NCBI GenBank assembly: GCA_015152555.1
Contig: SUTS01000010.1
Span: 1,138-65,137 of the forward strand
DNA from: Cyanobacteria bacterium SIG26
Lineage (GTDB): Bacteria > Cyanobacteriota > Vampirovibrionia > Gastranaerophilales > Gastranaerophilaceae
Length of the DNA stretch: 64,000 bases
Direction of reading: 5' to 3'
Shown: one piece after another, positions 1 through 64,000 of the stretch
How positions within the stretch are numbered: position 1 is the stretch's first letter
How the letters are laid out: each line of letters starts with the position of its first letter
Translations under genes and position numbers: made by a program
Notes under the pieces: model-generated
Told to the model about the DNA's origin: nothing
Databases searched by the model: none
What the model saw: only the letters and a program-made list of their open reading frames with translations

Positions 1-129
1 TCCGATTTTTTTTGCTAAATTATCAGCTTTTATTAATGGTGTGTTACCTTCGTTAAGTGTGACAATCGGAGTTGTATCTGTTACGGGTAAATATTGTTTA
101 TATTTGTTAATCAATCCTTGATAATACAT
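1..129 (-). CDS. thrC: threonine synthase, N-terminal 43 codons (gene continues beyond window start)
   Basis: Not in the ORF track because there is no stop in the window. Reverse translation from ATG at 129..127 gives MYYQGLINKYKQYLPVTDTTPIVTLNEGNTPLIKADNLAKKIG, the conserved ThrC N-terminus (PIVxLxEGNTPLI). Confidence 0.7.
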   Translation of the reverse strand, partial: MYYQGLINKYKQYLPVTDTTPIVTLNEGNTPLIKADNLAKKIG

Positions 130-274
130 AGTTTGTGTCCTTTTTATACTACAGCTTCAGAGCAATTATACTACAAATTCACAATTCGGGAAAGTTTTTG
201 GCTAAATATCTCCATGTATTTTTATAAGTTGATGGAGATGAATTTTTAGTGGCAGATGTTTTATTTACTATTTT

Positions 275-1123
275 TTACAAACTCAAATAATAATCTTTTA
301 ATAATTTTGCGTCAGTTTCAATATTTGGGCTTTCGCAAACAAGTGCACCTTTAACCCCGAATTCTTTTAACGCTTTTAGCAAATCTTTATAGTTCATATC
401 AGAATCTTCAAGGTTAAGGTGGCATTTTTCACCTTTTTTAGTATATTCTATTCCGGCTAAGTGTGCGTGGAAATTATTAAGAGCGAATTCGCCAAGTTCT
501 GTACCGATTCTATCTAATACTTTGCAAAATTCGTCATAAGTGTTGTATTCACCTGCGGTTCTTGCGTGAATATGTGAAAAATCGATACAAGGTAATACTT
601 GATCAAATTCTTTTGAAAGTCTGATTATTTCTTCATAATCTCCCCACTGAGAAGCTTTTCCGGTTGTTTCAGGTCTAATCCAAACTTTGATATTGTTCTC
701 ATTTAATGTTGTAAGAATCTTTTGTGTTTGTGTTTTAACTTGGTTGTATGCTGTTTCAGCATCAGAGCCCATGTAAAATGCCGCATGATATGTTATACTG
801 TAGCCGTTAAAATCGTGTGTAGCTTTTGCTGTTTCGATAATTCTTTGTACGCTTGCTTCAACTTTTTCTTCTTCTTTTGAATTAAGGTTTACATAAAATG
901 GCGCATGCGCTGTTAAGATAAACCCTTTTTCTTTTTGTAAATTGTTTAAAAATGCGCGGGTATCATCTGACATTCTAACTCCGTGTACAAATTCAACTTC
1001 CATACCGTCCAAATTCATATTTTCAATGATTTCAAACGCTTTTGGGTATCCTCCTTTGCCGGTAGATAAAGGCATTCCGGCTGTTAGAAAATTTAGTTTA
1101 TTCATTTTATCAGTATTTTGCAC
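275..1123 (-). CDS. TIM-barrel AP-endonuclease family 2 / xylose-isomerase-like protein (endonuclease IV-like)
   Basis: 282-aa ORF with a GTG start and GGAGGA 4 nt upstream. The motif order HAPFYVNL, YHAAF, RPETTG, CIDFSHIHAR, HAHLAGIE, CESP follows the Nfo-type metal-ligand pattern. Confidence 0.55.
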   Translation of the reverse strand: MQNTDKMNKLNFLTAGMPLSTGKGGYPKAFEIIENMNLDGMEVEFVHGVRMSDDTRAFLNNLQKEKGFILTAHAPFYVNLNSKEEEKVEASVQRIIETAKATHDFNGYSITYHAAFYMGSDAETAYNQVKTQTQKILTTLNENNIKVWIRPETTGKASQWGDYEEIIRLSKEFDQVLPCIDFSHIHARTAGEYNTYDEFCKVLDRIGTELGEFALNNFHAHLAGIEYTKKGEKCHLNLEDSDMNYKDLLKALKEFGVKGALVCESPNIETDAKLLKDYYLSL

Positions 1124-1138
1124 ACTTCCTCCAGTAAA

Positions 1139-1537
1139 TTAAACTTTTACACTAAGTAAATTTTCTAAGATTTCGCAAGCATCAGCAACAAGTTTTGTGC
1201 AATGTTCTTTTCTCGCACTTCCAACAAGACCTGCGCTAAGTACTTTGCAACAGGTAACTTTGTTTCTGTTTTTGAATTCTTCAACTAATGCGGCAGCTTT
1301 TTCTCTTGCAAAAACTTGGTTATTAAATTTGTTATTTCTTCCGAAGTGATATCCTAAAACCATTTGTGCTGCAGCAATTGCGCCACACAAGCATCCTGAT
1401 GACATTCCTGCTGAAAATGTTGTGGCACAAGGTAATAATTCTTTATCGCAAATATCTGCTTCAACACAAGCTTGTATAATACTTTCAGAACAAGAATAAC
1501 CGTTTTTAAATAACTCTAATGCTCTATTTTTTAACAT
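1139..1537 (-). CDS. C_GCAxxG_C_C family protein
   Basis: 132-aa ORF with SGCLCGAIAAAQMVLG and additional conserved Cys residues (CSES, TCCKV), typical of the C_GCAxxG_C_C family. Confidence 0.6.
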   Translation of the reverse strand: MLKNRALELFKNGYSCSESIIQACVEADICDKELLPCATTFSAGMSSGCLCGAIAAAQMVLGYHFGRNNKFNNQVFAREKAAALVEEFKNRNKVTCCKVLSAGLVGSARKEHCTKLVADACEILENLLSVKV

Positions 1538-1554
1538 ACTTTAATTCCTTTTTT

Positions 1555-1974
1555 TTAATTTTTTACATAAAAATTCGCACTTGTCAAAATTTTTGTTGGG
1601 TAGTCTCTTGAATATACTTTCATTACAAATACACCATTTTGGTTAATTACAATATAATCAGTATAAAAATTATGTTGCTGTGTTTTTAGTTTAACTCTTT
1701 TTCCCCAAACAATCTCATGACCAAACCTTTCGTCTTTATCGCCTCCAACTTTAAATATTTGTATAAGAAGTGATTTTTTGTATAATTTTTCCGGGAATCC
1801 AATCAGGTAATAAATTCTTTCTCCGGAATTAAATTCGTTGGTATTACTCGTTGATGTAATTGTTTCGTTTGTGATTGGATGTTTGTTAAACAAAATAAAA
1901 GTTTTTTCTTTTGCTTGTGCGCTATTAAAACAAAAAATCAATACTGTTACTAAAAACAAAATAAGTTTTTTCAT
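1555..1974 (-). CDS. secreted hypothetical protein
   Basis: 139-aa ORF with an N-terminal signal peptide (MKKLILFLVTVLIFCFNSAQA|KE). No recognisable domain. Confidence 0.5.
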   Translation of the reverse strand: MKKLILFLVTVLIFCFNSAQAKEKTFILFNKHPITNETITSTSNTNEFNSGERIYYLIGFPEKLYKKSLLIQIFKVGGDKDERFGHEIVWGKRVKLKTQQHNFYTDYIVINQNGVFVMKVYSRDYPTKILTSANFYVKN

Positions 1975-1976
1975 AG

Positions 1977-4076
1977 TTATTGTAATTCTTTTATTTTATT
2001 TTGTACCGTGTTTATCATTTCTTTATCATTACTATGTTTTGTAAAAAGTTTATAGTTTTTAATAGCATCTGCGGTTTTACCTTGATGCTCTAATGTATTT
2101 GCAAGCGCATAGTATGCATACCCGTAATTGTAGTCGGTATCCAAAGAAATGACGCGTTCGAAACTTTTTTGAGCTTCGATTAAATTGTTTTCATTGATAT
2201 ATGCAATACCTAAATTAAACCAACCGTCAGTATAATCAGGATTTACGATTATTGATTTTTGATAATAATTAACAGCTTTGGTATGATCCTGTTTTAATTG
2301 ATAAATATTACCGATTTTTAGTAAAGTTGTTGCATCATTTGGTACTAATTGTAATGCATCTTGGTATTTTTTTACCGCGGCATCGTAATTGTTGTTTTTG
2401 AAGTTTTTGTCACCTTCGAGAATTAAATCTTCGTTTTGTTTTATTGTAATATTTGAGGTTGTTTTTACAAGTGGTTGAACTATTACTTCTTCTTGTTTTT
2501 TTACAACGGTTGTTGGTTTTTCATTTTCATCAATAGTAATGTTTATTTCCGGTAATTTTTCTACTTGTTCGTTTGTTTGAGTTGTAGTTTTCGGTTTGTA
2601 TAATGAGGAAATAAAGTCACTGTATTCTGCAGAATATACGGTTTTATCCGGATCAATAGAAATAGCTTTTTCATAGTTTTCAGAAGCTTTTGTATTATCA
2701 CCTGTCGCCCTATAAACTTTAGCAAGACCGTAATATGCATAACCATCGTTATAACCGTTTTTTATTGCATTTTTAAAATTAGTAATCGCATCACCGTAAT
2801 TCTGTACAGCAATCAATTCGTGTCCTCTTGAAACTAATGCGTCATTTAAATTTGCCTTGATTGTAGAATCACTTTTTTCTGCTAATAATTCTTGATATAA
2901 AATTATAGCATCTTGATATTTTTCTAGTGCGTGTAAAGCAAGAGCTTTGTTATATTTTACGCTGTAGTCATTAGGATTATTTGCCAAAATTTCATCATAA
3001 TATTTCAATGCTTCATCATAGTTTTTTTTGTTATGATAACAAAAAGCGATTTCTTTTTTTATGTTTATATCATTGTTGTCTTTGTTTAACACAATTAAAT
3101 AATTCTCTAAAGCCTTGTCATAGTTATTTAATTTTTTGTACACAGATGCAATATTCTTGTATCCAACAATATCATTTGGAAAAGCTTTGATATACATGTT
3201 GTACTGTGCAATTGCTTCAGTATTTTTATTCATATCTGCAAGTAGATTTGCATAATCAAGTCTTACTGTGTTAAGGTTTGGAATTTTAGCCAAAACTACT
3301 TGATATTCTTCGTAAGACATTTCATTTTTGCCCAAATCTTGATAAGCTTGTGCTAAGCCCAAATGTGCAGAAGTATTATCCGGATTTATTTCAACTGCTG
3401 TTTCTAACATTTCAACGGCTTTTTCTGCATCGTTTGTGTTTAGTAGAGCTAAACCATATTCTGTGAAATTTTTAAAATTATCAGGATTTCTGTCGTAAAT
3501 TCTTTTATATTGTCTTGCTGCATTTTTGTAATCTTTTATTGCTGAATATGATGCCGCTAAATTTTCTCTGGAATCTATATGTTGAGAATAAGTTTCTAAA
3601 AAAGTATTATAATTTTTTATCGCGTTGTTGTAATCGTGTAATTGATATTGAACATTTGCGATATTGTAGTAATTATATTTGTATTCCGGAAAGATATCCA
3701 AAGCTTTTTCATAAGAAGCAAGAGCTTCTTTGTATTTGCCTTGAGTTTCATAAATGCTACCGATACTGATATAAACAAATGCATCGTCAGGTTTTAATTC
3801 AATAACTTTTTTGTAAGTCGCCAAAGCTTTATCGGTTTCGTCAATTTCTGTGTAAAGTCCTGCAAGTTTTGTGTATAACATAGCTTCAGAACTTGATATT
3901 TGAATGGCTTGTTCAAGTTTTGTGATAGCTTCTTTCAAATCTTGTTGATGTTCCGCACTACAAGCTTCTTGATATAATCTGCTGGCATCAGGTGACATTT
4001 GGGCCGGTGCAGGTGCTATATTTAATGCTAATGTTGAAATCAAGATAGTTGATAATAAATGTTTTTTTATGTTCAT
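1977..4076 (-). CDS. secreted tetratricopeptide (TPR) repeat protein
   Basis: 699-aa ORF with a signal peptide (LALNIAPAPAQ). Contains many 34-residue A/Y/G-patterned TPR units (e.g. AxxxYxKALxxxPxxxxAxxNLG). Confidence 0.75.
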   Translation of the reverse strand: MNIKKHLLSTILISTLALNIAPAPAQMSPDASRLYQEACSAEHQQDLKEAITKLEQAIQISSSEAMLYTKLAGLYTEIDETDKALATYKKVIELKPDDAFVYISIGSIYETQGKYKEALASYEKALDIFPEYKYNYYNIANVQYQLHDYNNAIKNYNTFLETYSQHIDSRENLAASYSAIKDYKNAARQYKRIYDRNPDNFKNFTEYGLALLNTNDAEKAVEMLETAVEINPDNTSAHLGLAQAYQDLGKNEMSYEEYQVVLAKIPNLNTVRLDYANLLADMNKNTEAIAQYNMYIKAFPNDIVGYKNIASVYKKLNNYDKALENYLIVLNKDNNDINIKKEIAFCYHNKKNYDEALKYYDEILANNPNDYSVKYNKALALHALEKYQDAIILYQELLAEKSDSTIKANLNDALVSRGHELIAVQNYGDAITNFKNAIKNGYNDGYAYYGLAKVYRATGDNTKASENYEKAISIDPDKTVYSAEYSDFISSLYKPKTTTQTNEQVEKLPEINITIDENEKPTTVVKKQEEVIVQPLVKTTSNITIKQNEDLILEGDKNFKNNNYDAAVKKYQDALQLVPNDATTLLKIGNIYQLKQDHTKAVNYYQKSIIVNPDYTDGWFNLGIAYINENNLIEAQKSFERVISLDTDYNYGYAYYALANTLEHQGKTADAIKNYKLFTKHSNDKEMINTVQNKIKELQ

Positions 4077-4112
4077 TACTCCTCAATCCTTTCTTGCATT
4101 TTATCACAAAAT

Positions 4113-5021
4113 TTACACTTGTGTAAAGCTATCAGAGTATACTTTTTTGTTTAATAAAATCATTGCTGTTTTTATAATATTTTGTTCTTCTTGATTGTTT
4201 TTGTCAAATTCTATATCATCAATATCTCCAAAGTTTTTAATCATTTGAGCAAGTTTTAAATATAAATAATCAATATTCGTTTTTGGTGAATTAGTATCGA
4301 GCATTTTAAAGATTCTTACTAATTCCAAATCCATTGCGTCCATAATGACAGCGTCTAACCCTGCGCCGTAGGCCATTGCACCGAAAACACGATTGATCAG
4401 TGGTTTGATGTTTTTGGGCGCTCCGTTTGAAATATTTGAAAGCCCAATGACGGTATTTACTTTTGGTTCAAAGCTTTCTTTGATCATTTGAATGGTGTTT
4501 AAAGCTTCTGTTGCTTGGCTTTGATCAACATTAATCGGTAAAACTAATGGGTCAAAATAAATTTTGCTACTTTCGATTTCTTTTTCCTTACATTTTTCAT
4601 AGATTTCGAATACGATTTCTAAACGTCCGTCAGCGGTTTTTGGAATTCCTGTTTCTTTTGATAATGCGAGGGCGATTAAATTACAGTTCGTTTCTGCGGT
4701 TAAATCTGTTAGAGTTTCTAATCTTTCGGCATCTTTTGATGTGCTATTAATAAAACATTGAGAGGGGTTATGTACTGTTAAAATTCCGTTTTTGATAGCG
4801 TTTGTATTTGTTGAATCAAATGAGATAGGTTTATTTGATAGTGAAATTAGCCACTCAAAAATATTTTCAAGATTATTTTTTGCCGGTCCGATATTAAAAT
4901 CAAGGCAATCCATATTTTCTTGAATTTTTATCAAATTTTTGACAAAATTTTCGTCTTTTTTTTCAAGAGCTTCCCTTACCGTTTTTGAAATTATATGTAT
5001 ATTTTCGCCTATTAGTATCAT
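4113..5021 (-). CDS. pterin-binding domain protein (dihydropteroate synthase-like / methyltetrahydrofolate methyltransferase-like)
   Basis: 302-aa ORF. LIGENIH near the N-terminus and GLSNISNGAP...GAGLDAVIMD match the pterin-binding barrel of MetH/AcsE-type methyltransferases. Confidence 0.55.
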   Translation of the reverse strand: MILIGENIHIISKTVREALEKKDENFVKNLIKIQENMDCLDFNIGPAKNNLENIFEWLISLSNKPISFDSTNTNAIKNGILTVHNPSQCFINSTSKDAERLETLTDLTAETNCNLIALALSKETGIPKTADGRLEIVFEIYEKCKEKEIESSKIYFDPLVLPINVDQSQATEALNTIQMIKESFEPKVNTVIGLSNISNGAPKNIKPLINRVFGAMAYGAGLDAVIMDAMDLELVRIFKMLDTNSPKTNIDYLYLKLAQMIKNFGDIDDIEFDKNNQEEQNIIKTAMILLNKKVYSDSFTQV

Positions 5022-5237
5022 ACGAAAATTTTATCATAAAAATCGCAAAAATATATCAAAATTTTTGTTTGTGTGCAAAATGTTATAAAAACAAAACTGC
5101 TTAATAAAAATTTACAATAAAAAAGCCCGTAATTCTAACAAAAAATATTTTGTTTCCGGTTTGTAGCTAGTAAAACCATGAGGAATATGTTATAATGAGG
5201 AATAAGGTTCTCACGGTTAAATTAAAGGAGTACGTTT

Positions 5238-5396
5238 ATGACAGTAACTATTTCTGAAAAGGAAACTAAAAAAGTAAAACCTAAATTCAATGATGAATTT
5301 GAAAACTACTTAAAAAGTCAATGTACAAAAACAACATTTAATGGCTCTGAATTAGAATCTTTTTCTTGGTATAAGAAAGCGTTAGGTCTAATTTAG
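5238..5396 (+). CDS. small hypothetical protein (52 aa), below the ORF-track cutoff
   Basis: ATG is 7 nt after AAAGGAG. Translation is MTVTISEKETKKVKPKFNDEFENYLKSQCTKTTFNGSELESFSWYKKALGLI. A clean hairpin plus T-run lies 25 nt after the TAG. Confidence 0.45.
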   Translation: MTVTISEKETKKVKPKFNDEFENYLKSQCTKTTFNGSELESFSWYKKALGLI

Positions 5397-5418
5397 ACAA
5401 AGAAGTATTGAAGATATC

Positions 5419-5447
5419 AAAACCGGCGGTAATAGCCGGTTTTTTTG
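5419..5447 (+). terminator. rho-independent terminator
   Basis: AACCGGC-GGTAATA-GCCGGTT followed by TTTTTT. Confidence 0.6.
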
Positions 5448-5515
5448 TTGTTAAAAATTGTTTTTGTAGTAAAATATAGTTTGTAAACACGGATACAAAA
5501 GGAAAGGATATTGAA

Positions 5516-7198
5516 ATGACAAAACTTTCACCATTACAAATTGAAAGATTAAAGTACCAACCAAAACTTCCTTCAAGCTTACGTTCCGGCGTAAATTTTT
5601 TGGAATTGGTTGAGGGATCTGCAACTGAATCAGTTAGAGATCAAGAGCAAATTAAAGAATTATTTGCAAATACTTACGGTAAACCGACTGTAACTTTTAG
5701 TTCTACATCATCATCTTCAACATCAGAAGTAAAAAATGTTGGTGTAATTTTATCAGGTGGTCAGGCTCCTGGTGGTCATAACGTTATTGCTGGTTTATAT
5801 GATGCGTTGAAAAATGCAAACTCATCAAACAAATTATATGGTTTCTTAGGTGGTCCATCTGGTATTATTGATGGCAAATATATTGAGTTCACGGATGAAT
5901 TTATTGATGAATACAGAAACACAGGTGGTTTTGATATTATTGGTTCAGGTAGAACTAAATTAGAAACTGAAGAACAGTTCCAAAAATCATTAGCTGTTTG
6001 CCAAAAATTAAACATTTCTGCGGTTGTAATTATCGGTGGAGATGATTCAAATACAAATGCTGCATTATTGGCTGAGTGGTTTGTGAAAAATAATACTGGT
6101 ATTCAAGTTATTGGTTGTCCAAAAACCATTGATGGCGATTTGAAAAATGAACAAATCGAAATTTCTTTTGGTTTTGATACAGCTACAAAAACTTATGCTG
6201 AATTGATTGGTAACATTCAAAGAGACGCAAATTCAGCTAAAAAATATTGGCACTTTATTAAAATTATGGGTAGAAGTGCATCACACGTTGCGTTAGAAGC
6301 TGCTTTGCAAACTCAACCAAATATCACATTGATTTCTGAAGAAGTACAAGAAAAGAAAATGTCACTTTCTTCAATTATAGATTATATGTCTGATATTATT
6401 GTTAAACGTTCAAATAATGGTAAAAACTTCGGGATTGCTGTTATTCCTGAAGGTTTGATAGAGTTTATTCCTGAAATGGGTTCAATGATTTCTAATTTGA
6501 ATGATATTATGGCAACATTAGAAACTGATCCAAGTTTTGTTAATGCAACAACAATAAGAGAAAAATTTGATATTGTTGAAAATAGATTAGATTCAGCAAA
6601 TGCTGCTGTATATTCATCACTTCCTGCATTAATTAAAGAACAATTATTAGCAGATAGAGATCCACATGGTAATGTACAGGTTTCAAAAATTGAAACAGAA
6701 AAATTGTTAATCGAAATGATTTCAACAAAACTTGATGAATTAAAATCACAAGGTGATTTTATTGGTAAATTCTCAGCACAATCACATTTCTTTGGTTATG
6801 AAGGTCGTTGTGCATTCCCATCAAATTTTGACGCTGATTATTGTTATTCACTAGGTTATAATGCTTTTGCGTTGATTAATTTTGGTTTAACAGGTTATTT
6901 ATCATCAGTTAGAAACTTGACACAGCCAGCAGACCAATGGATTGCAGGTGGTGTACCTCTTACAATGATGATGAATATGGAAAAACGTCACGGTGAAATG
7001 AAACCGGTTATTCAAAAAGCATTAGTAAGATTGGATGGACCTGTATTCAAACAGTTGGCTGATAACAGACAAGACTGGGCTTTAAATGATAGATATTTAT
7101 TCCCTGGTGCGGTTCAATATTTTGGACCAAGCTCTGTTTGTGATATTACAACAGTAACTTTACAACTAGAAAGAAGTAAAGAATTAGCTTCTGTATAA
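5516..7198 (+). CDS. pfp: diphosphate--fructose-6-phosphate 1-phosphotransferase (PPi-dependent phosphofructokinase, long type)
   Basis: 560-aa ORF. Motifs [29 protein letters not shown] and MGR are the PFK active-site blocks, in the ~550-aa PPi-PFK architecture. Confidence 0.85.
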
Positions 7199-7216
7199 GT
7201 TGAATAATGAGGAATA

Positions 7217-7253
7217 AAACAAGGCGGCGAGTTTTCTCGCCGCCTTGTTTGTA
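7217..7253 (+). terminator. rho-independent terminator of pfp
   Basis: 14-bp GC-rich stem AAACAAGGCGGCGA / TCGCCGCCTTGTTT with loop GTTTTC. Confidence 0.75.
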
Positions 7254-7316
7254 ATATAAGAAAATCGTAAAAAGTGTGAGAAACACTTATGTGGTTCTCG
7301 TCCTACTGACAGCATT

Positions 7317-7342
7317 AAAAAAGGACAGGTATGAACCTATCC
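7317..7342 (-). terminator. terminator downstream of tRNA-Ile
   Basis: On the minus strand: GGATAGG-TTCATA-CCTGTCC followed by TTTTTT. Confidence 0.55.
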
Positions 7343-7352
7343 TTCTTTAATC

Positions 7353-7426
<74 letters not shown>

Positions 7427-7490
7427 TTATATCGCGTATCAAATGCGTTTACATCTGATATAGAAATCTTCAATTGTCACTTGAGCATTT

Positions 7491-7572
7491 GAGACCCTTA
7501 TCAGGCCTCTCGAAAAACAATTATTAATTGTTTTTCTCGGCAGAGTGCTCTAACCACCTGAGCTAGCAGCCC
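7491..7572 (-). pseudogene. decayed copy of the tRNA-Ile 5' half with an internal hairpin insertion
   Basis: 7547..7572 is identical to 7401..7426 (acceptor 5' strand plus D-arm, 26 nt). 7495..7505 repeats the anticodon-loop string CCCTTATCAGG. An 11-bp hairpin (7512..7536) lies between them. No T-arm or 3' acceptor follows. Confidence 0.5.
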
Positions 7573-7602
7573 ATACATCGTGCTAGTGCTTCTGCATGTA
7601 CA

Positions 7603-7631
7603 AATGTACTATAAACATTTTTTAAAGTCAA
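7603..7631 (-). promoter_or_regulatory. candidate sigma70 promoter for the pseudo-tRNA/tRNA-Ile transcript
   Basis: Minus strand TTGACT (7631..7626), 17 nt spacer, TACATT (7608..7603). This is about 30 nt upstream of the pseudo-tRNA copy. Confidence 0.3.
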
Positions 7632-7752
7632 ATGTTTCTTTAAAAAAAAGAAACTGCTGAAATATTCAACAGTTTCCCTTCCTTTTCTTTAAATAAAAAA
7701 CTATATTTTATATTATCCCGAACTGCTTGTAAGATAATATTTTTGTCTGGAT

Positions 7753-8184
7753 TTATAAATTGATTTTTTGTTCAAAATTCTTTCTAATTTTTGTTTTTGC
7801 TTTTTCTAAATTTTTAATTCTTTTTTCTGCTTGTTTGATTTTTTTCTTTGCAGCTTTTCTTTCTTCTTTTGTTGTTTTTAATCTGCCGTCGATTTCAGTG
7901 TAATTTGCTCTGTAATCTAACAATTGGTTTCTAACTTCAACTTGTGCGTTATCTAATTGTAAAATAGCGCTTTGCATTTTCATGCCACCTGTAACTTGGC
8001 TTGGATCTAGCATTACATTGCTATTTTCATCAACAGTTGCCGTAATTTTTTTTGTAGTATTTGTTTTTACTGCGCTGCTATCGTCGAAATTTAATGGCGT
8101 AAATGTTGTTGCCGCTAATGTTGCGCTACCTGTTAAAATCATAATACTTAGTGCTGTTGCCATAGCTTTAGATATTTTTTTCAT
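7753..8184 (-). CDS. secreted coiled-coil protein, hypothetical
   Basis: 143-aa ORF with a signal peptide (ILTGSATLAA). The C-terminal half is Lys/Glu-rich with heptad-like spacing. Confidence 0.5.
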   Translation of the reverse strand: MKKISKAMATALSIMILTGSATLAATTFTPLNFDDSSAVKTNTTKKITATVDENSNVMLDPSQVTGGMKMQSAILQLDNAQVEVRNQLLDYRANYTEIDGRLKTTKEERKAAKKKIKQAEKRIKNLEKAKTKIRKNFEQKINL

Positions 8185-8277
8185 ATTTCTTCCTCCATAA
8201 GTATAGTCGTAACCATTAATCTAATTTTAATCTATTTTTTTTCTTATAAAAAGAAATTTACATATTTTAATACAAAA

Positions 8278-9093
8278 TTATTTTTGAATTATCATAAATG
8301 ATTTAAGCATTCTTCCGGCTCCATCACCTTTTTTTGAGATAACTTCAAGTTTATTTTTATAGTTCATTGAAGTTGAGCTTCCTCCGTCAAATGCCATTGC
8401 TCTGTCCAATCCAAGTTTTTTACATAATTCGTGAACTTCGTACATATCCATAGGGTTTTCATCTGTGATGATAAGAATATGACATTCGTTTGTTCCTTTT
8501 ATACCGATAATTGTTCTGGAGGTTTTGTGTAGAACTGATGCGGATTCTCTTATAACTTTTCCGTCTTTGTCTTTTACAATAAAACCTTCTTCTTCTAATT
8601 TTAAGTCTGGATAAATCAGTGGTCCGCCTTGTGCTGATGTTTCTAATGAGCAACTGAAAGGCACTTCTGCTGAATGAGGGCTGATACTATACTCAAATTT
8701 ATTCCCGCATTGCATAATTCTAAACTCCGAACGGTTTAATATAGTTTTCATGTTTTTTCTAAAAAAAGGGTTTGCCAAAAGTGCGCTGTTAAACATTGGG
8801 TCTGCTGCGGTCATTCTGTCTGTAATAATATAGGATATTGTTTTGCCGTTTTTTGGATCAAAAAATCCGGCATTAATTGTAAGAATTGAGCGACCTTTTA
8901 TATGTGCTTCTCTGTTAGTAATCAAGTCTTCTGATGCGACAAATTTGATTTTCTTCTTTATTTTTTCGCCTTTTAAAACAATATGATAAATTCCGTCATT
9001 TTTTTCGATGGAGATATCTTTTGCTATGCAAGTGTTTGGTATGCATAAAATAGTAAAAAGAATTGAACAAAGTATATATTTCAACAGTTTCAT
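8278..9093 (-). CDS. phosphodiester glycosidase (DUF2233/NAGPA-like) family protein
   Basis: 271-aa ORF with a signal peptide. INAGFFDP and AFDGGSSTSM blocks are typical of this family. Confidence 0.5.
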   Translation of the reverse strand: MKLLKYILCSILFTILCIPNTCIAKDISIEKNDGIYHIVLKGEKIKKKIKFVASEDLITNREAHIKGRSILTINAGFFDPKNGKTISYIITDRMTAADPMFNSALLANPFFRKNMKTILNRSEFRIMQCGNKFEYSISPHSAEVPFSCSLETSAQGGPLIYPDLKLEEEGFIVKDKDGKVIRESASVLHKTSRTIIGIKGTNECHILIITDENPMDMYEVHELCKKLGLDRAMAFDGGSSTSMNYKNKLEVISKKGDGAGRMLKSFMIIQK

Positions 9094-9094
9094 A

Positions 9095-10213
9095 TTATAA
9101 ATCCTTTGATTTGTAGAACGCGCAAATAGCTATAATAAATGCTATAGTCGGGAATGTTGATGTGATATATGGCGATAAAATCCCTTTTTCTGCTAATAAA
9201 TCAAAAAATGGTAATGTTATGTAGTAAACAAATATACATCCTATTGCAATTGTAAAACCAATGAGTCTTTGTTCTCTTGGTTTGCTAAAGCCAAGTAGTG
9301 AACCTAATATAGCAAGTATTATACAAATAAGCGGATGGAAAAACCTTTGCAAATATTTGTTTAGTGTTCCGTTGTATTCTTCTGACAGATTTTCTTTCTT
9401 GAGAAGTTGTACGTAATTTTTTAAATCTTTGTTATTAATATCTCGTTCTTTAACATTTGAATAATTCATCAATGTGAATGCATTTTTGGCAGATTCTCCA
9501 TTAAGTACGTTCATTTTATCGATATGTTGTATATCAAAATAAATACCATCATTAGATATTTTATAGTTAGTAATATCTTCAAGTGTCCATTTGTCATCGT
9601 AAGCAATACCGCGTTTTGCGGAATAAATATTAGATAACTGATGGACATCTTGGTATACTTGGCTTGAAAAGTCTAAAACGATTACATCTTGAAGTTTTCT
9701 ATCCATAGATTTTGAAACGACAACTGCTATCAAAGGATGCCCTGTACTATCTTTTTGAGTATAAATATACTGTGCTGTTCTGATAGAACCTTTTATAGCT
9801 CTTGTTTTTTCGGCTGCCATTGGAGTTCCTTTATCTCCGGTAATAAAGCACAAGAATGTAAAAATGATACTTAAAACAATTACAGGTGCAACAATTCTTG
9901 GAAATGACATTCCAACAGCTCTGAATATAGTTAGTTCAGAATCTTTACTCATTTTATCGAATGTAAATAAAGTTCCTAATAATAAACCTACAGGAAATGC
10001 TTTATCCAAGATTTTTGGTAATTCATAAAAAAGTAATAATAGTGCGGTTTTAAATCCATATTCACCTGATAGTGCCGCTTTAATTGTGTTTAGTAATGTT
10101 TCCGGCGCAATCCAAACAATTGTAAATAACAAAATTGCAACACAAGAAGCCAGTGCTACTTGTTTAAACATGTATTTATCATATATTGTGATTTTAGGAA
10201 ATTTGAATTTCAT
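9095..10213 (-). CDS. LptF/LptG family LPS export permease
   Basis: 372 aa. Three N-terminal TM segments, a large periplasmic loop and three C-terminal TM segments (YjgP/YjgQ layout). The start overlaps the lptB stop (TAATG). Confidence 0.7.
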   Translation of the reverse strand: MKFKFPKITIYDKYMFKQVALASCVAILLFTIVWIAPETLLNTIKAALSGEYGFKTALLLLFYELPKILDKAFPVGLLLGTLFTFDKMSKDSELTIFRAVGMSFPRIVAPVIVLSIIFTFLCFITGDKGTPMAAEKTRAIKGSIRTAQYIYTQKDSTGHPLIAVVVSKSMDRKLQDVIVLDFSSQVYQDVHQLSNIYSAKRGIAYDDKWTLEDITNYKISNDGIYFDIQHIDKMNVLNGESAKNAFTLMNYSNVKERDINNKDLKNYVQLLKKENLSEEYNGTLNKYLQRFFHPLICIILAILGSLLGFSKPREQRLIGFTIAIGCIFVYYITLPFFDLLAEKGILSPYITSTFPTIAFIIAICAFYKSKDL

Positions 10214-10938
10214 TATAATGTGAAATCCTTTCCTAAATAAAATTCTTTAGCTACAGGGTTAATTGCAACTTCTTCACTTTTTCCTTGGATTTTGATTTTA
10301 CCGTCAAAAATGACATAAGCTCTATCTGTAATAGACAAAGTAGCTTTAGGGTTGTGGTCTGTAATAAGTACACCTAAACCTTTTTCTTCTGACAGTTTTC
10401 TGATGTTATCTTTAATCTCACCGATTGCAATAGGGTCAATACCTGTAAACGGTTCGTCAAGTAAGATAAAGTCAGGACTTGCAGCCAATGCCCTAGCTAA
10501 TTCCACACGACGTCTTTCACCGCCGGATAGAGAAATAGCTGATGCACTTCTTAATCTTGTTACACCGAATTCGGCCAATAATTCTTCAAGTTTCTTTTTC
10601 TTTTCACATTCAGTTAATTTGTCGTTCATTTCAAGAACAAGTTTGATGTTATCTTCGACAGATAAACTTCTGAAACTGGAAGCTTCTTGAGGTAAATATC
10701 CGATACCGGCTTTTGCTCTGACGTGCATAGGCCAAGATGAAATTTCTTGTCCGTCAAGAGTTATGCTACCTTTGTTTGGTTTTACTAAACCGACAACCAT
10801 ATAAAATGTGGTAGTTTTACCCGCACCATTTGGTCCTAACAAACCTACGACTTCACCTTTATTTATGCTGAAAGACACATCATTAACAACGCTTCTGTCA
10901 CCATATATTTTAATTAGATTTTTAGCCTCAATTCTCAT
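10213..10938 (-). CDS. lptB: LPS export ABC transporter ATP-binding protein
   Basis: 241 aa. Walker A GPNGAGKTT, signature LSGGERRR, Walker B ILLDEP. The LptB-like length and the adjacent LptF/G gene support the call. Confidence 0.85.
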   Translation of the reverse strand: MRIEAKNLIKIYGDRSVVNDVSFSINKGEVVGLLGPNGAGKTTTFYMVVGLVKPNKGSITLDGQEISSWPMHVRAKAGIGYLPQEASSFRSLSVEDNIKLVLEMNDKLTECEKKKKLEELLAEFGVTRLRSASAISLSGGERRRVELARALAASPDFILLDEPFTGIDPIAIGEIKDNIRKLSEEKGLGVLITDHNPKATLSITDRAYVIFDGKIKIQGKSEEVAINPVAKEFYLGKDFTL

Positions 10939-11009
10939 TTTATCCCCTTAATTTCTTAACAGTATTTTAACCGGAAAAAAGTGAGAATGCAAATTTATAA
11001 AGACACTAA

Positions 11010-13022
11010 TTAAACATTAGTTGTTAAAGATGGTGCAATAGAAATGAATTGTCTTACTAAATGGCTATCCCATTGTATTCCTGCGCCTTCTTTTAATATT
11101 GCGCAAGCTTTTTCAATTGGCATACCTTTACGATAAGGTCTGTCACTTACAAGTGCGTGATATGCGTCTGCCACAGATACAATTCTTGCGGCAAGCGGAA
11201 TTTCGTCACCTTTTAATTGTTCAGGATAACCTTTGCCATCTAATCTTTCGTGGTGATATTTAACTATAGGAATTAAATCTCTCAAAGCTTCGTTTGGAGC
11301 TAAGACTTTTTCAGCACCGATTGTTGGGTGTTGTTTCATAATTTCCCATTCTTCATCGGTTAATTTTCCGGGTTTTTTCAACACAGATTCAGGAATTCCG
11401 ATTTTACCAACATCGTGCAATAAAGCTCCGATTTTTATTCGTTCAACTTCGGTTTCAGGGAGATTAACTGCGCGAGCTAGTGCTTCTGCGTATCTTGAGA
11501 CAGAAGTTGAGTGACCTTTTGTATATGGATCTTTTGCATCAATTGCACCCGCGATTGATGTAACCATTTCCATCAGGTGATTATGGTTTATAATTTCTTC
11601 TTGGTTAAATTTGTGTACAAGTTCTTCTTCGAAGTTTATACCGATTTGAGAGTGGCGTTTTGCAAGAACTTCCGCGAATGAGTCTAATGCTACATCATCC
11701 CAGAAGTTGAAGTCAGAAGAACTAATGATTGCAGACATTCCTTCTTTATAGCCTTTTGCTTGAGAAATAAACATTGCTTGTTCAGCTAAAATTAATAGTT
11801 TTTCTTGATCAATCGTACATTCAGGATAAGTTGAAACCCCTACAGATACTTTGATTGGGCCAACATCGTCAACAAAGCAACAAGATAAGCAGTATGTAAT
11901 ATATTCTGCTAAATATTTTGCATCTTTGGTGTTTGTGTTTGGCATTATAATTGCAATTTCATCACCGCCGTACCTTCCTGCCGAATCGTTTGCTCGGATA
12001 TTTTGTTTGATTTTTTCCGCAATTGTTTTAATTACTTCGTCACCTTTTGCGTGTCCAAGTTCTCTGTTGATTTTAGAGATATTATTGACATCAAACATAA
12101 CAACAGAAAGTGGTGTTTCTGTTTCTTTTGCTTTAGTAATTTCTTTTGCAAGAATTTCTTGAAATCCCCTGTGGTTATATAAAGATGTTAATGTATCCGT
12201 ATTTGCATATTTATTTGTTTGTTCCAGTAGCTGTGCATTATGAATGAACATTCCCATATAATTTGAGAAGAATGTTGTTAATGCCATATTAAGAGAAGTA
12301 ATACTTTTACCTACAAGCATTATACCTATACATTTGTTTACTGATATCATCGGAACAATTACTGAACTTGTTTTTGCCAAATAAGGAATGTTCAAATAAT
12401 TAATATTATCTTTGCTAATAATAGATTTTGTATTAAAGCATTCAATAATAGGGTTTGTTTCGTCTGATAAAAATACTTTTGATGAGTATGTATTACCTGT
12501 TTTACTGTATAGTTTAAGATTAATACACTTAGATTTTTCGTGTAACATACCAAATGCAACAAAATTCCATTTTAGTTTGTTTACAAAAATGTCATTTAAT
12601 TGTGTAACAAGGTTAATCATATTTTTACTGTTTTGAAAAATATCTGAAAGGTTTTTCAAAACATCAAAATAATTAACATTAGGATTTGAATAAGAAGAAC
12701 TATCCACAAAGTTTTGAGCATAAGATTTCGGCTTTGATTTTGTGGTGTTGAAATTGTTAATAGTTTCAACAATACTATCTAATGTAGCATCTTCTACTAT
12801 AGAAATAGGTGTAATAAGTTTATCTAGGCTCTTTCTTTTTTGAGTTAAATCTTGTGGTATTGTTGCATTTGTTTTGGCGGGAGGTATTTCATCATTTTGA
12901 GGTACAGAAATCATTTGAATTCCATCTATCGGACTTTTTACCTTTTTAATAGGATTAGAATTCAAAGCTTTTTTTCTACCTTTGGTATTTTTATTTGTTT
13001 CTTTGTTATCTATTTTTTCCAA
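11010..13022 (-). CDS. composite c-di-GMP enzyme: N-terminal sensor region + GGDEF diguanylate cyclase + HD-GYP phosphodiesterase
   Basis: 670 aa. GGDEF domain has RANDSAGRYGGDEIAIIM, with an RxxD I-site 5 residues before GGDEI. HD-GYP domain has HDVGKIGIP...HHERLDGKGYP. Confidence 0.8.
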   Translation of the reverse strand: MEKIDNKETNKNTKGRKKALNSNPIKKVKSPIDGIQMISVPQNDEIPPAKTNATIPQDLTQKRKSLDKLITPISIVEDATLDSIVETINNFNTTKSKPKSYAQNFVDSSSYSNPNVNYFDVLKNLSDIFQNSKNMINLVTQLNDIFVNKLKWNFVAFGMLHEKSKCINLKLYSKTGNTYSSKVFLSDETNPIIECFNTKSIISKDNINYLNIPYLAKTSSVIVPMISVNKCIGIMLVGKSITSLNMALTTFFSNYMGMFIHNAQLLEQTNKYANTDTLTSLYNHRGFQEILAKEITKAKETETPLSVVMFDVNNISKINRELGHAKGDEVIKTIAEKIKQNIRANDSAGRYGGDEIAIIMPNTNTKDAKYLAEYITYCLSCCFVDDVGPIKVSVGVSTYPECTIDQEKLLILAEQAMFISQAKGYKEGMSAIISSSDFNFWDDVALDSFAEVLAKRHSQIGINFEEELVHKFNQEEIINHNHLMEMVTSIAGAIDAKDPYTKGHSTSVSRYAEALARAVNLPETEVERIKIGALLHDVGKIGIPESVLKKPGKLTDEEWEIMKQHPTIGAEKVLAPNEALRDLIPIVKYHHERLDGKGYPEQLKGDEIPLAARIVSVADAYHALVSDRPYRKGMPIEKACAILKEGAGIQWDSHLVRQFISIAPSLTTNV

Positions 13023-13356
13023 AACAATACTACCTACAATTTTTTTTAATAACTGTGCTGATAAAATTTTTTTGACAATTTTGCCATATTATTTTACATT
13101 ACTCAACAATTCTACCTCATATTATTTTGAAATCAATCCTACATACAGACGGAAAAATTCCAACCAAATGAATCCTACTCACAGTTTATTTAAAAAACTA
13201 CTACACATATAGTATAAACTATGAGGAATTCTTTTTCTAGTGCATGTTCGGCAAATATTAATATATGTAACAAAAGTTTTATTATTCTTAAAGTTTTCTA
13301 TGGATTTTGCCGATATATAGTTTGTGATAAACAATGAAATTTTAAGGAGTGTAGAA

Positions 13357-13566
13357 ATGTCTGAAAGAAAAATTATGGATGTAGAAGATTTAATGATTGA
13401 TTATGCAGAAATGACAAGTTTTGATTTTGGGTCATTAAATGATGAAGAAATGGATACTTTGAATAGAATTACGCATAGCGAATATTCAAGAAAACCTTAT
13501 GCGTTTAAATATGGAAATTTCAAATTAGTGGATTATTTTCATTCACTAATTGCAGAAAGAAGCTAA
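13357..13566 (+). CDS. small acidic hypothetical protein (69 aa)
   Basis: ATG is 8 nt after AAGGAG. The ORF-track start at 13324 lacks an RBS. No recognisable domain. Confidence 0.45.
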   Translation: MSERKIMDVEDLMIDYAEMTSFDFGSLNDEEMDTLNRITHSEYSRKPYAFKYGNFKLVDYFHSLIAERS

Positions 13567-13593
13567 TAGCTGTAGATTTTGGAGATATGTATC

Positions 13594-13824
13594 ATGGATG
13601 AAAAACAATTATTTGACTCAGGATGTTTTTTACCTTGTTGGACCGAAGATGTTGCAGAGCAACAATCTCCGATAGCAACGGTTTATACAAGAGGTAACAA
13701 AGACCTACAAACGCTGTTGTCTGAACTTGAACAAATTAAAGGTCAAATCCAAGATATTCAAGAAAGACAATGGAATCTTGCAAGATTAATTCATTTTCAT
13801 GAAAATAATCTTGTTAAAGATTAG
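13594..13824 (+). CDS. small hypothetical protein (76 aa)
   Basis: ATG is 9 nt after GGAG. The C-terminal half has a coiled-coil character (LQTLLSELEQIKGQIQDIQERQ). A terminator follows. Confidence 0.45.
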   Translation: MDEKQLFDSGCFLPCWTEDVAEQQSPIATVYTRGNKDLQTLLSELEQIKGQIQDIQERQWNLARLIHFHENNLVKD

Positions 13825-13856
13825 AATGACTACCAGACATACACACATAATAAAAA

Positions 13857-13886
13857 GCCATAAACGTTGATTTATGGCATTTTTTT
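13857..13886 (+). terminator. rho-independent terminator
   Basis: GCCATAAA-CGTTGA-TTTATGGC followed by ATTTTTTT. Confidence 0.65.
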
Positions 13887-13915
13887 GTGAAATTTAAGTT
13901 CGAGGTTGTTATAAA

Positions 13916-14152
13916 TTAAGCTGTCTTGAGTTTTTCTTCCGGTTCCCCGATTGTTTGAAGGAGTATGTCGATTACTTTTGGCATTTGGCATATAAAAGAA
14001 TAATGTCCGTGGCGTAATGAACATTTTTTGCAATCACAATTAATGTAGTAACACTCTAGGGCTTGTTCTGTCCAATTTTGGGTTATGGAATCTGACATAC
14101 ATTCATTTTCCGGAGTGTAAAATTCTACATTCTCAGTGATAATCCTGTTCAT
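13916..14152 (-). CDS. small Cys-rich hypothetical protein (78 aa)
   Basis: ATG at 14152 is preceded by GGGAGG (4-nt spacer). Contains ECYYINCDCKKCSLRHGHYSFIC, a possible metal-binding cluster. Confidence 0.5.
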   Translation of the reverse strand: MNRIITENVEFYTPENECMSDSITQNWTEQALECYYINCDCKKCSLRHGHYSFICQMPKVIDILLQTIGEPEEKLKTA

Positions 14153-14313
14153 ATAGCCTCCCAATTCTTAATAAACACCTATTAATATTTTGAACGATTG
14201 GGGTTTAATTTTAATCCTCTATTTGTATGAGAAATTAAGATAAAGAAATTTGTTTAAAGGTTTGCCCTTATTGCTTTCTATGGTATTATAAATTAATAAT
14301 AGGACTTGGGAAA

Positions 14314-16668
14314 ATGAGAAAAGAATGGGTTTTAGATAGTAACATTTCAAAAGAAAAATCTTTAGTAAAAAGGTTATTAATCTCACGAGGAATAAAAACA
14401 GAAGAAGAAATTCATGAATTTTTAAATCCGCTTGAGATGGATATTACATCTCCGATTGTTTTTACTGATATGGAAAAAGCCATCGAAAGATTAAGTCGTG
14501 CTATTGATAGTGAAGAAGTCATAATTATTTATGGCGATTTTGATGCTGATGGTGTTACTTCAACTTCTGTTTTATACAAAACATTAAAATATTTAGGTGC
14601 GAATGTTCATTATTTTATTCCAGATAGAGAAAATGAAGGACATGGTTTTGATAAGAAAGCGCTTATCAAATTAATGACAACAGTAAAACCAAAAGTTATT
14701 ATTTCGGTTGATTGTGGGATTTCAGATGTAGATGCGGTTAATTTTATTAATACATTTAAAACAATAGATGTTATTATTACAGATCACCACGAAGCTCCGG
14801 AAGAATTACCGAAGGCTTATGCAATAATTAATCCAAAGGCCCCAAATGCTTTAGATGAAAATTTATCATCAAAGCAAATTGAATATTTAACATATCTTGC
14901 TGGTTGTGGGGTTGCGTTTAAAGTTGCTCAAGCTCTTTTAATAAAATATGAAAAAACGGAATTTGTATATGAGATTTTACCTTTTGTTGCAGTTGGAACA
15001 GTTGCTGATGTGGTTCCATTATTGGGAGAAAATAGATACTTTGTTACTAAAGGGTTGGAGTTGATTTCTCGAGGAAAACATTATGGCTTGAAAAGACTTT
15101 TGGAAAGTGCCGGATTTGATATTACAAAAGGTATAACTTCAGAAAATATTGCCTTTGGTGTTGCTCCAAGAATTAATGCATCAGGCCGCTTGGACACTGT
15201 GGATGCGGCGCTAAAAGTGTTGATTTCTGAGAACCCTCAAGAAATTGAAATGGCTGTAACTACTTTAAATGAATTAAATAAAGTACGTCAAACACTTTGT
15301 CAAGAAATTTTTGAACAAGCTGATAGAATGGTACAAAAAGAGGGTAATAGAAATCCTGCGATAGTTTTATATAGTGAAGAATGGCACATTGGCATTATTG
15401 GGATTGTGGCATCAAAGCTTGTTGAAAAATATTATAAACCGGTTTTTTTGATGGCTTATGTTAAAGAAAAAGATCAGTTTAGGTGCTCTGCAAGAAGTAT
15501 AGAAGGAGTACCATTATATGATGTTATTGATGCAAATTCAGAATTGTTTGATGGTTTTGGCGGGCATAAATTGGCGGCAGGTTTGAGTTTTACCGGTGAA
15601 AAAACCCCGTTTGAGACTGTAAAAAAGGCTTTGAATGAAACAGTAAAAGAATATGTGGCAAATAAAGATTTAAAGCCGTTTGTCAAAATTGACTTATTAT
15701 TGGAAGAACAAGACATTTCCGCAGATTTAGTGGAAGAAATTTCTCAACTAGAGCCGTTTGGAGCTTCAAATCCGAGTCCGATTTTTGCTATGAAAAATTT
15801 AAAAATTATGCAAAAAAGAACTATGGGGTCTGATAATTCTCATTTGAGGTTGGTTGTGACAGGTGGGGTGCAAGAATTAACGGCTATTTGGTGGAAAAAT
15901 GGTCATGCCCCGTTATCGTCAGGTGATAATCTTGATATTGCTTTTCATCCGCAGATAAATGAATTTAATGGTAATATTTCTGTCCAATTAATAATCGATG
16001 ATGTGCATTCAGATGCGATTGTGGATGAGCCAATTGTGATACCATCTGCATATAAAATTTATGATAATCGAGAAAAGACAGGAATTTTACCTAATGTTAA
16101 TGATTATATTAAAAATTCTAAATTAAACATTCGAGTTTTTGCTGAAAGTAGGTATATTTTAGATACTATAAAATCTTATGCTGAAATAAGTGCTAGAACC
16201 TTTACCAGACAAGATATTCCACGATGTGATGTTGTGATGTTTTTCGATTATCCGTCAGATAAACAAACTTTGGATTTAATTTTAGAAAAAGCGCAACCAA
16301 AAGGATTGCATTTTATGAATTATGAACCAAAGATTCTTGATGAACAGGAGTTTTTAAAAACATTTACAGGCATGTTAAAGTTTGCTGCTCATAATAATGA
16401 CGGAAAAGTTGAATTGATACGTTGCTCCAGCTTTTTAGGCAAGTCTGTTAAAATTTTTGAGATGTTACTTGCATTATATGAACAAGTTGGATTTATTAAA
16501 ATTTTAGATAAAAATAGTGCATTTTATACAATAGAGTTTATTGGTGTTGATGATATTTCCAAAATTTTGCACACGGAAAAATATACTCAAATTTTTGAAT
16601 TGATAATTGAATGTGAACAATTCCAAAAAAGTTTGTTGGAAGATGATTTAACGCAAATAGTGTTGTAA
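14314..16668 (+). CDS. recJ: single-stranded-DNA-specific exonuclease RecJ
   Basis: 784 aa. DHH motifs DFDADGVTS, DCG, ITDHH and the DHHA1 block GGHKLAAG are present, plus a long C-terminal region. Confidence 0.85.
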   Translation: MRKEWVLDSNISKEKSLVKRLLISRGIKTEEEIHEFLNPLEMDITSPIVFTDMEKAIERLSRAIDSEEVIIIYGDFDADGVTSTSVLYKTLKYLGANVHYFIPDRENEGHGFDKKALIKLMTTVKPKVIISVDCGISDVDAVNFINTFKTIDVIITDHHEAPEELPKAYAIINPKAPNALDENLSSKQIEYLTYLAGCGVAFKVAQALLIKYEKTEFVYEILPFVAVGTVADVVPLLGENRYFVTKGLELISRGKHYGLKRLLESAGFDITKGITSENIAFGVAPRINASGRLDTVDAALKVLISENPQEIEMAVTTLNELNKVRQTLCQEIFEQADRMVQKEGNRNPAIVLYSEEWHIGIIGIVASKLVEKYYKPVFLMAYVKEKDQFRCSARSIEGVPLYDVIDANSELFDGFGGHKLAAGLSFTGEKTPFETVKKALNETVKEYVANKDLKPFVKIDLLLEEQDISADLVEEISQLEPFGASNPSPIFAMKNLKIMQKRTMGSDNSHLRLVVTGGVQELTAIWWKNGHAPLSSGDNLDIAFHPQINEFNGNISVQLIIDDVHSDAIVDEPIVIPSAYKIYDNREKTGILPNVNDYIKNSKLNIRVFAESRYILDTIKSYAEISARTFTRQDIPRCDVVMFFDYPSDKQTLDLILEKAQPKGLHFMNYEPKILDEQEFLKTFTGMLKFAAHNNDGKVELIRCSSFLGKSVKIFEMLLALYEQVGFIKILDKNSAFYTIEFIGVDDISKILHTEKYTQIFELIIECEQFQKSLLEDDLTQIVL

Positions 16669-16672
16669 TTTG

Positions 16673-17326
16673 TTAGTATAAAATGCATTTATTGCGGCCG
16701 GTGTTTTTGGCTTCGTATAATGCTTGGTCTGTTTTTTGTAAATAATCTTCTTTTGTAAGGAATTCATTACGGAATTGGCAAGCTCCGACGCTCACTGTTA
16801 CGCTAATTTCTTGATTTTGATATTTTAATCCAAGAGTTTCAATGGTTTTTCTAAATCTTTCAAGTGGAATAATAGATTGTTGTATATCGGTTTCTGTCAA
16901 AATAACAACAAATTCTTCGCCACCAAATCTAAATACGGTATCAGTTTTTCTGAATGTTTGTAGAGCTGCATTAGAAACTTGTTGTAGTACATAGTCTCCA
17001 CAAGGGTGGCCGTATGTGTCATTTATTTGTTTAAAATGGTCAATGTCAAACATAACAAGAGTTAATTTGTTAGAATATCTTGCGGCACGTAAAAATTCTT
17101 TTTCAAATGTATTTTCAAAACTTCTACGGTTAAACAATCCGGTTAATTCATCTGTCATGGACAAATATTTTGTACGAGTGTACATAAAATTTATTTGTTG
17201 TATGATTTCCAGTTTATTTTCTTCCGGAACGTCAAAATTTCTTATAATATCTTGAATGTTTTGTTGAATATCATCTAAAACACTATCCGGAATATTAAAT
17301 GCCATTTGTTCAATATCTTCAACCAT
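16673..17326 (-). CDS. stand-alone GGDEF diguanylate cyclase
   Basis: 217 aa. DELTGLFNRR and RKTDTVFRFGGEEFVVIL (I-site RxxD plus GGEEF). Converges on the recJ stop with a 4-bp gap. Confidence 0.8.
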   Translation of the reverse strand: MVEDIEQMAFNIPDSVLDDIQQNIQDIIRNFDVPEENKLEIIQQINFMYTRTKYLSMTDELTGLFNRRSFENTFEKEFLRAARYSNKLTLVMFDIDHFKQINDTYGHPCGDYVLQQVSNAALQTFRKTDTVFRFGGEEFVVILTETDIQQSIIPLERFRKTIETLGLKYQNQEISVTVSVGACQFRNEFLTKEDYLQKTDQALYEAKNTGRNKCILY

Positions 17327-17526
17327 AAAGCTCCTCTTGTGTATGATTTTAGCACAAATACTTCTTTAAAGTACTCTCATTTTGTAATATATTATTCGGC
17401 ATTTTTATTGAAAACTTTAATAATTAATAATTTTATTTACAAAACTAAATAATATAAAATTTTTTAGCAATTTAATAGTAAAAAATTTTTTTATAACAAT
17501 ATAGTAGGTCAGTAGTAGGATTATTC

Positions 17527-18570
17527 ATGCATAATATTTCGTTGTTGAACAATTTTAATGTTTCAACCGTAAATACAGCAAAAGATAATAATGTAAATTC
17601 CCGTGTTACTAATCCGATAAAGACGGTAACAGATGGGGATAAACAGCTATTGCATACTTTAGATGTTTTATCAATTTTAAATCGTGCAAATATTGCAGAT
17701 TATAGATTAAGAATTTCATCTTGTGATGGTGCTATTGGCGAATTTAAGCAAGGTGGAATGGGTGATTGTTGGTTATTATCAGGGTTGAGAGCATTATCGA
17801 CAACGCCTATTGGTTCAGATATTATAAATAATTCTATTACTAAAAATGAGGATGGTTCTGTAAGTGTTAATTTCAAAGGATTAAATACTTCTTATGCAGT
17901 AACAGAGGAAGAATTTAACCGTGCAACTCAAAAATTTGTGACTAGTCCTGATGGTGTGAAAGAACGTGTGTATTCAAACGGAGATGCGGATGTTTTGGTA
18001 TTTGAATTGGCTGTAGAAAAACTACGAACTGACATTAGTGATGGAAAATTCGATGAAATAAAAGTGCCAAATTATGCCAAAACAATTTTAAATCCTAAAA
18101 AACCGCTTAATGATGGTAGCCCTGCTCAACTATTCTATTTGTTAACCGGTAATGAAGTGTGCGGTATTAATGGGCAAAACATTCAGACTCCTGATGGTAA
18201 AGTTCTTTGTAAAAATAATAGAGAAAAATTATCCGAATTTTTTGATAGGTATTTAATGGATAATAAAAAATATGCTGCAACATTTAATGTTGCTGACGGA
18301 TTAACTGTTGTTGATGTTTCGGGCAGAGAAATCCAATTGAGGCCAAAACATGAATATGCTATTGAGGGCTCTGTTGGGTCTAATTTGATTGTTACAAATC
18401 CGCACAATTCAGCAAGAAAATTAGTTATTCCTCTTGTAAACATTATAGATAATATCGGTGGGTTGAATTATCAAAATTTAAAAGATAATTACGATTTCTT
18501 TGATGATGGATTAAAGAAACATTTAATAAAATCTACCGCAGCAAATAATTATGTTAATAAGAATTATTAA
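17527..18570 (+). CDS. calpain-like (papain-fold, C2-like) cysteine protease
   Basis: 347 aa. QGGMGDCWLLSGLRAL (calpain Cys motif), KHEYAIEG (His) and IVTNPHN (Asn) occur in calpain order. No signal peptide. Confidence 0.65.
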   Translation: MHNISLLNNFNVSTVNTAKDNNVNSRVTNPIKTVTDGDKQLLHTLDVLSILNRANIADYRLRISSCDGAIGEFKQGGMGDCWLLSGLRALSTTPIGSDIINNSITKNEDGSVSVNFKGLNTSYAVTEEEFNRATQKFVTSPDGVKERVYSNGDADVLVFELAVEKLRTDISDGKFDEIKVPNYAKTILNPKKPLNDGSPAQLFYLLTGNEVCGINGQNIQTPDGKVLCKNNREKLSEFFDRYLMDNKKYAATFNVADGLTVVDVSGREIQLRPKHEYAIEGSVGSNLIVTNPHNSARKLVIPLVNIIDNIGGLNYQNLKDNYDFFDDGLKKHLIKSTAANNYVNKNY

Positions 18571-18572
18571 TA

Positions 18573-19148
18573 TTATTTGGCTTTAATGTTTGTTCCGAAC
18601 ATTTGATTATATCTGTTTGTAATTTTTTGTCGAATAGCTTTTCCGATTTTATTGTTTCCTTCAATTAAGCACATTGAACAAGTAGCATAATCATATCCAT
18701 TAATTTTCCCGTTTAAATTTCCGTTTTCACAATCTTTATCAAACACAGATAATACTGCGGCCATTTCTTTTTCATCAATTATTGTATTCCCGTCAACATT
18801 GATGTTGTTTGCGATATTTCGTGCTGCTTGTATGAACTCCGGATCATTTTTGTATTCAAGTGGTAATTTTGCTAATTCGGATTTTATATATTCTTGTAAT
18901 GTTAAATTCCCTTTGCCATCACCGTATGTTTTATCTAAATGAGTTATATATGTTTTGCCCAAATTTATAAAACCATTGCGATAAGCCTTATCAAGTTCTG
19001 ATGCAGAAGCTCCGCTTTTTACAAGGTTATCCCAAGCGCTGCCTAAAACATTAAAAGTTTTGTTTCGTAATGTTTTTTCGTCAAAGCTTGTTGCTGCAGT
19101 ATTAAACCAATTTTCTAATTTTATCCCAATATTATTTCCTGTACTCAT
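18573..19148 (-). CDS. EF-hand-type Ca-binding protein, paralogue 1
   Basis: 191 aa. Ca-loop-like segments YGDGKGNLTLQE, NINVDGNTIIDE and NGNLNGKINGYD. About 35-40% similar to the next ORF (shared AYRNGFIN..HLDxxYG). Confidence 0.6.
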   Translation of the reverse strand: MSTGNNIGIKLENWFNTAATSFDEKTLRNKTFNVLGSAWDNLVKSGASASELDKAYRNGFINLGKTYITHLDKTYGDGKGNLTLQEYIKSELAKLPLEYKNDPEFIQAARNIANNINVDGNTIIDEKEMAAVLSVFDKDCENGNLNGKINGYDYATCSMCLIEGNNKIGKAIRQKITNRYNQMFGTNIKAK

Positions 19149-19162
19149 ATATCTCCTTTCTA

Positions 19163-19789
19163 TTATTTACTTGTTTTTTGGGGATATGTTCCAAATAATT
19201 CTTCGTAAACCATTTTCATTTGTTGTAAAAATTCTTTTGCTTTTGTTGTTCCTTTTTCTACAAAACCGTATCCATGGCGGGTATAATCGGCACCATTAAT
19301 TTCGCCATCTTTATCCTCATCAATATCACCGTCAATTGTAGCTAAGAATGTCGCCATTTCTTTGACATTAATTGTATTTCCGCCCTCGATATTGATATTA
19401 TTGTAGGTATTTACAAACGGTTTGCTTGCGATTTCTTTTTCACGTATACTCATTTCTGACATATCACCATAAATAGTTTGTTGTCTGTATTTGACGAACT
19501 CACTACGAGTTAATTCCCCATCACCATTTCCATATTTTTCATCAAGATGTTTTATAAAATAGTTCGCCATATTAATAAAGCCGTTACGGTATGAGTTTTG
19601 TTCTTTTTTGCTAAGATTTTCCCAGTTTTCAATCCCATCAAATGCACTACCTGCGATAGAAAAATACATATTTTCAAGCTTTTGTGTGCTATATGTACTT
19701 TCTGCTTTAGCTAAAAAATTTTCTAATTTTATAGCAGCTTTTTTTGCAGCAATAGGCTGCGCATTGCTTCGAGTGTTAACCTTTGTCAT
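19163..19789 (-). CDS. EF-hand-type Ca-binding protein, paralogue 2
   Basis: Start taken at M23 of the track ORF (ATG 19789, AAGGGA upstream), giving 208 aa. Loops YGNGDGELTRSE and DEDKDGEINGAD. Confidence 0.55.
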   Translation of the reverse strand: MTKVNTRSNAQPIAAKKAAIKLENFLAKAESTYSTQKLENMYFSIAGSAFDGIENWENLSKKEQNSYRNGFINMANYFIKHLDEKYGNGDGELTRSEFVKYRQQTIYGDMSEMSIREKEIASKPFVNTYNNINIEGGNTINVKEMATFLATIDGDIDEDKDGEINGADYTRHGYGFVEKGTTKAKEFLQQMKMVYEELFGTYPQKTSK

Positions 19790-19892
19790 AATAATATCCC
19801 TTTTAATTTTATCCCTGTACTTTAATAAAGTTTTTTGAGTATAAAATATTGACAAAATATATATACTTTATTTACAAAGATTTACAATGGGG

Positions 19893-22265
19893 TTATTTTA
19901 TTCTTGTTACTAATATTTGGTAAACGTCTTTTAGCCACTCGTTTAAAGGTTTTTGGTAAAAAACTCCTGCCTGTTGAGGGTCGCTAAATGAAACTTCATC
20001 TGTTTTCGGATTATATGCTCTTAATGAAAGTGCGTGTCCTGTGTTATCATTTGTTCTTTTTGTTCCATAAGTCATAATATATTTTGGATTATTTATGAAA
20101 TTAGTAATAATTTCTTTGTATTTATCTTTTTCTTTGCTTAAGAATATGCGTGTTGTCGTTTTACCTTGTTGTCTTTGTTCGCATAAAAAATCATTAATAA
20201 CATCTTTAAAGTAACCTGTTCTTATTCTTTGATTTAATTTATCAAGATTATTTGTTGTGAGCGGGTTTTCATCTATGAAGCCATCTGATTTTCTTCTTAA
20301 ACTTGTTCTTTCATAAGTTCTTTCAAGCATTTGAATATGTTTTGGTGCATCAGCACTATGTTGCCCAAGTTCAATTTCACCTTTTGGAAATACAATGGTG
20401 CCATGATAATCTTTATATGCTGGAATTGTGACGAGAATATCGTCGCCTTTTTGTTCAAAGCATTTGTAATAAATTCCACGAGTTTTAGGGTTTTTATATA
20501 AAGATGTAAGTGATGTAATTAAATAACAATCATCTCTACCCTGCGATGTTGAAAATCTATTAACTAGTGGGAATAATTCGTTAAACTTTTCTTCGGTCAT
20601 ATTCCACCGTTCAAGTTTTCCGTCGTTGTTAATATACATTTTTCCTTTAACAGAAATGACGCTACCAGGTTTTGTTTGTTTAAGAACATCTTTTGTCGAG
20701 TTAAATTTTTTGATTATGCTTTGTCCTTTGTTTAAAGCTTGTAAATCTTCCAAGATTTCTGGCATAATATTCGATTGTTCGTTTATACAATTTAAAATTC
20801 TTGCATTCACTTTTCCATCATCAATGTGTTTGAAAAGTTTTGAATCTATCAATTGTTGCCACTTTTCAGGTTGTGTTCTTTTTATATTTAATAATGTAAG
20901 AGCAAGATATGGAGCTTCTTGCTTGTTTTTGTAATGTTTTTCAAGAAAATCACAAATTGGTTTGTAATGTTTGTTATACATAGTATCCAAATTTTTCCAA
21001 GTTGAAGGATTTTTGAATTGTGGCATTGAATCTAATAATAGAAGTTTTTTTAATGACTCTGAATTTATGTTGTTGTTTTTTAAACACATTTTTAGATATG
21101 GGAGATTGGTTTCTGAAATATTAAAAAGATAAGGTGAAATTGAAACGGAATCTTTTTGTTTTAGAATTTCGCCAATGAATTTTTTTAACATTTTTTCGTT
21201 AGTGCCTTTGATGTTTAAAAAATCATTCATACTTAGTAAACAGTATTCAGGAAAATCTTGCGGATGTTTTTCTGTCAATTTTATATAATAATCAAATAAT
21301 TCATCTGTTATTTTAAGTTGAGTTTTATTGTTAAAAATATCAGCTATTTTTTGCATCCCAGCGGGTAAAATCGGGGTTTTAATTCTTAGAATTTTTTTCA
21401 TTAAATCTGGATTTTCAATAGTTTCTTCCAGTAATGCTCTAAAACTGTTGATGTTTTTTTCTGTGAAATTTTCATCAAAATTAAAACTTTTCAAAAATTT
21501 ATTCGCTAATTCAGGGTCATTAATATTTTTTAGCTCTTCTATAAACCTGTCTATAAATTTTGAGTCTTTACAAACTTCATCGTCGCAAATCTTGAGGTAT
21601 TTGTTGACAGCTTCTTTGTCGATGCCTAGTTTTGTTAGTTTTTCGTTGGTGTTTTTCTCTAAATCGTCAAATAGTTTATATAAAAAATCTTCATCAATTT
21701 TATCAGATATTTTTATATTTTTTAAATAGTTTATGTCAATTTTTCCAGAGAGTATTTCAGTTGAAGCTTTGGATTTTACAAATGCACTAAAATTTTCCGG
21801 ATGAAAGATTGACATTAGTGCAAATTTTGAAGTCAAATGAGATTTATCAGACGGGTTTGTTGAGGTGACATGTTTAAAACTTTTGTTGAGATTATTTATT
21901 ATCTTGCAAAATTTTGCGTAATTTTTAGTGTTGTGCAAAATATGAATTATATGAGTTTCATCAGGACAGTATTTGATTATATTTTCAATTAACTCTTCGT
22001 GTTTGGCAAAAGATTGTAATTTATTTTCTTTTTTCAAATTTTGCCAAATTTTTTCTTTGATGTCTATAATTTGTTTTTTTGTGTTTTCAGATAATTTATG
22101 AAAATTAGATTCAGGACTAACGCGTTCAAAAAAATCAGGCATTTGTTCAAATGACTTTTTTATTGCAGATGAAATATTATCAGTGACTTTTGAGACCTCT
22201 TTGCTTGATTGGCATTCGTTAATTATGGATTTTGCGCCACATAATATTGTGCGTTGTAAACTCAT
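19893..22265 (-). CDS. large protein with a helical N-terminal region and a C-terminal diverged calpain-like cysteine protease domain
   Basis: 790 aa. The last ~230 aa contain SQGRDDCYLITSLTSL, TGHALSLRAYNP and SFSDPQQ, echoing the Cys/His/Asn(Asp) order of ORF 17527. No signal peptide. Confidence 0.5.
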   Translation of the reverse strand: MSLQRTILCGAKSIINECQSSKEVSKVTDNISSAIKKSFEQMPDFFERVSPESNFHKLSENTKKQIIDIKEKIWQNLKKENKLQSFAKHEELIENIIKYCPDETHIIHILHNTKNYAKFCKIINNLNKSFKHVTSTNPSDKSHLTSKFALMSIFHPENFSAFVKSKASTEILSGKIDINYLKNIKISDKIDEDFLYKLFDDLEKNTNEKLTKLGIDKEAVNKYLKICDDEVCKDSKFIDRFIEELKNINDPELANKFLKSFNFDENFTEKNINSFRALLEETIENPDLMKKILRIKTPILPAGMQKIADIFNNKTQLKITDELFDYYIKLTEKHPQDFPEYCLLSMNDFLNIKGTNEKMLKKFIGEILKQKDSVSISPYLFNISETNLPYLKMCLKNNNINSESLKKLLLLDSMPQFKNPSTWKNLDTMYNKHYKPICDFLEKHYKNKQEAPYLALTLLNIKRTQPEKWQQLIDSKLFKHIDDGKVNARILNCINEQSNIMPEILEDLQALNKGQSIIKKFNSTKDVLKQTKPGSVISVKGKMYINNDGKLERWNMTEEKFNELFPLVNRFSTSQGRDDCYLITSLTSLYKNPKTRGIYYKCFEQKGDDILVTIPAYKDYHGTIVFPKGEIELGQHSADAPKHIQMLERTYERTSLRRKSDGFIDENPLTTNNLDKLNQRIRTGYFKDVINDFLCEQRQQGKTTTRIFLSKEKDKYKEIITNFINNPKYIMTYGTKRTNDNTGHALSLRAYNPKTDEVSFSDPQQAGVFYQKPLNEWLKDVYQILVTRIK

Positions 22266-22434
22266 TAATGTCCCCTTATAACTATTTAAAAAGTTTTATA
22301 CTCAAAATATTGCTTTTATGTAATAAAATAGTATATACAATCTTTACATATTTTAATTTATTTACAACAAAGTGTAGTGCTTGTATTATTATGTATAGAG
22401 AAGATATGAATGAGAATTTCTTTCGGAGGCTAAA

Positions 22435-23754
22435 TTGGTAGAAAGATTTTATATAAAAGGTGGGACCCCTTTAAAAGGTGAAGTATCTATAGGCGGGGCG
22501 AAAAATTCAGTGTTAAAGCTTATGGCTGCTGCAATCTTAGCAAAAGGCGAATCAAAAATATACAACGTACCTGAATTGACAGATGTTGAGATTATGCTTA
22601 ATGTGATTGCTCAGTTAGGTGCAAAAACAAGCTATAATAGAGAAGAAAAATCATTAACAATTGATGCTACAGATATTACAAATGTTACTGCTAGTTATGA
22701 ATTAGTAAGTAAAATGCGTGCATCTTTTATTGTTTTAGGTGCGTTAGTTTCTCGATGCAAAGAGGCAAGAGTTGCACTACCGGGTGGTTGTGCAATCGGT
22801 GAAAGACGTGTGGATTTTCATATTCGCGGTTTGGAAGCCTTGGGTGCTAAAATTAAAATTGAAAACGGCTATGTTCATGCTAAAACTAATAAGCTTGTCG
22901 GTACAGATATTTATTTAGATATTCCTTCTGTTGGAGCGACAGAAAATATTATGTTGGCATCTGTTTTAGCAGAAGGTTCAACAAGAATTCAAAATGCAGC
23001 GCAAGAACCAGAAATTGTTGATTTGGCAAACTTCTTAAATACTATGGGGGCGGATATTATTGGTGCAGGTACTTCTGAAGTTATTATCAATGGGGTAAAA
23101 CAATCTGATTTGCATCCGATAGAATACACAACAATTCCTGATAGAATTGAAGCCGGAACTTTTATGACTGCTATTATTGCGACAAAAGGTAAAGGTATTA
23201 TTAAAAATATTTATCCTGCACATTTGACATTCTTCACTGACAAATTGTTGAAAATGGGTGCAAATATTAAACTTTTGGATCCTACATCGATGGAAGTTAG
23301 TTGCAAAAATAGACTAAATTCTATTAACTTTGTAACCCAACCATATCCAGGATTTCCAACCGATTTGCAATCAATGGCGATGACTTTGTTAACAACAGCG
23401 AACGGTGTTGGGATAATCACAGAAAGTCTATATGAAAATCGCTTTATGCAAGTTCCTGATTTAAATAGAATGGGTGCTGATATTCATCAGGACAGAAACC
23501 ACGCTATTATTAAAGGTGTGAAAAAACTTTCCGGAGCAACACTTACAGCAAGTGATTTAAGAGCGGGAGCGTCTCTTGTAGTTGCTGCCTTAATGGCTGA
23601 TGGTAATTCTATTGTCGAAAAACTACATCATATAGATAGAGGATACGAAAATTTTGAGAATAAGATAAGATTGTTAGGAGGGAAAATTGAAAGAAAGAGC
23701 GAAGATTCCCAAATTAACCTAACGGAGGGTACACATAATGAGTCCTACTTATAA
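22435..23754 (+). CDS. murA: UDP-N-acetylglucosamine 1-carboxyvinyltransferase
   Basis: 439 aa. TTG start is 5 nt after GGAGG. GGAKNS, LPGGCAIGERRVD (catalytic Cys loop) and DRIEAGTF are MurA hallmarks. Confidence 0.9.
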   Translation: MVERFYIKGGTPLKGEVSIGGAKNSVLKLMAAAILAKGESKIYNVPELTDVEIMLNVIAQLGAKTSYNREEKSLTIDATDITNVTASYELVSKMRASFIVLGALVSRCKEARVALPGGCAIGERRVDFHIRGLEALGAKIKIENGYVHAKTNKLVGTDIYLDIPSVGATENIMLASVLAEGSTRIQNAAQEPEIVDLANFLNTMGADIIGAGTSEVIINGVKQSDLHPIEYTTIPDRIEAGTFMTAIIATKGKGIIKNIYPAHLTFFTDKLLKMGANIKLLDPTSMEVSCKNRLNSINFVTQPYPGFPTDLQSMAMTLLTTANGVGIITESLYENRFMQVPDLNRMGADIHQDRNHAIIKGVKKLSGATLTASDLRAGASLVVAALMADGNSIVEKLHHIDRGYENFENKIRLLGGKIERKSEDSQINLTEGTHNESYL

Positions 23755-24076
23755 ACGTTGGTATGATCATGACCCATTATTATTAGAAGTAATTGAGCTT
23801 TTAAGAAATTATCAAAATGAACTAAGAGCTCAAGCAGAGATATTTTTGCAAAAAATAGAAGAAAAAGTTTCTAAAGAAACAATCGATAAATTTTATGCAA
23901 TGGTAAAACCTGTGAATGCAAACAACCGTTGGTATGATAAAGATCCGGTTATTTCAAGAACAGTTGAAATTCTTAGAATTGTGCCACCTGAGGCTCAAAG
24001 AATTTGTGCACAAAATTTCATTAAAACGCTTAAAGAAATGGGAATTGAGTACGAAAGCAAAAACGTACAAATTTAG
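23738..24076 (+). CDS. hypothetical protein with a duplicated RWYDxDP helix motif
   Basis: 112 aa. Overlaps the murA end by 17 nt. KRWYDHDPLLLEVIELLRN and NRWYDKDPVISRTVEILRI form an internal duplication. Confidence 0.55.
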   Translation: MSPTYKRWYDHDPLLLEVIELLRNYQNELRAQAEIFLQKIEEKVSKETIDKFYAMVKPVNANNRWYDKDPVISRTVEILRIVPPEAQRICAQNFIKTLKEMGIEYESKNVQI

Positions 24077-24110
24077 GTAACGAAAAGTAGAAAGTTAGTA
24101 GTAGGTGAAA

Positions 24111-24139
24111 AGGGTTTCATTTTAGGAAACCCTATTTCT
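24111..24139 (+). terminator. rho-independent terminator
   Basis: AGGGTTTC-ATTTTAG-GAAACCCT followed by ATTTCT. Confidence 0.55.
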
Positions 24140-24331
24140 ATGATGTGAAAGAGTTGTATTTTTATAAAAACATTAAGAATTGTAAAAAATTATGCAAAAT
24201 ATGTTATTAGGGTGTGATAAATGGGAATATATTACATGTACACAAACCTTTTTCTTTTTCTTTATTTTCTCCTACACAATAACCTTTTAAGAAAGCCGTC
24301 CCCTCGGCTATTTTTCTTTTTTGGGGGAGTA

Positions 24332-24376
24332 GAGTGGGGTAAATGTAGTTACCAACCGTGGTTTAGTTTGTAATGC
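24332..24376. repeat. 45-bp direct repeat copy A1 (partner at 25116..25160)
   Basis: GAGTGGGGTAAATGTAGTTACCAACCGTGGTTTAGTTTGTAATGC versus GAGTTGGGGAAATGTAGTTACCAACCGTTGTTTAATTAGTAATAC. Only a few mismatches or indels. Confidence 0.8.
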
Positions 24377-24460
24377 CAATGAGCAACGGGTAAATGTGTG
24401 TATTTTTGTGTTATTTGCCAAGTTTCACATCATCTTCGGAGGTAAATGAGGCTATATGTA
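24338..24460 (-). repeat. degenerate array of three ~51-bp units related to the coding FTPES repeat (relic)
   Basis: GGTAAATG recurs at 24338, 24389 and 24441 (spacing 51 and 52 bp). rc of 24437..24458, CATATAGCCTCATTTACCTCCG, matches coding CGTATACCTCATTTACCCCCG at 19 positions with one gap. Confidence 0.5.
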
Positions 24461-24739
24461 TTTGTTAAATTTCATTTTTATTGATTCTTTTATGAGGTTT
24501 GGGAGTCTGTGAAATTTATTTGTTCGCTCTTTTTTTATAATACATAATTCATCAAATATTGTTTTTTCTAAAATATGTAAATCCTTTTTATTATCACAAT
24601 ATAGATGACCTAGTGAAATGATTTTTACGTTATTAGTTAATAGGAGTATCTTGTTAGTGATTTCAATTATTTCTGAATTGGTGAAATCATATAGTATATA
24701 TTCAATTTTTAATTTTTTGTAAAACACAGTAAATTTCAT
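24452..24739 (-). CDS. hypothetical protein (95 aa)
   Basis: ORF with ATG start, Lys/Ile/Asn-rich, no recognisable domain. Divergent from the XRE gene. Confidence 0.4.
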   Translation of the reverse strand: MKFTVFYKKLKIEYILYDFTNSEIIEITNKILLLTNNVKIISLGHLYCDNKKDLHILEKTIFDELCIIKKERTNKFHRLPNLIKESIKMKFNKYI

Positions 24740-24835
24740 AGTTACCTCTGAAAGTGTACAGAACTATAATTAATTTACCAAGTATTATGCATGTATGCAA
24801 GAGTCTAAAGAGAAAATTTTTATTTAAATAAGCTT

Positions 24836-25066
24836 TTGGGTAAAGTGTTTCGTGAAACGCGTGAATTGAATACTAAATTGTCTTGCAATAAGGCGGAAGA
24901 AGAGTTTGGTATTTCTCGTGGTGGGTTAAACAGATTGGAAAATGGAAAAGTTGATCCTACGTTTTCAACAATATGGAAAGCTTCTGAGGCGACTGGCAAA
25001 AAATTATCTGAAATAATATATGCTGTTGAGCAATTATTAGATGAAGATTTTAGTTTAACTGATTAG
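24836..25066 (+). CDS. XRE-family helix-turn-helix transcriptional regulator
   Basis: 76 aa with TTG start (GTG at 24845 is also possible). AEEEFGISRGGLNRLENGKVDPTFSTIWKASEATG fits the Cro/C1 HTH_3 pattern. Confidence 0.6.
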   Translation: MGKVFRETRELNTKLSCNKAEEEFGISRGGLNRLENGKVDPTFSTIWKASEATGKKLSEIIYAVEQLLDEDFSLTD

Positions 25067-25115
25067 TTTAAATGATATGTATAAATAATTGGATTTATGA
25101 TGGTATTGTCATTTT

Positions 25116-25160
25116 GAGTTGGGGAAATGTAGTTACCAACCGTTGTTTAATTAGTAATAC
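25116..25160. repeat. 45-bp direct repeat copy A2 (partner at 24332..24376)
   Basis: See copy A1. Preceded by GTCATTTTGAG, the inner motif of the 53-bp units. Confidence 0.8.
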
Positions 25161-25164
25161 TAAA

Positions 25165-25271
25165 GGGGGGTAAATATATTGGTATCTTTCCGCCTCGTTC
25201 GATTCATGTCATTCTGAGGGGGGTAAATATATGGGCATTTTTCCATTTCGTTCGACTCTCGTCATTCTGAG
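25165..25271 (+). repeat. two tandem ~53-bp units (GGGGGGTAAATATAT...TCATTCTGAG)
   Basis: Unit 1 starts at 25165 and unit 2 at 25218. Both begin GGGGGGTAAATATAT and end GTCATTCTGA(G). The middles are about 70% identical. Confidence 0.8.
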
Positions 25272-25490
25272 GGCTTTGGCCCGAAGAATCTCGTAAAATT
25301 GTATAGAAATAATAATAAAAGATTCTTCGCTCCTTCGGTGTTCGCAATAAACGGCACCGCTTACACTTGCAACGAAAACTCAACGTTTCCGTTGGCGCGT
25401 GTTCGTCTCTCACTACGTTCGTGCCTCTGCTCTCACCGGCTTAGAATGACGATGGTAGGGAAGGTTATTAACATCAATACATTTACCCCC
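25219..25490. repeat. 272-bp composite palindromic (MITE/REP-like) element with a GC-rich core
   Basis: Left arm is 25219..25271 (GGGGGTAAAT...TCGTCATTCTGAG). Right arm is 25440..25490 (CTTAGAATGACGA...ATTTACCCCC), its inverted counterpart. The core has its own 10-bp hairpin (25282..25291 / 25320..25329). Confidence 0.6.
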
Positions 25491-25634
25491 GCTCAGAATG
25501 ACGTTGTTTTCCCTCCCTGGATGGTGCAAAATGAACAGGCGAGGTACGAGCCTTGTGAACTTGTATACCGAGGCGCAGCCGAGTGTTGGAGGGTTAGGGG
25601 TCTATCTTAAAAATGCAATCAATTTATTTACATC

Positions 25635-25663
25635 TTGAAAAACCTTATACAATTTGTTATACT
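25635..25663 (+). promoter_or_regulatory. candidate sigma70 promoter of the prepilin gene
   Basis: TTGAAA, 17 nt spacer, TATACT. Same architecture and flanking TTGTATA strings as the promoter at 31342. Confidence 0.5.
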
Positions 25664-25701
25664 TGTATATGGAAGTTTATATGAATACAAAAGGAGGTAT
25701 T

Positions 25702-26463
25702 ATGTTGAAATCCAGTTGCAGAAAGAATTTTGGAGAGCTAACCTCTAGAGGGTCTAAAAAACAAGCGTTTACACTAGCGGAAGTTTTGATAACATTAGGT
25801 ATAATAGGTGTTGTTGCGGCAATGACAATTCCGACATTGATAGCAAACACAAAAAGTCAACAATTCCGCTCACAATTTAAAAAGACGTTATCTACACTAA
25901 ACCAAGCAGCTTTAATGTCGAAAGCTCAGTATGGTTTTGATTACAGTGGACTAAATGCAGATTGTGGTGGTGCATCTGATGATCCGACAGTGACTAGATC
26001 AATGTGTGCATTGTTAAATGGTACATTGTCGGGGTACACTTATATAGGAAAACCAACGGTTGAAAATTTTAAGATGTCAAATGGTTTAGCATATAATTAT
26101 GAGGAAATAATGGGAGCGGTGTTATTTGCACCTAATGCAATTATTTATTCATTATCTGATGGGTCTATTGTCGGCTTTTATCCGGTAATGCAAGATTGTA
26201 CTTCTCCACCAGGAAATGTTTTTGATCCAGATTATTGGGTTTTTGATAAAACTGCTTGTGTAGGTTTTATCGATGTTAATGGTCTTGCTGGACCTAATAA
26301 AGAAGTTGATTGTGATAATCCAAATGAAAATGGATGGGGTAACGAACCTTGTAAAGTTTCAAATGGTAAAGGTATGGGAGATGTGTTTCATGTAGTTTTC
26401 CATGGAGCAACTATAGAGCCGGCGACAAAAGCAGGGCGAGCTGTTCTAAATTCAACAAAATAG
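25702..26463 (+). CDS. prepilin-type N-terminal cleavage/methylation domain protein (pilin/pseudopilin-like), paralogue 1
   Basis: ATG is 5 nt after AAGGAGG, giving 253 aa. An unusually long 22-aa leader precedes FTLAEVLITLGIIGVVAAMTIPTL. IDVNGLAGPN motif is shared with paralogues 2-4. Confidence 0.75.
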   Translation: MLKSSCRKNFGELTSRGSKKQAFTLAEVLITLGIIGVVAAMTIPTLIANTKSQQFRSQFKKTLSTLNQAALMSKAQYGFDYSGLNADCGGASDDPTVTRSMCALLNGTLSGYTYIGKPTVENFKMSNGLAYNYEEIMGAVLFAPNAIIYSLSDGSIVGFYPVMQDCTSPPGNVFDPDYWVFDKTACVGFIDVNGLAGPNKEVDCDNPNENGWGNEPCKVSNGKGMGDVFHVVFHGATIEPATKAGRAVLNSTK

Positions 26464-26476
26464 TTTTAAATAAAAG

Positions 26477-26576
26477 AGGATGAGTATATTTTACTTGGTA
26501 GATATAATATATCCCCTCACCTAGGGGAGAGGGTTAGGGTGAGGGGTTTATTCGGGGTAGGTACTCATCCTTTTTT
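26477..26576 (+). terminator. composite terminator: 10-bp outer stem enclosing a G/C-rich inner hairpin
   Basis: AGGATGAGTA (26477..26486) pairs with TACTCATCCT (26562..26571), then a T-run. Inner hairpin is CCCCTCACC (26513..26521) / GGTGAGGGG (26538..26546). Confidence 0.5.
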
Positions 26577-26610
26577 ATGTGGATTTTAATAAAATTATAG
26601 TCATAACCCC

Positions 26611-26641
26611 AAAAAAAGAAACCGGTAATTAAATACCGGCT
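26611..26641 (-). terminator. rho-independent terminator of the OMF gene
   Basis: Minus strand GCCGGTATTTAATTACCGGT followed by TTCTTTTTTT. Confidence 0.65.
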
Positions 26642-26690
26642 TTAGTAAGTAAAAATATGATTAAGATTTTTTGAGTTAGCTTTTTGATAT

Positions 26691-28088
26691 TTATAATTGA
26701 CTTCCCGTTGCTTTGTATAGTCCGATATAATTGATTAAACAATTCACTTTATCGTTAACAACAGCTTTGTCTGTATATAGTACATTTTCTTTAACTTGTG
26801 TCAAATCAAGTTTAGAAATAATACCTTCTTCGTATCTGTTTGTACTATATCCAAAATCTTCTCTTTCGAGTTCAGATTGTTTTTTGGTATCTTGGTATTT
26901 TTCTTCATCAAGTTTGATTGTCACAAGTGCGTCATTAACTTCTTGAATAGCTGTCAAATTTGTTTTGTAGTAATTATTTAAAATTCTTTCATAAGTTGAT
27001 TTTTTAAGCTTAAGATTAGCAATTCTTCTTCCGCCTGTGAATAAAGGTAGATTTAAACCACCTGCAAGAGCAGCCAGTGCGTTTTTTGTTGTCCAAAGAC
27101 TTCCGATATCTCCTGCTAAAAATAGTGCAACACCTGTTAAATTTATTGTTGGCAAGAATTCTTTTTTTGCGACTTTAACATCAATCCCTGCTCGTTCTAC
27201 CATTTTTTCAGCTTTGATATAATCAGGTCTTGTCGAGATTACATCGGATGAAATTTCTGTTGGAATATTGCCTGAAAAATTCAAATTATCGTAACTGATT
27301 CTAGTTAATTGTTCAGAATTATTTGGATTTTCTCCGAGCAATACAGCTAATTGATTTAGTAGCATTGTTCTATTTTTTTTGTAATCAATTAAATTGGTAT
27401 TACCAGCGATATATGCTTTATTGGCTTTAACAGTGTCTGCAGTTGAAGTTAAACCTTCTTTGTTTCTTGCAAGCATTAAATCGTAAATAACTTTTCTATC
27501 TTGAACGATTTGTTCTTGAAGTTCGATCATTTTATCTAATTTTACGATATTAAGATAAGTTGTACCCACAGCAGAAGCAATACCGATGTATGCAGCACGT
27601 TCGTCTTGTAATGATGCTTCGTAATTTTTCTTAGACATATCTGTTTTATTTTTGTTTTTTAGGAACAAATCAAGTTCATAATTTGCAAAAGCCGGTGTTA
27701 CAAATTGGAAATCAGATGAAGTAGTATTTGGCATTTTTGTATAGGCCGTAGAAACACCTACACTTGCCATCGGTAATTGGTTAGCAAATTGGATTTTTAC
27801 GGCTTGATAATATTCATCAACTGCATTTGTAGCCATTTTTAGATCAAAATTATTTTTGATTGCTCTATCAATGTACCCTGTTAAAATTGGGTCATTAAAA
27901 TTATCCCACCAAGCATAATTTATATATTCATATTTAAAATTGTCGCTTTTTGCTCTTTGTTTGTAACTTTTTGTAATAGAAACTTTTTTTGGTTGGTCGT
28001 TTTTATCGCCTAGTGCAAAACTTGCAACAGGAGTTATGTTTGTTAATACAAAACTAGCTAATAATACTGTTATGATACCCTTTTTCAA
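26691..28088 (-). CDS. efflux outer membrane factor (TolC/OprM family)
   Basis: 465 aa with a signal peptide. Two-fold repeated coiled-coil/OEP pattern. Divergent from the marR-emrA-emrB-like operon. Confidence 0.75.
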   Translation of the reverse strand: MKKGIITVLLASFVLTNITPVASFALGDKNDQPKKVSITKSYKQRAKSDNFKYEYINYAWWDNFNDPILTGYIDRAIKNNFDLKMATNAVDEYYQAVKIQFANQLPMASVGVSTAYTKMPNTTSSDFQFVTPAFANYELDLFLKNKNKTDMSKKNYEASLQDERAAYIGIASAVGTTYLNIVKLDKMIELQEQIVQDRKVIYDLMLARNKEGLTSTADTVKANKAYIAGNTNLIDYKKNRTMLLNQLAVLLGENPNNSEQLTRISYDNLNFSGNIPTEISSDVISTRPDYIKAEKMVERAGIDVKVAKKEFLPTINLTGVALFLAGDIGSLWTTKNALAALAGGLNLPLFTGGRRIANLKLKKSTYERILNNYYKTNLTAIQEVNDALVTIKLDEEKYQDTKKQSELEREDFGYSTNRYEEGIISKLDLTQVKENVLYTDKAVVNDKVNCLINYIGLYKATGSQL

Positions 28089-28210
28089 TGTTTTATTCCC
28101 TCTTAAAAATACACTTGCTTTTTGTATAACAGTATGATAACATAATATTGTTGCAAATGCAACACATAATTTTTACAACACAAAATAAAAATTTGAATTA
28201 TAATATTAGT

Positions 28211-28672
28211 ATGTATAAAAGCGAACATTTCACAGATTCATTATTTTATCAAATAGAACTTACTGCAAAATACTGTAGGTCATTAGGTATGCAGATTTTT
28301 CCAAAGCTAAATATGCCATTAACTGTTGATGAGTATAGTGCAATGGATGTTATAATGTTGCATGATGGGATTTGTCAAAGGGAACTTGCAAAGATTATCT
28401 TAAAAGATAGGCCAAATACTGGTAGGATTTTGAATGCTTTAGAAGAAAAAGGTTATATTGAAAGATTTGCCGATACAAAGAATAACAGACTTGTAAGGAA
28501 AATGATTATAACTGAGGAAGGTAGAAAGGTCTTTGAATATACATCAGAATTATTGAGAGAACATTTGAGTAAAATTCCAAAAATAATTTCAGATGAAGAA
28601 AAAACTTTTGTAAAGATTATATGTAAAAAACTAAGAGATGGTTTAAAAAACGAAGTAGAAATGAAGATATAA
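28211..28672 (+). CDS. MarR-family transcriptional regulator
   Basis: Start at the internal ATG 28211 gives 153 aa, the typical MarR size. Winged-helix block QRELAKIILKDRPNTGRILNALEEKGYIER...D.R. Confidence 0.7.
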   Translation: MYKSEHFTDSLFYQIELTAKYCRSLGMQIFPKLNMPLTVDEYSAMDVIMLHDGICQRELAKIILKDRPNTGRILNALEEKGYIERFADTKNNRLVRKMIITEEGRKVFEYTSELLREHLSKIPKIISDEEKTFVKIICKKLRDGLKNEVEMKI

Positions 28673-28685
28673 GAGGTTATTAAAT

Positions 28686-29693
28686 ATGGAAGAAAAAGAA
28701 GTTCAAGAGCAAAAAGTTGAGCAAACAGAAAAACAAAAACCAAAAGGGGTAAAAAGAACAATAGCGGCAGTAGTTATTATAATTTTATTGATTTTGGCAG
28801 GTATTTACATTGCACATGAGATGCAATACGAATCAACAGATGATGCATATGTAGAAACTACAACAGTAAACGTATCACCGCGTGTAGCAGGACAAATCGA
28901 AGAAGTTTATGTGAAAGACAATCAATTTGTAAACGAAGGTGATTTAGTTGCGGTTATTGATGATGAAGATTACAAAATCAGATTGGAACAAGCAGATTCT
29001 ACCTATGAAAGAATCAGACTTGATCAATCTAATGCAAAAGCAAATTTGGTTGCGGCAGAATCAAATATTGCGTTAGCTAAAAAAGATTTAGACAGATATA
29101 GTAATTTATATGAGCAAGGTGCGGTTTCAAAACAAGTTTATGATGCTGCAAAAGTTAAGTATGATGGTGCGAAAGCGAATTTAACACAAGCAAAACAAGC
29201 ATTATTTTCTGATGAAAACGGAAAAACTGTTGCAGATGCTAATTTAAGAACTGCCAAAGCTTCAAAAGACAAAGCTGCATTAGACTTATCATATACAAAA
29301 GTTTATGCCCCACAATCAGGAACAGTAACTTCAAGACGTGTTGAAAAAGGTATGTTTGTTACTCCTGGTGCTCCATTGTTTACATTGGTGCCTGAAGAAG
29401 TTTGGGTTGTTGCAAACTTTAAAGAAAATCAATTGAAAGGTATGAAGCCAGGTCAGCCAGTTGATATTAAAATTGATACATATCCAAATAAAATTTTCAA
29501 AGGAAAAATTGATTCAATTCAAAGGGCGTCAGGTGCAAAATCAAGTTTATTTCCGCCTGAAAATGCGGTTGGGTCATTTGTAAAAATTGTACAAAGAATT
29601 CCTGTAAAAATCGTGTTTACGGAAGAAATTGACTCAAGTGAATATACTATTGTTCCTGGAATGTCAGTAGTTCCAAAAGTTAAAGTTAAGTAG
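28686..29693 (+). CDS. HlyD/EmrA-family periplasmic adaptor (membrane fusion protein)
   Basis: 335 aa. Single N-terminal TM, barrel-sandwich/coiled-coil layout, and YVKDNQFVNEGDLVAVID and YTKVYAPQSGTV blocks. Confidence 0.8.
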   Translation: MEEKEVQEQKVEQTEKQKPKGVKRTIAAVVIIILLILAGIYIAHEMQYESTDDAYVETTTVNVSPRVAGQIEEVYVKDNQFVNEGDLVAVIDDEDYKIRLEQADSTYERIRLDQSNAKANLVAAESNIALAKKDLDRYSNLYEQGAVSKQVYDAAKVKYDGAKANLTQAKQALFSDENGKTVADANLRTAKASKDKAALDLSYTKVYAPQSGTVTSRRVEKGMFVTPGAPLFTLVPEEVWVVANFKENQLKGMKPGQPVDIKIDTYPNKIFKGKIDSIQRASGAKSSLFPPENAVGSFVKIVQRIPVKIVFTEEIDSSEYTIVPGMSVVPKVKVK

Positions 29694-29750
29694 TTTTTAA
29701 AAAGTTTATAGGTGTCGAGATTATCCGGCACCTATTTTAAAAAGGGTAAT

Positions 29751-31331
29751 ATGTCAGAAGAAGTAATAAAAGAGAATGCTATCCAAATGGAAGATGAAGA
29801 CGCGAAATATCTTCCAAAAAATCCTTGGATTTCGGTTATGCCGACATTGTTGGCTGTATTTATTTATGTAATTGACGGTACGATTGCAAATGTTGCTTTA
29901 CCGCACATGGCGGGTAGTTTTTCAGCTACACGTGATGAAAGTATGTGGATTTTGACAAGTTATTTGATTGCAAGTGGTATTGTAATTCCGTCTGTTGGAT
30001 TTTTTAGTAAATTCTTTGGCAGAAAAAACTTTTACATAATCAGTATTTTATTGTTTACTATAGCTTCAATGCTTTGTGGTATGGCGCAAAATTTGGGGCA
30101 AATGGTTGTGTTTAGGATATTGCAAGGTGCAGGTGGTGGCGGGATTGTTCCGATTTCGCAAGCTATTATGATGGAGAGTTTTCCTAAAGAAAAACGTGGA
30201 ACTGCGATGGCTGTGTTTGGGATGGGAATTATTCTAGCCCCGATTATTGGACCTGTTTTGGGCGGTTGGATTACTGATAATTGGTCTTGGCCTTGGATAT
30301 TTTATATTAATGTTCCGTTTGGTTGTATTGCGGCAGCATTGTGTCAAAAACTTTTGTATAATCCTCCATATTCTCACCGTCAAAAAGGTGTCAAAATGGA
30401 TGGTTTAGGCTTTTTGTTTTTGGCAATTTGGTTATTAACTTTACAGGTGTTTTTCGACAAAGGTAATAATGCGGATTGGTTTAATGCACCTTGGATTTGT
30501 TGGGTGTTTGGGGTATCTTGTGTTGCGGCGATTTGTTTTTTTGTATCTCAAATTGTACGCAAAGATACACTTATAGATTTAAGTGTTTTTAAGGATAAGA
30601 ATTTTGTTATCGGTACGTTTATTCAGGTGGTAATGCAAGCTGTATTGTATGCATCATTGGCGATTTTACCGCAATTTTTGCAAAGTATGATGGGGTATAC
30701 AGCGTTTTTAAGCGGATATTCTATGATGCCTCGCGGTTTGGGTAGTTTAACGGCGATGGTAATTTGTGCTTTTATTGCGGATAAAGTAGATAAAAGATTA
30801 ATGGTATGTGTAGGATTATGCTTGTTGGGCACTGCGGGTTTATCTTTTGGATTTTTAAATTTGCAAATTTCAAGTATAAATATTATGATTCCAAATTATA
30901 TTATGGGAATGGGAATGGGGCTATCGATGATTCCTATCATAAACTTGTCGCTTGAGACTTTGACTAACCAACAAATGACAAATGCATCAGGGATTCAAAA
31001 CTTGTTAAAAAATATTGGCGGTGCGATTGGTACATCTTTAGTTGCAACAATGCTTACAAGATTTGCGCAAATGCATCAATATATGATGGTAGGTAATTTG
31101 AGTGAATTAAATCAAGCGTTTGTTGATAGAGTATCATCAATTACGGCAATGCTTTCTCAATATACGCATGTTTCTGTTGCAAATCACATGGCCCAGTATT
31201 TGCAATATGGCACTTTGGTAAAACAATCTACTCTTTGGGCATTTATGGATGCGTTTAGAATATTTGGTTTGTTGTGCTTTATGTTAATTCCGTTGTTGTT
31301 TTTATTCAGAAAGCCAAAACTTGATAAGTAG
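29751..31331 (+). CDS. DHA2 (EmrB/QacA) family MFS drug:H+ antiporter
   Basis: About 526 aa from ATG 29751. 14 predicted TM segments. LDGTIANVALPHM and GRKNFYIISILLFTIASMLCG motifs. Confidence 0.8.
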   Translation: MSEEVIKENAIQMEDEDAKYLPKNPWISVMPTLLAVFIYVIDGTIANVALPHMAGSFSATRDESMWILTSYLIASGIVIPSVGFFSKFFGRKNFYIISILLFTIASMLCGMAQNLGQMVVFRILQGAGGGGIVPISQAIMMESFPKEKRGTAMAVFGMGIILAPIIGPVLGGWITDNWSWPWIFYINVPFGCIAAALCQKLLYNPPYSHRQKGVKMDGLGFLFLAIWLLTLQVFFDKGNNADWFNAPWICWVFGVSCVAAICFFVSQIVRKDTLIDLSVFKDKNFVIGTFIQVVMQAVLYASLAILPQFLQSMMGYTAFLSGYSMMPRGLGSLTAMVICAFIADKVDKRLMVCVGLCLLGTAGLSFGFLNLQISSINIMIPNYIMGMGMGLSMIPIINLSLETLTNQQMTNASGIQNLLKNIGGAIGTSLVATMLTRFAQMHQYMMVGNLSELNQAFVDRVSSITAMLSQYTHVSVANHMAQYLQYGTLVKQSTLWAFMDAFRIFGLLCFMLIPLLFLFRKPKLDK

Positions 31332-31341
31332 TCAGTTCCAC

Positions 31342-31370
31342 TTGAAAAATCATAAAAAAAGTTGTATAAT
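31342..31370 (+). promoter_or_regulatory. candidate sigma70 promoter of the prepilin gene trio
   Basis: TTGAAA (31342..31347), 17 nt spacer, TATAAT (31365..31370). Confidence 0.55.
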
Positions 31371-31407
31371 TTGTATATACGCGTACAGAATTTAGGATGT
31401 TAAGAGT

Positions 31408-32064
31408 ATGAAAAAAGCCCTTACGATGGCTGAGTTATTGGTAACAATGACTATAATCGGAGCAATTGCTGTTTTAGTTTTACCCGGCTTTTTGAAAGAT
31501 TATCATAATCAGTTATATGTAACAAAATTGAAAAAAGTATATGAAATGTTTGATAATGCAGTAAATCAAGCGTGTTTAGATCATAACGTATCTAAATTTA
31601 AATATACTCCATATCGGTATCAGGGTACAAATTCTGAAACTGAAAAATCATACTATCAAGAGTTTTTAGAAAAGTATTTTAAGACTTCAAATAATGGAGA
31701 TGAGAATCCATTTGCAGCGATTAGATATAAGAAAATAGGTGTAACCAGTTCTACAGGATCGCTTTTGTCACTCGGATCTTATGCTAAGGTTCGTTTGGCA
31801 GATGGTGCGATTGTTGCATTTATGTGTTCAGCAACAACACTTTCATATTGTAGGTTAATTGTTGATGTGAATGGTGCAGATGGACCGAATATTGGTGGAA
31901 GAGACTTATTTTCGATGTATGTAAATGTTGAGACTAATGAAATTTACGATCATCAAGCGGCGAATAATTATTGTGGTAATGGCAGTGGGACTCCTAAATT
32001 TGCGCTCCAAGGAAATGGTTGCTTTGGTCGTATACTAAAAGATAATTGGAAAATGAATTATTAA
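31408..32064 (+). CDS. prepilin-type N-terminal domain protein, paralogue 2
   Basis: 218 aa. MKKA|LTMAELLVTMTIIGAIAVLVLPGF. VDVNGADGPNIGGRDLF motif. C-terminal NWKMNY. Confidence 0.75.
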   Translation: MKKALTMAELLVTMTIIGAIAVLVLPGFLKDYHNQLYVTKLKKVYEMFDNAVNQACLDHNVSKFKYTPYRYQGTNSETEKSYYQEFLEKYFKTSNNGDENPFAAIRYKKIGVTSSTGSLLSLGSYAKVRLADGAIVAFMCSATTLSYCRLIVDVNGADGPNIGGRDLFSMYVNVETNEIYDHQAANNYCGNGSGTPKFALQGNGCFGRILKDNWKMNY

Positions 32065-32077
32065 TGGAAGGAATTAT

Positions 32078-32785
32078 ATGAAACGAGGATTTACTTTATC
32101 AGAGGTTTTAATAACATTAGGTATTGTCGGAGTTGTTGCGGTTTTGACAGTTCCTTCGGTTATGAAAAATTATAGAAACAGATTGTATGTATCACAATTG
32201 CAGAAAGTTTATTCTCAAATTTCTGAGGCGACAGTTGCAATTATGCGCGATGAAAATGTGGATAATTTTTTTGAGACTTCTGCAATTTTAGAGCAAGTTT
32301 ATGGTGTAGATCCAAATACCAATAAAGGTGTTGGTGGGTTTATGAAATTTATGTCAAATTATTTTAAAGTAAATAAATATAATTGTTTAAATTCTTCCCC
32401 GCCATGTGTTTTAGTTGAGGGTGAAACAACAGAAGTTTATAGGTCAATTTCAGGTAATAATCTAGGAGCATTTACAGTAGATGACGAGTCATATTGTGTT
32501 CAAACAGTGAATGGCGCTTCTATATGTGGCGTTGGATTAGGTTCGCCGCAAGGAGGTCTTATGTGGTTTTTTGTTGATGTTAACGGGATATCCGGACCAA
32601 ATATTGCAGGCAGAGACCTGTTTTTGATGTCAGTGCAATCGGATGGATCGGTAGTAGATGGTTTTGTTGCTTCAGGAGATCCATCAACCCCTGCTTCTGA
32701 ATGTAATAGTGGAACAAGTATTGATACAGCTGCAGCCGGATGTTTAAATGCGATTATTGATGCCGGTTGGAAGATGGAATACTAA
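32078..32785 (+). CDS. prepilin-type N-terminal domain protein, paralogue 3
   Basis: 235 aa. MKRG|FTLSEVLITLGIVGVVAVLTVPS. VDVNGISGPNIAGRDLF. C-terminal GWKMEY. Confidence 0.8.
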   Translation: MKRGFTLSEVLITLGIVGVVAVLTVPSVMKNYRNRLYVSQLQKVYSQISEATVAIMRDENVDNFFETSAILEQVYGVDPNTNKGVGGFMKFMSNYFKVNKYNCLNSSPPCVLVEGETTEVYRSISGNNLGAFTVDDESYCVQTVNGASICGVGLGSPQGGLMWFFVDVNGISGPNIAGRDLFLMSVQSDGSVVDGFVASGDPSTPASECNSGTSIDTAAAGCLNAIIDAGWKMEY

Positions 32786-32797
32786 GAGGTGTTGAAG

Positions 32798-33481
32798 ATG
32801 AAAAAAGCATTCACTTTAGCAGAAGTTTTGATTTGTCTTGGTATTATCGGTGTTGTTGCGGCATTAACTATACCGTCTGTTGTAACTAATTACAAATATA
32901 AGGTATACGGTGCTCAACTTGAAAAAGTTTATTCTCAAATAACCGAAGCGGCTCGTTCAATAATGAATGATGAAATGTCGGATTCATTTAGTACAACTTC
33001 TGCGGGTGTTAGACAAGATAATACTACCGAATCCTGCAAAACAGGAGGATGTTATTTTTTAAGAAATTATTTTAAGGTGGCAAAACACAATTGTCTTAGC
33101 GCAGATGCAACTACAAACACAGAAAGTTGTGTTGCAGATGAGTATTATTACTACAACAAAACCTCCGGACAAAGCGGTTCTGCGGGGGTTTTTGCAGGTG
33201 ATTTTTGTGCTCAGACTGTTAGTGGTGCTGCGATTTGTACTGTTTTAAATAATTCAAACGGAAGATTTACTGTTTTTCTTGATGTGAATGGCAGGGATGA
33301 ACCAAATATGGTTGGGTTAGACGCATTTATTATGGATATATTATCTGACGGAACTGTTAAAGATTGGCAAGAGGACGCTACACTATGTGCTACTAAGGTT
33401 AATAGTTGGGGGCATATCGGTGATTATGCTCAAGGCTGTTTATCCAAAGCAATGCAAAATAATTGGAAAATTACGGATTAA
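32798..33481 (+). CDS. prepilin-type N-terminal domain protein, paralogue 4
   Basis: ATG 32798 follows GAGG, giving 227 aa. MKKA|FTLAEVLICLGIIGVVAALTIPS. LDVNGRDEPNMVGLDAF. C-terminal NWKITD. Confidence 0.8.
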   Translation: MKKAFTLAEVLICLGIIGVVAALTIPSVVTNYKYKVYGAQLEKVYSQITEAARSIMNDEMSDSFSTTSAGVRQDNTTESCKTGGCYFLRNYFKVAKHNCLSADATTNTESCVADEYYYYNKTSGQSGSAGVFAGDFCAQTVSGAAICTVLNNSNGRFTVFLDVNGRDEPNMVGLDAFIMDILSDGTVKDWQEDATLCATKVNSWGHIGDYAQGCLSKAMQNNWKITD

Positions 33482-33551
33482 TCTTGCGTAAGGTTTTTGT
33501 TTAATATAAAATTTTCCTTGTAAACACGGTACTTATAAAGGAGATTTTATT

Positions 33552-34346
33552 ATGTCAAGAAAACCTATTATTGCAGGAAACTGGAAAATGAACCTTCTTC
33601 AAAGTGAAGCTAAATCACTATATGAAGGTATTAAATCATTTGTTTCTAATTACAATGCAAGTCAACTTCCTACAGTTGTTATTGCTCCTGTATTCACTTC
33701 ATTAAGCCAAGTTTCACCTATTGCTTGTGATTGCGGTTGTAAAGGTTATAAACTTTCTATCGCAGGTCAAAATTGTCATTGGGAATCATCTGGTGCTTAT
33801 ACAGGTGAAATTTCTGTAGAAATGTTAGCTGATGCAGGATGTTCTTATGTAATTATCGGTCACTCAGAAAGAAGACAATATTTTTCTGAATCTGATGAAA
33901 TGATTAATAAAAAAGCTAAAGCAATTTTGGCAGGTGGTTTGATTCCAATTATTTGTTGTGGTGAATCTTTAGAACAAAGAGAATCAGGTATTACTGATTC
34001 TTGGATTGCGAGCCAAATCAGAGCTGCATTAGACGGTATTTCTTCAGAAGATGTTGCTAAATCAGTTATCGCTTATGAGCCAATTTGGGCTATCGGTACA
34101 GGTAAATCTTGTGATGCTGAAGAAGCTAACAGAGTTATTAAAATGATTAGAAGCGTTGTTTCAGAAGTTGCAGGTTCATCTGCTGCTGAATCAATCAGAA
34201 TTCTTTATGGTGGTTCTGTAAAACCTTCTACAATCGAAGAACAAATGGCTAAATCAGATATCGACGGAGCTTTAATTGGTGGCGCTAGTTTAAGTGCTGA
34301 AAGCTTTAATGATATTATTGAAAAAACAATGAAAGTTGCTGTATAG
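33552..34346 (+). CDS. tpiA: triose-phosphate isomerase
   Basis: 264 aa. IAGNWKMN, IIGHSERR, AYEPIWAIGTG and YGGSV are canonical TIM motifs. Confidence 0.9.
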   Translation: MSRKPIIAGNWKMNLLQSEAKSLYEGIKSFVSNYNASQLPTVVIAPVFTSLSQVSPIACDCGCKGYKLSIAGQNCHWESSGAYTGEISVEMLADAGCSYVIIGHSERRQYFSESDEMINKKAKAILAGGLIPIICCGESLEQRESGITDSWIASQIRAALDGISSEDVAKSVIAYEPIWAIGTGKSCDAEEANRVIKMIRSVVSEVAGSSAAESIRILYGGSVKPSTIEEQMAKSDIDGALIGGASLSAESFNDIIEKTMKVAV

Positions 34347-34369
34347 TAAATTTCAGATGTATTTATAAT

Positions 34370-34403
34370 AACGGCGGGGTGTTAATATTAACACCCCGCC
34401 GTT
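34370..34403. terminator. bidirectional terminator between tpiA and manC
   Basis: Perfect 14-bp stem AACGGCGGGGTGTT / AACACCCCGCCGTT with an AT-rich loop and A/T-rich flanks. Confidence 0.75.
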
Positions 34404-34422
34404 TCAATTAATTTATAAAATA

Positions 34423-35790
34423 TTAAACCCTTCCATAAATATCTTCATAACGAACAATATCATCTTCTGATAAAATATCGCCTTTTTGGATTTCGATAAT
34501 TTCTAAATCTTGTTCATAAGGGTTTTGTAAAGAGTGGATTGCTTTAACACCAATATCTATACTATGTCCTGGTGATAATATGTGGTCTTTTCCTTCCAGA
34601 ACAACTTTTGCCATACCTGATAAAACAACCCAATGTTCGCTTCGATGATTGTGTGATTGAACAGAAAGTTTTTGTCCTACATTTACGTGGATTAATTTTG
34701 TTTGGAACCCTTTACCTTCTGCGATTACTGTATAAAATCCCCAAGGACGGTAGACAGTTTTATGAACCATTTGAGTTCCGTCTTGCTGTTCTTTTAAGGT
34801 TTCGTAGATTTGTTTAACCTCTTGAGTTTTATCTTTTTTGCAAGCTAATATAGCATCTTCAGTCTCAACAATAACAGTATCTTCAAGTCCAATTGTTGCA
34901 ACAAGCTTTGATGAAGAGTAAACAAAAGAGTTTTTAGAGCTTTTATCTAAAACGTGTCCGACAAAAACATTACCGTTTTCGTCTTTCGGGCTAACTTCAT
35001 AGATTGATTGCCAAGACCCTAAGTCTTTCCAATCTGATTGTAATTCAACCATAGCGATTTTTTGACTTTTTTCCATAACAGCATAATCAATTGAAATATT
35101 AGGCATTTTATCAAATTCGTTGAATGGGATTGATTCTGAGCATTTGATGTTGCGGATAAGGCTTGAAATTTCAGGGCAGTAATGTTCGAGTTCCTCAATA
35201 AGAGTAGAGACTTTAAACATAAAAATCCCGCTATTCCAATAATAATCCTTTTCTTGTAAGTATTTTTCTGCGGTTTGATTATCGGGTTTTTCGGTAAACC
35301 CTTGAACTTTTCCATCGATGCAACGAATGTATCCAAAACCTGTTTCAGGATAATTTGGTTTAATGCCGAAAGTTACAATATAACCATCTTCAACGTATTT
35401 TTGCGCATCATGAATTGATTGAATAAATTTTTCGTCATTTTCTATAAGTAAATCTGATGGCACAACTAAAACGGTTTCGTCATCTTCTGTTGTTTCTATA
35501 ATGTATTTAACGCTTAATGCAATTGCAGGAGCTGTATTTTTTGAAACGGGTTCGGATAAAATAATTGAATTCTCGCCGGCTTGGCCGAGTTGCATTTTAA
35601 CGTTTGCATGGTGTTTTGTGTTGGTTACACTAATAATATTTTCTGACGGAATAAATTTGTTTAACCTTTCAAAAGTTGATTGGATTAAACTTTTTTCTGT
35701 ATTGAAGTTGATAAGTTGTTTTGGGTATAACTCTCTTGATAACGGCCATAAACGACTTCCTGATCCGCCTGCTAATATTACTCCAAACAT
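34423..35790 (-). CDS. manC: mannose-1-phosphate guanylyltransferase / mannose-6-phosphate isomerase (bifunctional type)
   Basis: 455 aa. N-terminal ILAGGSGSRLWPLSR nucleotidyltransferase motif and C-terminal cupin HNHRSEHWVVLSG. Confidence 0.85.
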   Translation of the reverse strand: MFGVILAGGSGSRLWPLSRELYPKQLINFNTEKSLIQSTFERLNKFIPSENIISVTNTKHHANVKMQLGQAGENSIILSEPVSKNTAPAIALSVKYIIETTEDDETVLVVPSDLLIENDEKFIQSIHDAQKYVEDGYIVTFGIKPNYPETGFGYIRCIDGKVQGFTEKPDNQTAEKYLQEKDYYWNSGIFMFKVSTLIEELEHYCPEISSLIRNIKCSESIPFNEFDKMPNISIDYAVMEKSQKIAMVELQSDWKDLGSWQSIYEVSPKDENGNVFVGHVLDKSSKNSFVYSSSKLVATIGLEDTVIVETEDAILACKKDKTQEVKQIYETLKEQQDGTQMVHKTVYRPWGFYTVIAEGKGFQTKLIHVNVGQKLSVQSHNHRSEHWVVLSGMAKVVLEGKDHILSPGHSIDIGVKAIHSLQNPYEQDLEIIEIQKGDILSEDDIVRYEDIYGRV

Positions 35791-35882
35791 TTTTGCTCCT
35801 TCTTCATTACTTTCCCTTGAGATTATTATACTATAAATACTGCGGATGTAAAATTACGGATAATAAATATTTACCCAACTGT

Positions 35883-35951
35883 CTAGGTTGACGGGATTGG
35901 GCAAAAAATGGTATAATAGCTTGTTAATTTCGTTAGATACTTGTCCTTCTT
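35883..35951 (+). promoter_or_regulatory. promoter/leader cassette, copy 1 (69-bp repeat; partner at 37303..37371)
   Basis: TTGACG (35888..35893), 18 nt spacer, TGgTATAAT (-10 at 35912..35917). 67 of 69 nt identical to copy 2. Followed by a hairpin and a 7-codon mini-ORF (35972..35995). Confidence 0.6.
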
Positions 35952-36006
35952 GAGAAAGAAGAGGGTTTGGTATGAAAAATAAAAATATACAATAATATCT
36001 GCAATT

Positions 36007-36369
36007 TTAATTGTTTGCAAAATGTATAACAAGAGCGATTGCAATGTACAAAATGGTAGATAAAATAGGGAATATTATTGTCAATTTTTTTTGGAATTTA
36101 GTAATTTCTTTTTTTAATAATATTTTCAGCATTGCCCAAGTAGATAACCCTGAAAATATTACAAATACTTGCATTGCAACTAGTAACATTGCAGATATTA
36201 AAATATAAAGTCCAGTGTCTTGATTAGTATGCCTATAATCTCCTGTTAATCCATAAAATAACAGAGTTGATATTGCAAGAAAATAAAATAATGCAAAATT
36301 AGTAACTGTTATAAGACATTGGAAACAAAAATATAAGTTTTTCAAAATTCTTATAAAAAGGTTAGACAT
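36007..36369 (-). CDS. small integral membrane protein (about 4 TM), hypothetical
   Basis: 120-aa ORF with four hydrophobic stretches. Divergent from the lipase-like gene. Confidence 0.5.
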   Translation of the reverse strand: MSNLFIRILKNLYFCFQCLITVTNFALFYFLAISTLLFYGLTGDYRHTNQDTGLYILISAMLLVAMQVFVIFSGLSTWAMLKILLKKEITKFQKKLTIIFPILSTILYIAIALVIHFANN

Positions 36370-36401
36370 AACAGTATTATATCAGAAAAAGGAAAAATAA
36401 T

Positions 36402-37382
36402 ATGGATAAATTTAAAAAAAGAAAAGAATTTTTAGATTTTTGTGATGCAACACAACACAACAAAGATGTTGCAGGCTGGGAAACATTATCAGAATTTGAT
36501 AGAACAATTTCTAATAAAAATTTCAATGCAAAAGCATATAAACAAAATAACAGGATTGTTATAGCCGTAGCTGGTTCTAAAGGTATACCAGATTATTTTA
36601 ATGATGTACAAATATATGGAGGGTTTATACCTAATCAATTTAGAGATTTAGAAAAGTTCTATGACCAAATAAAAACAAAGTATCCAAATGCACAAATAGA
36701 ATCTGTCGGTTATTCGTTGGGCGGTACATTATCTAATTTGTTATCACATCGTACGGGAATAAAATCTACTGCATTAGCTCCAATTGGAAGTTTGAATATT
36801 GTTAAAAATAATAAAAAATATTTTCCGTATGATGATAGAAATATTACAACTTATGGCAGAAAAAATGACGGTTTATTTAAAAACGTAATAAAAACTCAGT
36901 CAGGTACAATATATACGATTCCAGATGTTCCTAAAGATATGCAATCCGGTATGACACCAAACCATTATTTGCATAATTTCAATCCTGCAGATTTAATGAA
37001 TGTTCAACCTGTAAATTCAAATGGCAAGGCGACAGGTTATGCTGCACCGGTTGAAAATACAATAAATCAAAACAATTTCAAATCGCATGCAACATTTACC
37101 CCCGAGTCGTTGGTTGGGGGAAATAACTCAAGGTCGTATACCTCATTTACCCCCGAGGAGATTGGAAAGATGAGCCCTCAAGAGTTTGCGCGTAATGAAA
37201 AAGCGATTATGCAACAACTTAAAAACGGCCAGATTAAACCATCATCTGCGCCAAATGTGGATTTTGAGTCGTTCAAAAACCTCAAAACTTTTAGTCAACT
37301 GGCTAGGTTGACGGAATTGGGCAAAAAATGGTATAATAGCTTGTTAATTTCATTAGATACTTGTCCTTCTTATAAAAAATAA
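36402..37382 (+). CDS. lipase class 3 / alpha-beta-hydrolase head fused to a truncated shared effector tail
   Basis: 326 aa. RIVIAVAGSKG and the nucleophile elbow GYSLGG. From GYAAPVENTINQ... the sequence is near-identical to ORF 38099/38999. The last 34 aa are encoded by the promoter/leader repeat. Confidence 0.65.
   Translation: MDKFKKRKEFLDFCDATQHNKDVAGWETLSEFDRTISNKNFNAKAYKQNNRIVIAVAGSKGIPDYFNDVQIYGGFIPNQFRDLEKFYDQIKTKYPNAQIESVGYSLGGTLSNLLSHRTGIKSTALAPIGSLNIVKNNKKYFPYDDRNITTYGRKNDGLFKNVIKTQSGTIYTIPDVPKDMQSGMTPNHYLHNFNPADLMNVQPVNSNGKATGYAAPVENTINQNNFKSHATFTPESLVGGNNSRSYTSFTPEEIGKMSPQEFARNEKAIMQQLKNGQIKPSSAPNVDFESFKNLKTFSQLARLTELGKKWYNSLLISLDTCPSYKK
37029..37281 (+). repeat. 253-bp segment near-identical to 38765..39170 (shared tail, one 51-bp unit)
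   Basis: Manual alignment shows only a few substitutions, plus 3 extra 51-bp units in the second copy (253 + 153 = 406 bp). Confidence 0.8.
37303..37371 (+). promoter_or_regulatory. promoter/leader cassette, copy 2
   Basis: TTGACG (37308..37313), 18 nt spacer, TGgTATAAT (37332..37337). Followed by an 8-bp hairpin TCCTTCTT/AAGAAGGA, an AAGGAGG site and a 4-codon mini-ORF (37397..37411). Confidence 0.6.
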
Positions 37383-37438
37383 GAAGGAGGCTGGTTATGA
37401 TTTATTTATAAATTATTTAACAGAGGATGATTTGTTTT

Positions 37439-38041
37439 ATGAAAAATATTATTTTTATATTGATTTTATTTATATTAAACATACCTTGTGCTTTTGGAAT
37501 AGACTATAACAAATATGATATATATGATATTAATTCATTGCGTAATATTACAAATGATTATAAAAATGAGTTCAAAAATAAACAAGAAATAGTTGACGCT
37601 GAAAATTCTTTTAATGAATTTATAAAATATTATGAAAAGTTTGTTTCTATCCAAAATGAAAAAAATCTTCTTAGTTATAATTATTTTAATCCATCGAAAT
37701 TGTTAAAAGAATATACAAATAAGTATTATAAGTATGGTTTAATTGTGCAAATAGATGAAGGAGAGTTCTTTTTTGTATCAAGTAAACGTTATATGTATAA
37801 AAATTTTGCTAAATATTTGTCTAAGCCACATCGTAAATTACTAAAATTCGAAACGCGTTTTGACAATCGCATAATAAATGATTGTAGATATATCATTTCG
37901 CAATCAGAGCTTAAGAAAATATTAGAATTTTATGAGAAATTTGAAAAAGAATATCCTGAATATAGCAAGCAAAATAAAATCGACAATATAATAAAAAAAT
38001 ATAAAAAAGACATAGAACATTATCCTTATTTGATTTATTGA
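37439..38041 (+). CDS. secreted hypothetical protein (candidate immunity protein)
   Basis: About 200 aa from ATG 37439. Signal peptide MKNIIFILILFILNIPCAFG|IDY. Tyr/Lys-rich helical protein with no recognisable domain. Confidence 0.5.
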   Translation: MKNIIFILILFILNIPCAFGIDYNKYDIYDINSLRNITNDYKNEFKNKQEIVDAENSFNEFIKYYEKFVSIQNEKNLLSYNYFNPSKLLKEYTNKYYKYGLIVQIDEGEFFFVSSKRYMYKNFAKYLSKPHRKLLKFETRFDNRIINDCRYIISQSELKKILEFYEKFEKEYPEYSKQNKIDNIIKKYKKDIEHYPYLIY

Positions 38042-38098
38042 TATGTACTCAGTACTAAAACATTTACTTGTTTTAGTAGAAAATAAGGAGAAAATTAA

Positions 38099-38995
38099 AT
38101 GAATAAAAAAAAATGGACACCAATAGAGGTGGAGAAATATTTAAAAAATCTAAATCCAAGAGATAAAAAAATTTTGCCTGATGATGCTTATTGTACTGAT
38201 AATTTTACTTGGAATGAAGTATTAAGAACAAAAAATAGAAATATTAGTATTCCAACAATTGATATTTTAGAAAATTTACAATATAGTGCAGAAAATTTAC
38301 AAAAATACAGAACAGAAATTAAACGACCAATAGTTATAACTTCTAGTTGGAGAACTCCATTAGAACAAAATATATTAATTGAAAAATTTAACAAAGGAGA
38401 ATTAAAAAATAAACCCTCAAATACAAGTTTACATCTTGAAGGGTTAGCATTAGATTTTGTTGTTCCAAACTCGTCTCAAAAAGAAATCCAAAATTTACTT
38501 GATAGAAATCATTTAGGAGAATTGGAAATGGGCGAAGAATATACACATGCAGGTTTGCCAACTTTTTCAAAACAGTATTTGGAACGAAATAAAATATATA
38601 GTGATAAAATATATAGAAAATTAAACGGTTCAGAGGCAAATATAACAGATTTAGAAAGACAAAAAATTATAAAACGCCTAAATCCAAAAACTTGGCAAAA
38701 TATTGAATCAAAATATAACCCAAGTAGTAATGCTCAAATGTTTAAAAATACAAATTTTGGTCAAGCGACAGGTTATGCGGCACCGGTTGAAGATACAATA
38801 AATCAAAACAATTTCAAATCGCATGCAACATTTACCCCTAAGTCGTTGGTCGGGGGTGGTAACCAAAGAATAAATACTTCATTTACCCCAGAGTCGTTTG
38901 TTGGGGGAAATAGCTCAAGGTCGTATACAACATTTACCCCCGAGTCGTTGGTTGGGGGAAATAACTCAAGGTCGTATACCTCATTTACCCCCTAG
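38099..38995 (+). CDS. Peptidase_M15-like (zinc D-Ala-D-Ala carboxypeptidase fold) head + FTPES repeats, ended by an in-frame TAG
   Basis: 298 aa. ITSSWRTPLEQN and TSLHLEGLALDF match the M15/Peptidase_M15_3 Zn-ligand blocks. Three and a bit 17-aa repeats follow. The stop at 38993..38995 is a GAG-to-TAG change relative to the neighbouring identical unit. Confidence 0.65.
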   Translation: MNKKKWTPIEVEKYLKNLNPRDKKILPDDAYCTDNFTWNEVLRTKNRNISIPTIDILENLQYSAENLQKYRTEIKRPIVITSSWRTPLEQNILIEKFNKGELKNKPSNTSLHLEGLALDFVVPNSSQKEIQNLLDRNHLGELEMGEEYTHAGLPTFSKQYLERNKIYSDKIYRKLNGSEANITDLERQKIIKRLNPKTWQNIESKYNPSSNAQMFKNTNFGQATGYAAPVEDTINQNNFKSHATFTPKSLVGGGNQRINTSFTPESFVGGNSSRSYTTFTPESLVGGNNSRSYTSFTP

Positions 38996-39170
38996 TCGTT
39001 GGTTGGGGGAAATAACTCAAGGTCGTATACCTCATTTACCCCCGAGGAGATTGGAAAGATGAGCCCTCAAGAGTTTGCGCGTAATGAAAAAGCGATTATG
39101 CAACAACTTAAAAACGGCCAGATTAAACCATCATCTGCGCCAAATGTGGATTTTGAGTCGTTCAAAAACC
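38765..39170 (+). repeat. 406-bp segment near-identical to 37029..37281 (shared tail, four 51-bp units)
   Basis: See 37029..37281. Confidence 0.8.
38831..39034 (+). repeat. 4 x 51-bp in-frame tandem repeat (FTP[EK]SLVGGNNSRSYTS)
   Basis: Units start at 38831, 38882, 38933 and 38984. Units 3 and 4 are identical except G-to-T at 38993. Confidence 0.85.
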
Positions 39171-39439
39171 CAGAGAATGGCAAATCTACTATTTTCACTC
39201 GTGAAGATATAGAAAAGATGAGCACAAAAGAGTTTACTAAAAACGAAAAAGCAATTAATGCTCAAATGAAAAGTGTTGGAATTCCATATAAAAAAGAAGT
39301 TCCTGCAGGTACCACAACCTATGCCAAAGAAAAAGCGAAAACTGCCGCCAGCTCTAGCTCTGGTTCTTCAACCGATGGAAATGGACGTTGGGTGACAATC
39401 AACGGCAATCATGTGTTTTTAGAAAAAGAGGGTAAGTAG
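38999..39439 (+). CDS. C-terminal continuation of ORF 38099 (full shared effector tail), same frame after the TAG
   Basis: 146 aa. FTPEEIGKMSPQEFARNEKAIMQQL, a second copy FTREDIEKMSTKEFTKNEKAINAQM, an S-rich linker, and GRWVTINGNHVFLEKEGK at the end. Confidence 0.55.
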   Translation: MVGGNNSRSYTSFTPEEIGKMSPQEFARNEKAIMQQLKNGQIKPSSAPNVDFESFKNPENGKSTIFTREDIEKMSTKEFTKNEKAINAQMKSVGIPYKKEVPAGTTTYAKEKAKTAASSSSGSSTDGNGRWVTINGNHVFLEKEGK

Positions 39440-39464
39440 TTAATATATAATCTATAATAAAAAT

Positions 39465-39493
39465 TAGGCGGAGGTTTGAAAAACCTCCGCCTA
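39465..39493 (+). terminator. terminator hairpin after the effector locus
   Basis: TAGGCGGAGGTTT-GAA-AAACCTCCGCCTA, a 13-bp stem. The trailing T-run is weak. Confidence 0.55.
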
Positions 39494-39646
39494 TATCATT
39501 TATATATTTTTCAAAGTTAAATTTTGTTTAAATTTTTAACAAAAACTTATAAGTTTTTGAAGGAATAATTATTTGGAAATTTCATAGGATTTGATTTTTA
39601 GTGTTTTTTTAGTAAAATAGTTTTGTGTAGAAAAAAGGAGAAATTT

Positions 39647-39913
39647 ATGGCACAACAATTCAATCCACAAGGTATGAGCGCACAAAATGTTAAAGTACGT
39701 TATGCGGTTTTGGTATTTATTAAAGGTTCTACTGCCCCATTAGTATTGTATGTCGCGGATTATCAAGAGTTATATGAAGAGTTGTTGACAAAAATGCAAT
39801 CTCCGACCGCTTCAATTATAGAAAAAGAAACAGAAGGCCCATTAAAAAGAGTTTGTTTCATTTCTAATCAAATTGCCGCATTAGCAATACAAGAAGAACA
39901 ATATATTCAATAA
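39647..39913 (+). CDS. hypothetical protein (88 aa)
   Basis: ATG is 7 nt after AAGGAG. Immediately upstream of yceD-rpmF (3-nt gap). Confidence 0.5.
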   Translation: MAQQFNPQGMSAQNVKVRYAVLVFIKGSTAPLVLYVADYQELYEELLTKMQSPTASIIEKETEGPLKRVCFISNQIAALAIQEEQYIQ

Positions 39914-39915
39914 TT

Positions 39916-40416
39916 ATGGAAAAAGTTTTATTACTAGAAGATTTAGACAATGCCGAAAACAAAACACTATATTGTACCTTTGATGAAAAAATTGAAGGAA
40001 TAGATTGTGTTACCCCTATCCATGCTGAACTTTGTGCAAAATCTTTAGGTGATTTTATACAAATTACAGGTCAGGTGAAAGGGATTGTTACATTAGAATG
40101 TGATTTGTGTTTAGATAAATTTGAGCACGAATTAGATTTTGAAATTGATGAGTTATTTTCAAAAGGCTCATTATTAGGGGATTATAGCGAATCAGGGCTT
40201 GAATTTGAAATATCAGACGGACAATTTGTTACTGATTTGAACGGCGAAAAAGAAATCGATATTTATGACTTATTGTATCAATCTGTAATATTAAACCTTC
40301 CAAATAAAAAAGTTTGTGGTATTAATTGTAAAGGGAAGGATTTTCTTTCTGAAGAAAATATGCCTGACCCAAGACTGGAAGTCTTTAAAAATATCCATAT
40401 TAACCCAAAAAATTAG
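39916..40416 (+). CDS. yceD: DUF177/YceD family protein (23S rRNA accumulation protein)
   Basis: 166 aa. Cys pairs CDLCLD and CGINCKG. Classic position directly upstream of rpmF-plsX. Confidence 0.7.
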   Translation: MEKVLLLEDLDNAENKTLYCTFDEKIEGIDCVTPIHAELCAKSLGDFIQITGQVKGIVTLECDLCLDKFEHELDFEIDELFSKGSLLGDYSESGLEFEISDGQFVTDLNGEKEIDIYDLLYQSVILNLPNKKVCGINCKGKDFLSEENMPDPRLEVFKNIHINPKN

Positions 40417-40446
40417 TAAGTACAGAAAAATAAAGGAAAGACGAAA

Positions 40447-40794
40447 ATGGCAGTACCTAAGAAAAGAACAGGACATTCGGCTCAAGGTAGCAGACGTGCA
40501 AATTGGAAAGCTACAAAACCGGAAACAACAAAATGTCCTAACTGTGGCGAAACAGTATTAACACACACAGTATGTACAGCATGTGGCACTTATAAAGGCC
40601 AACCTGTAAAATTAGCAGACAAAGCTGCAGCAGCTGCAACAGCTCCAGCTAAAAAAGCAACTAAAAAATCTACTAAAAAAGAAGAAGCTCCTAAAGCGGA
40701 AGAAGTAAAAGTAGAAGAAGTTGTTGAAGAAACTAAAACAGAAGAAGTTGTTGAAGAAGTTAAAACTGAAGAAGCTGAATCAACAGAAGAATAA
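40447..40794 (+). CDS. rpmF: 50S ribosomal protein L32 with a ~60-aa Lys/Glu/Ala-rich C-terminal extension
   Basis: MAVPKKRTGHSAQGSRRANWK...CPNCGE...CTACGTYKG is canonical L32. Residues ~56-115 are low-complexity and include a 27-bp tandem repeat at 40714..40767. Confidence 0.85.
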   Translation: MAVPKKRTGHSAQGSRRANWKATKPETTKCPNCGETVLTHTVCTACGTYKGQPVKLADKAAAAATAPAKKATKKSTKKEEAPKAEEVKVEEVVEETKTEEVVEEVKTEEAESTEE

Positions 40795-40868
40795 TTAACA
40801 ATCAATCAGAGGCGACAATAACAATTGCCGCTTCTGATTTATTACCAAACTTTTGGAGAGAGAAGGAT

Positions 40869-41933
40869 ATGTCAAGAATAGCAATAGATGCAATGGGCGG
40901 GGATTACGCACCTAAGGCGATAGTAGAAGGTTCTTTATGGGCGGCACAAGAATATGGTGTGGCTTTGGAGCTTGTGGGTAAGCAAGATGAAATTCAAAAA
41001 GAAATCGATAAAATAAAATCAAGAGGTTATATTTTATCTGATTGCGGAACTCACGGGCATAAAAGAAGAGTTAAAATTGATGTAGATAAGATTGATTATA
41101 CGATTACTCACGCTTCAGAAGTTATTGGAATGGGAGAGGCTGTAGGTCAGTCTATTCGTAAGAAGAAAGATTCATCAATTGTAGCTGCAGTTAAAGCTGT
41201 TGCAGAAGGAAGATGTGAAGCGGTTGTTTCTGCAGGCTCAACAGGTGCAGCTATGGCGGCAAGTTTATTCGGTTTAGGTCGTATTCACGGTGTTTCAAGA
41301 CCGGCTATTGCGGTTACTTTGCCGACAATGAAAGAGCCATTGGTATTGATTGATGGTGGTGCAAATAGTGATTGTACTGCTGATATGCTTGCTCAATTTG
41401 CTCAAATGGGTACAGCGTTTGCACAGTGCGCTGTTGGTATTGAAAATCCAACTGTCGGAATTTTAAGTATCGGAGAAGAAGAAGGCAAAGGTAATGCTCT
41501 TGTTAAAGACACTTACCCATTATTAAAAGATTTACATGAACAAGGAAAAATTGATTTTGTTGGTAATATCGAAGGTAAAGAGTTATTTAAAAATAAAGCT
41601 AATGTAATAGTATGTGATGGGTTTGCCGGTAATGTTGCGTTAAAAGTTACAGAAGGGACGGCATCAATGCTTTTAAAAATGATTGCAACAGAATTTAAAT
41701 CAGATTTTATCGGTTGCATTATCGGACTTATGGCAAAACCATTTTTAAGAAGGATTTTAAAACGCATAAATTGGGAAGTATTTGGCGGGATGTTATTGTT
41801 GGGTGTTAAAGGTATTTCTGTAATTGCTCACGGTCGCAGTTCAGCTTATGCTATGCGTAATGCGGTAGGTGCTGCTGTTCGTGTTCTTAACAAAGATATC
41901 AATTCAAAAATTGCAGAAAGTGTAAACAAGTAG
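40869..41933 (+). CDS. plsX: phosphate acyltransferase PlsX
   Basis: 354 aa. IAIDAMGGDYAP, VSAGSTGA and DGGAN motifs. Confidence 0.9.
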   Translation: MSRIAIDAMGGDYAPKAIVEGSLWAAQEYGVALELVGKQDEIQKEIDKIKSRGYILSDCGTHGHKRRVKIDVDKIDYTITHASEVIGMGEAVGQSIRKKKDSSIVAAVKAVAEGRCEAVVSAGSTGAAMAASLFGLGRIHGVSRPAIAVTLPTMKEPLVLIDGGANSDCTADMLAQFAQMGTAFAQCAVGIENPTVGILSIGEEEGKGNALVKDTYPLLKDLHEQGKIDFVGNIEGKELFKNKANVIVCDGFAGNVALKVTEGTASMLLKMIATEFKSDFIGCIIGLMAKPFLRRILKRINWEVFGGMLLLGVKGISVIAHGRSSAYAMRNAVGAAVRVLNKDINSKIAESVNK

Positions 41934-41942
41934 GATAAAAAT

Positions 41943-42953
41943 ATGACGCAAAATGTGAAACCTATTAGAATTGCGGGAATTGGTTATGGTGTACCAGAGA
42001 CAGTTATAACCAATGATGATTTGACGAAATTATATGATACGTCTGATGAATGGATTTATACAAGAACAGGTATAAAAGAGCGTAGAGTGGTTTCAGGTAA
42101 TGAGAATGCAGTTGATTTAGGTTTTGCTGCTGCAAAGATGGCTGTTGAAAACTCAGGAATTAACGTTGAAGATATTAACTGTGTTATAGCAGCATCATCT
42201 GCTCCACCTCAATTGTATCCGGCATTATCTTGTAATGTTCAATCAAGATTAGGTATTCCGAATTATGTTCCGTCATTTGATTTGACTGCGGCTTGTACAG
42301 GTTTAATTTATGCGTTGCAGGTTGCGCGTGGTTTGATCGGTGCAGGAATTTATAAAAATATTTTGTTAGTTGCGGCTGATAATAATTCTCGCCTTGTGGA
42401 TTGGGAAGACAGAAGTATTTCTATATTATTTGGTGATGGTGCGGGTGCTATGGTTGTGACAGAAGCCGAGGACGGTGTAGATGATATTTTATCATTGGAT
42501 GTCAGGGCAGATGGTTCAATTGGAAAGTATATATATATGAATATTCCAGGCAATAATTGTCCATTAGTTGAGCCTTGTGAGCAAGTTGATGCAAAAATCC
42601 ACATGTCCGGTCGTGATGTGTATAAATTTGTTGTAACAACTTTGCCAAAATATATCGATAAATGTATTGAAGATGCCGGTATGGTTGCTTCTGATATAGA
42701 TTATTTAATACCGCATCAAGCTAATCAAAGAATTATTGAAGCATTGCAACAAAGATTAGAATATCCGGATGAAAAAGTGGTTTCTAATATTAAATACTAT
42801 GGAAATACATCTGCGGCGTCTATTCCGATTGCGCTTGTGGAAGGTGTTCAGCAAGGTAAAATTAAACTGGGTTCTACTGCAATCTTGTGCGGTTTTGGTG
42901 CCGGTATGACTTGGGGTGCTGCTGTTGTAAGGTTGCGTGAAGGAATTTGTTAA
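41943..42953 (+). CDS. fabH: 3-oxoacyl-ACP synthase III
   Basis: 336 aa. AACTGLIYAL (active-site Cys), PHQANQRI and GNTSAASIP motifs. Confidence 0.9.
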   Translation: MTQNVKPIRIAGIGYGVPETVITNDDLTKLYDTSDEWIYTRTGIKERRVVSGNENAVDLGFAAAKMAVENSGINVEDINCVIAASSAPPQLYPALSCNVQSRLGIPNYVPSFDLTAACTGLIYALQVARGLIGAGIYKNILLVAADNNSRLVDWEDRSISILFGDGAGAMVVTEAEDGVDDILSLDVRADGSIGKYIYMNIPGNNCPLVEPCEQVDAKIHMSGRDVYKFVVTTLPKYIDKCIEDAGMVASDIDYLIPHQANQRIIEALQQRLEYPDEKVVSNIKYYGNTSAASIPIALVEGVQQGKIKLGSTAILCGFGAGMTWGAAVVRLREGIC

Positions 42954-42963
42954 TATATAACAA

Positions 42964-42995
42964 AACCGCCAGTTTTATAAATAAAACTGGCGGTT
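42964..42995. terminator. bidirectional terminator between fabH and the 377-aa minus-strand gene
   Basis: 13-bp stem AACCGCCAGTTTT / AAAACTGGCGGTT. Confidence 0.7.
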
Positions 42996-43011
42996 AAATT
43001 TTTGTTATGTG

Positions 43012-44145
43012 TTAGGTTCCTACGTTAGCAGAACCACCCGGGATATCGAATTTTGACCAATCTGCATCTGATCTAACATTACCGTTACTGTCAAAGATAC
43101 TTGGGTTGTAGTATGTTAATTGATCTGCTGTAACGTTCTTTAATTTTAAGCCGTTAATAACATCTTGAGCTGTTTTGCCTGCTGGGTAGTTTGTACTAAG
43201 AGTGTTTGTATTGAATTTATTATCAATACCGCTTGCTCTCCAGTTGTGTGCACTATTTATGCGGATTCTTTGATTGTTACCCCAGTTTGCTTTACCTGCA
43301 CCGGTTTCTGTATACCATTGGTTAAGGGCGTATGTGCCGTCAGATTTTTTCTCAAGTCTATATGTTTGTTCACCACTGCCACCATTTGCTTTGTACATTG
43401 CAACACCATCTTTTACTTCAGAGAAGGTGAACACTTTGCCACTGATTGTGATTGTTGATGGGTATCCTTGAGAGTTTTTCTCTCCCAATGTTGACTTACC
43501 TGTTATATCAGTACTATCTGTAGTTACATCGGCTTGCCCCATTACATTGTCTTGAGCAATAACTGTTACGCCGGTTGTAAGTCCTGTGTCGTCTTTGGCT
43601 ACAGCAGACCAATCAGAGCCTCCCGGACTAGAATATGATGTTGCGCCTTGAGGTTCTTCGGTTTCTGTTGTTGATGTTGATTCAGCAGTCGATGTAGATG
43701 AGGTTTCTGTAGTCGATGTTGCATTACTATTGAGAATATGATTTTTAACAGTCTCATAATCTCCAGTGATAGATGGATATCCGTCACGTACTGCACAGAA
43801 TTTATTATCGCCTTCTTGGATAATAGTCCATTTTGGACCGATAGTTTGTAAATTTTTTAATGGATTGTAGTTAGTTGGTGTAGGTTGAGCTCCTCCGCCA
43901 CCGCCTACGCCGAACGCGTTTAAGATCCCGCCAAAATTGAGTGAACCAAGAAGTGCTCCTAAGCCTGTCCAAAAATTGTTACCGCTATCGTAGTTGTATT
44001 GCACAACATTTTGCATCGATGCCGGGAACAGCATTTGTTGCATAGGCGGACGTCCGTAATTGCCATAACCTTTAGCTGTACGTGGTGTACAGGTTGTTCT
44101 GGCGAAATTTAAGCTAAAAGCCTTACCGGCGCCATACATGCCCAT
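43012..44145 (-). CDS. hypothetical Gly/Thr/Ser-rich protein with a possible C-terminal LysM-like segment
   Basis: 377 aa. A Gly-rich N-terminal region (LGSLNFGGILNAFGVGGGGGAQPTPT), an S/T linker, and a C-terminal GKTAQDVINGLKLKNVTADQLTYYNPSIF...FDIPGG. Confidence 0.45.
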   Translation of the reverse strand: MGMYGAGKAFSLNFARTTCTPRTAKGYGNYGRPPMQQMLFPASMQNVVQYNYDSGNNFWTGLGALLGSLNFGGILNAFGVGGGGGAQPTPTNYNPLKNLQTIGPKWTIIQEGDNKFCAVRDGYPSITGDYETVKNHILNSNATSTTETSSTSTAESTSTTETEEPQGATSYSSPGGSDWSAVAKDDTGLTTGVTVIAQDNVMGQADVTTDSTDITGKSTLGEKNSQGYPSTITISGKVFTFSEVKDGVAMYKANGGSGEQTYRLEKKSDGTYALNQWYTETGAGKANWGNNQRIRINSAHNWRASGIDNKFNTNTLSTNYPAGKTAQDVINGLKLKNVTADQLTYYNPSIFDSNGNVRSDADWSKFDIPGGSANVGT

Positions 44146-44292
44146 TGCTCTGTCCTCTTGTTAGTATCTCTTGTATATATAAAGTATATAAAACCCTTAT
44201 AATTGCATGGTTTCAGGGACTTTGTTACAAAAGTTTACAAAAGAATTGAAGTGAATTTACTTTTTTCTTGTCGTTTGTTGTATTTTAAGTAT

Positions 44293-44499
44293 ATGAGAAG
44301 GTTATTGGTTTTTTTAATAAAAATATATCAGTGGTTTTCAAAATTTACACCGAAGGTTTGTAGATTTTATCCGACGTGTTCAGAGTATACAAAAGAGGCT
44401 ATTATTAAATACGGTGTATTAAAAGGATGTTGGTTAGGGATAAAACGTATTTGCAGATGTCATCCGGGTAATCCTGGCGGATATGATCCTGTACCTTAA
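44293..44499 (+). CDS. yidD: membrane protein insertion efficiency factor YidD
   Basis: 68 aa from the internal ATG 44293. [15 protein letters not shown]...[13 protein letters not shown] is the YidD signature. Confidence 0.8.
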
Positions 44500-44603
44500 T
44501 TTTTTTATTGTAACTGAGGTGAGTTCTAAAAAATTTACACCAAAAATCTTTATGCTATAATTGAAATATTGATAAGAGGAAAATTTATTTGAGGGATATA
44601 AAT

Positions 44604-45551
44604 ATGGTGAAGAAGATAGCTTTTGTTTTCCCAGGACAGGGTTCACAGTCTGTTGGAATGGGAAAAGATTTGTATGACAACTTTGAGTCTGCAAAAAATG
44701 TATTTGATATTGCAGATGAAGTTTTAGGTAAAAGTATTACAACAATTTGTTTTGAAGGTCCTGAGGATGATTTAAAATTGACAGTTAATACTCAACCTTC
44801 AATTGTAACAATGTCAATTGCGGCATTGGAAGCTTTTAAATCAGAATTAGGTATTGCGCCAAGTGCTACTGCAGGGCATTCATTGGGTGAATATTGTGCG
44901 ATGTATGCTTCAGGTGTAATGGATTTAGAAACTACATTAAAAGCAATTCAAAAAAGAGCTGATTTAATGGGTTCAACAAAGGGTGGTGCTATGGCTGCAG
45001 TTTTAAATGCTCCGGAAGGTAGTGTTGAAAAAGCTTTGAAAGAAGCATCAAACGTAGGCTATGTTGATGTTGCCAATTATAATTCGCCAGCTCAAGTAGT
45101 AATCACAGGTGATGAGTCTGCGGTTGCTAAAGCAGGTGAATTGTTATCTGCAGCAGGTGCAAGACGTGTAGTACCTTTGGCTGTTTCAGGTGCATTTCAT
45201 TCAAAATTTATGGAAAATACAGGTAATGAATTTGCAAATTTTGTTTCAGAAATTAGTTTGAATGATTCAGTTATTCCGGTTTACACAAACGTTGATGCAA
45301 CTGCAACAATTTCGGCATCTGATTTTCAATCAAAAATGCCACGTCAAATTTATTCATCAGTATATTGGACTCAAACTATTGAAAATATGATGGCTGAAGG
45401 GATTGACACGTTTGTTGAAATCGGTCCGGGTAAAGTCCTTTCAGGTTTGATTAAGAAAATTAATGTTGAAGCAAAGACATATAATATTTATGATAAAGCT
45501 TCATTAGAAACAACAATTGCGTCTTTAAAAGAAGAAATGGCAATTGCGTAA
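44604..45551 (+). CDS. fabD: malonyl-CoA-ACP transacylase
   Basis: ATG 44604 follows GAGGGA. FVFPGQGSQ, GHSLGEY and the AFHS motif. Confidence 0.9.
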   Translation: MVKKIAFVFPGQGSQSVGMGKDLYDNFESAKNVFDIADEVLGKSITTICFEGPEDDLKLTVNTQPSIVTMSIAALEAFKSELGIAPSATAGHSLGEYCAMYASGVMDLETTLKAIQKRADLMGSTKGGAMAAVLNAPEGSVEKALKEASNVGYVDVANYNSPAQVVITGDESAVAKAGELLSAAGARRVVPLAVSGAFHSKFMENTGNEFANFVSEISLNDSVIPVYTNVDATATISASDFQSKMPRQIYSSVYWTQTIENMMAEGIDTFVEIGPGKVLSGLIKKINVEAKTYNIYDKASLETTIASLKEEMAIA

Positions 45552-45601
45552 TAGAAAATAATAGGTCTGATAATAAATTAGACAAAATAAGGAGAAAGAT
45601 T

Positions 45602-46333
45602 ATGACAGACAAAAAAGTTGCATTGGTAACAGGCGGTTCTCGCGGTATCGGCAAAGCTTGTGCGTTGGAATTAGCAAAAGCAGGTTGTGATGTTGTTATC
45701 AATTATGCAGGTAATGTAGATGCAGCAAATCAAACAGTTGAAGAATTAAAAGCTCTAGGTGTTAATGCAGAAGCTTGCAAATTCGACGTTTCTAATCAAG
45801 CAGAAGTTGATGAAGCTGTTGCTCAAATTATTGAAAAATATGGCAGAATTGATGTTTTAGTAAATAATGCCGGTATTACTCGTGATGATTTATTTATCAG
45901 AATGGGTGAAGATAAATGGAATGCGGTTATTAATACAAACTTGAATAGTGCATTTTATGTATCAAAACCTGTTGTTAAATTGATGATGAAACAACGTTCA
46001 GGTTCAATCATTAACACAACATCAGTTGTAGGTTTGTATGGTAATCCTGGTCAAGCAAACTATTCTGCAGCAAAAGCAGGCTTGGTCGGTTTTACTAAAT
46101 CATTGGCAAAAGAATTGGGTTCTCGCGGTATTAGAGTTAATGCTGTGGCTCCAGGGTTTATTGCTACAGATATGACTAAAGACTTGGGTAATACAGATGA
46201 ATATATGAAAATGATTCCATTGAAAAGAATGGGTGAAGCTGCCGATATTGCGAAAGCTGTTAAATTCTTAGCATTGGATGCCGATTATGTTACAGGTCAA
46301 GTGTTACAAGTTGATGGTGGTTTAATAATCTAA
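45602..46333 (+). CDS. fabG: 3-oxoacyl-ACP reductase
   Basis: 243 aa. TGGSRGIGKA, NNAGI and the YSAAK catalytic motif. Confidence 0.9.
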   Translation: MTDKKVALVTGGSRGIGKACALELAKAGCDVVINYAGNVDAANQTVEELKALGVNAEACKFDVSNQAEVDEAVAQIIEKYGRIDVLVNNAGITRDDLFIRMGEDKWNAVINTNLNSAFYVSKPVVKLMMKQRSGSIINTTSVVGLYGNPGQANYSAAKAGLVGFTKSLAKELGSRGIRVNAVAPGFIATDMTKDLGNTDEYMKMIPLKRMGEAADIAKAVKFLALDADYVTGQVLQVDGGLII

Positions 46334-46454
46334 GTAAAGATTTATAACAAATCGACTTGTAAAATGTAAAATTCTTGCAAAAAAAATATGTGCAAGTTAT
46401 AATGTAGCAAGAATAGTATTAGTAATACACAAATAATAAAAGAGGAAAAAGAAG

Positions 46455-46691
46455 ATGAGTACATTAGAAACAGTAAAAAAAGTTGTAGTAGATCAATTGA
46501 GTGTTGATGAAAAATTAGTTACACCTGAAGCTCGTTTCACAGATGATTTAGGTGCAGATTCATTAGACACAGTTGAATTAGTTATGGCTTTAGAAGAAGA
46601 ATTCAAATGCGAAATTCCTGATGAAGACGCAGAAAAAATTCAAACAGTTCAAGATGCAGTTTCATACATCGACAGCAAATTAGGTAAGTAA
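46455..46691 (+). CDS. acpP: acyl carrier protein
   Basis: 78 aa. The [18 protein letters not shown] phosphopantetheine attachment site. Confidence 0.95.
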
Positions 46692-46805
46692 TTATCTCAC
46701 TGATTGAATTTTGTTGAATTATTCAAACTGATTTATTATATTTGCGAGAGTGGGATTTTATATCTTTCTCTCGCATTATTTATGTAAAGGAAAAGGGATA
46801 TTTAT

Positions 46806-48056
46806 ATGACAAAAAGACGAGTAGTTATTACCGGTTTAGGTGCTGTTACACCTTATGGTGTAGGTGTTGAAAAATTTTGGGAAAGCCTAAAAGCAGGTAA
46901 AAGCGGTATTGCGACATCTGAATTAATAGATATTGAAAAACACGTTGTTCATATCTCGGGTGAAGTAAAAGGATTTAATCCTGAAGATTATATGGACGCA
47001 AAAGAAGCAAAGAAAATGGATAGATTTATCCAATTTGCGATGGTTGCGGCAGATGAAGCAGTAAAAGATGCTAAATTAGAAACATTAGATGGTATAGATC
47101 CGTATAAAGTTGGTGTTATTGTCAGTTCTGCTGCCGGTGGTTATAAAACTTTTGAGGAAAATCATATCAGAATTATTGAAAAAGGACCAAATAAATGTTC
47201 CCCGTTTACAATTCCTATGATGATTGTAAATATGCCATCAGGTCGTATTTCAATGAAGTATGGTTTTAAAGGTATTAATAAGGTTGTTGTTTCAGCTTGT
47301 GCAACAGGTTCACATTCAATCGGTGATGCATTCCGTTCAATTCAGTATGGTGATGCGGATATTATGGTTGCAGGTGGTGCTGAGGCTACAATTTGCGATG
47401 TTGGTATAGGAGCATTTTCTGCAGCGAGAACATTATCAAAACGTAATGATGAACCTCAAAAAGCATCAAGACCTTATGACAAAGATAGAGATGGCTTTGT
47501 TATGTCAGAAGGTGCTGGTATTTTGGTACTTGAAGAATACGAACATGCTAAAAAACGTGGTGCAAAGATTTATGCAGAAATTGTTGGTTACGGTCAAACC
47601 GGTGATGCATATGATGTTGTAGCTCCTGCTCCGGACGGTTCCGGTGCGATTAAGGCGATGGAATTTGCACTTAATGACGCAGGTTTAAAAGCTTCTGAGG
47701 TTCAGTATGTAAATACTCACGGTACAAGTACAGGATTGGGCGACAAAGCTGAATCTCACGCGGTTGCTACATTGTTTGGTGATAAAGATGCAAATCCTAA
47801 TTTGTTCGTATCTTCAACAAAAAGTATGCACGGTCACATGTTAGGTGCAACAGGTGCTGCAGAAGCAATCGTTTGTATTAAAGCATTAAACGATAACGTT
47901 GTTCCTCCAACAATCAACCTTGATAACCAAGATGAAGAAGTAGCTAACTTGAATTACGTTCCACATAAAGCTGTTAATGCTGAATTGAAAGTGGCACTAT
48001 CAAATTCGTTTGGTTTTGGTGGACAAAACGCATCTTTAGTATTTAAAGAAGTGTAG
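46806..48056 (+). CDS. fabF: 3-oxoacyl-ACP synthase II
   Basis: 416 aa. SACATGSHSIGDA (active Cys), NTHGTST and GHMLGATG motifs. Confidence 0.9.
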   Translation: MTKRRVVITGLGAVTPYGVGVEKFWESLKAGKSGIATSELIDIEKHVVHISGEVKGFNPEDYMDAKEAKKMDRFIQFAMVAADEAVKDAKLETLDGIDPYKVGVIVSSAAGGYKTFEENHIRIIEKGPNKCSPFTIPMMIVNMPSGRISMKYGFKGINKVVVSACATGSHSIGDAFRSIQYGDADIMVAGGAEATICDVGIGAFSAARTLSKRNDEPQKASRPYDKDRDGFVMSEGAGILVLEEYEHAKKRGAKIYAEIVGYGQTGDAYDVVAPAPDGSGAIKAMEFALNDAGLKASEVQYVNTHGTSTGLGDKAESHAVATLFGDKDANPNLFVSSTKSMHGHMLGATGAAEAIVCIKALNDNVVPPTINLDNQDEEVANLNYVPHKAVNAELKVALSNSFGFGGQNASLVFKEV

Positions 48057-48073
48057 TAAAGATTTTGTTTAAA

Positions 48074-48103
48074 AGCCCTGTATTAATATATGGGGCTTTT
48101 TTG
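48074..48103 (+). terminator. terminator after fabF
   Basis: AGCCC(TG)-loop-(TG)GGGCT followed by TTTTTT. It overlaps the 5' part of the track ORF 48090, arguing for the later start at 48165. Confidence 0.55.
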
Positions 48104-48164
48104 TTGCCAAATTTTATACAGTTGGTTACTGGCAAATTATTTTTTGTTAGGGTTTAATAAAGAT

Positions 48165-48506
48165 ATGAACTTGATTAAAACAAAAGTATATCAACAGAAT
48201 TTGGCAAATTTAAATAATTGGGTTGATCAAACACCGGTAAATGAGATGATAGATACAGTAACTTATGATTTATATGAGAGCAATAACCCTTTTCGTCAAA
48301 AAAAATTTGATAAAGAACAGATAAATAATAGGGGTTTAAGGGTTGCGGCAAATACAACAAAAGCAATTGGAGCAGAAGTTTTTTCAGCGTTTGCAAATCC
48401 ATTTTATTTATCTCATAAAGTAACTCAGGTTCCTGTGATTTATCATAGTGCAGTTGATGCGTATAGGAAAGTTCAAAATAAGAATTTGGGTGAAAATATA
48501 GAATAA
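48165..48506 (+). CDS. hypothetical protein (113 aa)
   Basis: Internal ATG downstream of the fabF terminator. No recognisable domain. Confidence 0.4.
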   Translation: MNLIKTKVYQQNLANLNNWVDQTPVNEMIDTVTYDLYESNNPFRQKKFDKEQINNRGLRVAANTTKAIGAEVFSAFANPFYLSHKVTQVPVIYHSAVDAYRKVQNKNLGENIE

Positions 48507-48633
48507 AATTCCTTGTGGAAATTGATTTACAGATTTGTCAAGTCCGTATTTATACTTACGTATTAATACGGACTATTAAATTATTTAAAATTTTGTATAA
48601 TAAAATTTGTAAAAATTATACAAAGGAGATATT

Positions 48634-49782
48634 ATGAAAAATTTAAGAAATTTTGTAAATAACGTTTCGGGAACAAGAAGAGTTTTTTCACAAGAAGATA
48701 TTGGTAATATGACAAGAGATGAGTTTGATAGAAATGAGGTTGCAATTTATGACCAATGGAGTAGGATCGGTATACCTTCTAATGGAGATTTAGCGTTTTC
48801 AAATGATGTTGTATATGTTGCAGAGTATTTGCGTTCAGATGGAACAAAAGTCAGTGCGCATTATCGTTCAAAACCGGATAAAGGAATAAGCCCAACATCA
48901 GAATCATTTGCTCCAACAGAAAAAAGTAACCCATTTATATTTCGTGATGATAGTTTAAATAAGAAATTAGAGGAAATATTTAAGAAAAATAATGAGGCCG
49001 TTCCGATGAATTTTAGAGGAGATGTTCCAAATATAGAAATGAATGCTTTTGGAGGTGAGTTATTCAATGGCGAAGGAAATATCTTTTCAAAGTTGTTTAA
49101 AATTTTAGTTGAAGTACCGCAATTGTTAATAGATGATTTAAAGGGAAAAACTTTTGAACAAGTTGAAGATATTATGAATAATAATACAATTTTAATGTCT
49201 GAAGCTTTGGAAATAAATAAAGGGTTGGATTCGCTTATAAATAGAGCAGCTTTTTTGATGCCTGAAGCATCATCTCTTTGGAATATTGCATCAAAAGGTT
49301 TTGATGTGAATACAAAATATATCAATCAAAACGGTCAAATTTTTAATAATGTAAAAGATTTGAATATTGAAAATAATTTAAAAGCAAAAATTATTGATAA
49401 ACTGCAATCACAATTTGGATTGGATAATACAAAAGGGATTTTATTTCATGAAGACAGTAGTCTGTCTAAAAAAATAGAAAATTCAAAGGTTTTGAATAAT
49501 TTTGTTATGAATAATTATTCTAAGTTATCAGAAGGGAAATGTGTTTCTGGGTCAATACCCTTTAATATTAGTACTCCAGATTTATATAATGCTCTAGGTA
49601 AAGTCGACATAATAAAAGCCCAACGAGATGATAATGGTTATATCAATATATTGATATTAGATACATATGATTTTAATAAAAATAGTTCTAATTTATTAGT
49701 AAGATTTGCTAGAAAAGTTCAAGATGCTGGTTTATTGGTTCCGTATTATAGTATTATTAAAGTTCGTAAAAAATGGTATTAA
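48634..49782 (+). CDS. hypothetical modular protein carrying the effector-tail motif at its N-terminus
   Basis: 382 aa. ATG follows AAGGAG. FSQEDIGNMTRDEFDRNEVAIYDQWSRIGIP aligns with FTREDIEKMSTKEFTKNEKAINAQMKSVGIP of ORF 38999. Then a basic VYVAEYLRSDGTKVSAHYRSKP segment and a ~290-aa unknown C-terminal region. Confidence 0.55.
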   Translation: MKNLRNFVNNVSGTRRVFSQEDIGNMTRDEFDRNEVAIYDQWSRIGIPSNGDLAFSNDVVYVAEYLRSDGTKVSAHYRSKPDKGISPTSESFAPTEKSNPFIFRDDSLNKKLEEIFKKNNEAVPMNFRGDVPNIEMNAFGGELFNGEGNIFSKLFKILVEVPQLLIDDLKGKTFEQVEDIMNNNTILMSEALEINKGLDSLINRAAFLMPEASSLWNIASKGFDVNTKYINQNGQIFNNVKDLNIENNLKAKIIDKLQSQFGLDNTKGILFHEDSSLSKKIENSKVLNNFVMNNYSKLSEGKCVSGSIPFNISTPDLYNALGKVDIIKAQRDDNGYINILILDTYDFNKNSSNLLVRFARKVQDAGLLVPYYSIIKVRKKWY

Positions 49783-50408
49783 TCGAAATTTTATTATATG
49801 ATAATTTTATGGTTAAACCAAAGAATAAAATATTAAATATTGTTGTTGCTATTATATTATTTCAAATTCTTTTCAATGTTTTAGGAATAAGTTTTCCGTA
49901 CGTGTTAATGTTATGGTTGACAATAGGAGAAGACTTACCGGTTTTTTATTATATAAGTTATTTTATTTGTGTATTTGGTTTTTTGATATTTAAAAATTCT
50001 GCGTTGATTTTTTTATATAAAATAAATCAGAAAATGTTTAAAATCAGCATGTTTAATATGTTTTTTAGATTAATTCGTTATCGGAGAAGTTTTTGTAAAA
50101 GTTTAATTATTTCAGCGTTTTTGACTGATTTATTGTTGGTATTAATATTGGTAATTTTGAGTAAAAATTTTATTAATTCTATTAAAATATATTATTTATT
50201 CACTTATGGAGGATTAGTTGGTTCATCTGCAATATTAGTTTTATTTTTTATGGATAAAAGCATACAACAATTTCGAACATTAAAAAATAATTTATATATG
50301 ATGACAATTACATTATTGTCTTTGATTTCAATTATCATAAATTTATTGATGTTTGTTACTCTAATTCAATTAATTTGTTCTTTTTTAATTCTTATGATGT
50401 ATAAATAG
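49773..50408 (+). CDS. polytopic membrane protein, hypothetical (candidate immunity protein)
   Basis: 211 aa with about 6 hydrophobic segments. Overlaps the preceding stop by 10 nt. The start is uncertain (alternative ATG at 49809). Confidence 0.45.
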   Translation: MVLIEILLYDNFMVKPKNKILNIVVAIILFQILFNVLGISFPYVLMLWLTIGEDLPVFYYISYFICVFGFLIFKNSALIFLYKINQKMFKISMFNMFFRLIRYRRSFCKSLIISAFLTDLLLVLILVILSKNFINSIKIYYLFTYGGLVGSSAILVLFFMDKSIQQFRTLKNNLYMMTITLLSLISIIINLLMFVTLIQLICSFLILMMYK

Positions 50409-50485
50409 ATTATTTGTTTTTTGTCAAGAATTATTACATATTCTCTTGAATGATTGGGAAAAAATATGCGAAATTTTAGAAAATA

Positions 50486-50841
50486 TTAAAAATATTTATT
50501 TTTCAATTTATCTATAATAAACAAACATAATATATTCAAAATAACATATATGCATTGTATAACACCAGAGAGATAACGAATAGCTTCAGTTATTTTATTA
50601 TATCCGATTAAATCCACTAAGCTACAATAATAATTAAATACACTGTTTGCTAGTAGTATTCCCATTGTGAAACAAAAAAATAATAAAATACGCAACACAC
50701 GATTCTTAGAATATATTTTATTTTAAGGGGTTTGTATAATGAAATTGCTGCAATGATGGATAATATATCTAAAATCATTTTACATATTATCATAAAGATT
50801 GTCTTATTCTTTATTTTATTAACTTTTATGTTACAATACAA
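50486..50841 (-). pseudogene. small membrane protein apparently split by a frameshift at a homopolymer
   Basis: Track ORFs 50650..50841 and 50486..50698 overlap in different frames across an A7/T7 run (50674..50680). A 1-nt change would give a single ~117-aa multi-TM ORF. Confidence 0.35.
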
Positions 50842-50889
50842 ACTAAAGCGAAAATTTTTATTACAGAATTAAGAAAGGGAATAAGAAGC

Positions 50890-51741
50890 ATGAAAAACGG
50901 TGTTGAAAACGGTTATTACCACGAAATTACTCCTGGCGGTTTTGGTATTTGTATAAAAGCAGGAAAAATTTTATTTTCTGATAATTCACCATTTCAAAAA
51001 GTTGAAGTTTTTGAAACAGAATCTGATTTAGGTAGAGTTTTAACTCTTGATGATTTGATGATGACAACAGAAGGTGATGAATATCATTACCATGAAATGA
51101 TTGCACATATCCCTATGATGCAGCACCCAGAACCAAAATCTGTGTTGGTAATTGGTGGCGGTGACGGTGGCACTATCCGTGAAGTTATGAAACACAAAAC
51201 TGTTGAACGAGCTGTATTATGTGAAATTGACGGTATGGTAATTGATGCTTGTAAACAATTTATGCCTACAATTTCTTGCGAATTAGACAATCCAAAAGTT
51301 GAAATTCTTGTACAAGATGCGATTGAATATATCAAAGATAAAAAAGATGAATTTGATATTGTATTAATTGATTCAACTGACCCAATGGGTCCTGGTGAAG
51401 GGTTATTTACTGATGAGTTTTATACCAATGTTAAAAATTCGTTGAAAAAAGGCGGTATTATGGTTGCTCAATCTGAATCACCATTCGCACAAAAAGAATC
51501 TGTACAAAAAATGTACAAACAACTAAAAAAAGTATTCCCAAATGTATCAACATACACTTCAAATATCCCAACATACCCAGGTGGATATTGGGCTTGGGCG
51601 TTTTGTTCAGTGGATGTTAAACCGCTTGAATATTACAATGATGAACGTGCAAATGAAATTATCCCAACTTGTAAGATTTATAATAAAGAATATCACAATG
51701 CACGTTTTGCATTACCGAATTATTTGAAAGAGCTTTTATAA
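50890..51741 (+). CDS. speE: spermidine synthase (polyamine aminopropyltransferase)
   Basis: 283 aa. YHEMIAH, VLVIGGGDGG and LIDSTDPMGPGEGLF motifs. Confidence 0.9.
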   Translation: MKNGVENGYYHEITPGGFGICIKAGKILFSDNSPFQKVEVFETESDLGRVLTLDDLMMTTEGDEYHYHEMIAHIPMMQHPEPKSVLVIGGGDGGTIREVMKHKTVERAVLCEIDGMVIDACKQFMPTISCELDNPKVEILVQDAIEYIKDKKDEFDIVLIDSTDPMGPGEGLFTDEFYTNVKNSLKKGGIMVAQSESPFAQKESVQKMYKQLKKVFPNVSTYTSNIPTYPGGYWAWAFCSVDVKPLEYYNDERANEIIPTCKIYNKEYHNARFALPNYLKELL

Positions 51742-51754
51742 TAATTTAAATATA

Positions 51755-51793
51755 AAACAAGAGTCGAATTTGTTTTCGGCTCTTGTTTTTTTT
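51755..51793. terminator. bidirectional terminator
   Basis: ACAAGAGTCGAA / TTCGGCTCTTGT stem flanked by an A-run and a T8 run. Confidence 0.7.
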
Positions 51794-51795
51794 AA

Positions 51796-52482
51796 TTATT
51801 CATCTTCTGGCGAATCCAACAAAACATTAATTTCATCTGCTAATTCATTAAATACAGTCTCTGCATTTTGTCGGAGTTCATCTTTGCTTATTTCCGCATC
51901 ATCACCGGATAGTTTTGTAAATCCTTTATCAATTATTGCTTGGATTTCCGGAGTAACTTCTTCCAAGTCTATTGCATCTTGTAAATAACCTGTCATAAAG
52001 GTTTGAAACTCTTCTTTATTAAGGCTTTGATTACCATCTGTATTATAGCCCATCATCATTTCGATTTCTTTTTCGGTATCGCCACCGCATTCTGTGATTT
52101 TATCAATTGTTTCGCCTTCAATTTGGTTTCCGTCTTCATCAAATATACAAATTTTACCGTTAATTATTTTGGCAGTGCAGCCTGTACCCTCAAGATCTGC
52201 AATTACTTGTTCTAAGTCGGCTTGTAATTCAGGCGAAATAGTTTCTGTTGTCGGTTGAGTAGGTTGAGTTGGTTGCGCGTTTACGTTATTCAATACTCCA
52301 CCTAAAGCATTATTTAGTATTTGCATACCTGTTAATATATCATTGGTGTGCTGTTGGGGTTGTGTTTTTTGTGTAGTTGTTGTTTGTGGAGGTGTTACTG
52401 TTTTGTTTCGATTAGGACCACCTTGTATGGGTCTTCCTTTGTAGAAAAACTGATCTCCGCTGCCATTAATTCTGCCTGACAT
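51796..52482 (-). CDS. hypothetical acidic protein with a Pro/Thr/Gln-rich N-terminal region and EF-hand-like loops
   Basis: 228 aa. NTDGNQSLNKEE followed by F, and SGDDAEISKDEL, resemble EF-hand loops. The N-terminal LGGVLNNVNAQPTQPT resembles ORF 43012. Confidence 0.45.
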   Translation of the reverse strand: MSGRINGSGDQFFYKGRPIQGGPNRNKTVTPPQTTTTQKTQPQQHTNDILTGMQILNNALGGVLNNVNAQPTQPTQPTTETISPELQADLEQVIADLEGTGCTAKIINGKICIFDEDGNQIEGETIDKITECGGDTEKEIEMMMGYNTDGNQSLNKEEFQTFMTGYLQDAIDLEEVTPEIQAIIDKGFTKLSGDDAEISKDELRQNAETVFNELADEINVLLDSPEDE

Positions 52483-52577
52483 ATCATCATCCTCATATAA
52501 TCAAAGTAATTCATGATTATATACGGTATTTTTTGCAAAAAGTTTAAAAAAAATCGGTGTTTTTTAAGTTTTGTGAA

Positions 52578-52892
52578 TTAAATTTTTCCCATTACATGAA
52601 TATGTAAGTGGAAAACCTCTTGCCCAGCTTCTTTTCCGGTGTTGATTAATGTGTTATATGATTTCAATCCAACTTTTTTAGTAACATCTTTTACTGTTTG
52701 CAAAAGTTCTGCCATTAAATTTTTATCTTCAAGTTCGTTAAGAGATTCTATATGGATTTTAGGACAAACTAACATGTGAATAGGAGCTTTTGGATTAATA
52801 TCATTAAATACTACTGTGTTTTCTGTCTCATAGACAAATTCTGTTCCGAATTCACCTCTGATTATTTTACAAAAAATACAATTTTCGCTCAT
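52578..52892 (-). CDS. HIT-family (histidine triad) nucleotide hydrolase
   Basis: 104 aa. CIFCKII near the N-terminus and the HLHIHVMG triad. Confidence 0.85.
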   Translation of the reverse strand: MSENCIFCKIIRGEFGTEFVYETENTVVFNDINPKAPIHMLVCPKIHIESLNELEDKNLMAELLQTVKDVTKKVGLKSYNTLINTGKEAGQEVFHLHIHVMGKI

Positions 52893-52905
52893 ATAAATCT
52901 CCTTT

Positions 52906-53475
52906 TTATCTTAATTTTTTAGCTAATGACAAACCTGCAGGCAATGGTAATATAACATTTTCGTAATCAAGGTTTGCGTTGATATCATCGATAAATGGTT
53001 TTACTTTACTCTCGTGTGATAAAACATTATCGCAAGCAATATATCCACCGACTTTTAAATGAGGTGCAATCAAGTGGAAAAATTTGATGTACTGAGCTTT
53101 GTTTGCGTCGATGAATGCGAAATCAATTTCAAAATCTTCAGGTAAGTATTCCAAAATAGTTGCGGCATCTCCTTTTTTTGTTTCGATAATATCTGCAACT
53201 CCACATATTGCAAAATTTTCTTTTGCAATATCGAGTCTTTTATCGTAAAACTCGATGGTTGTTAGTTTACCACCGGTTTTTTTTAGAGCTTTGCCAATCC
53301 AAATACCTGAATAACCGTTTGAAGTACCGACTTCGATTACACTTTGTGATTTTGAGTCAACTATCAAATTGTATAAAAATTCAGCAGTTGTGCGTGAAAT
53401 GTTCCAAAACTCTTTTTGTGTTTTTTCGAGTTCTTTCAAAGTTTCTTGTGTTGTTAAATCAAAATTTTCTATCAT
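52906..53475 (-). CDS. class I SAM-dependent O-methyltransferase (family 3, YrrM/TrmR-like)
   Basis: 189 aa. EVGTSNGYSGIW (SAM motif I) and FAFIDANK...GGYIACDNVL. Confidence 0.75.
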   Translation of the reverse strand: MIENFDLTTQETLKELEKTQKEFWNISRTTAEFLYNLIVDSKSQSVIEVGTSNGYSGIWIGKALKKTGGKLTTIEFYDKRLDIAKENFAICGVADIIETKKGDAATILEYLPEDFEIDFAFIDANKAQYIKFFHLIAPHLKVGGYIACDNVLSHESKVKPFIDDINANLDYENVILPLPAGLSLAKKLR

Positions 53476-54890
53476 TATTTTATTGTGCTAACCTTATTTG
53501 TGATAACTATATTTCTAACCGGTACATCAATCGGACTTGTTTTAATGATTTCTTTTGTTTCTGTATCAATTACAGAATACAATCCGGAACGAGCATTTGT
53601 AATCATAACAAGATTACTGTTTTCGATTGGTGTAATAGCTGTTGCAAAAGCATTTGTATTCAAGAATAATTTATCAGTGATTACATCATCTTCTGTGTTT
53701 AGGATTTCTACAATGTTTTCTTGAGCTCCTAATATATATAATTCTCCGTTATGTGCGTATAAATCAACCGGTTTTTCACAAACTTCAAGTTCTGATAAGA
53801 AGCCGTTTGTTTCGTAATCTACGATTGCAACTCTATTTTTTGTTCTGCTAATTATATATATTTTACCGTTTTCGTAGGCGATTTTAGATACATTTGGGAA
53901 ACTCCCGATATTTTTTAATAAATAATTATTATCAAGTTCAATTGCCCAAATGTCATTATTATTCCTATCTACGTAAAATAATTTTGTAGCATCAGTTGAT
54001 AATGTGAATTTTTCACATTGACCATTAATTTTTAATCGTTTTTTTAGTGTCATTGTTTCTAAACTGAATATATATATACTTGAATTTGAGCTTGAAGTGA
54101 TATATGCGATCTTGTTATTTTTGTCGATAATAATTTGTTCAGGACAAATTTCAAATCGAACTTCTTTTATAACTTTTTCATCCATTAGAGAAATAATATT
54201 CATAACTTTTGAATCAAAATATGTTACAAGTAAAAATTCATTGTTATAGGCTTTCATATCTTTAATAACAGCGTTTTGTTCAAGTGCATATTCAGGATTT
54301 TTTGCATCTGTATGGATTACTTGGATATTTTTATTTGTACCGCTTGAAATATAAAAAGTTTTGCCGTCAAGAGGTTCTACCGGTGTGGTTGGTTTTTTAC
54401 CTTGATATCTTGAATTATTTATTCTTAAACCTGTTTCTTGAGCTATATCAACGTCTAAGTTACCGATAATACCTTTCAAAGATGTTGGAATTACTAAACC
54501 TTTTGGTAATAAAATATCTTGTGGTAAAAGTCCGGATTGAAGTTCTTCCGGTGGTGCCACCATGTTAATCACGGTTTTTTTACCGTTTGTGTTGATAACT
54601 TTTAATAGTACAAAATTGTTATCCAGAATAATCATATCCGGTTTTTGTTTAAGTGTGGTATTAACAGGGTAACTTGATTTAATATTCAATTCCTCTGATT
54701 CGTTAGTTTTTGCCGGAAAAACCGGTAAATACATCGTTTTATCAGGAAGAATTATTGCTCCGTCAAAACGGAAATTAGTTTCCGGAAAATCTTTGTTAAT
54801 AAAGTCTTGAACGGGTTGTGGAATTTGTTGTGCAATTGAGCTTCCACAAGTCATAATAAATAAGCATATTGCTGTTAATAATTTACGCAT
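53475..54890 (-). CDS. secreted beta-propeller repeat protein (YncE-like), hypothetical
   Basis: Start taken at ATG 54890 (MRKLLTAICLFIMTCGSSIAQ signal peptide), 1 nt after the dnaJ stop. Repeated blade-like segments of ~40 aa. Confidence 0.5.
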   Translation of the reverse strand: MRKLLTAICLFIMTCGSSIAQQIPQPVQDFINKDFPETNFRFDGAIILPDKTMYLPVFPAKTNESEELNIKSSYPVNTTLKQKPDMIILDNNFVLLKVINTNGKKTVINMVAPPEELQSGLLPQDILLPKGLVIPTSLKGIIGNLDVDIAQETGLRINNSRYQGKKPTTPVEPLDGKTFYISSGTNKNIQVIHTDAKNPEYALEQNAVIKDMKAYNNEFLLVTYFDSKVMNIISLMDEKVIKEVRFEICPEQIIIDKNNKIAYITSSSNSSIYIFSLETMTLKKRLKINGQCEKFTLSTDATKLFYVDRNNNDIWAIELDNNYLLKNIGSFPNVSKIAYENGKIYIISRTKNRVAIVDYETNGFLSELEVCEKPVDLYAHNGELYILGAQENIVEILNTEDDVITDKLFLNTNAFATAITPIENSNLVMITNARSGLYSVIDTETKEIIKTSPIDVPVRNIVITNKVSTIK

Positions 54891-54891
54891 A

Positions 54892-56025
54892 TTATTTAAA
54901 TACTCCCTTAACTTTTGACATAATTGATTTTTGAGCTTTTTTACCGCCGTTAATCTCATATAGTCTTGTATATAAGTTTTTTTCTTCTTCTGTTAATTTT
55001 GTCGGAATTTTAATTTTTACAATAACAATATGATCTCCACGTTGTGATGGTTTTGTTAAAATAGGAACACCGGCTCCTTTAATTTTAACAATATTTTCGT
55101 GTTGAATGCCTGCAGGAATTTCGACATCCTTTTCCCCGTCAAGTGTTTTAATTGTTATTATATCTCCTAAAACGGCTTGAGCAGGCGAGATTTCACATTC
55201 CGTAAAGATATTAATGCCATCACGTTTGAAATATTCGGATGGTTCAACGTGAATTACTACAAACAAATCTCCGTTTGGTCCGCCATTTGTACCGCAATCA
55301 CCTTCACCTGATACGCGGATTTTTGACATATTATCAACACCTGCAGGAATTTTTATTTCGATTTTCTTTTCGGCATTGATTAAACCTTGTCCTTGGCAAG
55401 TTTTACAAGGCTTGTCTATTACTTGTCCTGCGCCGTGGCAGTGTGGGCAAGTTGTAATTTGTGCAAAACTTCCTAAAGGTGTTCTTGCTACTGTTTTTAC
55501 TTGACCTGAGCCTCCGCATTGAGGACAAGTTTTCTTTTCAGAACCATTTTCTGCGCCGGTTCCGTTACAATCTTGGCATACTTCTAAATGGTCAAAACAG
55601 ATTTCTTTGTTTATACCAAATGCGGCATCTTCAAATTTTAATTGTAAATCATACCTTAAATCATCGCCACGTTGAGGTGCATTAGGGTCAGGTCTTCCGC
55701 CAAATCCAAATCCTCCGAAACCACCAAATCCGCCGAAAAACGATTCGAAAATATCATTTAAATCTCCAAAACCTCCGGCAAAAGGCCCACCGGTATCAAA
55801 TCCGGCATTTTTCAATCCGTCTTCACCATATCTGTCATAAGTTGCTCTTTTATTATCGTCAGATAATGTTTCATAAGCTTTACCTAATTCTTTGAATTTT
55901 TCCTCAGCATCAGGGGCTTTATTAACATCGGGGTGTAGCTCACGAGCTTTCTTTCTGAAAGCTGATTTTATTTCATCTTTTGAGGCATCTTTTGATACCC
56001 CTAATATATCATAATAGTCTGTCAT
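54892..56025 (-). CDS. dnaJ: molecular chaperone DnaJ
   Basis: 377 aa. J-domain with HPD (ELHPDVN), a G/F-rich linker, and four CxxCxGxG zinc-finger repeats. Confidence 0.95.
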
Positions 56026-56055
56026 ATCCTCTTTTTACTTCCTTTTAGTGCTATT

Positions 56056-56628
56056 TTATTCGGCAGTTGCGACATTTACAAGTGTTGGACGCAAGACTTT
56101 TTCTCCCAACTTATAACCCTTTTGTAATTCTGTTATGATAGTATTTTCAGGGTGTTCGCTTGTCGATGTTTGCATTACTGCTTCGTGGAAATTAGGATCG
56201 AATTCTTCTCCAATTGCTTTGATTTCTTCTAAACCTAATTTTGTTAAAGTTTCGCATACTTGTTTGTGAACAAGATTGAAACTCTCTTTAACCTTTTCAC
56301 AGTCTTCAACTTTTTCTAATGCTTTATGACCACGTTCAAAATTGTCAAGAACTTCAAGCATTCCTTTTAGTGCGTTTTCCATACCATATTTGATTAGGTT
56401 TTCGCGTTCTTGTTCTTGGCGTTTTCTGTAATTATCAAAATCTGCTGCAAGTCGAATATACTGTTGGTTTAATTTATCATATTCTTCTTGTAATTTATTG
56501 TTATCTGTTGATTTTTGCTCGGGTTCTTGAGCAATATTTTCTTCAGAAGTATTCCCTTCTGTAATTTTAATTTCTTCGTCTTTTACGATTTCCTCGTTTT
56601 TAAACGGATTTGAATTTTCTTTTGTCAT
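56056..56628 (-). CDS. grpE: nucleotide exchange factor GrpE
   Basis: 190 aa. RLAADFDNYRKR and LPVLDNFERG-like (LEVLDNFERG) motifs. Confidence 0.9.
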   Translation of the reverse strand: MTKENSNPFKNEEIVKDEEIKITEGNTSEENIAQEPEQKSTDNNKLQEEYDKLNQQYIRLAADFDNYRKRQEQERENLIKYGMENALKGMLEVLDNFERGHKALEKVEDCEKVKESFNLVHKQVCETLTKLGLEEIKAIGEEFDPNFHEAVMQTSTSEHPENTIITELQKGYKLGEKVLRPTLVNVATAE

Positions 56629-56718
56629 AAATATTTCCCTTCACAACATAATATAATTATATTATAAAGTATCAAACCGAATTAACAAGTTAAATTTATT
56701 ATTTTTTAATATTTAGGG

Positions 56719-58266
56719 TTATGAATACATTTCTAATTGGCGCAATTTTGTATTAATTTCGTTCATCAAATTAACATTTTCGGTTTGTCTTGCGTGTTTT
56801 TGAGCTTTTGTTAAAAGGGAATAAGCTTTGTTCAAATTATTAAATTCCACCATAATATCAGCGGCAGCAAGGTATGTTTGAGCAGCTTTTATTGGGGATT
56901 CTGCAGTAGTATAATTTTGTGCTGCTTTAGAGTATGATTTTAATGCTTCTTCAGGTTTTTCAAATTTCATATAAGCACTGCCTTGGTTTGAAGCAACAAA
57001 ACCTTTTAATTTGTTGTCATCAGTTTCGTTTGCTATATCTGTGGCGATATCATAATAATTGAAGGCTTCTTTTTCATACATTGCTGAGTAAATGTTTCCT
57101 AATTTGGTAAGTGAAGCGGTTTGAGCAGATAAGTTTTCAGCTTCTCCGGCATGAGAAACCGTGCTGAAATAATGATCCATAGCCGGCGTAATCTGGTTTA
57201 TATCATCATAAATTTGTGCCATCGAATAATGAGCTTTTGTTTTAACATTCTCATCTGTGGAAAGTTTAAGTGATTGGTTATAGCTTTTTAGAGCTTGTGC
57301 TAAAAAGTCGTGATCGTCATAGATTTTTCCTACTTCATAATAGATTTTACCGGAAGTTTCGGTGTCATCAATTTCCATAGCACGATTTAGAGCTTGTTCA
57401 AATGATTTGATTGCTTGTTCGGGGTTGTTTGCATAGGCGAATTTCTTTGCTTGGATAAATAATAATTTGAGTTGTTTATCCTGTGGAATTTTCGTAGATG
57501 TAGTTTGGCCGGCAACACTTATTGGGATTACGTTTGAATCTCCTTGTTTTGCTTGTTGTGGGATTTGTTCGACTTGAGAAGTTTCCGTTAGTTCTTCTTG
57601 ACGTTTTGTTTGGCTTGTTGAGCCATCTGGGAATTTAACCAAAAATCTTTCGTTAATTTCTTCTTCATTATAATGTAAATTGATTCGTTGCAAGAATAAC
57701 GTATCAACCCAATTTTCTACAACTTGAGAGTCTTTGTTTAGTGTTTCTGATATGTGTCTGTCAAGAACAGAAGCTGCACTTTTTAGAGTTGTTTTTACAA
57801 GTTTAGAATCAGCTCCGCCTTTTTTTACTTGTTGTTCAACTGCAGATAAATAACTGTCGACTATTCCGCTTAAATCTTCCGGAGTCCCGATTGCAATTGC
57901 TGTATTTTTAAAATCTTTTAAGATTTGTGCAATATTAATCTTGTTTTGTATTGTTGAAGTTTGTTCATTTTCAGTGATATTTGCGGTTTGGTTTTGAGCT
58001 TGTACAGGGCGGTTTTGTGGGGTTGAAATATTTACATTATTATATGCGTTTTGTGCCGGTATTGAAAATTTTTGTTCATAGGCAGGAGTGTATGTCGGTT
58101 GTTTTTGTTCGACATATTGTAACCCTTTACTTTTTGAATTCTGGCCTGACTCACTTTCTTTTTGGGCGCTATTAGTAGAAGCATCTTGTTCACGGTTTTT
58201 TACAAGACGGCGTTCGTCTTGTTTTACGTAAGGTCGTTGATATATGTTATTTAGACTAAGACTCAT
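56719..58266 (-). CDS. TPR-repeat protein with a Gln/Asn-rich disordered N-terminal third
   Basis: 515 aa. The C-terminal half has TPR-like A/Y-patterned helices (e.g. AIKSFEQALNRA, ALKSYNQSLKL). Confidence 0.6.
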   Translation of the reverse strand: MSLSLNNIYQRPYVKQDERRLVKNREQDASTNSAQKESESGQNSKSKGLQYVEQKQPTYTPAYEQKFSIPAQNAYNNVNISTPQNRPVQAQNQTANITENEQTSTIQNKINIAQILKDFKNTAIAIGTPEDLSGIVDSYLSAVEQQVKKGGADSKLVKTTLKSAASVLDRHISETLNKDSQVVENWVDTLFLQRINLHYNEEEINERFLVKFPDGSTSQTKRQEELTETSQVEQIPQQAKQGDSNVIPISVAGQTTSTKIPQDKQLKLLFIQAKKFAYANNPEQAIKSFEQALNRAMEIDDTETSGKIYYEVGKIYDDHDFLAQALKSYNQSLKLSTDENVKTKAHYSMAQIYDDINQITPAMDHYFSTVSHAGEAENLSAQTASLTKLGNIYSAMYEKEAFNYYDIATDIANETDDNKLKGFVASNQGSAYMKFEKPEEALKSYSKAAQNYTTAESPIKAAQTYLAAADIMVEFNNLNKAYSLLTKAQKHARQTENVNLMNEINTKLRQLEMYS

Positions 58267-58482
58267 GTCTTTTTTTCACCCATGTCTGCTTTCTTACCAT
58301 TATATTTTTAACATAATTTTAGCTTTTGTGACTCATTCTTTTGAACGATTTATGTCATGAATAATTTAAGTTTTTTTCTTTAAATGTCAAGTTCATAAAA
58401 GCTTGTATACAAGTTATTTTTTGTGTTAGAATTTGATTATAAAGTTTAAAAATTTGCTTGTTAGTATGAAGAGGATTTAAAA

Positions 58483-59568
58483 ATGAGTTACCCAAAGGTC
58501 AGTGTGATTGTTCCTATGTATAATGTGGAAGATTATTTAAGGCAAGCTTTGGATAGTCTTGTAAATCAAACACTGAAAGATATTGAAATTATTTGTGTTG
58601 ATGACTGCTCAACTGACGGTTCTGTGGAAATTTTAAATGAGTATGCTAAAAAAGATAGCAGAATTAAAGTACATGTACAAAAAGAAAATCAAGGTCAAGG
58701 TGTAGCAAGAAATATAGCTATTGAAATGGCAACCGGTGAATATATTATGTTTCTTGATCCGGATGATTGGTTTGATACACGAGCGTGCGAAATTGCTTAT
58801 AATCAAATAGAAAAAAATAAAAATGATGTTGTACTTTTTAATTACAGTTCCTATAAAGAAACCGAAATTACAATCATTATTAGAAAATCACAACATTTAA
58901 AAAGCTTTCAAGACTTTCAAGGTAATAGCTTTTGTTTAAAAGATGTTGAGGATTTGAGGTTTCGTGCGGCAACAGTTTGGTGTCAAATATATAATAGAGA
59001 ATTTATAAACAGAATAAATGCCAAATTTTCGAATACAAGAACATGTGAAGATAATCCGTTTTATTTTAATGCTATAGCTAATGCTCGGACTGTTTCAGTT
59101 ATACCGGAAGTATTATATTATTATAGGCTTCGTGTCGGGTCAGGTCAGCCATATTATATTAAACATTGGGAAGATGTGTTTGATAATAAAAATGTTGCTT
59201 ATGAATTTGTCAAAAATTGTGAGTTTAGTGAGCAATTTTTACAAGCTTATATCCCATATTATTGGAATTCACTTGTTAATGGACATATATCAAGGGTTTT
59301 AAAATATGATAAATCTTTGAAAAAAGATATTTATAAAAAGCTTCACGAGTTAGCAGAAAAGTTGAACAAAGAATATCCGATGCGAACTTTGAAAGGAGAA
59401 TTTAACTACATGAATTATAAGGCATTTTTGTATGCAAATAATCCTTTATGTTATAAGTTGATGAGAATACTGTTTAGGATATTCTCGATAGATATGTCGC
59501 GAACTCATGTTGTTTTAAATTTTATGGGGATTAAGTTGAAATTTAAAAGGAGAAGTGTAAATGACTGA
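58483..59568 (+). CDS. family 2 glycosyltransferase
   Basis: 361 aa. VSVIVPMYNVEDYL, CVDDCSTDGS and FLDPDD (DxD) motifs. Confidence 0.85.
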   Translation: MSYPKVSVIVPMYNVEDYLRQALDSLVNQTLKDIEIICVDDCSTDGSVEILNEYAKKDSRIKVHVQKENQGQGVARNIAIEMATGEYIMFLDPDDWFDTRACEIAYNQIEKNKNDVVLFNYSSYKETEITIIIRKSQHLKSFQDFQGNSFCLKDVEDLRFRAATVWCQIYNREFINRINAKFSNTRTCEDNPFYFNAIANARTVSVIPEVLYYYRLRVGSGQPYYIKHWEDVFDNKNVAYEFVKNCEFSEQFLQAYIPYYWNSLVNGHISRVLKYDKSLKKDIYKKLHELAEKLNKEYPMRTLKGEFNYMNYKAFLYANNPLCYKLMRILFRIFSIDMSRTHVVLNFMGIKLKFKRRSVND

Positions 59569-61270
59569 TACATATAATACTGTTCACTATATTATATCAA
59601 TGCTAAAAGCTTACGGTATTAAGAATATTGTGGCAAGTCCCGGGACCCAAAATGCATATTTTAATTCTATCGTTCAAGAGGATTCATTTTTCAAATGTTT
59701 TTCTGTTGTTGATGAGCGAAGTGCAGCTTATGTTGCAACAGGAATTGCTTATGAAACTCAAGAACCGGTTGTTATTACCTGTACCGGAGCCACTGCAAGC
59801 AGGAATTATATGTCAGCATTGACTGAGGCTTATTATAAAAACTTACCGGTAATAGCTTTGACATTCTTTGACGAGGGTACAAACAAATTTGCGTTGTCAC
59901 CTCAATTCGTTGATCGTAGTGTTAGTCAGAATGATATAAAAACTGTTGATGTTGAACTACCTTATGTCGATGGTGGGCTGAAACTTAAAAGTAAATGTTT
60001 GACTTATTTAAATTCTGCATTATTTACTGCGAAATATAAAAAAGAACCTGTTCATATCAATTGTGCGGCTAATATGGATTTTAAAAATACAGTATCTGGC
60101 CTGCCTGAAGATATATGGAGCAGTACAGGTTTAAGTTTGGATTTTGGGGATAAAGCAACTTTATTAAAGGGTAAAAATGTCGCAATTTTTATAGGTTCTC
60201 ATAATAAATTTACAGAAGATGAAAAATGTGCAATTTCTGAATTCGCAAAATCTTGGGATATACCTGTACTTTGTGATCACACATCAAATTACCATGGCGC
60301 AAATAAAATTTTAATCTCGCAAATTGCATATAAAACAAAGGATATAACTACACCGGATTTAATTATAGATATGGGTGGGGTAACAGGTGAATATTCATGT
60401 AGTTTAGTGTTTTCAAAAGTGAAGAAAGTTTGGAGATTAGCTGAAAATGGCAAGTTTGCATGCAGGTCTAATATCCCTGTGGAATATGTATTTTTATGTA
60501 AAGAACAGTATTTCTTTGAATTAATGAAAAATCCATCTTCAGAAAATTCAGGGTATTATACATATTTAAAATCTGTATGTAATAGTAATATTGAAACTGA
60601 TTTACCGTTATCAAACGGTTTGATTTGTCAAAAGTTAGCAAAATATATTCCTCAAAATTCGTCATTACACGTAGCAATTTTGAATTCATTGAGAAATATG
60701 AATTTCTTTGATTTAGATGAGAGTATAAATGTAACATGTAATGTCGGTGGTTTTGGTATTGACGGTGCTGTTTCAACGCTTTTGGGTCAATCTTTAGTTG
60801 ATTCTGAAAGATTGTGCTTTGGTGTCGTTGGAGATTTGGCATTTTTGTATGATATGAATGCTATTGGAAATCGTCACGTTTCAAATAATTTACGTATTAT
60901 TCTTGTTAATAATAGCAGAGGTGAGGAATTTAGGTTAAATCCTGCATTAGAAAAACCATTGGGTGAGAAAAATGATGTTCTAATTGCTGCTGCAGGTCAT
61001 TTTAAAAATGGTGTTAAAGGTTGGGCACAATCTTGTGATTTTAAATATATGAAGGCTAATTCAAAGAGGAGTTTTGAAAAACGCATAAAAGATTTTTGTA
61101 TAACAAAATCAAATAAACCTATTATATTAGAAGTGTATACATCAGATTTGAATGAAAAAATGGCATTGAGTGCTTTAAAAGCCGGTAAACTGGTACTTCC
61201 TGCAAAAAAACAAAAAGTAAAGTTGATAAGTAAGTTGGGGAAATTGGTATGTGGCAAAATAAAAAAATAG
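59561..61270 (+). CDS. thiamine-diphosphate-dependent enzyme (MenD / acetolactate-synthase superfamily)
   Basis: 569 aa. N-terminal PYR domain (VASPGTQNA...DERSAAYVATG...TGATASRNY). C-terminal PP domain with GDLAFLYDMNA...NN (ThDP-Mg motif). Overlaps the GT2 gene by 8 nt. Confidence 0.7.
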   Translation: MTDTYNTVHYIISMLKAYGIKNIVASPGTQNAYFNSIVQEDSFFKCFSVVDERSAAYVATGIAYETQEPVVITCTGATASRNYMSALTEAYYKNLPVIALTFFDEGTNKFALSPQFVDRSVSQNDIKTVDVELPYVDGGLKLKSKCLTYLNSALFTAKYKKEPVHINCAANMDFKNTVSGLPEDIWSSTGLSLDFGDKATLLKGKNVAIFIGSHNKFTEDEKCAISEFAKSWDIPVLCDHTSNYHGANKILISQIAYKTKDITTPDLIIDMGGVTGEYSCSLVFSKVKKVWRLAENGKFACRSNIPVEYVFLCKEQYFFELMKNPSSENSGYYTYLKSVCNSNIETDLPLSNGLICQKLAKYIPQNSSLHVAILNSLRNMNFFDLDESINVTCNVGGFGIDGAVSTLLGQSLVDSERLCFGVVGDLAFLYDMNAIGNRHVSNNLRIILVNNSRGEEFRLNPALEKPLGEKNDVLIAAAGHFKNGVKGWAQSCDFKYMKANSKRSFEKRIKDFCITKSNKPIILEVYTSDLNEKMALSALKAGKLVLPAKKQKVKLISKLGKLVCGKIKK

Positions 61271-62076
61271 ATAGAGAAAAAATAAAAACTTGGTTGGTAA
61301 CAGGTGCATCAAGCGGTATTGGTTATGAATTATGCAAACAACTTCTTGATAGAGGGTATAATGTAGTCGCTCTGTCAAGACGGGTGCCTGAGATTGAGCA
61401 TGAAAATGCATTATGTTTATCATGTGATGTAACTGATTTAGAAAGTGTGAAAAGTGTTATAGAACAAGGTATTTCTAAATTTGGTAAAATTGATGTTCTG
61501 TCAAATAATGCCGGTTTATCATCTTATAAAACTACAGAAGAAGAATCTCCGGAAAAAATGCGTCAAGTTATGGAAACCAATTTTTGGGGTTCATATAATA
61601 CAATTTATGAATTATTGCCTCATTTTAGAGGGAACCACAACGGCACTATCGTGAATATGTCATCAGAATGCGGATTAATTTCTCGTTCATTTGGGGCTGC
61701 ATATTGTTCTTCAAAGCACGCTTTAGAAGGCTTGTCTTCTACATTATGGTTAGAAACAAAAAGATTTTGTAGAGTTTTGACCGTAGAATTGAGTCATTTC
61801 CCGGGAACAGCACTTGGTGTTGGTGAAAAGAAGGGCGGAAGCCAATTTAAAGAGTATCGTGGAATTCCTTGGTTAGCGATAGATATTAAAAACAATCCTA
61901 ATAATAATATTATAAAAGCTGTAAAATTTATTATTGATGAAGTAGAAAAAGAAAAACCTCAACGAAGATTAATGCTTGGAAAAGATATTATTCCAAAAAT
62001 CGCTTATGAGATTAAATTGTTGTTAAAAGATTTAAAATCTTCTAAAAAAAGAGCTTCTGATTGTGCAAAAGTTTGA
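61249..62076 (+). CDS. short-chain dehydrogenase/reductase (SDR)
   Basis: 275 aa. TGASSGIGYE, NNAG and the YCSSK catalytic motif. Overlaps the preceding gene by 22 nt. Confidence 0.8.
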   Translation: MWQNKKIDREKIKTWLVTGASSGIGYELCKQLLDRGYNVVALSRRVPEIEHENALCLSCDVTDLESVKSVIEQGISKFGKIDVLSNNAGLSSYKTTEEESPEKMRQVMETNFWGSYNTIYELLPHFRGNHNGTIVNMSSECGLISRSFGAAYCSSKHALEGLSSTLWLETKRFCRVLTVELSHFPGTALGVGEKKGGSQFKEYRGIPWLAIDIKNNPNNNIIKAVKFIIDEVEKEKPQRRLMLGKDIIPKIAYEIKLLLKDLKSSKKRASDCAKV

Positions 62077-62168
62077 TTATTAATTTTAACAAATGTAAAA
62101 AATTTGACCTGAAATCATGACAAAAGATTTATATTATTTTATTATTTTTTATATGTTTTGGAGGCCAA

Positions 62169-62666
62169 ATGTTAGAACCAATGATTAAAAATAAATCGAA
62201 ATTTGATCTTACTTCAAAGAGTGCTTTTTCCAGTGATAATGATACTTTCACATCACGCTCTTTTTCTGCGTTATTGGCAAAAAATAATGTTCCGATTTCA
62301 CATAAAAGCATCGCGGATAATTATTTGATTGTTAATAAAGTTTTTAAATTTCAGGCATGTTTAAGCAGAATTTCTAATGTTGAAAAAGCATTGTTGGAAA
62401 GATATGATTTTAACACATTAGAATTTACGACAATGAAACAAATGTATGAAGAATTGTCGACATTACAAAAATGGGCTTGTTCTGACGATAAAGAAATGAA
62501 AAATCTTTCTGATAATATTTTGCTTATCAGAGTGAAAGAATTGAAATTTTTGGAAGCCAGCCGTTATGTTTCTGTTTCTAATGAAATTTATACAGGGCAT
62601 ATTGCGCTTTCACAATATTTGAAAGAAATTAGCAAATTTCAATCAGCAAACACTTGCAGAATTTAA
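62169..62666 (+). CDS. hypothetical protein (165 aa)
   Basis: ATG is 5 nt after GGAGG. No recognisable domain. Confidence 0.5.
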   Translation: MLEPMIKNKSKFDLTSKSAFSSDNDTFTSRSFSALLAKNNVPISHKSIADNYLIVNKVFKFQACLSRISNVEKALLERYDFNTLEFTTMKQMYEELSTLQKWACSDDKEMKNLSDNILLIRVKELKFLEASRYVSVSNEIYTGHIALSQYLKEISKFQSANTCRI

Positions 62667-62771
62667 ATAAAACACATACACATACGATACACAAAAAGTC
62701 CGGCTACTGTCGGATTTTTGTTATTAATTTATAAATGTGCAAAATAATTCTTTTTATTGTAAAATTGTTTT

Positions 62772-64000
62772 ATGAATTTTGATAGCCGGATTGACAGTTT
62801 TTTATCACCCGTTGCGAATAAAATTTCGGGGCTGATTTTTTCTCACGTTACGATTAGTGGTGTGCGTGTTGAATTCTTGATTGTTCTGTTGATGGTGGCT
62901 GCGTTGTATTTTACCTTCAGGACAAGATTTATTGGTTTGTGGGGATTTAAACATGCAATAAATTTAATAACAAAAAAGTATAAGCATGAAGATACTATCG
63001 TTAAAAAAAAGCAAGGAGAAGTATCTTCTTTCCAAGCTTTAACAGCTACAATTTCGGCATCTGCGGGGATGGGAAATGTTGTGGGTTCCGCTTTAGCTGT
63101 TTCTGTTGGCGGGCCGGGGGTAATTTTTTGGATGATTATTGCCGGAATTTTTTCTATGGCATTAAAATTTGCTGAAGTTTTATTGGGTATCAAATTCAGA
63201 CAAATTAATAAAGACGGTTCTTCATCAGGTGGTCCGATGTATTATATAATCAATGGTTTGCGCGCATCTTGGATAAAACCGTACACTCCGTATTTAGCAA
63301 AAATTTATGCGGTTTGTTGTGTTTTTGCAATGATTGGTGGGTGGAATTTATTTCAAATCAATGCTATAACAACACAGATTTCTAATGTGACAGGTTTGTT
63401 TACAAATTGTCGTTGGGTATTTGGGTTAATAGTTGCTATTATAACTTATGTTACAGTAATCGGTGGTATTAAATCTATTGGTAAATTTACTTCAAAAGTA
63501 ACGCCTGTAATGTGTACATTGTATGTTTTTTCAGCGTTTGTTATTTGTTTGTTGAATATTCATCATGTTCCTGAAACTATTTGCTTAATAATAAAAGAGG
63601 CATTCAAGCCGACAGCGGTTGGAGGTGGCGTTTTTGCATGTATGTTATGGGGATTTAGACGTGCTATGTTTGCAAATGAAGCGGGTCTTGGTACTGCACC
63701 GATTGCCTTTTCTGCCGTAAAAACAAGTAAACCTGTTGCGCAGGCCTTTATAGCTATGTTACAACCGTTTGTGGATACAGTAATTGTAGGTGCTGCAACG
63801 GCATTTATTATTGTTGTTACAGGGGCATATCTTGATACAAATGGAATTGTCGGGATTGAATTAACATCTAAAGCGTTTGAAACAGTTTGTCCGTTTTTCC
63901 CTATATTATTGACATTTATGGCAAGTTGTTTTGTTTTATCTACAATGTTGTGCGGATCATATTATGGTACTAAAAGTTGGACTTTTTTATTTGGGGAATC
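62772..64000 (+). CDS. sodium:alanine symporter (AGCS) family amino-acid carrier, 3'-truncated by the window end
   Basis: Not in the ORF track because it is open to the end. From ATG 62772: MNFDSRIDSFLSPVANKISG...FQALTATISASAGMGNVVGSALAVSVGGPGVIFWM matches the AGCS signature (GxGNxxGVAxAxxxGGPGAxFWMW). Confidence 0.75.
   Translation, partial: MNFDSRIDSFLSPVANKISGLIFSHVTISGVRVEFLIVLLMVAALYFTFRTRFIGLWGFKHAINLITKKYKHEDTIVKKKQGEVSSFQALTATISASAGMGNVVGSALAVSVGGPGVIFWMIIAGIFSMALKFAEVLLGIKFRQINKDGSSSGGPMYYIINGLRASWIKPYTPYLAKIYAVCCVFAMIGGWNLFQINAITTQISNVTGLFTNCRWVFGLIVAIITYVTVIGGIKSIGKFTSKVTPVMCTLYVFSAFVICLLNIHHVPETICLIIKEAFKPTAVGGGVFACMLWGFRRAMFANEAGLGTAPIAFSAVKTSKPVAQAFIAMLQPFVDTVIVGAATAFIIVVTGAYLDTNGIVGIELTSKAFETVCPFFPILLTFMASCFVLSTMLCGSYYGTKSWTFLFGE

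Follow-up and report, generated by a model that had tools for sequence, protein, structure and literature searches.

Four neighbouring genes in a 64,000-nucleotide stretch of DNA (the window, the whole of what was analysed) encode two calpain-like proteins, A and D, and two small EF-hand-like proteins, B and C. Do they form a conserved Ca2+-gated protease machine, the split module of the original prediction, or have two gene families come to lie side by side? The second reading is preferred here, at a probability of about 0.6: the four genes would be a local juxtaposition of two families, both of which appear to have expanded strongly in gut Melainabacteria (order Gastranaerophilales).

The open reading frames, coordinates and quoted motifs of the four genes were all found in place (Table 1). 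The strands, which the prediction did not give, put A opposite to the co-oriented D, C and B. A and B converge, with their stop codons 2 bp apart. The maximum 19-residue Kyte-Doolittle mean stays below 1.0 in A, B, C and D. Without a hydrophobic stretch the four proteins have no Sec signal, as predicted, and no transmembrane segment; they are presumably cytoplasmic.

Table 1. Positions in the window of the four genes, their parts and their neighbours
Feature	Positions	Strand	Description
Stand-alone GGDEF diguanylate cyclase	16673-17326	-	217 aa; divergent from A; TIGR00254 match
Gene A	17527-18570	+	stand-alone calpain-like C2-type cysteine peptidase, 347 aa
A, putative catalytic residues	Gln75 17749-17751; Cys81 17767-17769; His275 18349-18351; Asn291 18397-18399	+	
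Gene B	18573-19148	-	EF-hand-family protein, 191 aa; distal in D-C-B string
Gene C	19163-19789	-	EF-hand-family protein, 208 aa; ATG at 19789
Gene D, whole	19893-22265	-	790-aa protein
Gene D, C-terminal part (aa 516-790)	19893-20720	-	diverged calpain-like domain, putative Cys-His-Asp triad
D, putative catalytic residues	Gln575 20541-20543; Cys580 20526-20528; His744 20034-20036; Asp762 19980-19982	-	
Gene D, N-terminal part (aa 1-515)	20721-22265	-	predicted all-alpha domain, ~30 helices
murA	22435-23754	+	divergent from D; conserved neighbour of D
112-aa gene beside murA	23738-24076	+	divergent from D; conserved neighbour of D

Two diverged calpain-like proteins

The motifs of A are QGGMGDCWLLSG at residue 75, KHEYAIEG at 274 and VTNPHN at 289. 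Q75, C81 and W82 do not vary across its homologues, H275 varies hardly or not at all, and N291-P292 is nearly invariant. A alone scores 16 bits (E 0.006) against Pfam Peptidase_C2, under the cutoff of 23.8, and 35 of 40 members of its family match PF00648 at E<=1e-3. When a profile of the 40 sequences was run against the PDB, every match was a calpain (best E 7.7e-11); the alignment took in the Cys stretch as well as the His/Asn stretch and put Cys, His and Asn in register. By sequence, A is a diverged bacterial calpain of family C2.

D carries QGRDDCYLITSL at residue 575, TGHALSL at 742 and SDPQQ at 761. It was predicted to repeat the calpain pattern in diverged form, and the Cys and His motifs are indeed present; the third catalytic residue, though, is Asp rather than Asn, and Tyr replaces Trp after the Cys. 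Q575, C580, H744 and D762-P763 are invariant in five D orthologues. Given this conservation in both proteins, the motifs of A and D are not due to chance. Alignment of the D C-terminal sub-alignment with 77 calpain-like domains (hhalign) gave a probability of 97.2% and E 4.5e-11 over 201 columns, the catalytic positions again in register. As predicted, both protease regions thus align with calpains at the catalytic residues, and the sequence assigns the C-terminal ~220 aa of D to the same family as A, with a Cys-His-Asp triad. AF2 confidence is low over this part, and its local Foldseek matches (C39, m-calpain 1u5i and a papain-like toxin) all have E>=0.3.

The protease part is the best conserved part of D, at 66% identity to the sister species against 48% for the N-terminal part; with distant orthologues the values are 51-54% and 31-34%. 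The helical region predicted ahead of it extends over ~515 aa, and its AF2 model has helices throughout, with pLDDT mostly 75-92 across residues 50-480. No significant match to this domain was found with Foldseek, Pfam, NCBIfam or PADLOC, nor any similarity to the N-terminal regions of other ~750-aa calpain-like proteins. It would most likely serve in substrate or partner binding, or in autoinhibition.

In this lineage calpain-like proteases, described in the prediction as uncommon in bacteria, are plentiful. One genome per species was scanned, with +/-10 kb covered per locus, and 63 calpain-like loci were found. Nearly all are of Gastranaerophilales or Melainabacteria: 58 are Melainabacteria-type, often with several paralogues, and by label 37 are Melainabacteria, Gastranaerophilales, Vampirovibrio or Cyanobacteria, the rest being unlabelled or mislabelled MAGs. 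In many members the C-terminal calpain-like domain follows an N-terminal region that varies and has RHS/YD-type repeats or coiled coils, and some members form tandem arrays (four genes each in L021 and L029, three each in L028 and L022) with gaps of ~10-330 bp and no ORF listed between.

The closest known proteins are the non-classical bacterial calpains, homologues in MEROPS family C2 (Rawlings 2015, PMC4631099), including those of cyanobacteria (PMC9380684). Shared features are a CysPc-type core with a QGxxGDCW Cys motif, then the His, then the NPW Asn, in the same order; a monomeric type without a calpain III or penta-EF-hand domain; variable accessory regions; and intrinsic Ca2+ sites of the core that are not evidently kept. 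A and D are however much more diverged, D has its Asp and Tyr substitutions, and its all-alpha domain is not seen elsewhere. Bacterial calpains have also been described as rare, whereas in Gastranaerophilales they are common and multi-copy. No paper mentioning both Melainabacteria and calpain was found in the literature searched.

A diverged EF-hand family

B and C are paralogues, as predicted (34% identity, E 6e-32). Both contain three EF-like loops of 12 residues in matching places, residues 75-86, 117-128 and 142-153 in B and 86-97, 133-144 and 157-168 in C; the motifs are NINVDGNTIIDE at 115 and NGNLNGKINGYD at 142 in B, and YGNGDGELTRSE at 86 and DEDKDGEINGAD at 157 in C. The third loop of C is canonical. 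Ligand positions are degraded elsewhere, with Gly at position 5 of C loop 2 and Lys at position 5 of B loop 1. Neither protein passes the Pfam EF-hand thresholds, the match of C to EF-hand_7 (E 0.012) lying under the cutoff. The family, 136 cluster representatives in a profile search, has a canonical central loop (DxNxDGxIDxxE), and six relatives (P0062, P0033, P0124, P0094, P0037 and P0058) pass the Pfam EF-hand gathering scores. The family profile has weak PDB matches (E<=10; best E 0.017), most of them to calmodulins or further EF-hand proteins. An AF2 model of C (pLDDT 63) shows two helix-loop-helix units and a short strand pair, and Foldseek placed EF-hand proteins on top, none of them significant. 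The predicted relationship to EF-hand proteins therefore stands: on these profile matches B and C are diverged members of a three-loop EF-hand family, and they may bind Ca2+.

In their helix-loop-helix units, DxDxDG-type loops and profile matches B and C resemble calmodulin-like and other small bacterial EF-hand proteins. They differ from calmodulin-like proteins in an additional ~55-aa N-terminal helical part, a non-canonical first loop with a conserved aromatic residue (often Tyr) at position 1, and a third loop that is degenerate across most of the family. Many relatives also bear N-terminal LysM or other modules, low-complexity extensions or a novel ~100-aa module that is common to B/C-family proteins and one calpain-like protein.

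Elsewhere B/C-family genes have housekeeping surroundings. None of the five loci with usable flanks has a calpain-like gene, and a B/C-family gene is present within 10 kb at only 2 of the 58 Melainabacteria-type calpain-like loci. At L075 and L077 the gene has a 334-aa gene on one side and, on the other, a Cys-rich gene of 223-226 aa with a ~340-aa gene after it; judged by their translations, the flanking genes resemble a BadF-type ATPase and rlmN.

Separate neighbours of A and D

A has a conserved partner, a small diguanylate cyclase. This 217-aa protein (TIGR00254 GGDEF, E 6e-53) is encoded directly upstream of A, in divergent orientation, at every A-orthologue locus (the window, L001, L004, L005, L007 and L011-L014). 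The pair persists across three or more distinct flanking contexts and in A orthologues at ~50% identity, and no B, C or D was found within +/-10 kb of A in L001 and L011-L014. Such persistence could point to a c-di-GMP-linked proteolytic switch formed by A and the cyclase, to which the closeness of B and C would be irrelevant. LapG, a c-di-GMP-controlled, Ca2+-dependent cysteine protease, is a precedent for such logic, and the likeness, a cysteine protease gene conserved beside c-di-GMP signalling, is one of analogy. Unlike a calpain, LapG is a transglutaminase-like (C93) protease of the periplasm, and no LapD-like receptor or adhesin substrate was seen here. The argument is from synteny in rather close relatives (A identity of 48% or more), and distant A-like proteins (L015-L017, 30-33% identical) have no GGDEF neighbour; a switch of this kind is quite unlikely. 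The L015-L017 proteins have hydrophobic N-terminal segments that resemble membrane anchors.

The conserved neighbour of D is murA. Together with the 112-aa gene it flanks D orthologues in the same way in L002, L007 and L009, and murA is kept beside orthologues at ~38% identity. No A, B or C was found within +/-10 kb of D in L002 and L009.

In the favored reading of local juxtaposition, the cluster would be a lineage-specific meeting of two blocks, GGDEF-A and murA-D, the latter extended by C and B. A would be a small soluble Gln-Cys-His-Asn enzyme maintained with its cyclase, and D a soluble protein maintained beside murA, both probably acting in limited intracellular proteolysis. C and B would be a tandem duplicate, inserted 3' of D within a single sub-lineage.

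The two small genes immediately 3' of D, and the family members with variable N-terminal regions and tandem arrays, could also suggest polymorphic effectors or toxins with calpain-like domains as C-terminal heads and with C and B as immunity or inhibitor proteins. One of the non-significant Foldseek matches of D is to a papain-like toxin/immunity pair (9l5u). This arrangement is highly improbable. Each of A and D is a single orthologue, syntenic amid housekeeping genes across genera, not a variable cassette, and neither has a signal peptide or recognisable trafficking domain. No ORF was listed between the genes of the arrays, B/C-family proteins often have modules of their own and stand alone amid housekeeping genes, and searches found no phage relatives and no match to defence systems (PADLOC) or NCBIfam.

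The D-C-B string and possible calcium control

The full cluster was seen only in the window and in one closely related species (L004-L008). Being confined to two close species, the grouping looks like local juxtaposition rather than a conserved module; orthologues elsewhere have none of the partner genes within +/-10 kb, and the predicted linkage is largely absent from other genomes. Between the two species identity is 72% for A, 81% for C, 67% for B and 54% for D. In the second species the GGDEF-A pair is inverted, and the GGDEF gene separates B from A.

Several observations count against juxtaposition, among them the EF-hand fusions and adjoining EF-hand genes described below and the ~100-aa module noted above. 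In both species D, C and B run in one direction at operon-like spacing; a search between D and C found no terminator-like site, the C-to-B gap is 14 nt, and a strong Shine-Dalgarno sequence (AAAGGAG) precedes B. With its layout kept, the string resembles a functional unit, and C and B are probably co-transcribed with D. C is also better conserved than D. C and/or B might be trans Ca2+ sensors: by binding D, and possibly A, they would turn the calpain-like domain on or off, as separate polypeptides doing what penta-EF-hand domains do for classical calpains. The Glu of calpain Ca-site 1 (site residues from PMC4631099) falls on a non-conserved column of the A family profile, so an external Ca2+ sensor would make sense. 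The analogy drawn in the original prediction is with eukaryotic calpain (PEF(L) + PEF(S)), whose small subunit is a separate polypeptide; here too a calpain-type protease domain has EF-hand proteins encoded nearby. B and C, with three EF-like loops each, have no penta-EF-hand domain, however, and their linkage with proteases is not conserved.

This split, Ca2+-gated protease is weakly supported and unlikely. D orthologues of other genera, their protease domain equally conserved, have no EF-hand neighbour; A lies on the opposite strand, with the GGDEF gene between it and B in the sister species; and several ligand positions in B and C are degraded. EF-hand-bearing genes do adjoin calpain-like genes in L026, L039, L048 and L055, and in L055 a B/C-family gene follows a 771-aa calpain-like gene by 65 bp on the same strand. 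EF-loop ORFs are however not enriched next to calpain-like genes (4 of 121, against 8 of 535 other ORFs; p 0.25). Coupling, if any, would be of D with the downstream C and B, not with A.

What keeps a trans Ca2+-sensor role of C and B on D in consideration is fusion within the same order. A canonical EF loop occurs in 9 of 75 calpain-like ORFs against 8 of 535 others, the nine fused cases representing only 2-3 independent lineages. In some Gastranaerophilales proteins (three each in L022 and L028, and one in L042) an N-terminal EF-hand is fused to the calpain-like domain. The module ('SKEWF...DxNGDGxIS..E') matches Pfam EF-hand at E 1e-5 to 1e-3 and the B/C family at 91% (hhalign, E 9e-7, 53 columns), a resemblance at the generic level of an EF-hand pair. 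None of the bacterial homologues known in 2015 had an EF-hand domain (Rawlings 2015, PMC4631099); these Gastranaerophilales homologues carry a single N-terminal EF-hand pair, unlike the C-terminal penta-EF-hand domain.

Locus layout and the two calpain-like proteases

The four open reading frames of the original prediction, two calpain-like proteases (A and D) and two small EF-hand-family proteins (B and C), are present in the window, and every motif quoted for them is in place. The strands, which had not been given, put D, C and B in one orientation and A in the other. D and C are separated by 103 nt, and C and B by 14 nt that contain a strong AAAGGAG Shine-Dalgarno sequence. A longer reading of C from a TTG codon, to 19855, is unlikely because AAGGGA precedes the ATG. 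Gene A runs towards B, and their stop codons are separated by 2 bp (window 18568-18575). In a promoter/terminator scan neither the D-C gap nor the A/B junction contained a terminator-like site; the A and B transcripts would then overlap or end inside the opposite gene. The scan was uninformative in this AT-rich DNA of ~31% G+C (45 promoter-like sites vs 34 expected). In agreement with the lack of a Sec signal noted originally, no hydrophobic segment fit for a signal peptide or a transmembrane helix was found in any of the four proteins. A and D match proteins of the MAG Cyanobacteria bacterium SIG26 identically, and by their relatives this MAG belongs to Gastranaerophilales/Melainabacteria.

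Features of the locus in window coordinates
Feature	Description	Coordinates	Strand	Length
GGDEF gene	stand-alone diguanylate cyclase, divergent from A	16673-17326	-	217 aa
A	calpain-like protease	17527-18570	+	347 aa
B	EF-hand-family protein	18573-19148	-	191 aa
C	EF-hand-family protein	19163-19789	-	208 aa from ATG
D	calpain-like protease	19893-22265	-	790 aa
GC-rich island		25154-25506		
Prepilin-type gene		25654-26463		

Family profiles were needed to place the proteins, since single-sequence Pfam and PDB searches of A, B, C and D gave only sub-threshold results. A alone scores 16 bits against Pfam Peptidase_C2 (cutoff 23.8), over residues 72-102 around the Cys motif only, and its sole PDB match is calpain-8 at E 0.82. 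Its family is far better resolved. Of 18 homologues found, 16 were aligned, and all 16 match Peptidase_C2 at E<=0.1; two relatives, P0017 and P0018, exceed the curated cutoff over model positions 30-244. When a 40-sequence profile was built from the genome-scan loci, 35 members matched PF00648 at E<=1e-3 (best 5.7e-12), and 19 of the 20 PDB matches of the profile at E<=0.01, including all the strongest, were calpains. The best of these, calpain-9 (E 7.7e-11), aligns in two stretches, QGxxGDCW and GG...LTG...HAYS...NPW, with Cys, His and Asn in register.

The catalytic signature proposed for A, with His and Asn in calpain order, aligns with that of calpain itself. Q75, the oxyanion-hole Gln, and C81-W82 of the QGxxGDCW(L/F)L Cys motif are invariant both in the 16 and in the 40 aligned homologues, and H275 and P292 are nearly invariant in the homologue alignment. 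H275 and N291-P292 align with HAYS...RNPW of calpain-8, -1 and -9, so that the calpain order of His and Asn is kept. Judged from these alignments, A is a diverged bacterial calpain, its Peptidase_C2 membership being evident at the level of the family and not from A alone. P0017 (L047:8263-9861) and P0018 carry in addition a second calpain-like repeat at the C-terminus, in which the catalytic Cys motif is missing and GTDFSVAPAIHAVA stands where QGxxGDCWLLSG is expected. This repeat is probably an inactive pseudo-protease duplicate.

The calpain core of rat calpain-2 binds Ca2+ at two sites, site 1 formed by I89, G91, D96 and E175 and site 2 by E292, D299, Q319 and E323 (PMC4631099). In the alignment of the 40-sequence profile with calpain-9, which ends short of site 2, the site-1 Glu (SYEAL) falls on a non-conserved column. 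Glu72 of A, an Asp in its orthologues, lies three residues before the Gln and matches the site-1 Asp of calpain; it is not conserved family-wide. By this alignment the intrinsic Ca sites of the core are not evidently kept in A's family.

Protein D shows a different architecture. A word-indexed search found four distinct relatives (38-54% identity) and one identical database entry. The C-terminal ~275 residues are the best-conserved part of D, and Q575, C580, H744 and D762-P763 are invariant in five orthologues. D alone has no match to PF00648, and its C-terminal domain aligns with A's small alignment at 70% hhalign probability. Compared with 77 calpain-like domains it reaches 97.2% (E 4.5e-11, 201 columns) with the catalytic positions in register, which indicates that D bears a calpain-like domain. 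With H744 aligned and DP replacing NP, D762 becomes the third residue and the triad reads Cys-His-Asp. The predicted diverged calpain at the C-terminus of D is thus upheld as to family, with two departures from the usual pattern, the Asp and a Tyr instead of Trp following C580.

The AlphaFold2 model of full-length D, built from five sequences, shows an all-alpha array at residues ~50-480, mostly of high confidence, and a C-terminal domain with pLDDT of 25-50. With regard to the two-lobed papain-like PC1/PC2 fold of calpains, Foldseek returned only local, non-significant C-terminal matches to C39, m-calpain (1u5i), a papain-like toxin and other papain-like folds; the lack of a significant match is attributed to the helical domain being modelled well and the protease domain poorly. 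Among PDB sequences the D profile matched repeat proteins only, all of them spuriously. The helical domain has no match in Pfam, NCBIfam, PADLOC or the structure search. With an all-alpha domain in front of a calpain-like domain with a Cys-His-Asp triad, D has a new architecture, and A and D are new, highly diverged calpain-family proteins.

Proteins of ~700-800 aa in which ~500 conserved residues form the N-terminal part and a calpain-like domain the C-terminal part, a layout resembling D, recur in many Gastranaerophilales (L052-L068 and L072, e.g. L058:8408-10678 and L063:8402-10678). The N-terminal domain of D showed no similarity to the N-terminal regions of other ~750-aa calpain-like proteins in an alignment that included some unrelated long ORFs.

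The EF-hand family of B and C

B and C are paralogues (34% identity, E 6e-32), each with three EF-like loops at equivalent positions. The reference was a 12-residue loop between helices in which positions 1, 3, 5 and 12 supply oxygen ligands, position 6 is Gly and position 8 is hydrophobic. By this measure loop 3 of C (DEDKDGEINGAD) is fully canonical, loops 2 and 3 of B and loop 1 of C are near-canonical, and loop 2 of C (Gly at position 5) and loop 1 of B (Lys at position 5) are degraded. Both proteins stay below the Pfam EF-hand cutoffs (best 16 bits vs 30), with weak matches to generic EF-hand families only. A word-indexed search found 6 homologues, and an exhaustive HMMER search 136 cluster representatives, mostly proteins of 260-360 aa that end in the B/C-like domain. 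Several of these exceed Pfam EF-hand gathering scores; P0062 (28.8), P0124 (29.6) and P0094 (36.8) pass the EF-hand_1 cutoff of 25.4. In the family logo the central loop is canonical (DxNxDGxIDxxE), loop 1 has a conserved aromatic residue, often Tyr, at position 1, and loop 3 is degenerate.

Structural comparisons point the same way at low significance. The family profile matches mostly calmodulins and other EF-hand proteins in the PDB (best E 0.017). The AlphaFold2 model of C (pLDDT 63) has two helix-loop-helix units, with helices flanking loops 1 and 2 and short paired strands at residues 93-94 and 139-140, and its best Foldseek matches are NCS-1, obelin and aequorin, all non-significant (E>=0.79). 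Taken at the level of family profiles, B and C are diverged EF-hand proteins. They had been read as EF-hand or dockerin-like; the former is borne out by the loops and by the relatives above Pfam cutoffs, and the dockerin reading falls, with no Pfam Dockerin_1 match at E<=1. Nor was there a Pfam match to a calpastatin-like sequence at that threshold. Classical calpains possess a penta-EF-hand domain, fused or in a small subunit, that pairs via EF5, whereas B and C have only three EF-like loops.

The N-terminal extensions of the relatives include bona fide LysM domains, low-complexity stretches rich in G, M, P and Y, and a ~100-aa module. LysM stands at the extreme N-terminus of P0065, P0094, P0133, L026:11387-12214 and others, above the Pfam cutoff. 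These LysM-EF-hand proteins have no signal peptide, an odd combination for a peptidoglycan-binding domain. The ~100-aa module (GQGITQAIASxLGLSxxDCKK..W.QVMSLV) occupies residues 1-100 of P0033, P0056, P0062, P0081, P0122, P0124, P0127 and P0151 and occurs in L076-L080. It also opens the calpain-like P0018 (residues 1-100; phmmer E 7e-11, within the analysed set) and is found in a 257-aa gene (L015:3349-4131) directly downstream of a calpain-like gene with membrane-anchor-like N-terminal segments. The LysM identity suggested for this module by eye is not supported by hhalign (probability 4%).

Conservation of the neighbourhood and the proposed Ca2+-gated module

The full cluster is shared with a single sister species (L004-L008), with identities of 72% for A, 81% for C, 67% for B and 54% for D. 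There the genes run murA<-, D->, C->, B->, <-GGDEF, A->. Compared with the window, the GGDEF-A pair has the opposite orientation, and GGDEF separates A from B. More distant orthologues of A (~50% identity; L001, L011-L014) keep the divergent 217-aa GGDEF gene, with no B, C or D within 8-10 kb. Orthologues of D (~38% identity; L002, L009) keep murA and a 112-aa gene and are themselves followed by a convergent glyoxalase gene, with neither a B/C-like gene nor A nearby. This separate retention of neighbours defines two conserved blocks, murA-D and GGDEF-A. In one sub-lineage D gained the tandem EF-hand pair on its downstream side.

Next to A there is always a divergent stand-alone GGDEF diguanylate cyclase of 217-219 aa (window 16673-18570, L001, L004, L007, L011-L014). 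The pair persists in at least three different surroundings, a hint that protease A may be linked to c-di-GMP, and there is a slim chance that A is functionally tied to this cyclase.

A genome scan with one genome per species gave 63 calpain-like loci with about 95 calpain-like ORFs. Thirty-seven loci are labelled Melainabacteria, Gastranaerophilales, Vampirovibrio or Cyanobacteria, 21 belong to unlabelled or mislabelled MAGs with the same sequence type, and 5 are weak partial matches in Actinomycetota and Planctomycetota. Gastranaerophilales, the sister lineage of Cyanobacteria, are not photosynthetic. At their N-termini the ORFs are diverse, comprising RHS/YD-type repeats, coiled coils, hydrophobic TM-like segments and the recurrent ~750-aa class. 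Tandem arrays occur in L021 (four copies, 6534-15625), L029 (four, 9680-16853), L028 (three, 5877-10891) and L022 (three, 941-5364); their paralogues, about 280-1000 aa long, carry, ahead of the protease domain, RHS/YD-type repeats or long coiled coils, and among the ORFs listed none lies between array members.

A B/C-family gene lies within 10 kb of a calpain-like gene in only two of the loci, as a convergent LysM-EF-hand gene in L026 and on the same strand 65 bp downstream of a 771-aa calpain-like gene in L055. When a generic pattern for canonical EF loops was used, ORFs lying up to 600 bp from calpain-like genes showed no enrichment (4/121 vs 8/535, p 0.25; +/-10 kb sample). The reverse census, small because the metagenome query gave 7 loci only, covered five B/C-family loci whose flanks could be used and found a calpain-like gene at none of them. 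L075 and L077 show the EF-hand gene in a conserved setting of housekeeping genes; judged from the translations, these presumably encode a BadF-type ATPase to one side and, to the other, a Cys-rich protein and rlmN.

The co-occurrence of protease and EF-hand genes expected under the original prediction is therefore limited to two close species, and the split, Ca-gated four-gene module that it proposed is not favoured by the unconserved neighbourhood or the adjacency test. In the classical holoenzyme a protease joins an EF-hand partner, whereas here linkage is confined to those two species and adjacency is without enrichment. What looks like a four-gene "module" most likely combines chance proximity with an operon shared by two species. 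In the most likely reading, to which we assign a probability of roughly 60%, A and D would be soluble processing proteases of calpain type that differ from each other in architecture, C and B would be predicted Ca2+-binding EF-hand proteins co-transcribed with D in this sub-lineage, and the grouping of the four would be a local juxtaposition and no module.

One observation from elsewhere in the order speaks for the original idea. A pattern scan found EF loops inside 9 of 75 calpain-like ORFs vs 8 of 535 other ORFs (Fisher p 4e-5, a value that overstates the case because the nine come from only 2-3 independent lineages). Seven of the nine, fused proteins of 475-553 aa, three in L022 (941-5364), three in L028 (5877-10891) and one in L042 (1008-2555), begin with a common module (SKEWF ... 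NIFxxLDxNGDGxISxxE ...), after which come YD/RHS-like repeats and then a calpain-like domain. The module matches Pfam EF-hand at E-values of 1e-5 to 1e-3, below the cutoff, and the B/C family by hhalign at 91% (E 9e-7, 53 columns over loops 2-3). Bacterial calpains, already known (PMC4631099, PMC9380684), have been described as rare and mostly Ca-independent, with no EF-hand domain in any homologue known in 2015 (Rawlings 2015, PMC4631099), and so the fusions appear to be new.

The fusions make a functional link between EF-hands and calpain-like proteins plausible in Gastranaerophilales; they do not demonstrate action of C or B on D or A. That C and/or B serve as trans-acting Ca2+ sensors for D, as the fusions in bacteria of the same order would suggest, is unlikely. 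It is quite unlikely that gut Melainabacteria possess a bacterial counterpart of the Ca2+/calpain system, a large lineage-specific set of calpain-like proteases under the control of EF-hand modules, some of them fused (L022, L028, L042) and others encoded by separate genes nearby, with D-C-B as the split form and C and B acting in trans on the protease domain of D as sensors. If true, this would be the first prokaryotic calpain-type protease/EF-hand partnership, in a sister lineage of Cyanobacteria, and EF-hand control, if shown, would make these proteases a simple bacterial system in which to study limited proteolysis gated by Ca2+. How eukaryotic calpains arose is still under debate (PMC9380684).

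A toxin/immunity logic, with the calpain-like genes paired to the small genes, is highly improbable. No trafficking domain or signal was found, the C-terminal domain of D is its most conserved part where a variable toxin would be expected, and D orthologues in L002 and L009 have no same-strand small gene downstream. No relatives were found in phage contigs, and defence-system models and NCBIfam gave no match.

In the searched literature Melainabacteria and calpain are not mentioned together, and Gastranaerophilales and EF-hand only in an unrelated proteome survey. The multi-copy calpain-like expansion in Gastranaerophilales, the all-alpha plus Cys-His-Asp architecture and the EF-hand fusions, none of them linked to Melainabacteria/Gastranaerophilales there, are the parts worth pursuing.

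Other features near the locus

A GC-rich island (45-51% vs the 31% background) lies in a 1.58-kb gap upstream of a pilin-like gene. It consists of two 53-nt units in tandem, together with inverted copies of GTCATTCTGAGGG (3 matches vs 0.06 expected), and compared with shuffled sequence it folds much better (z -3.6 and -5.6). Rfam gave no match for it even at E 0.1, and the equivalent ~230-bp gap of the sister species lacks it. A MITE-like insertion or an undescribed small RNA is the probable explanation. Close to the locus is also a gene for a prepilin-type protein with the N-terminal methylation motif FTLAEVLITLGIIG (TIGR02532). Proteins of this type flank the B/C-family gene in L077 as well (6607-7374 and 12214-12840).
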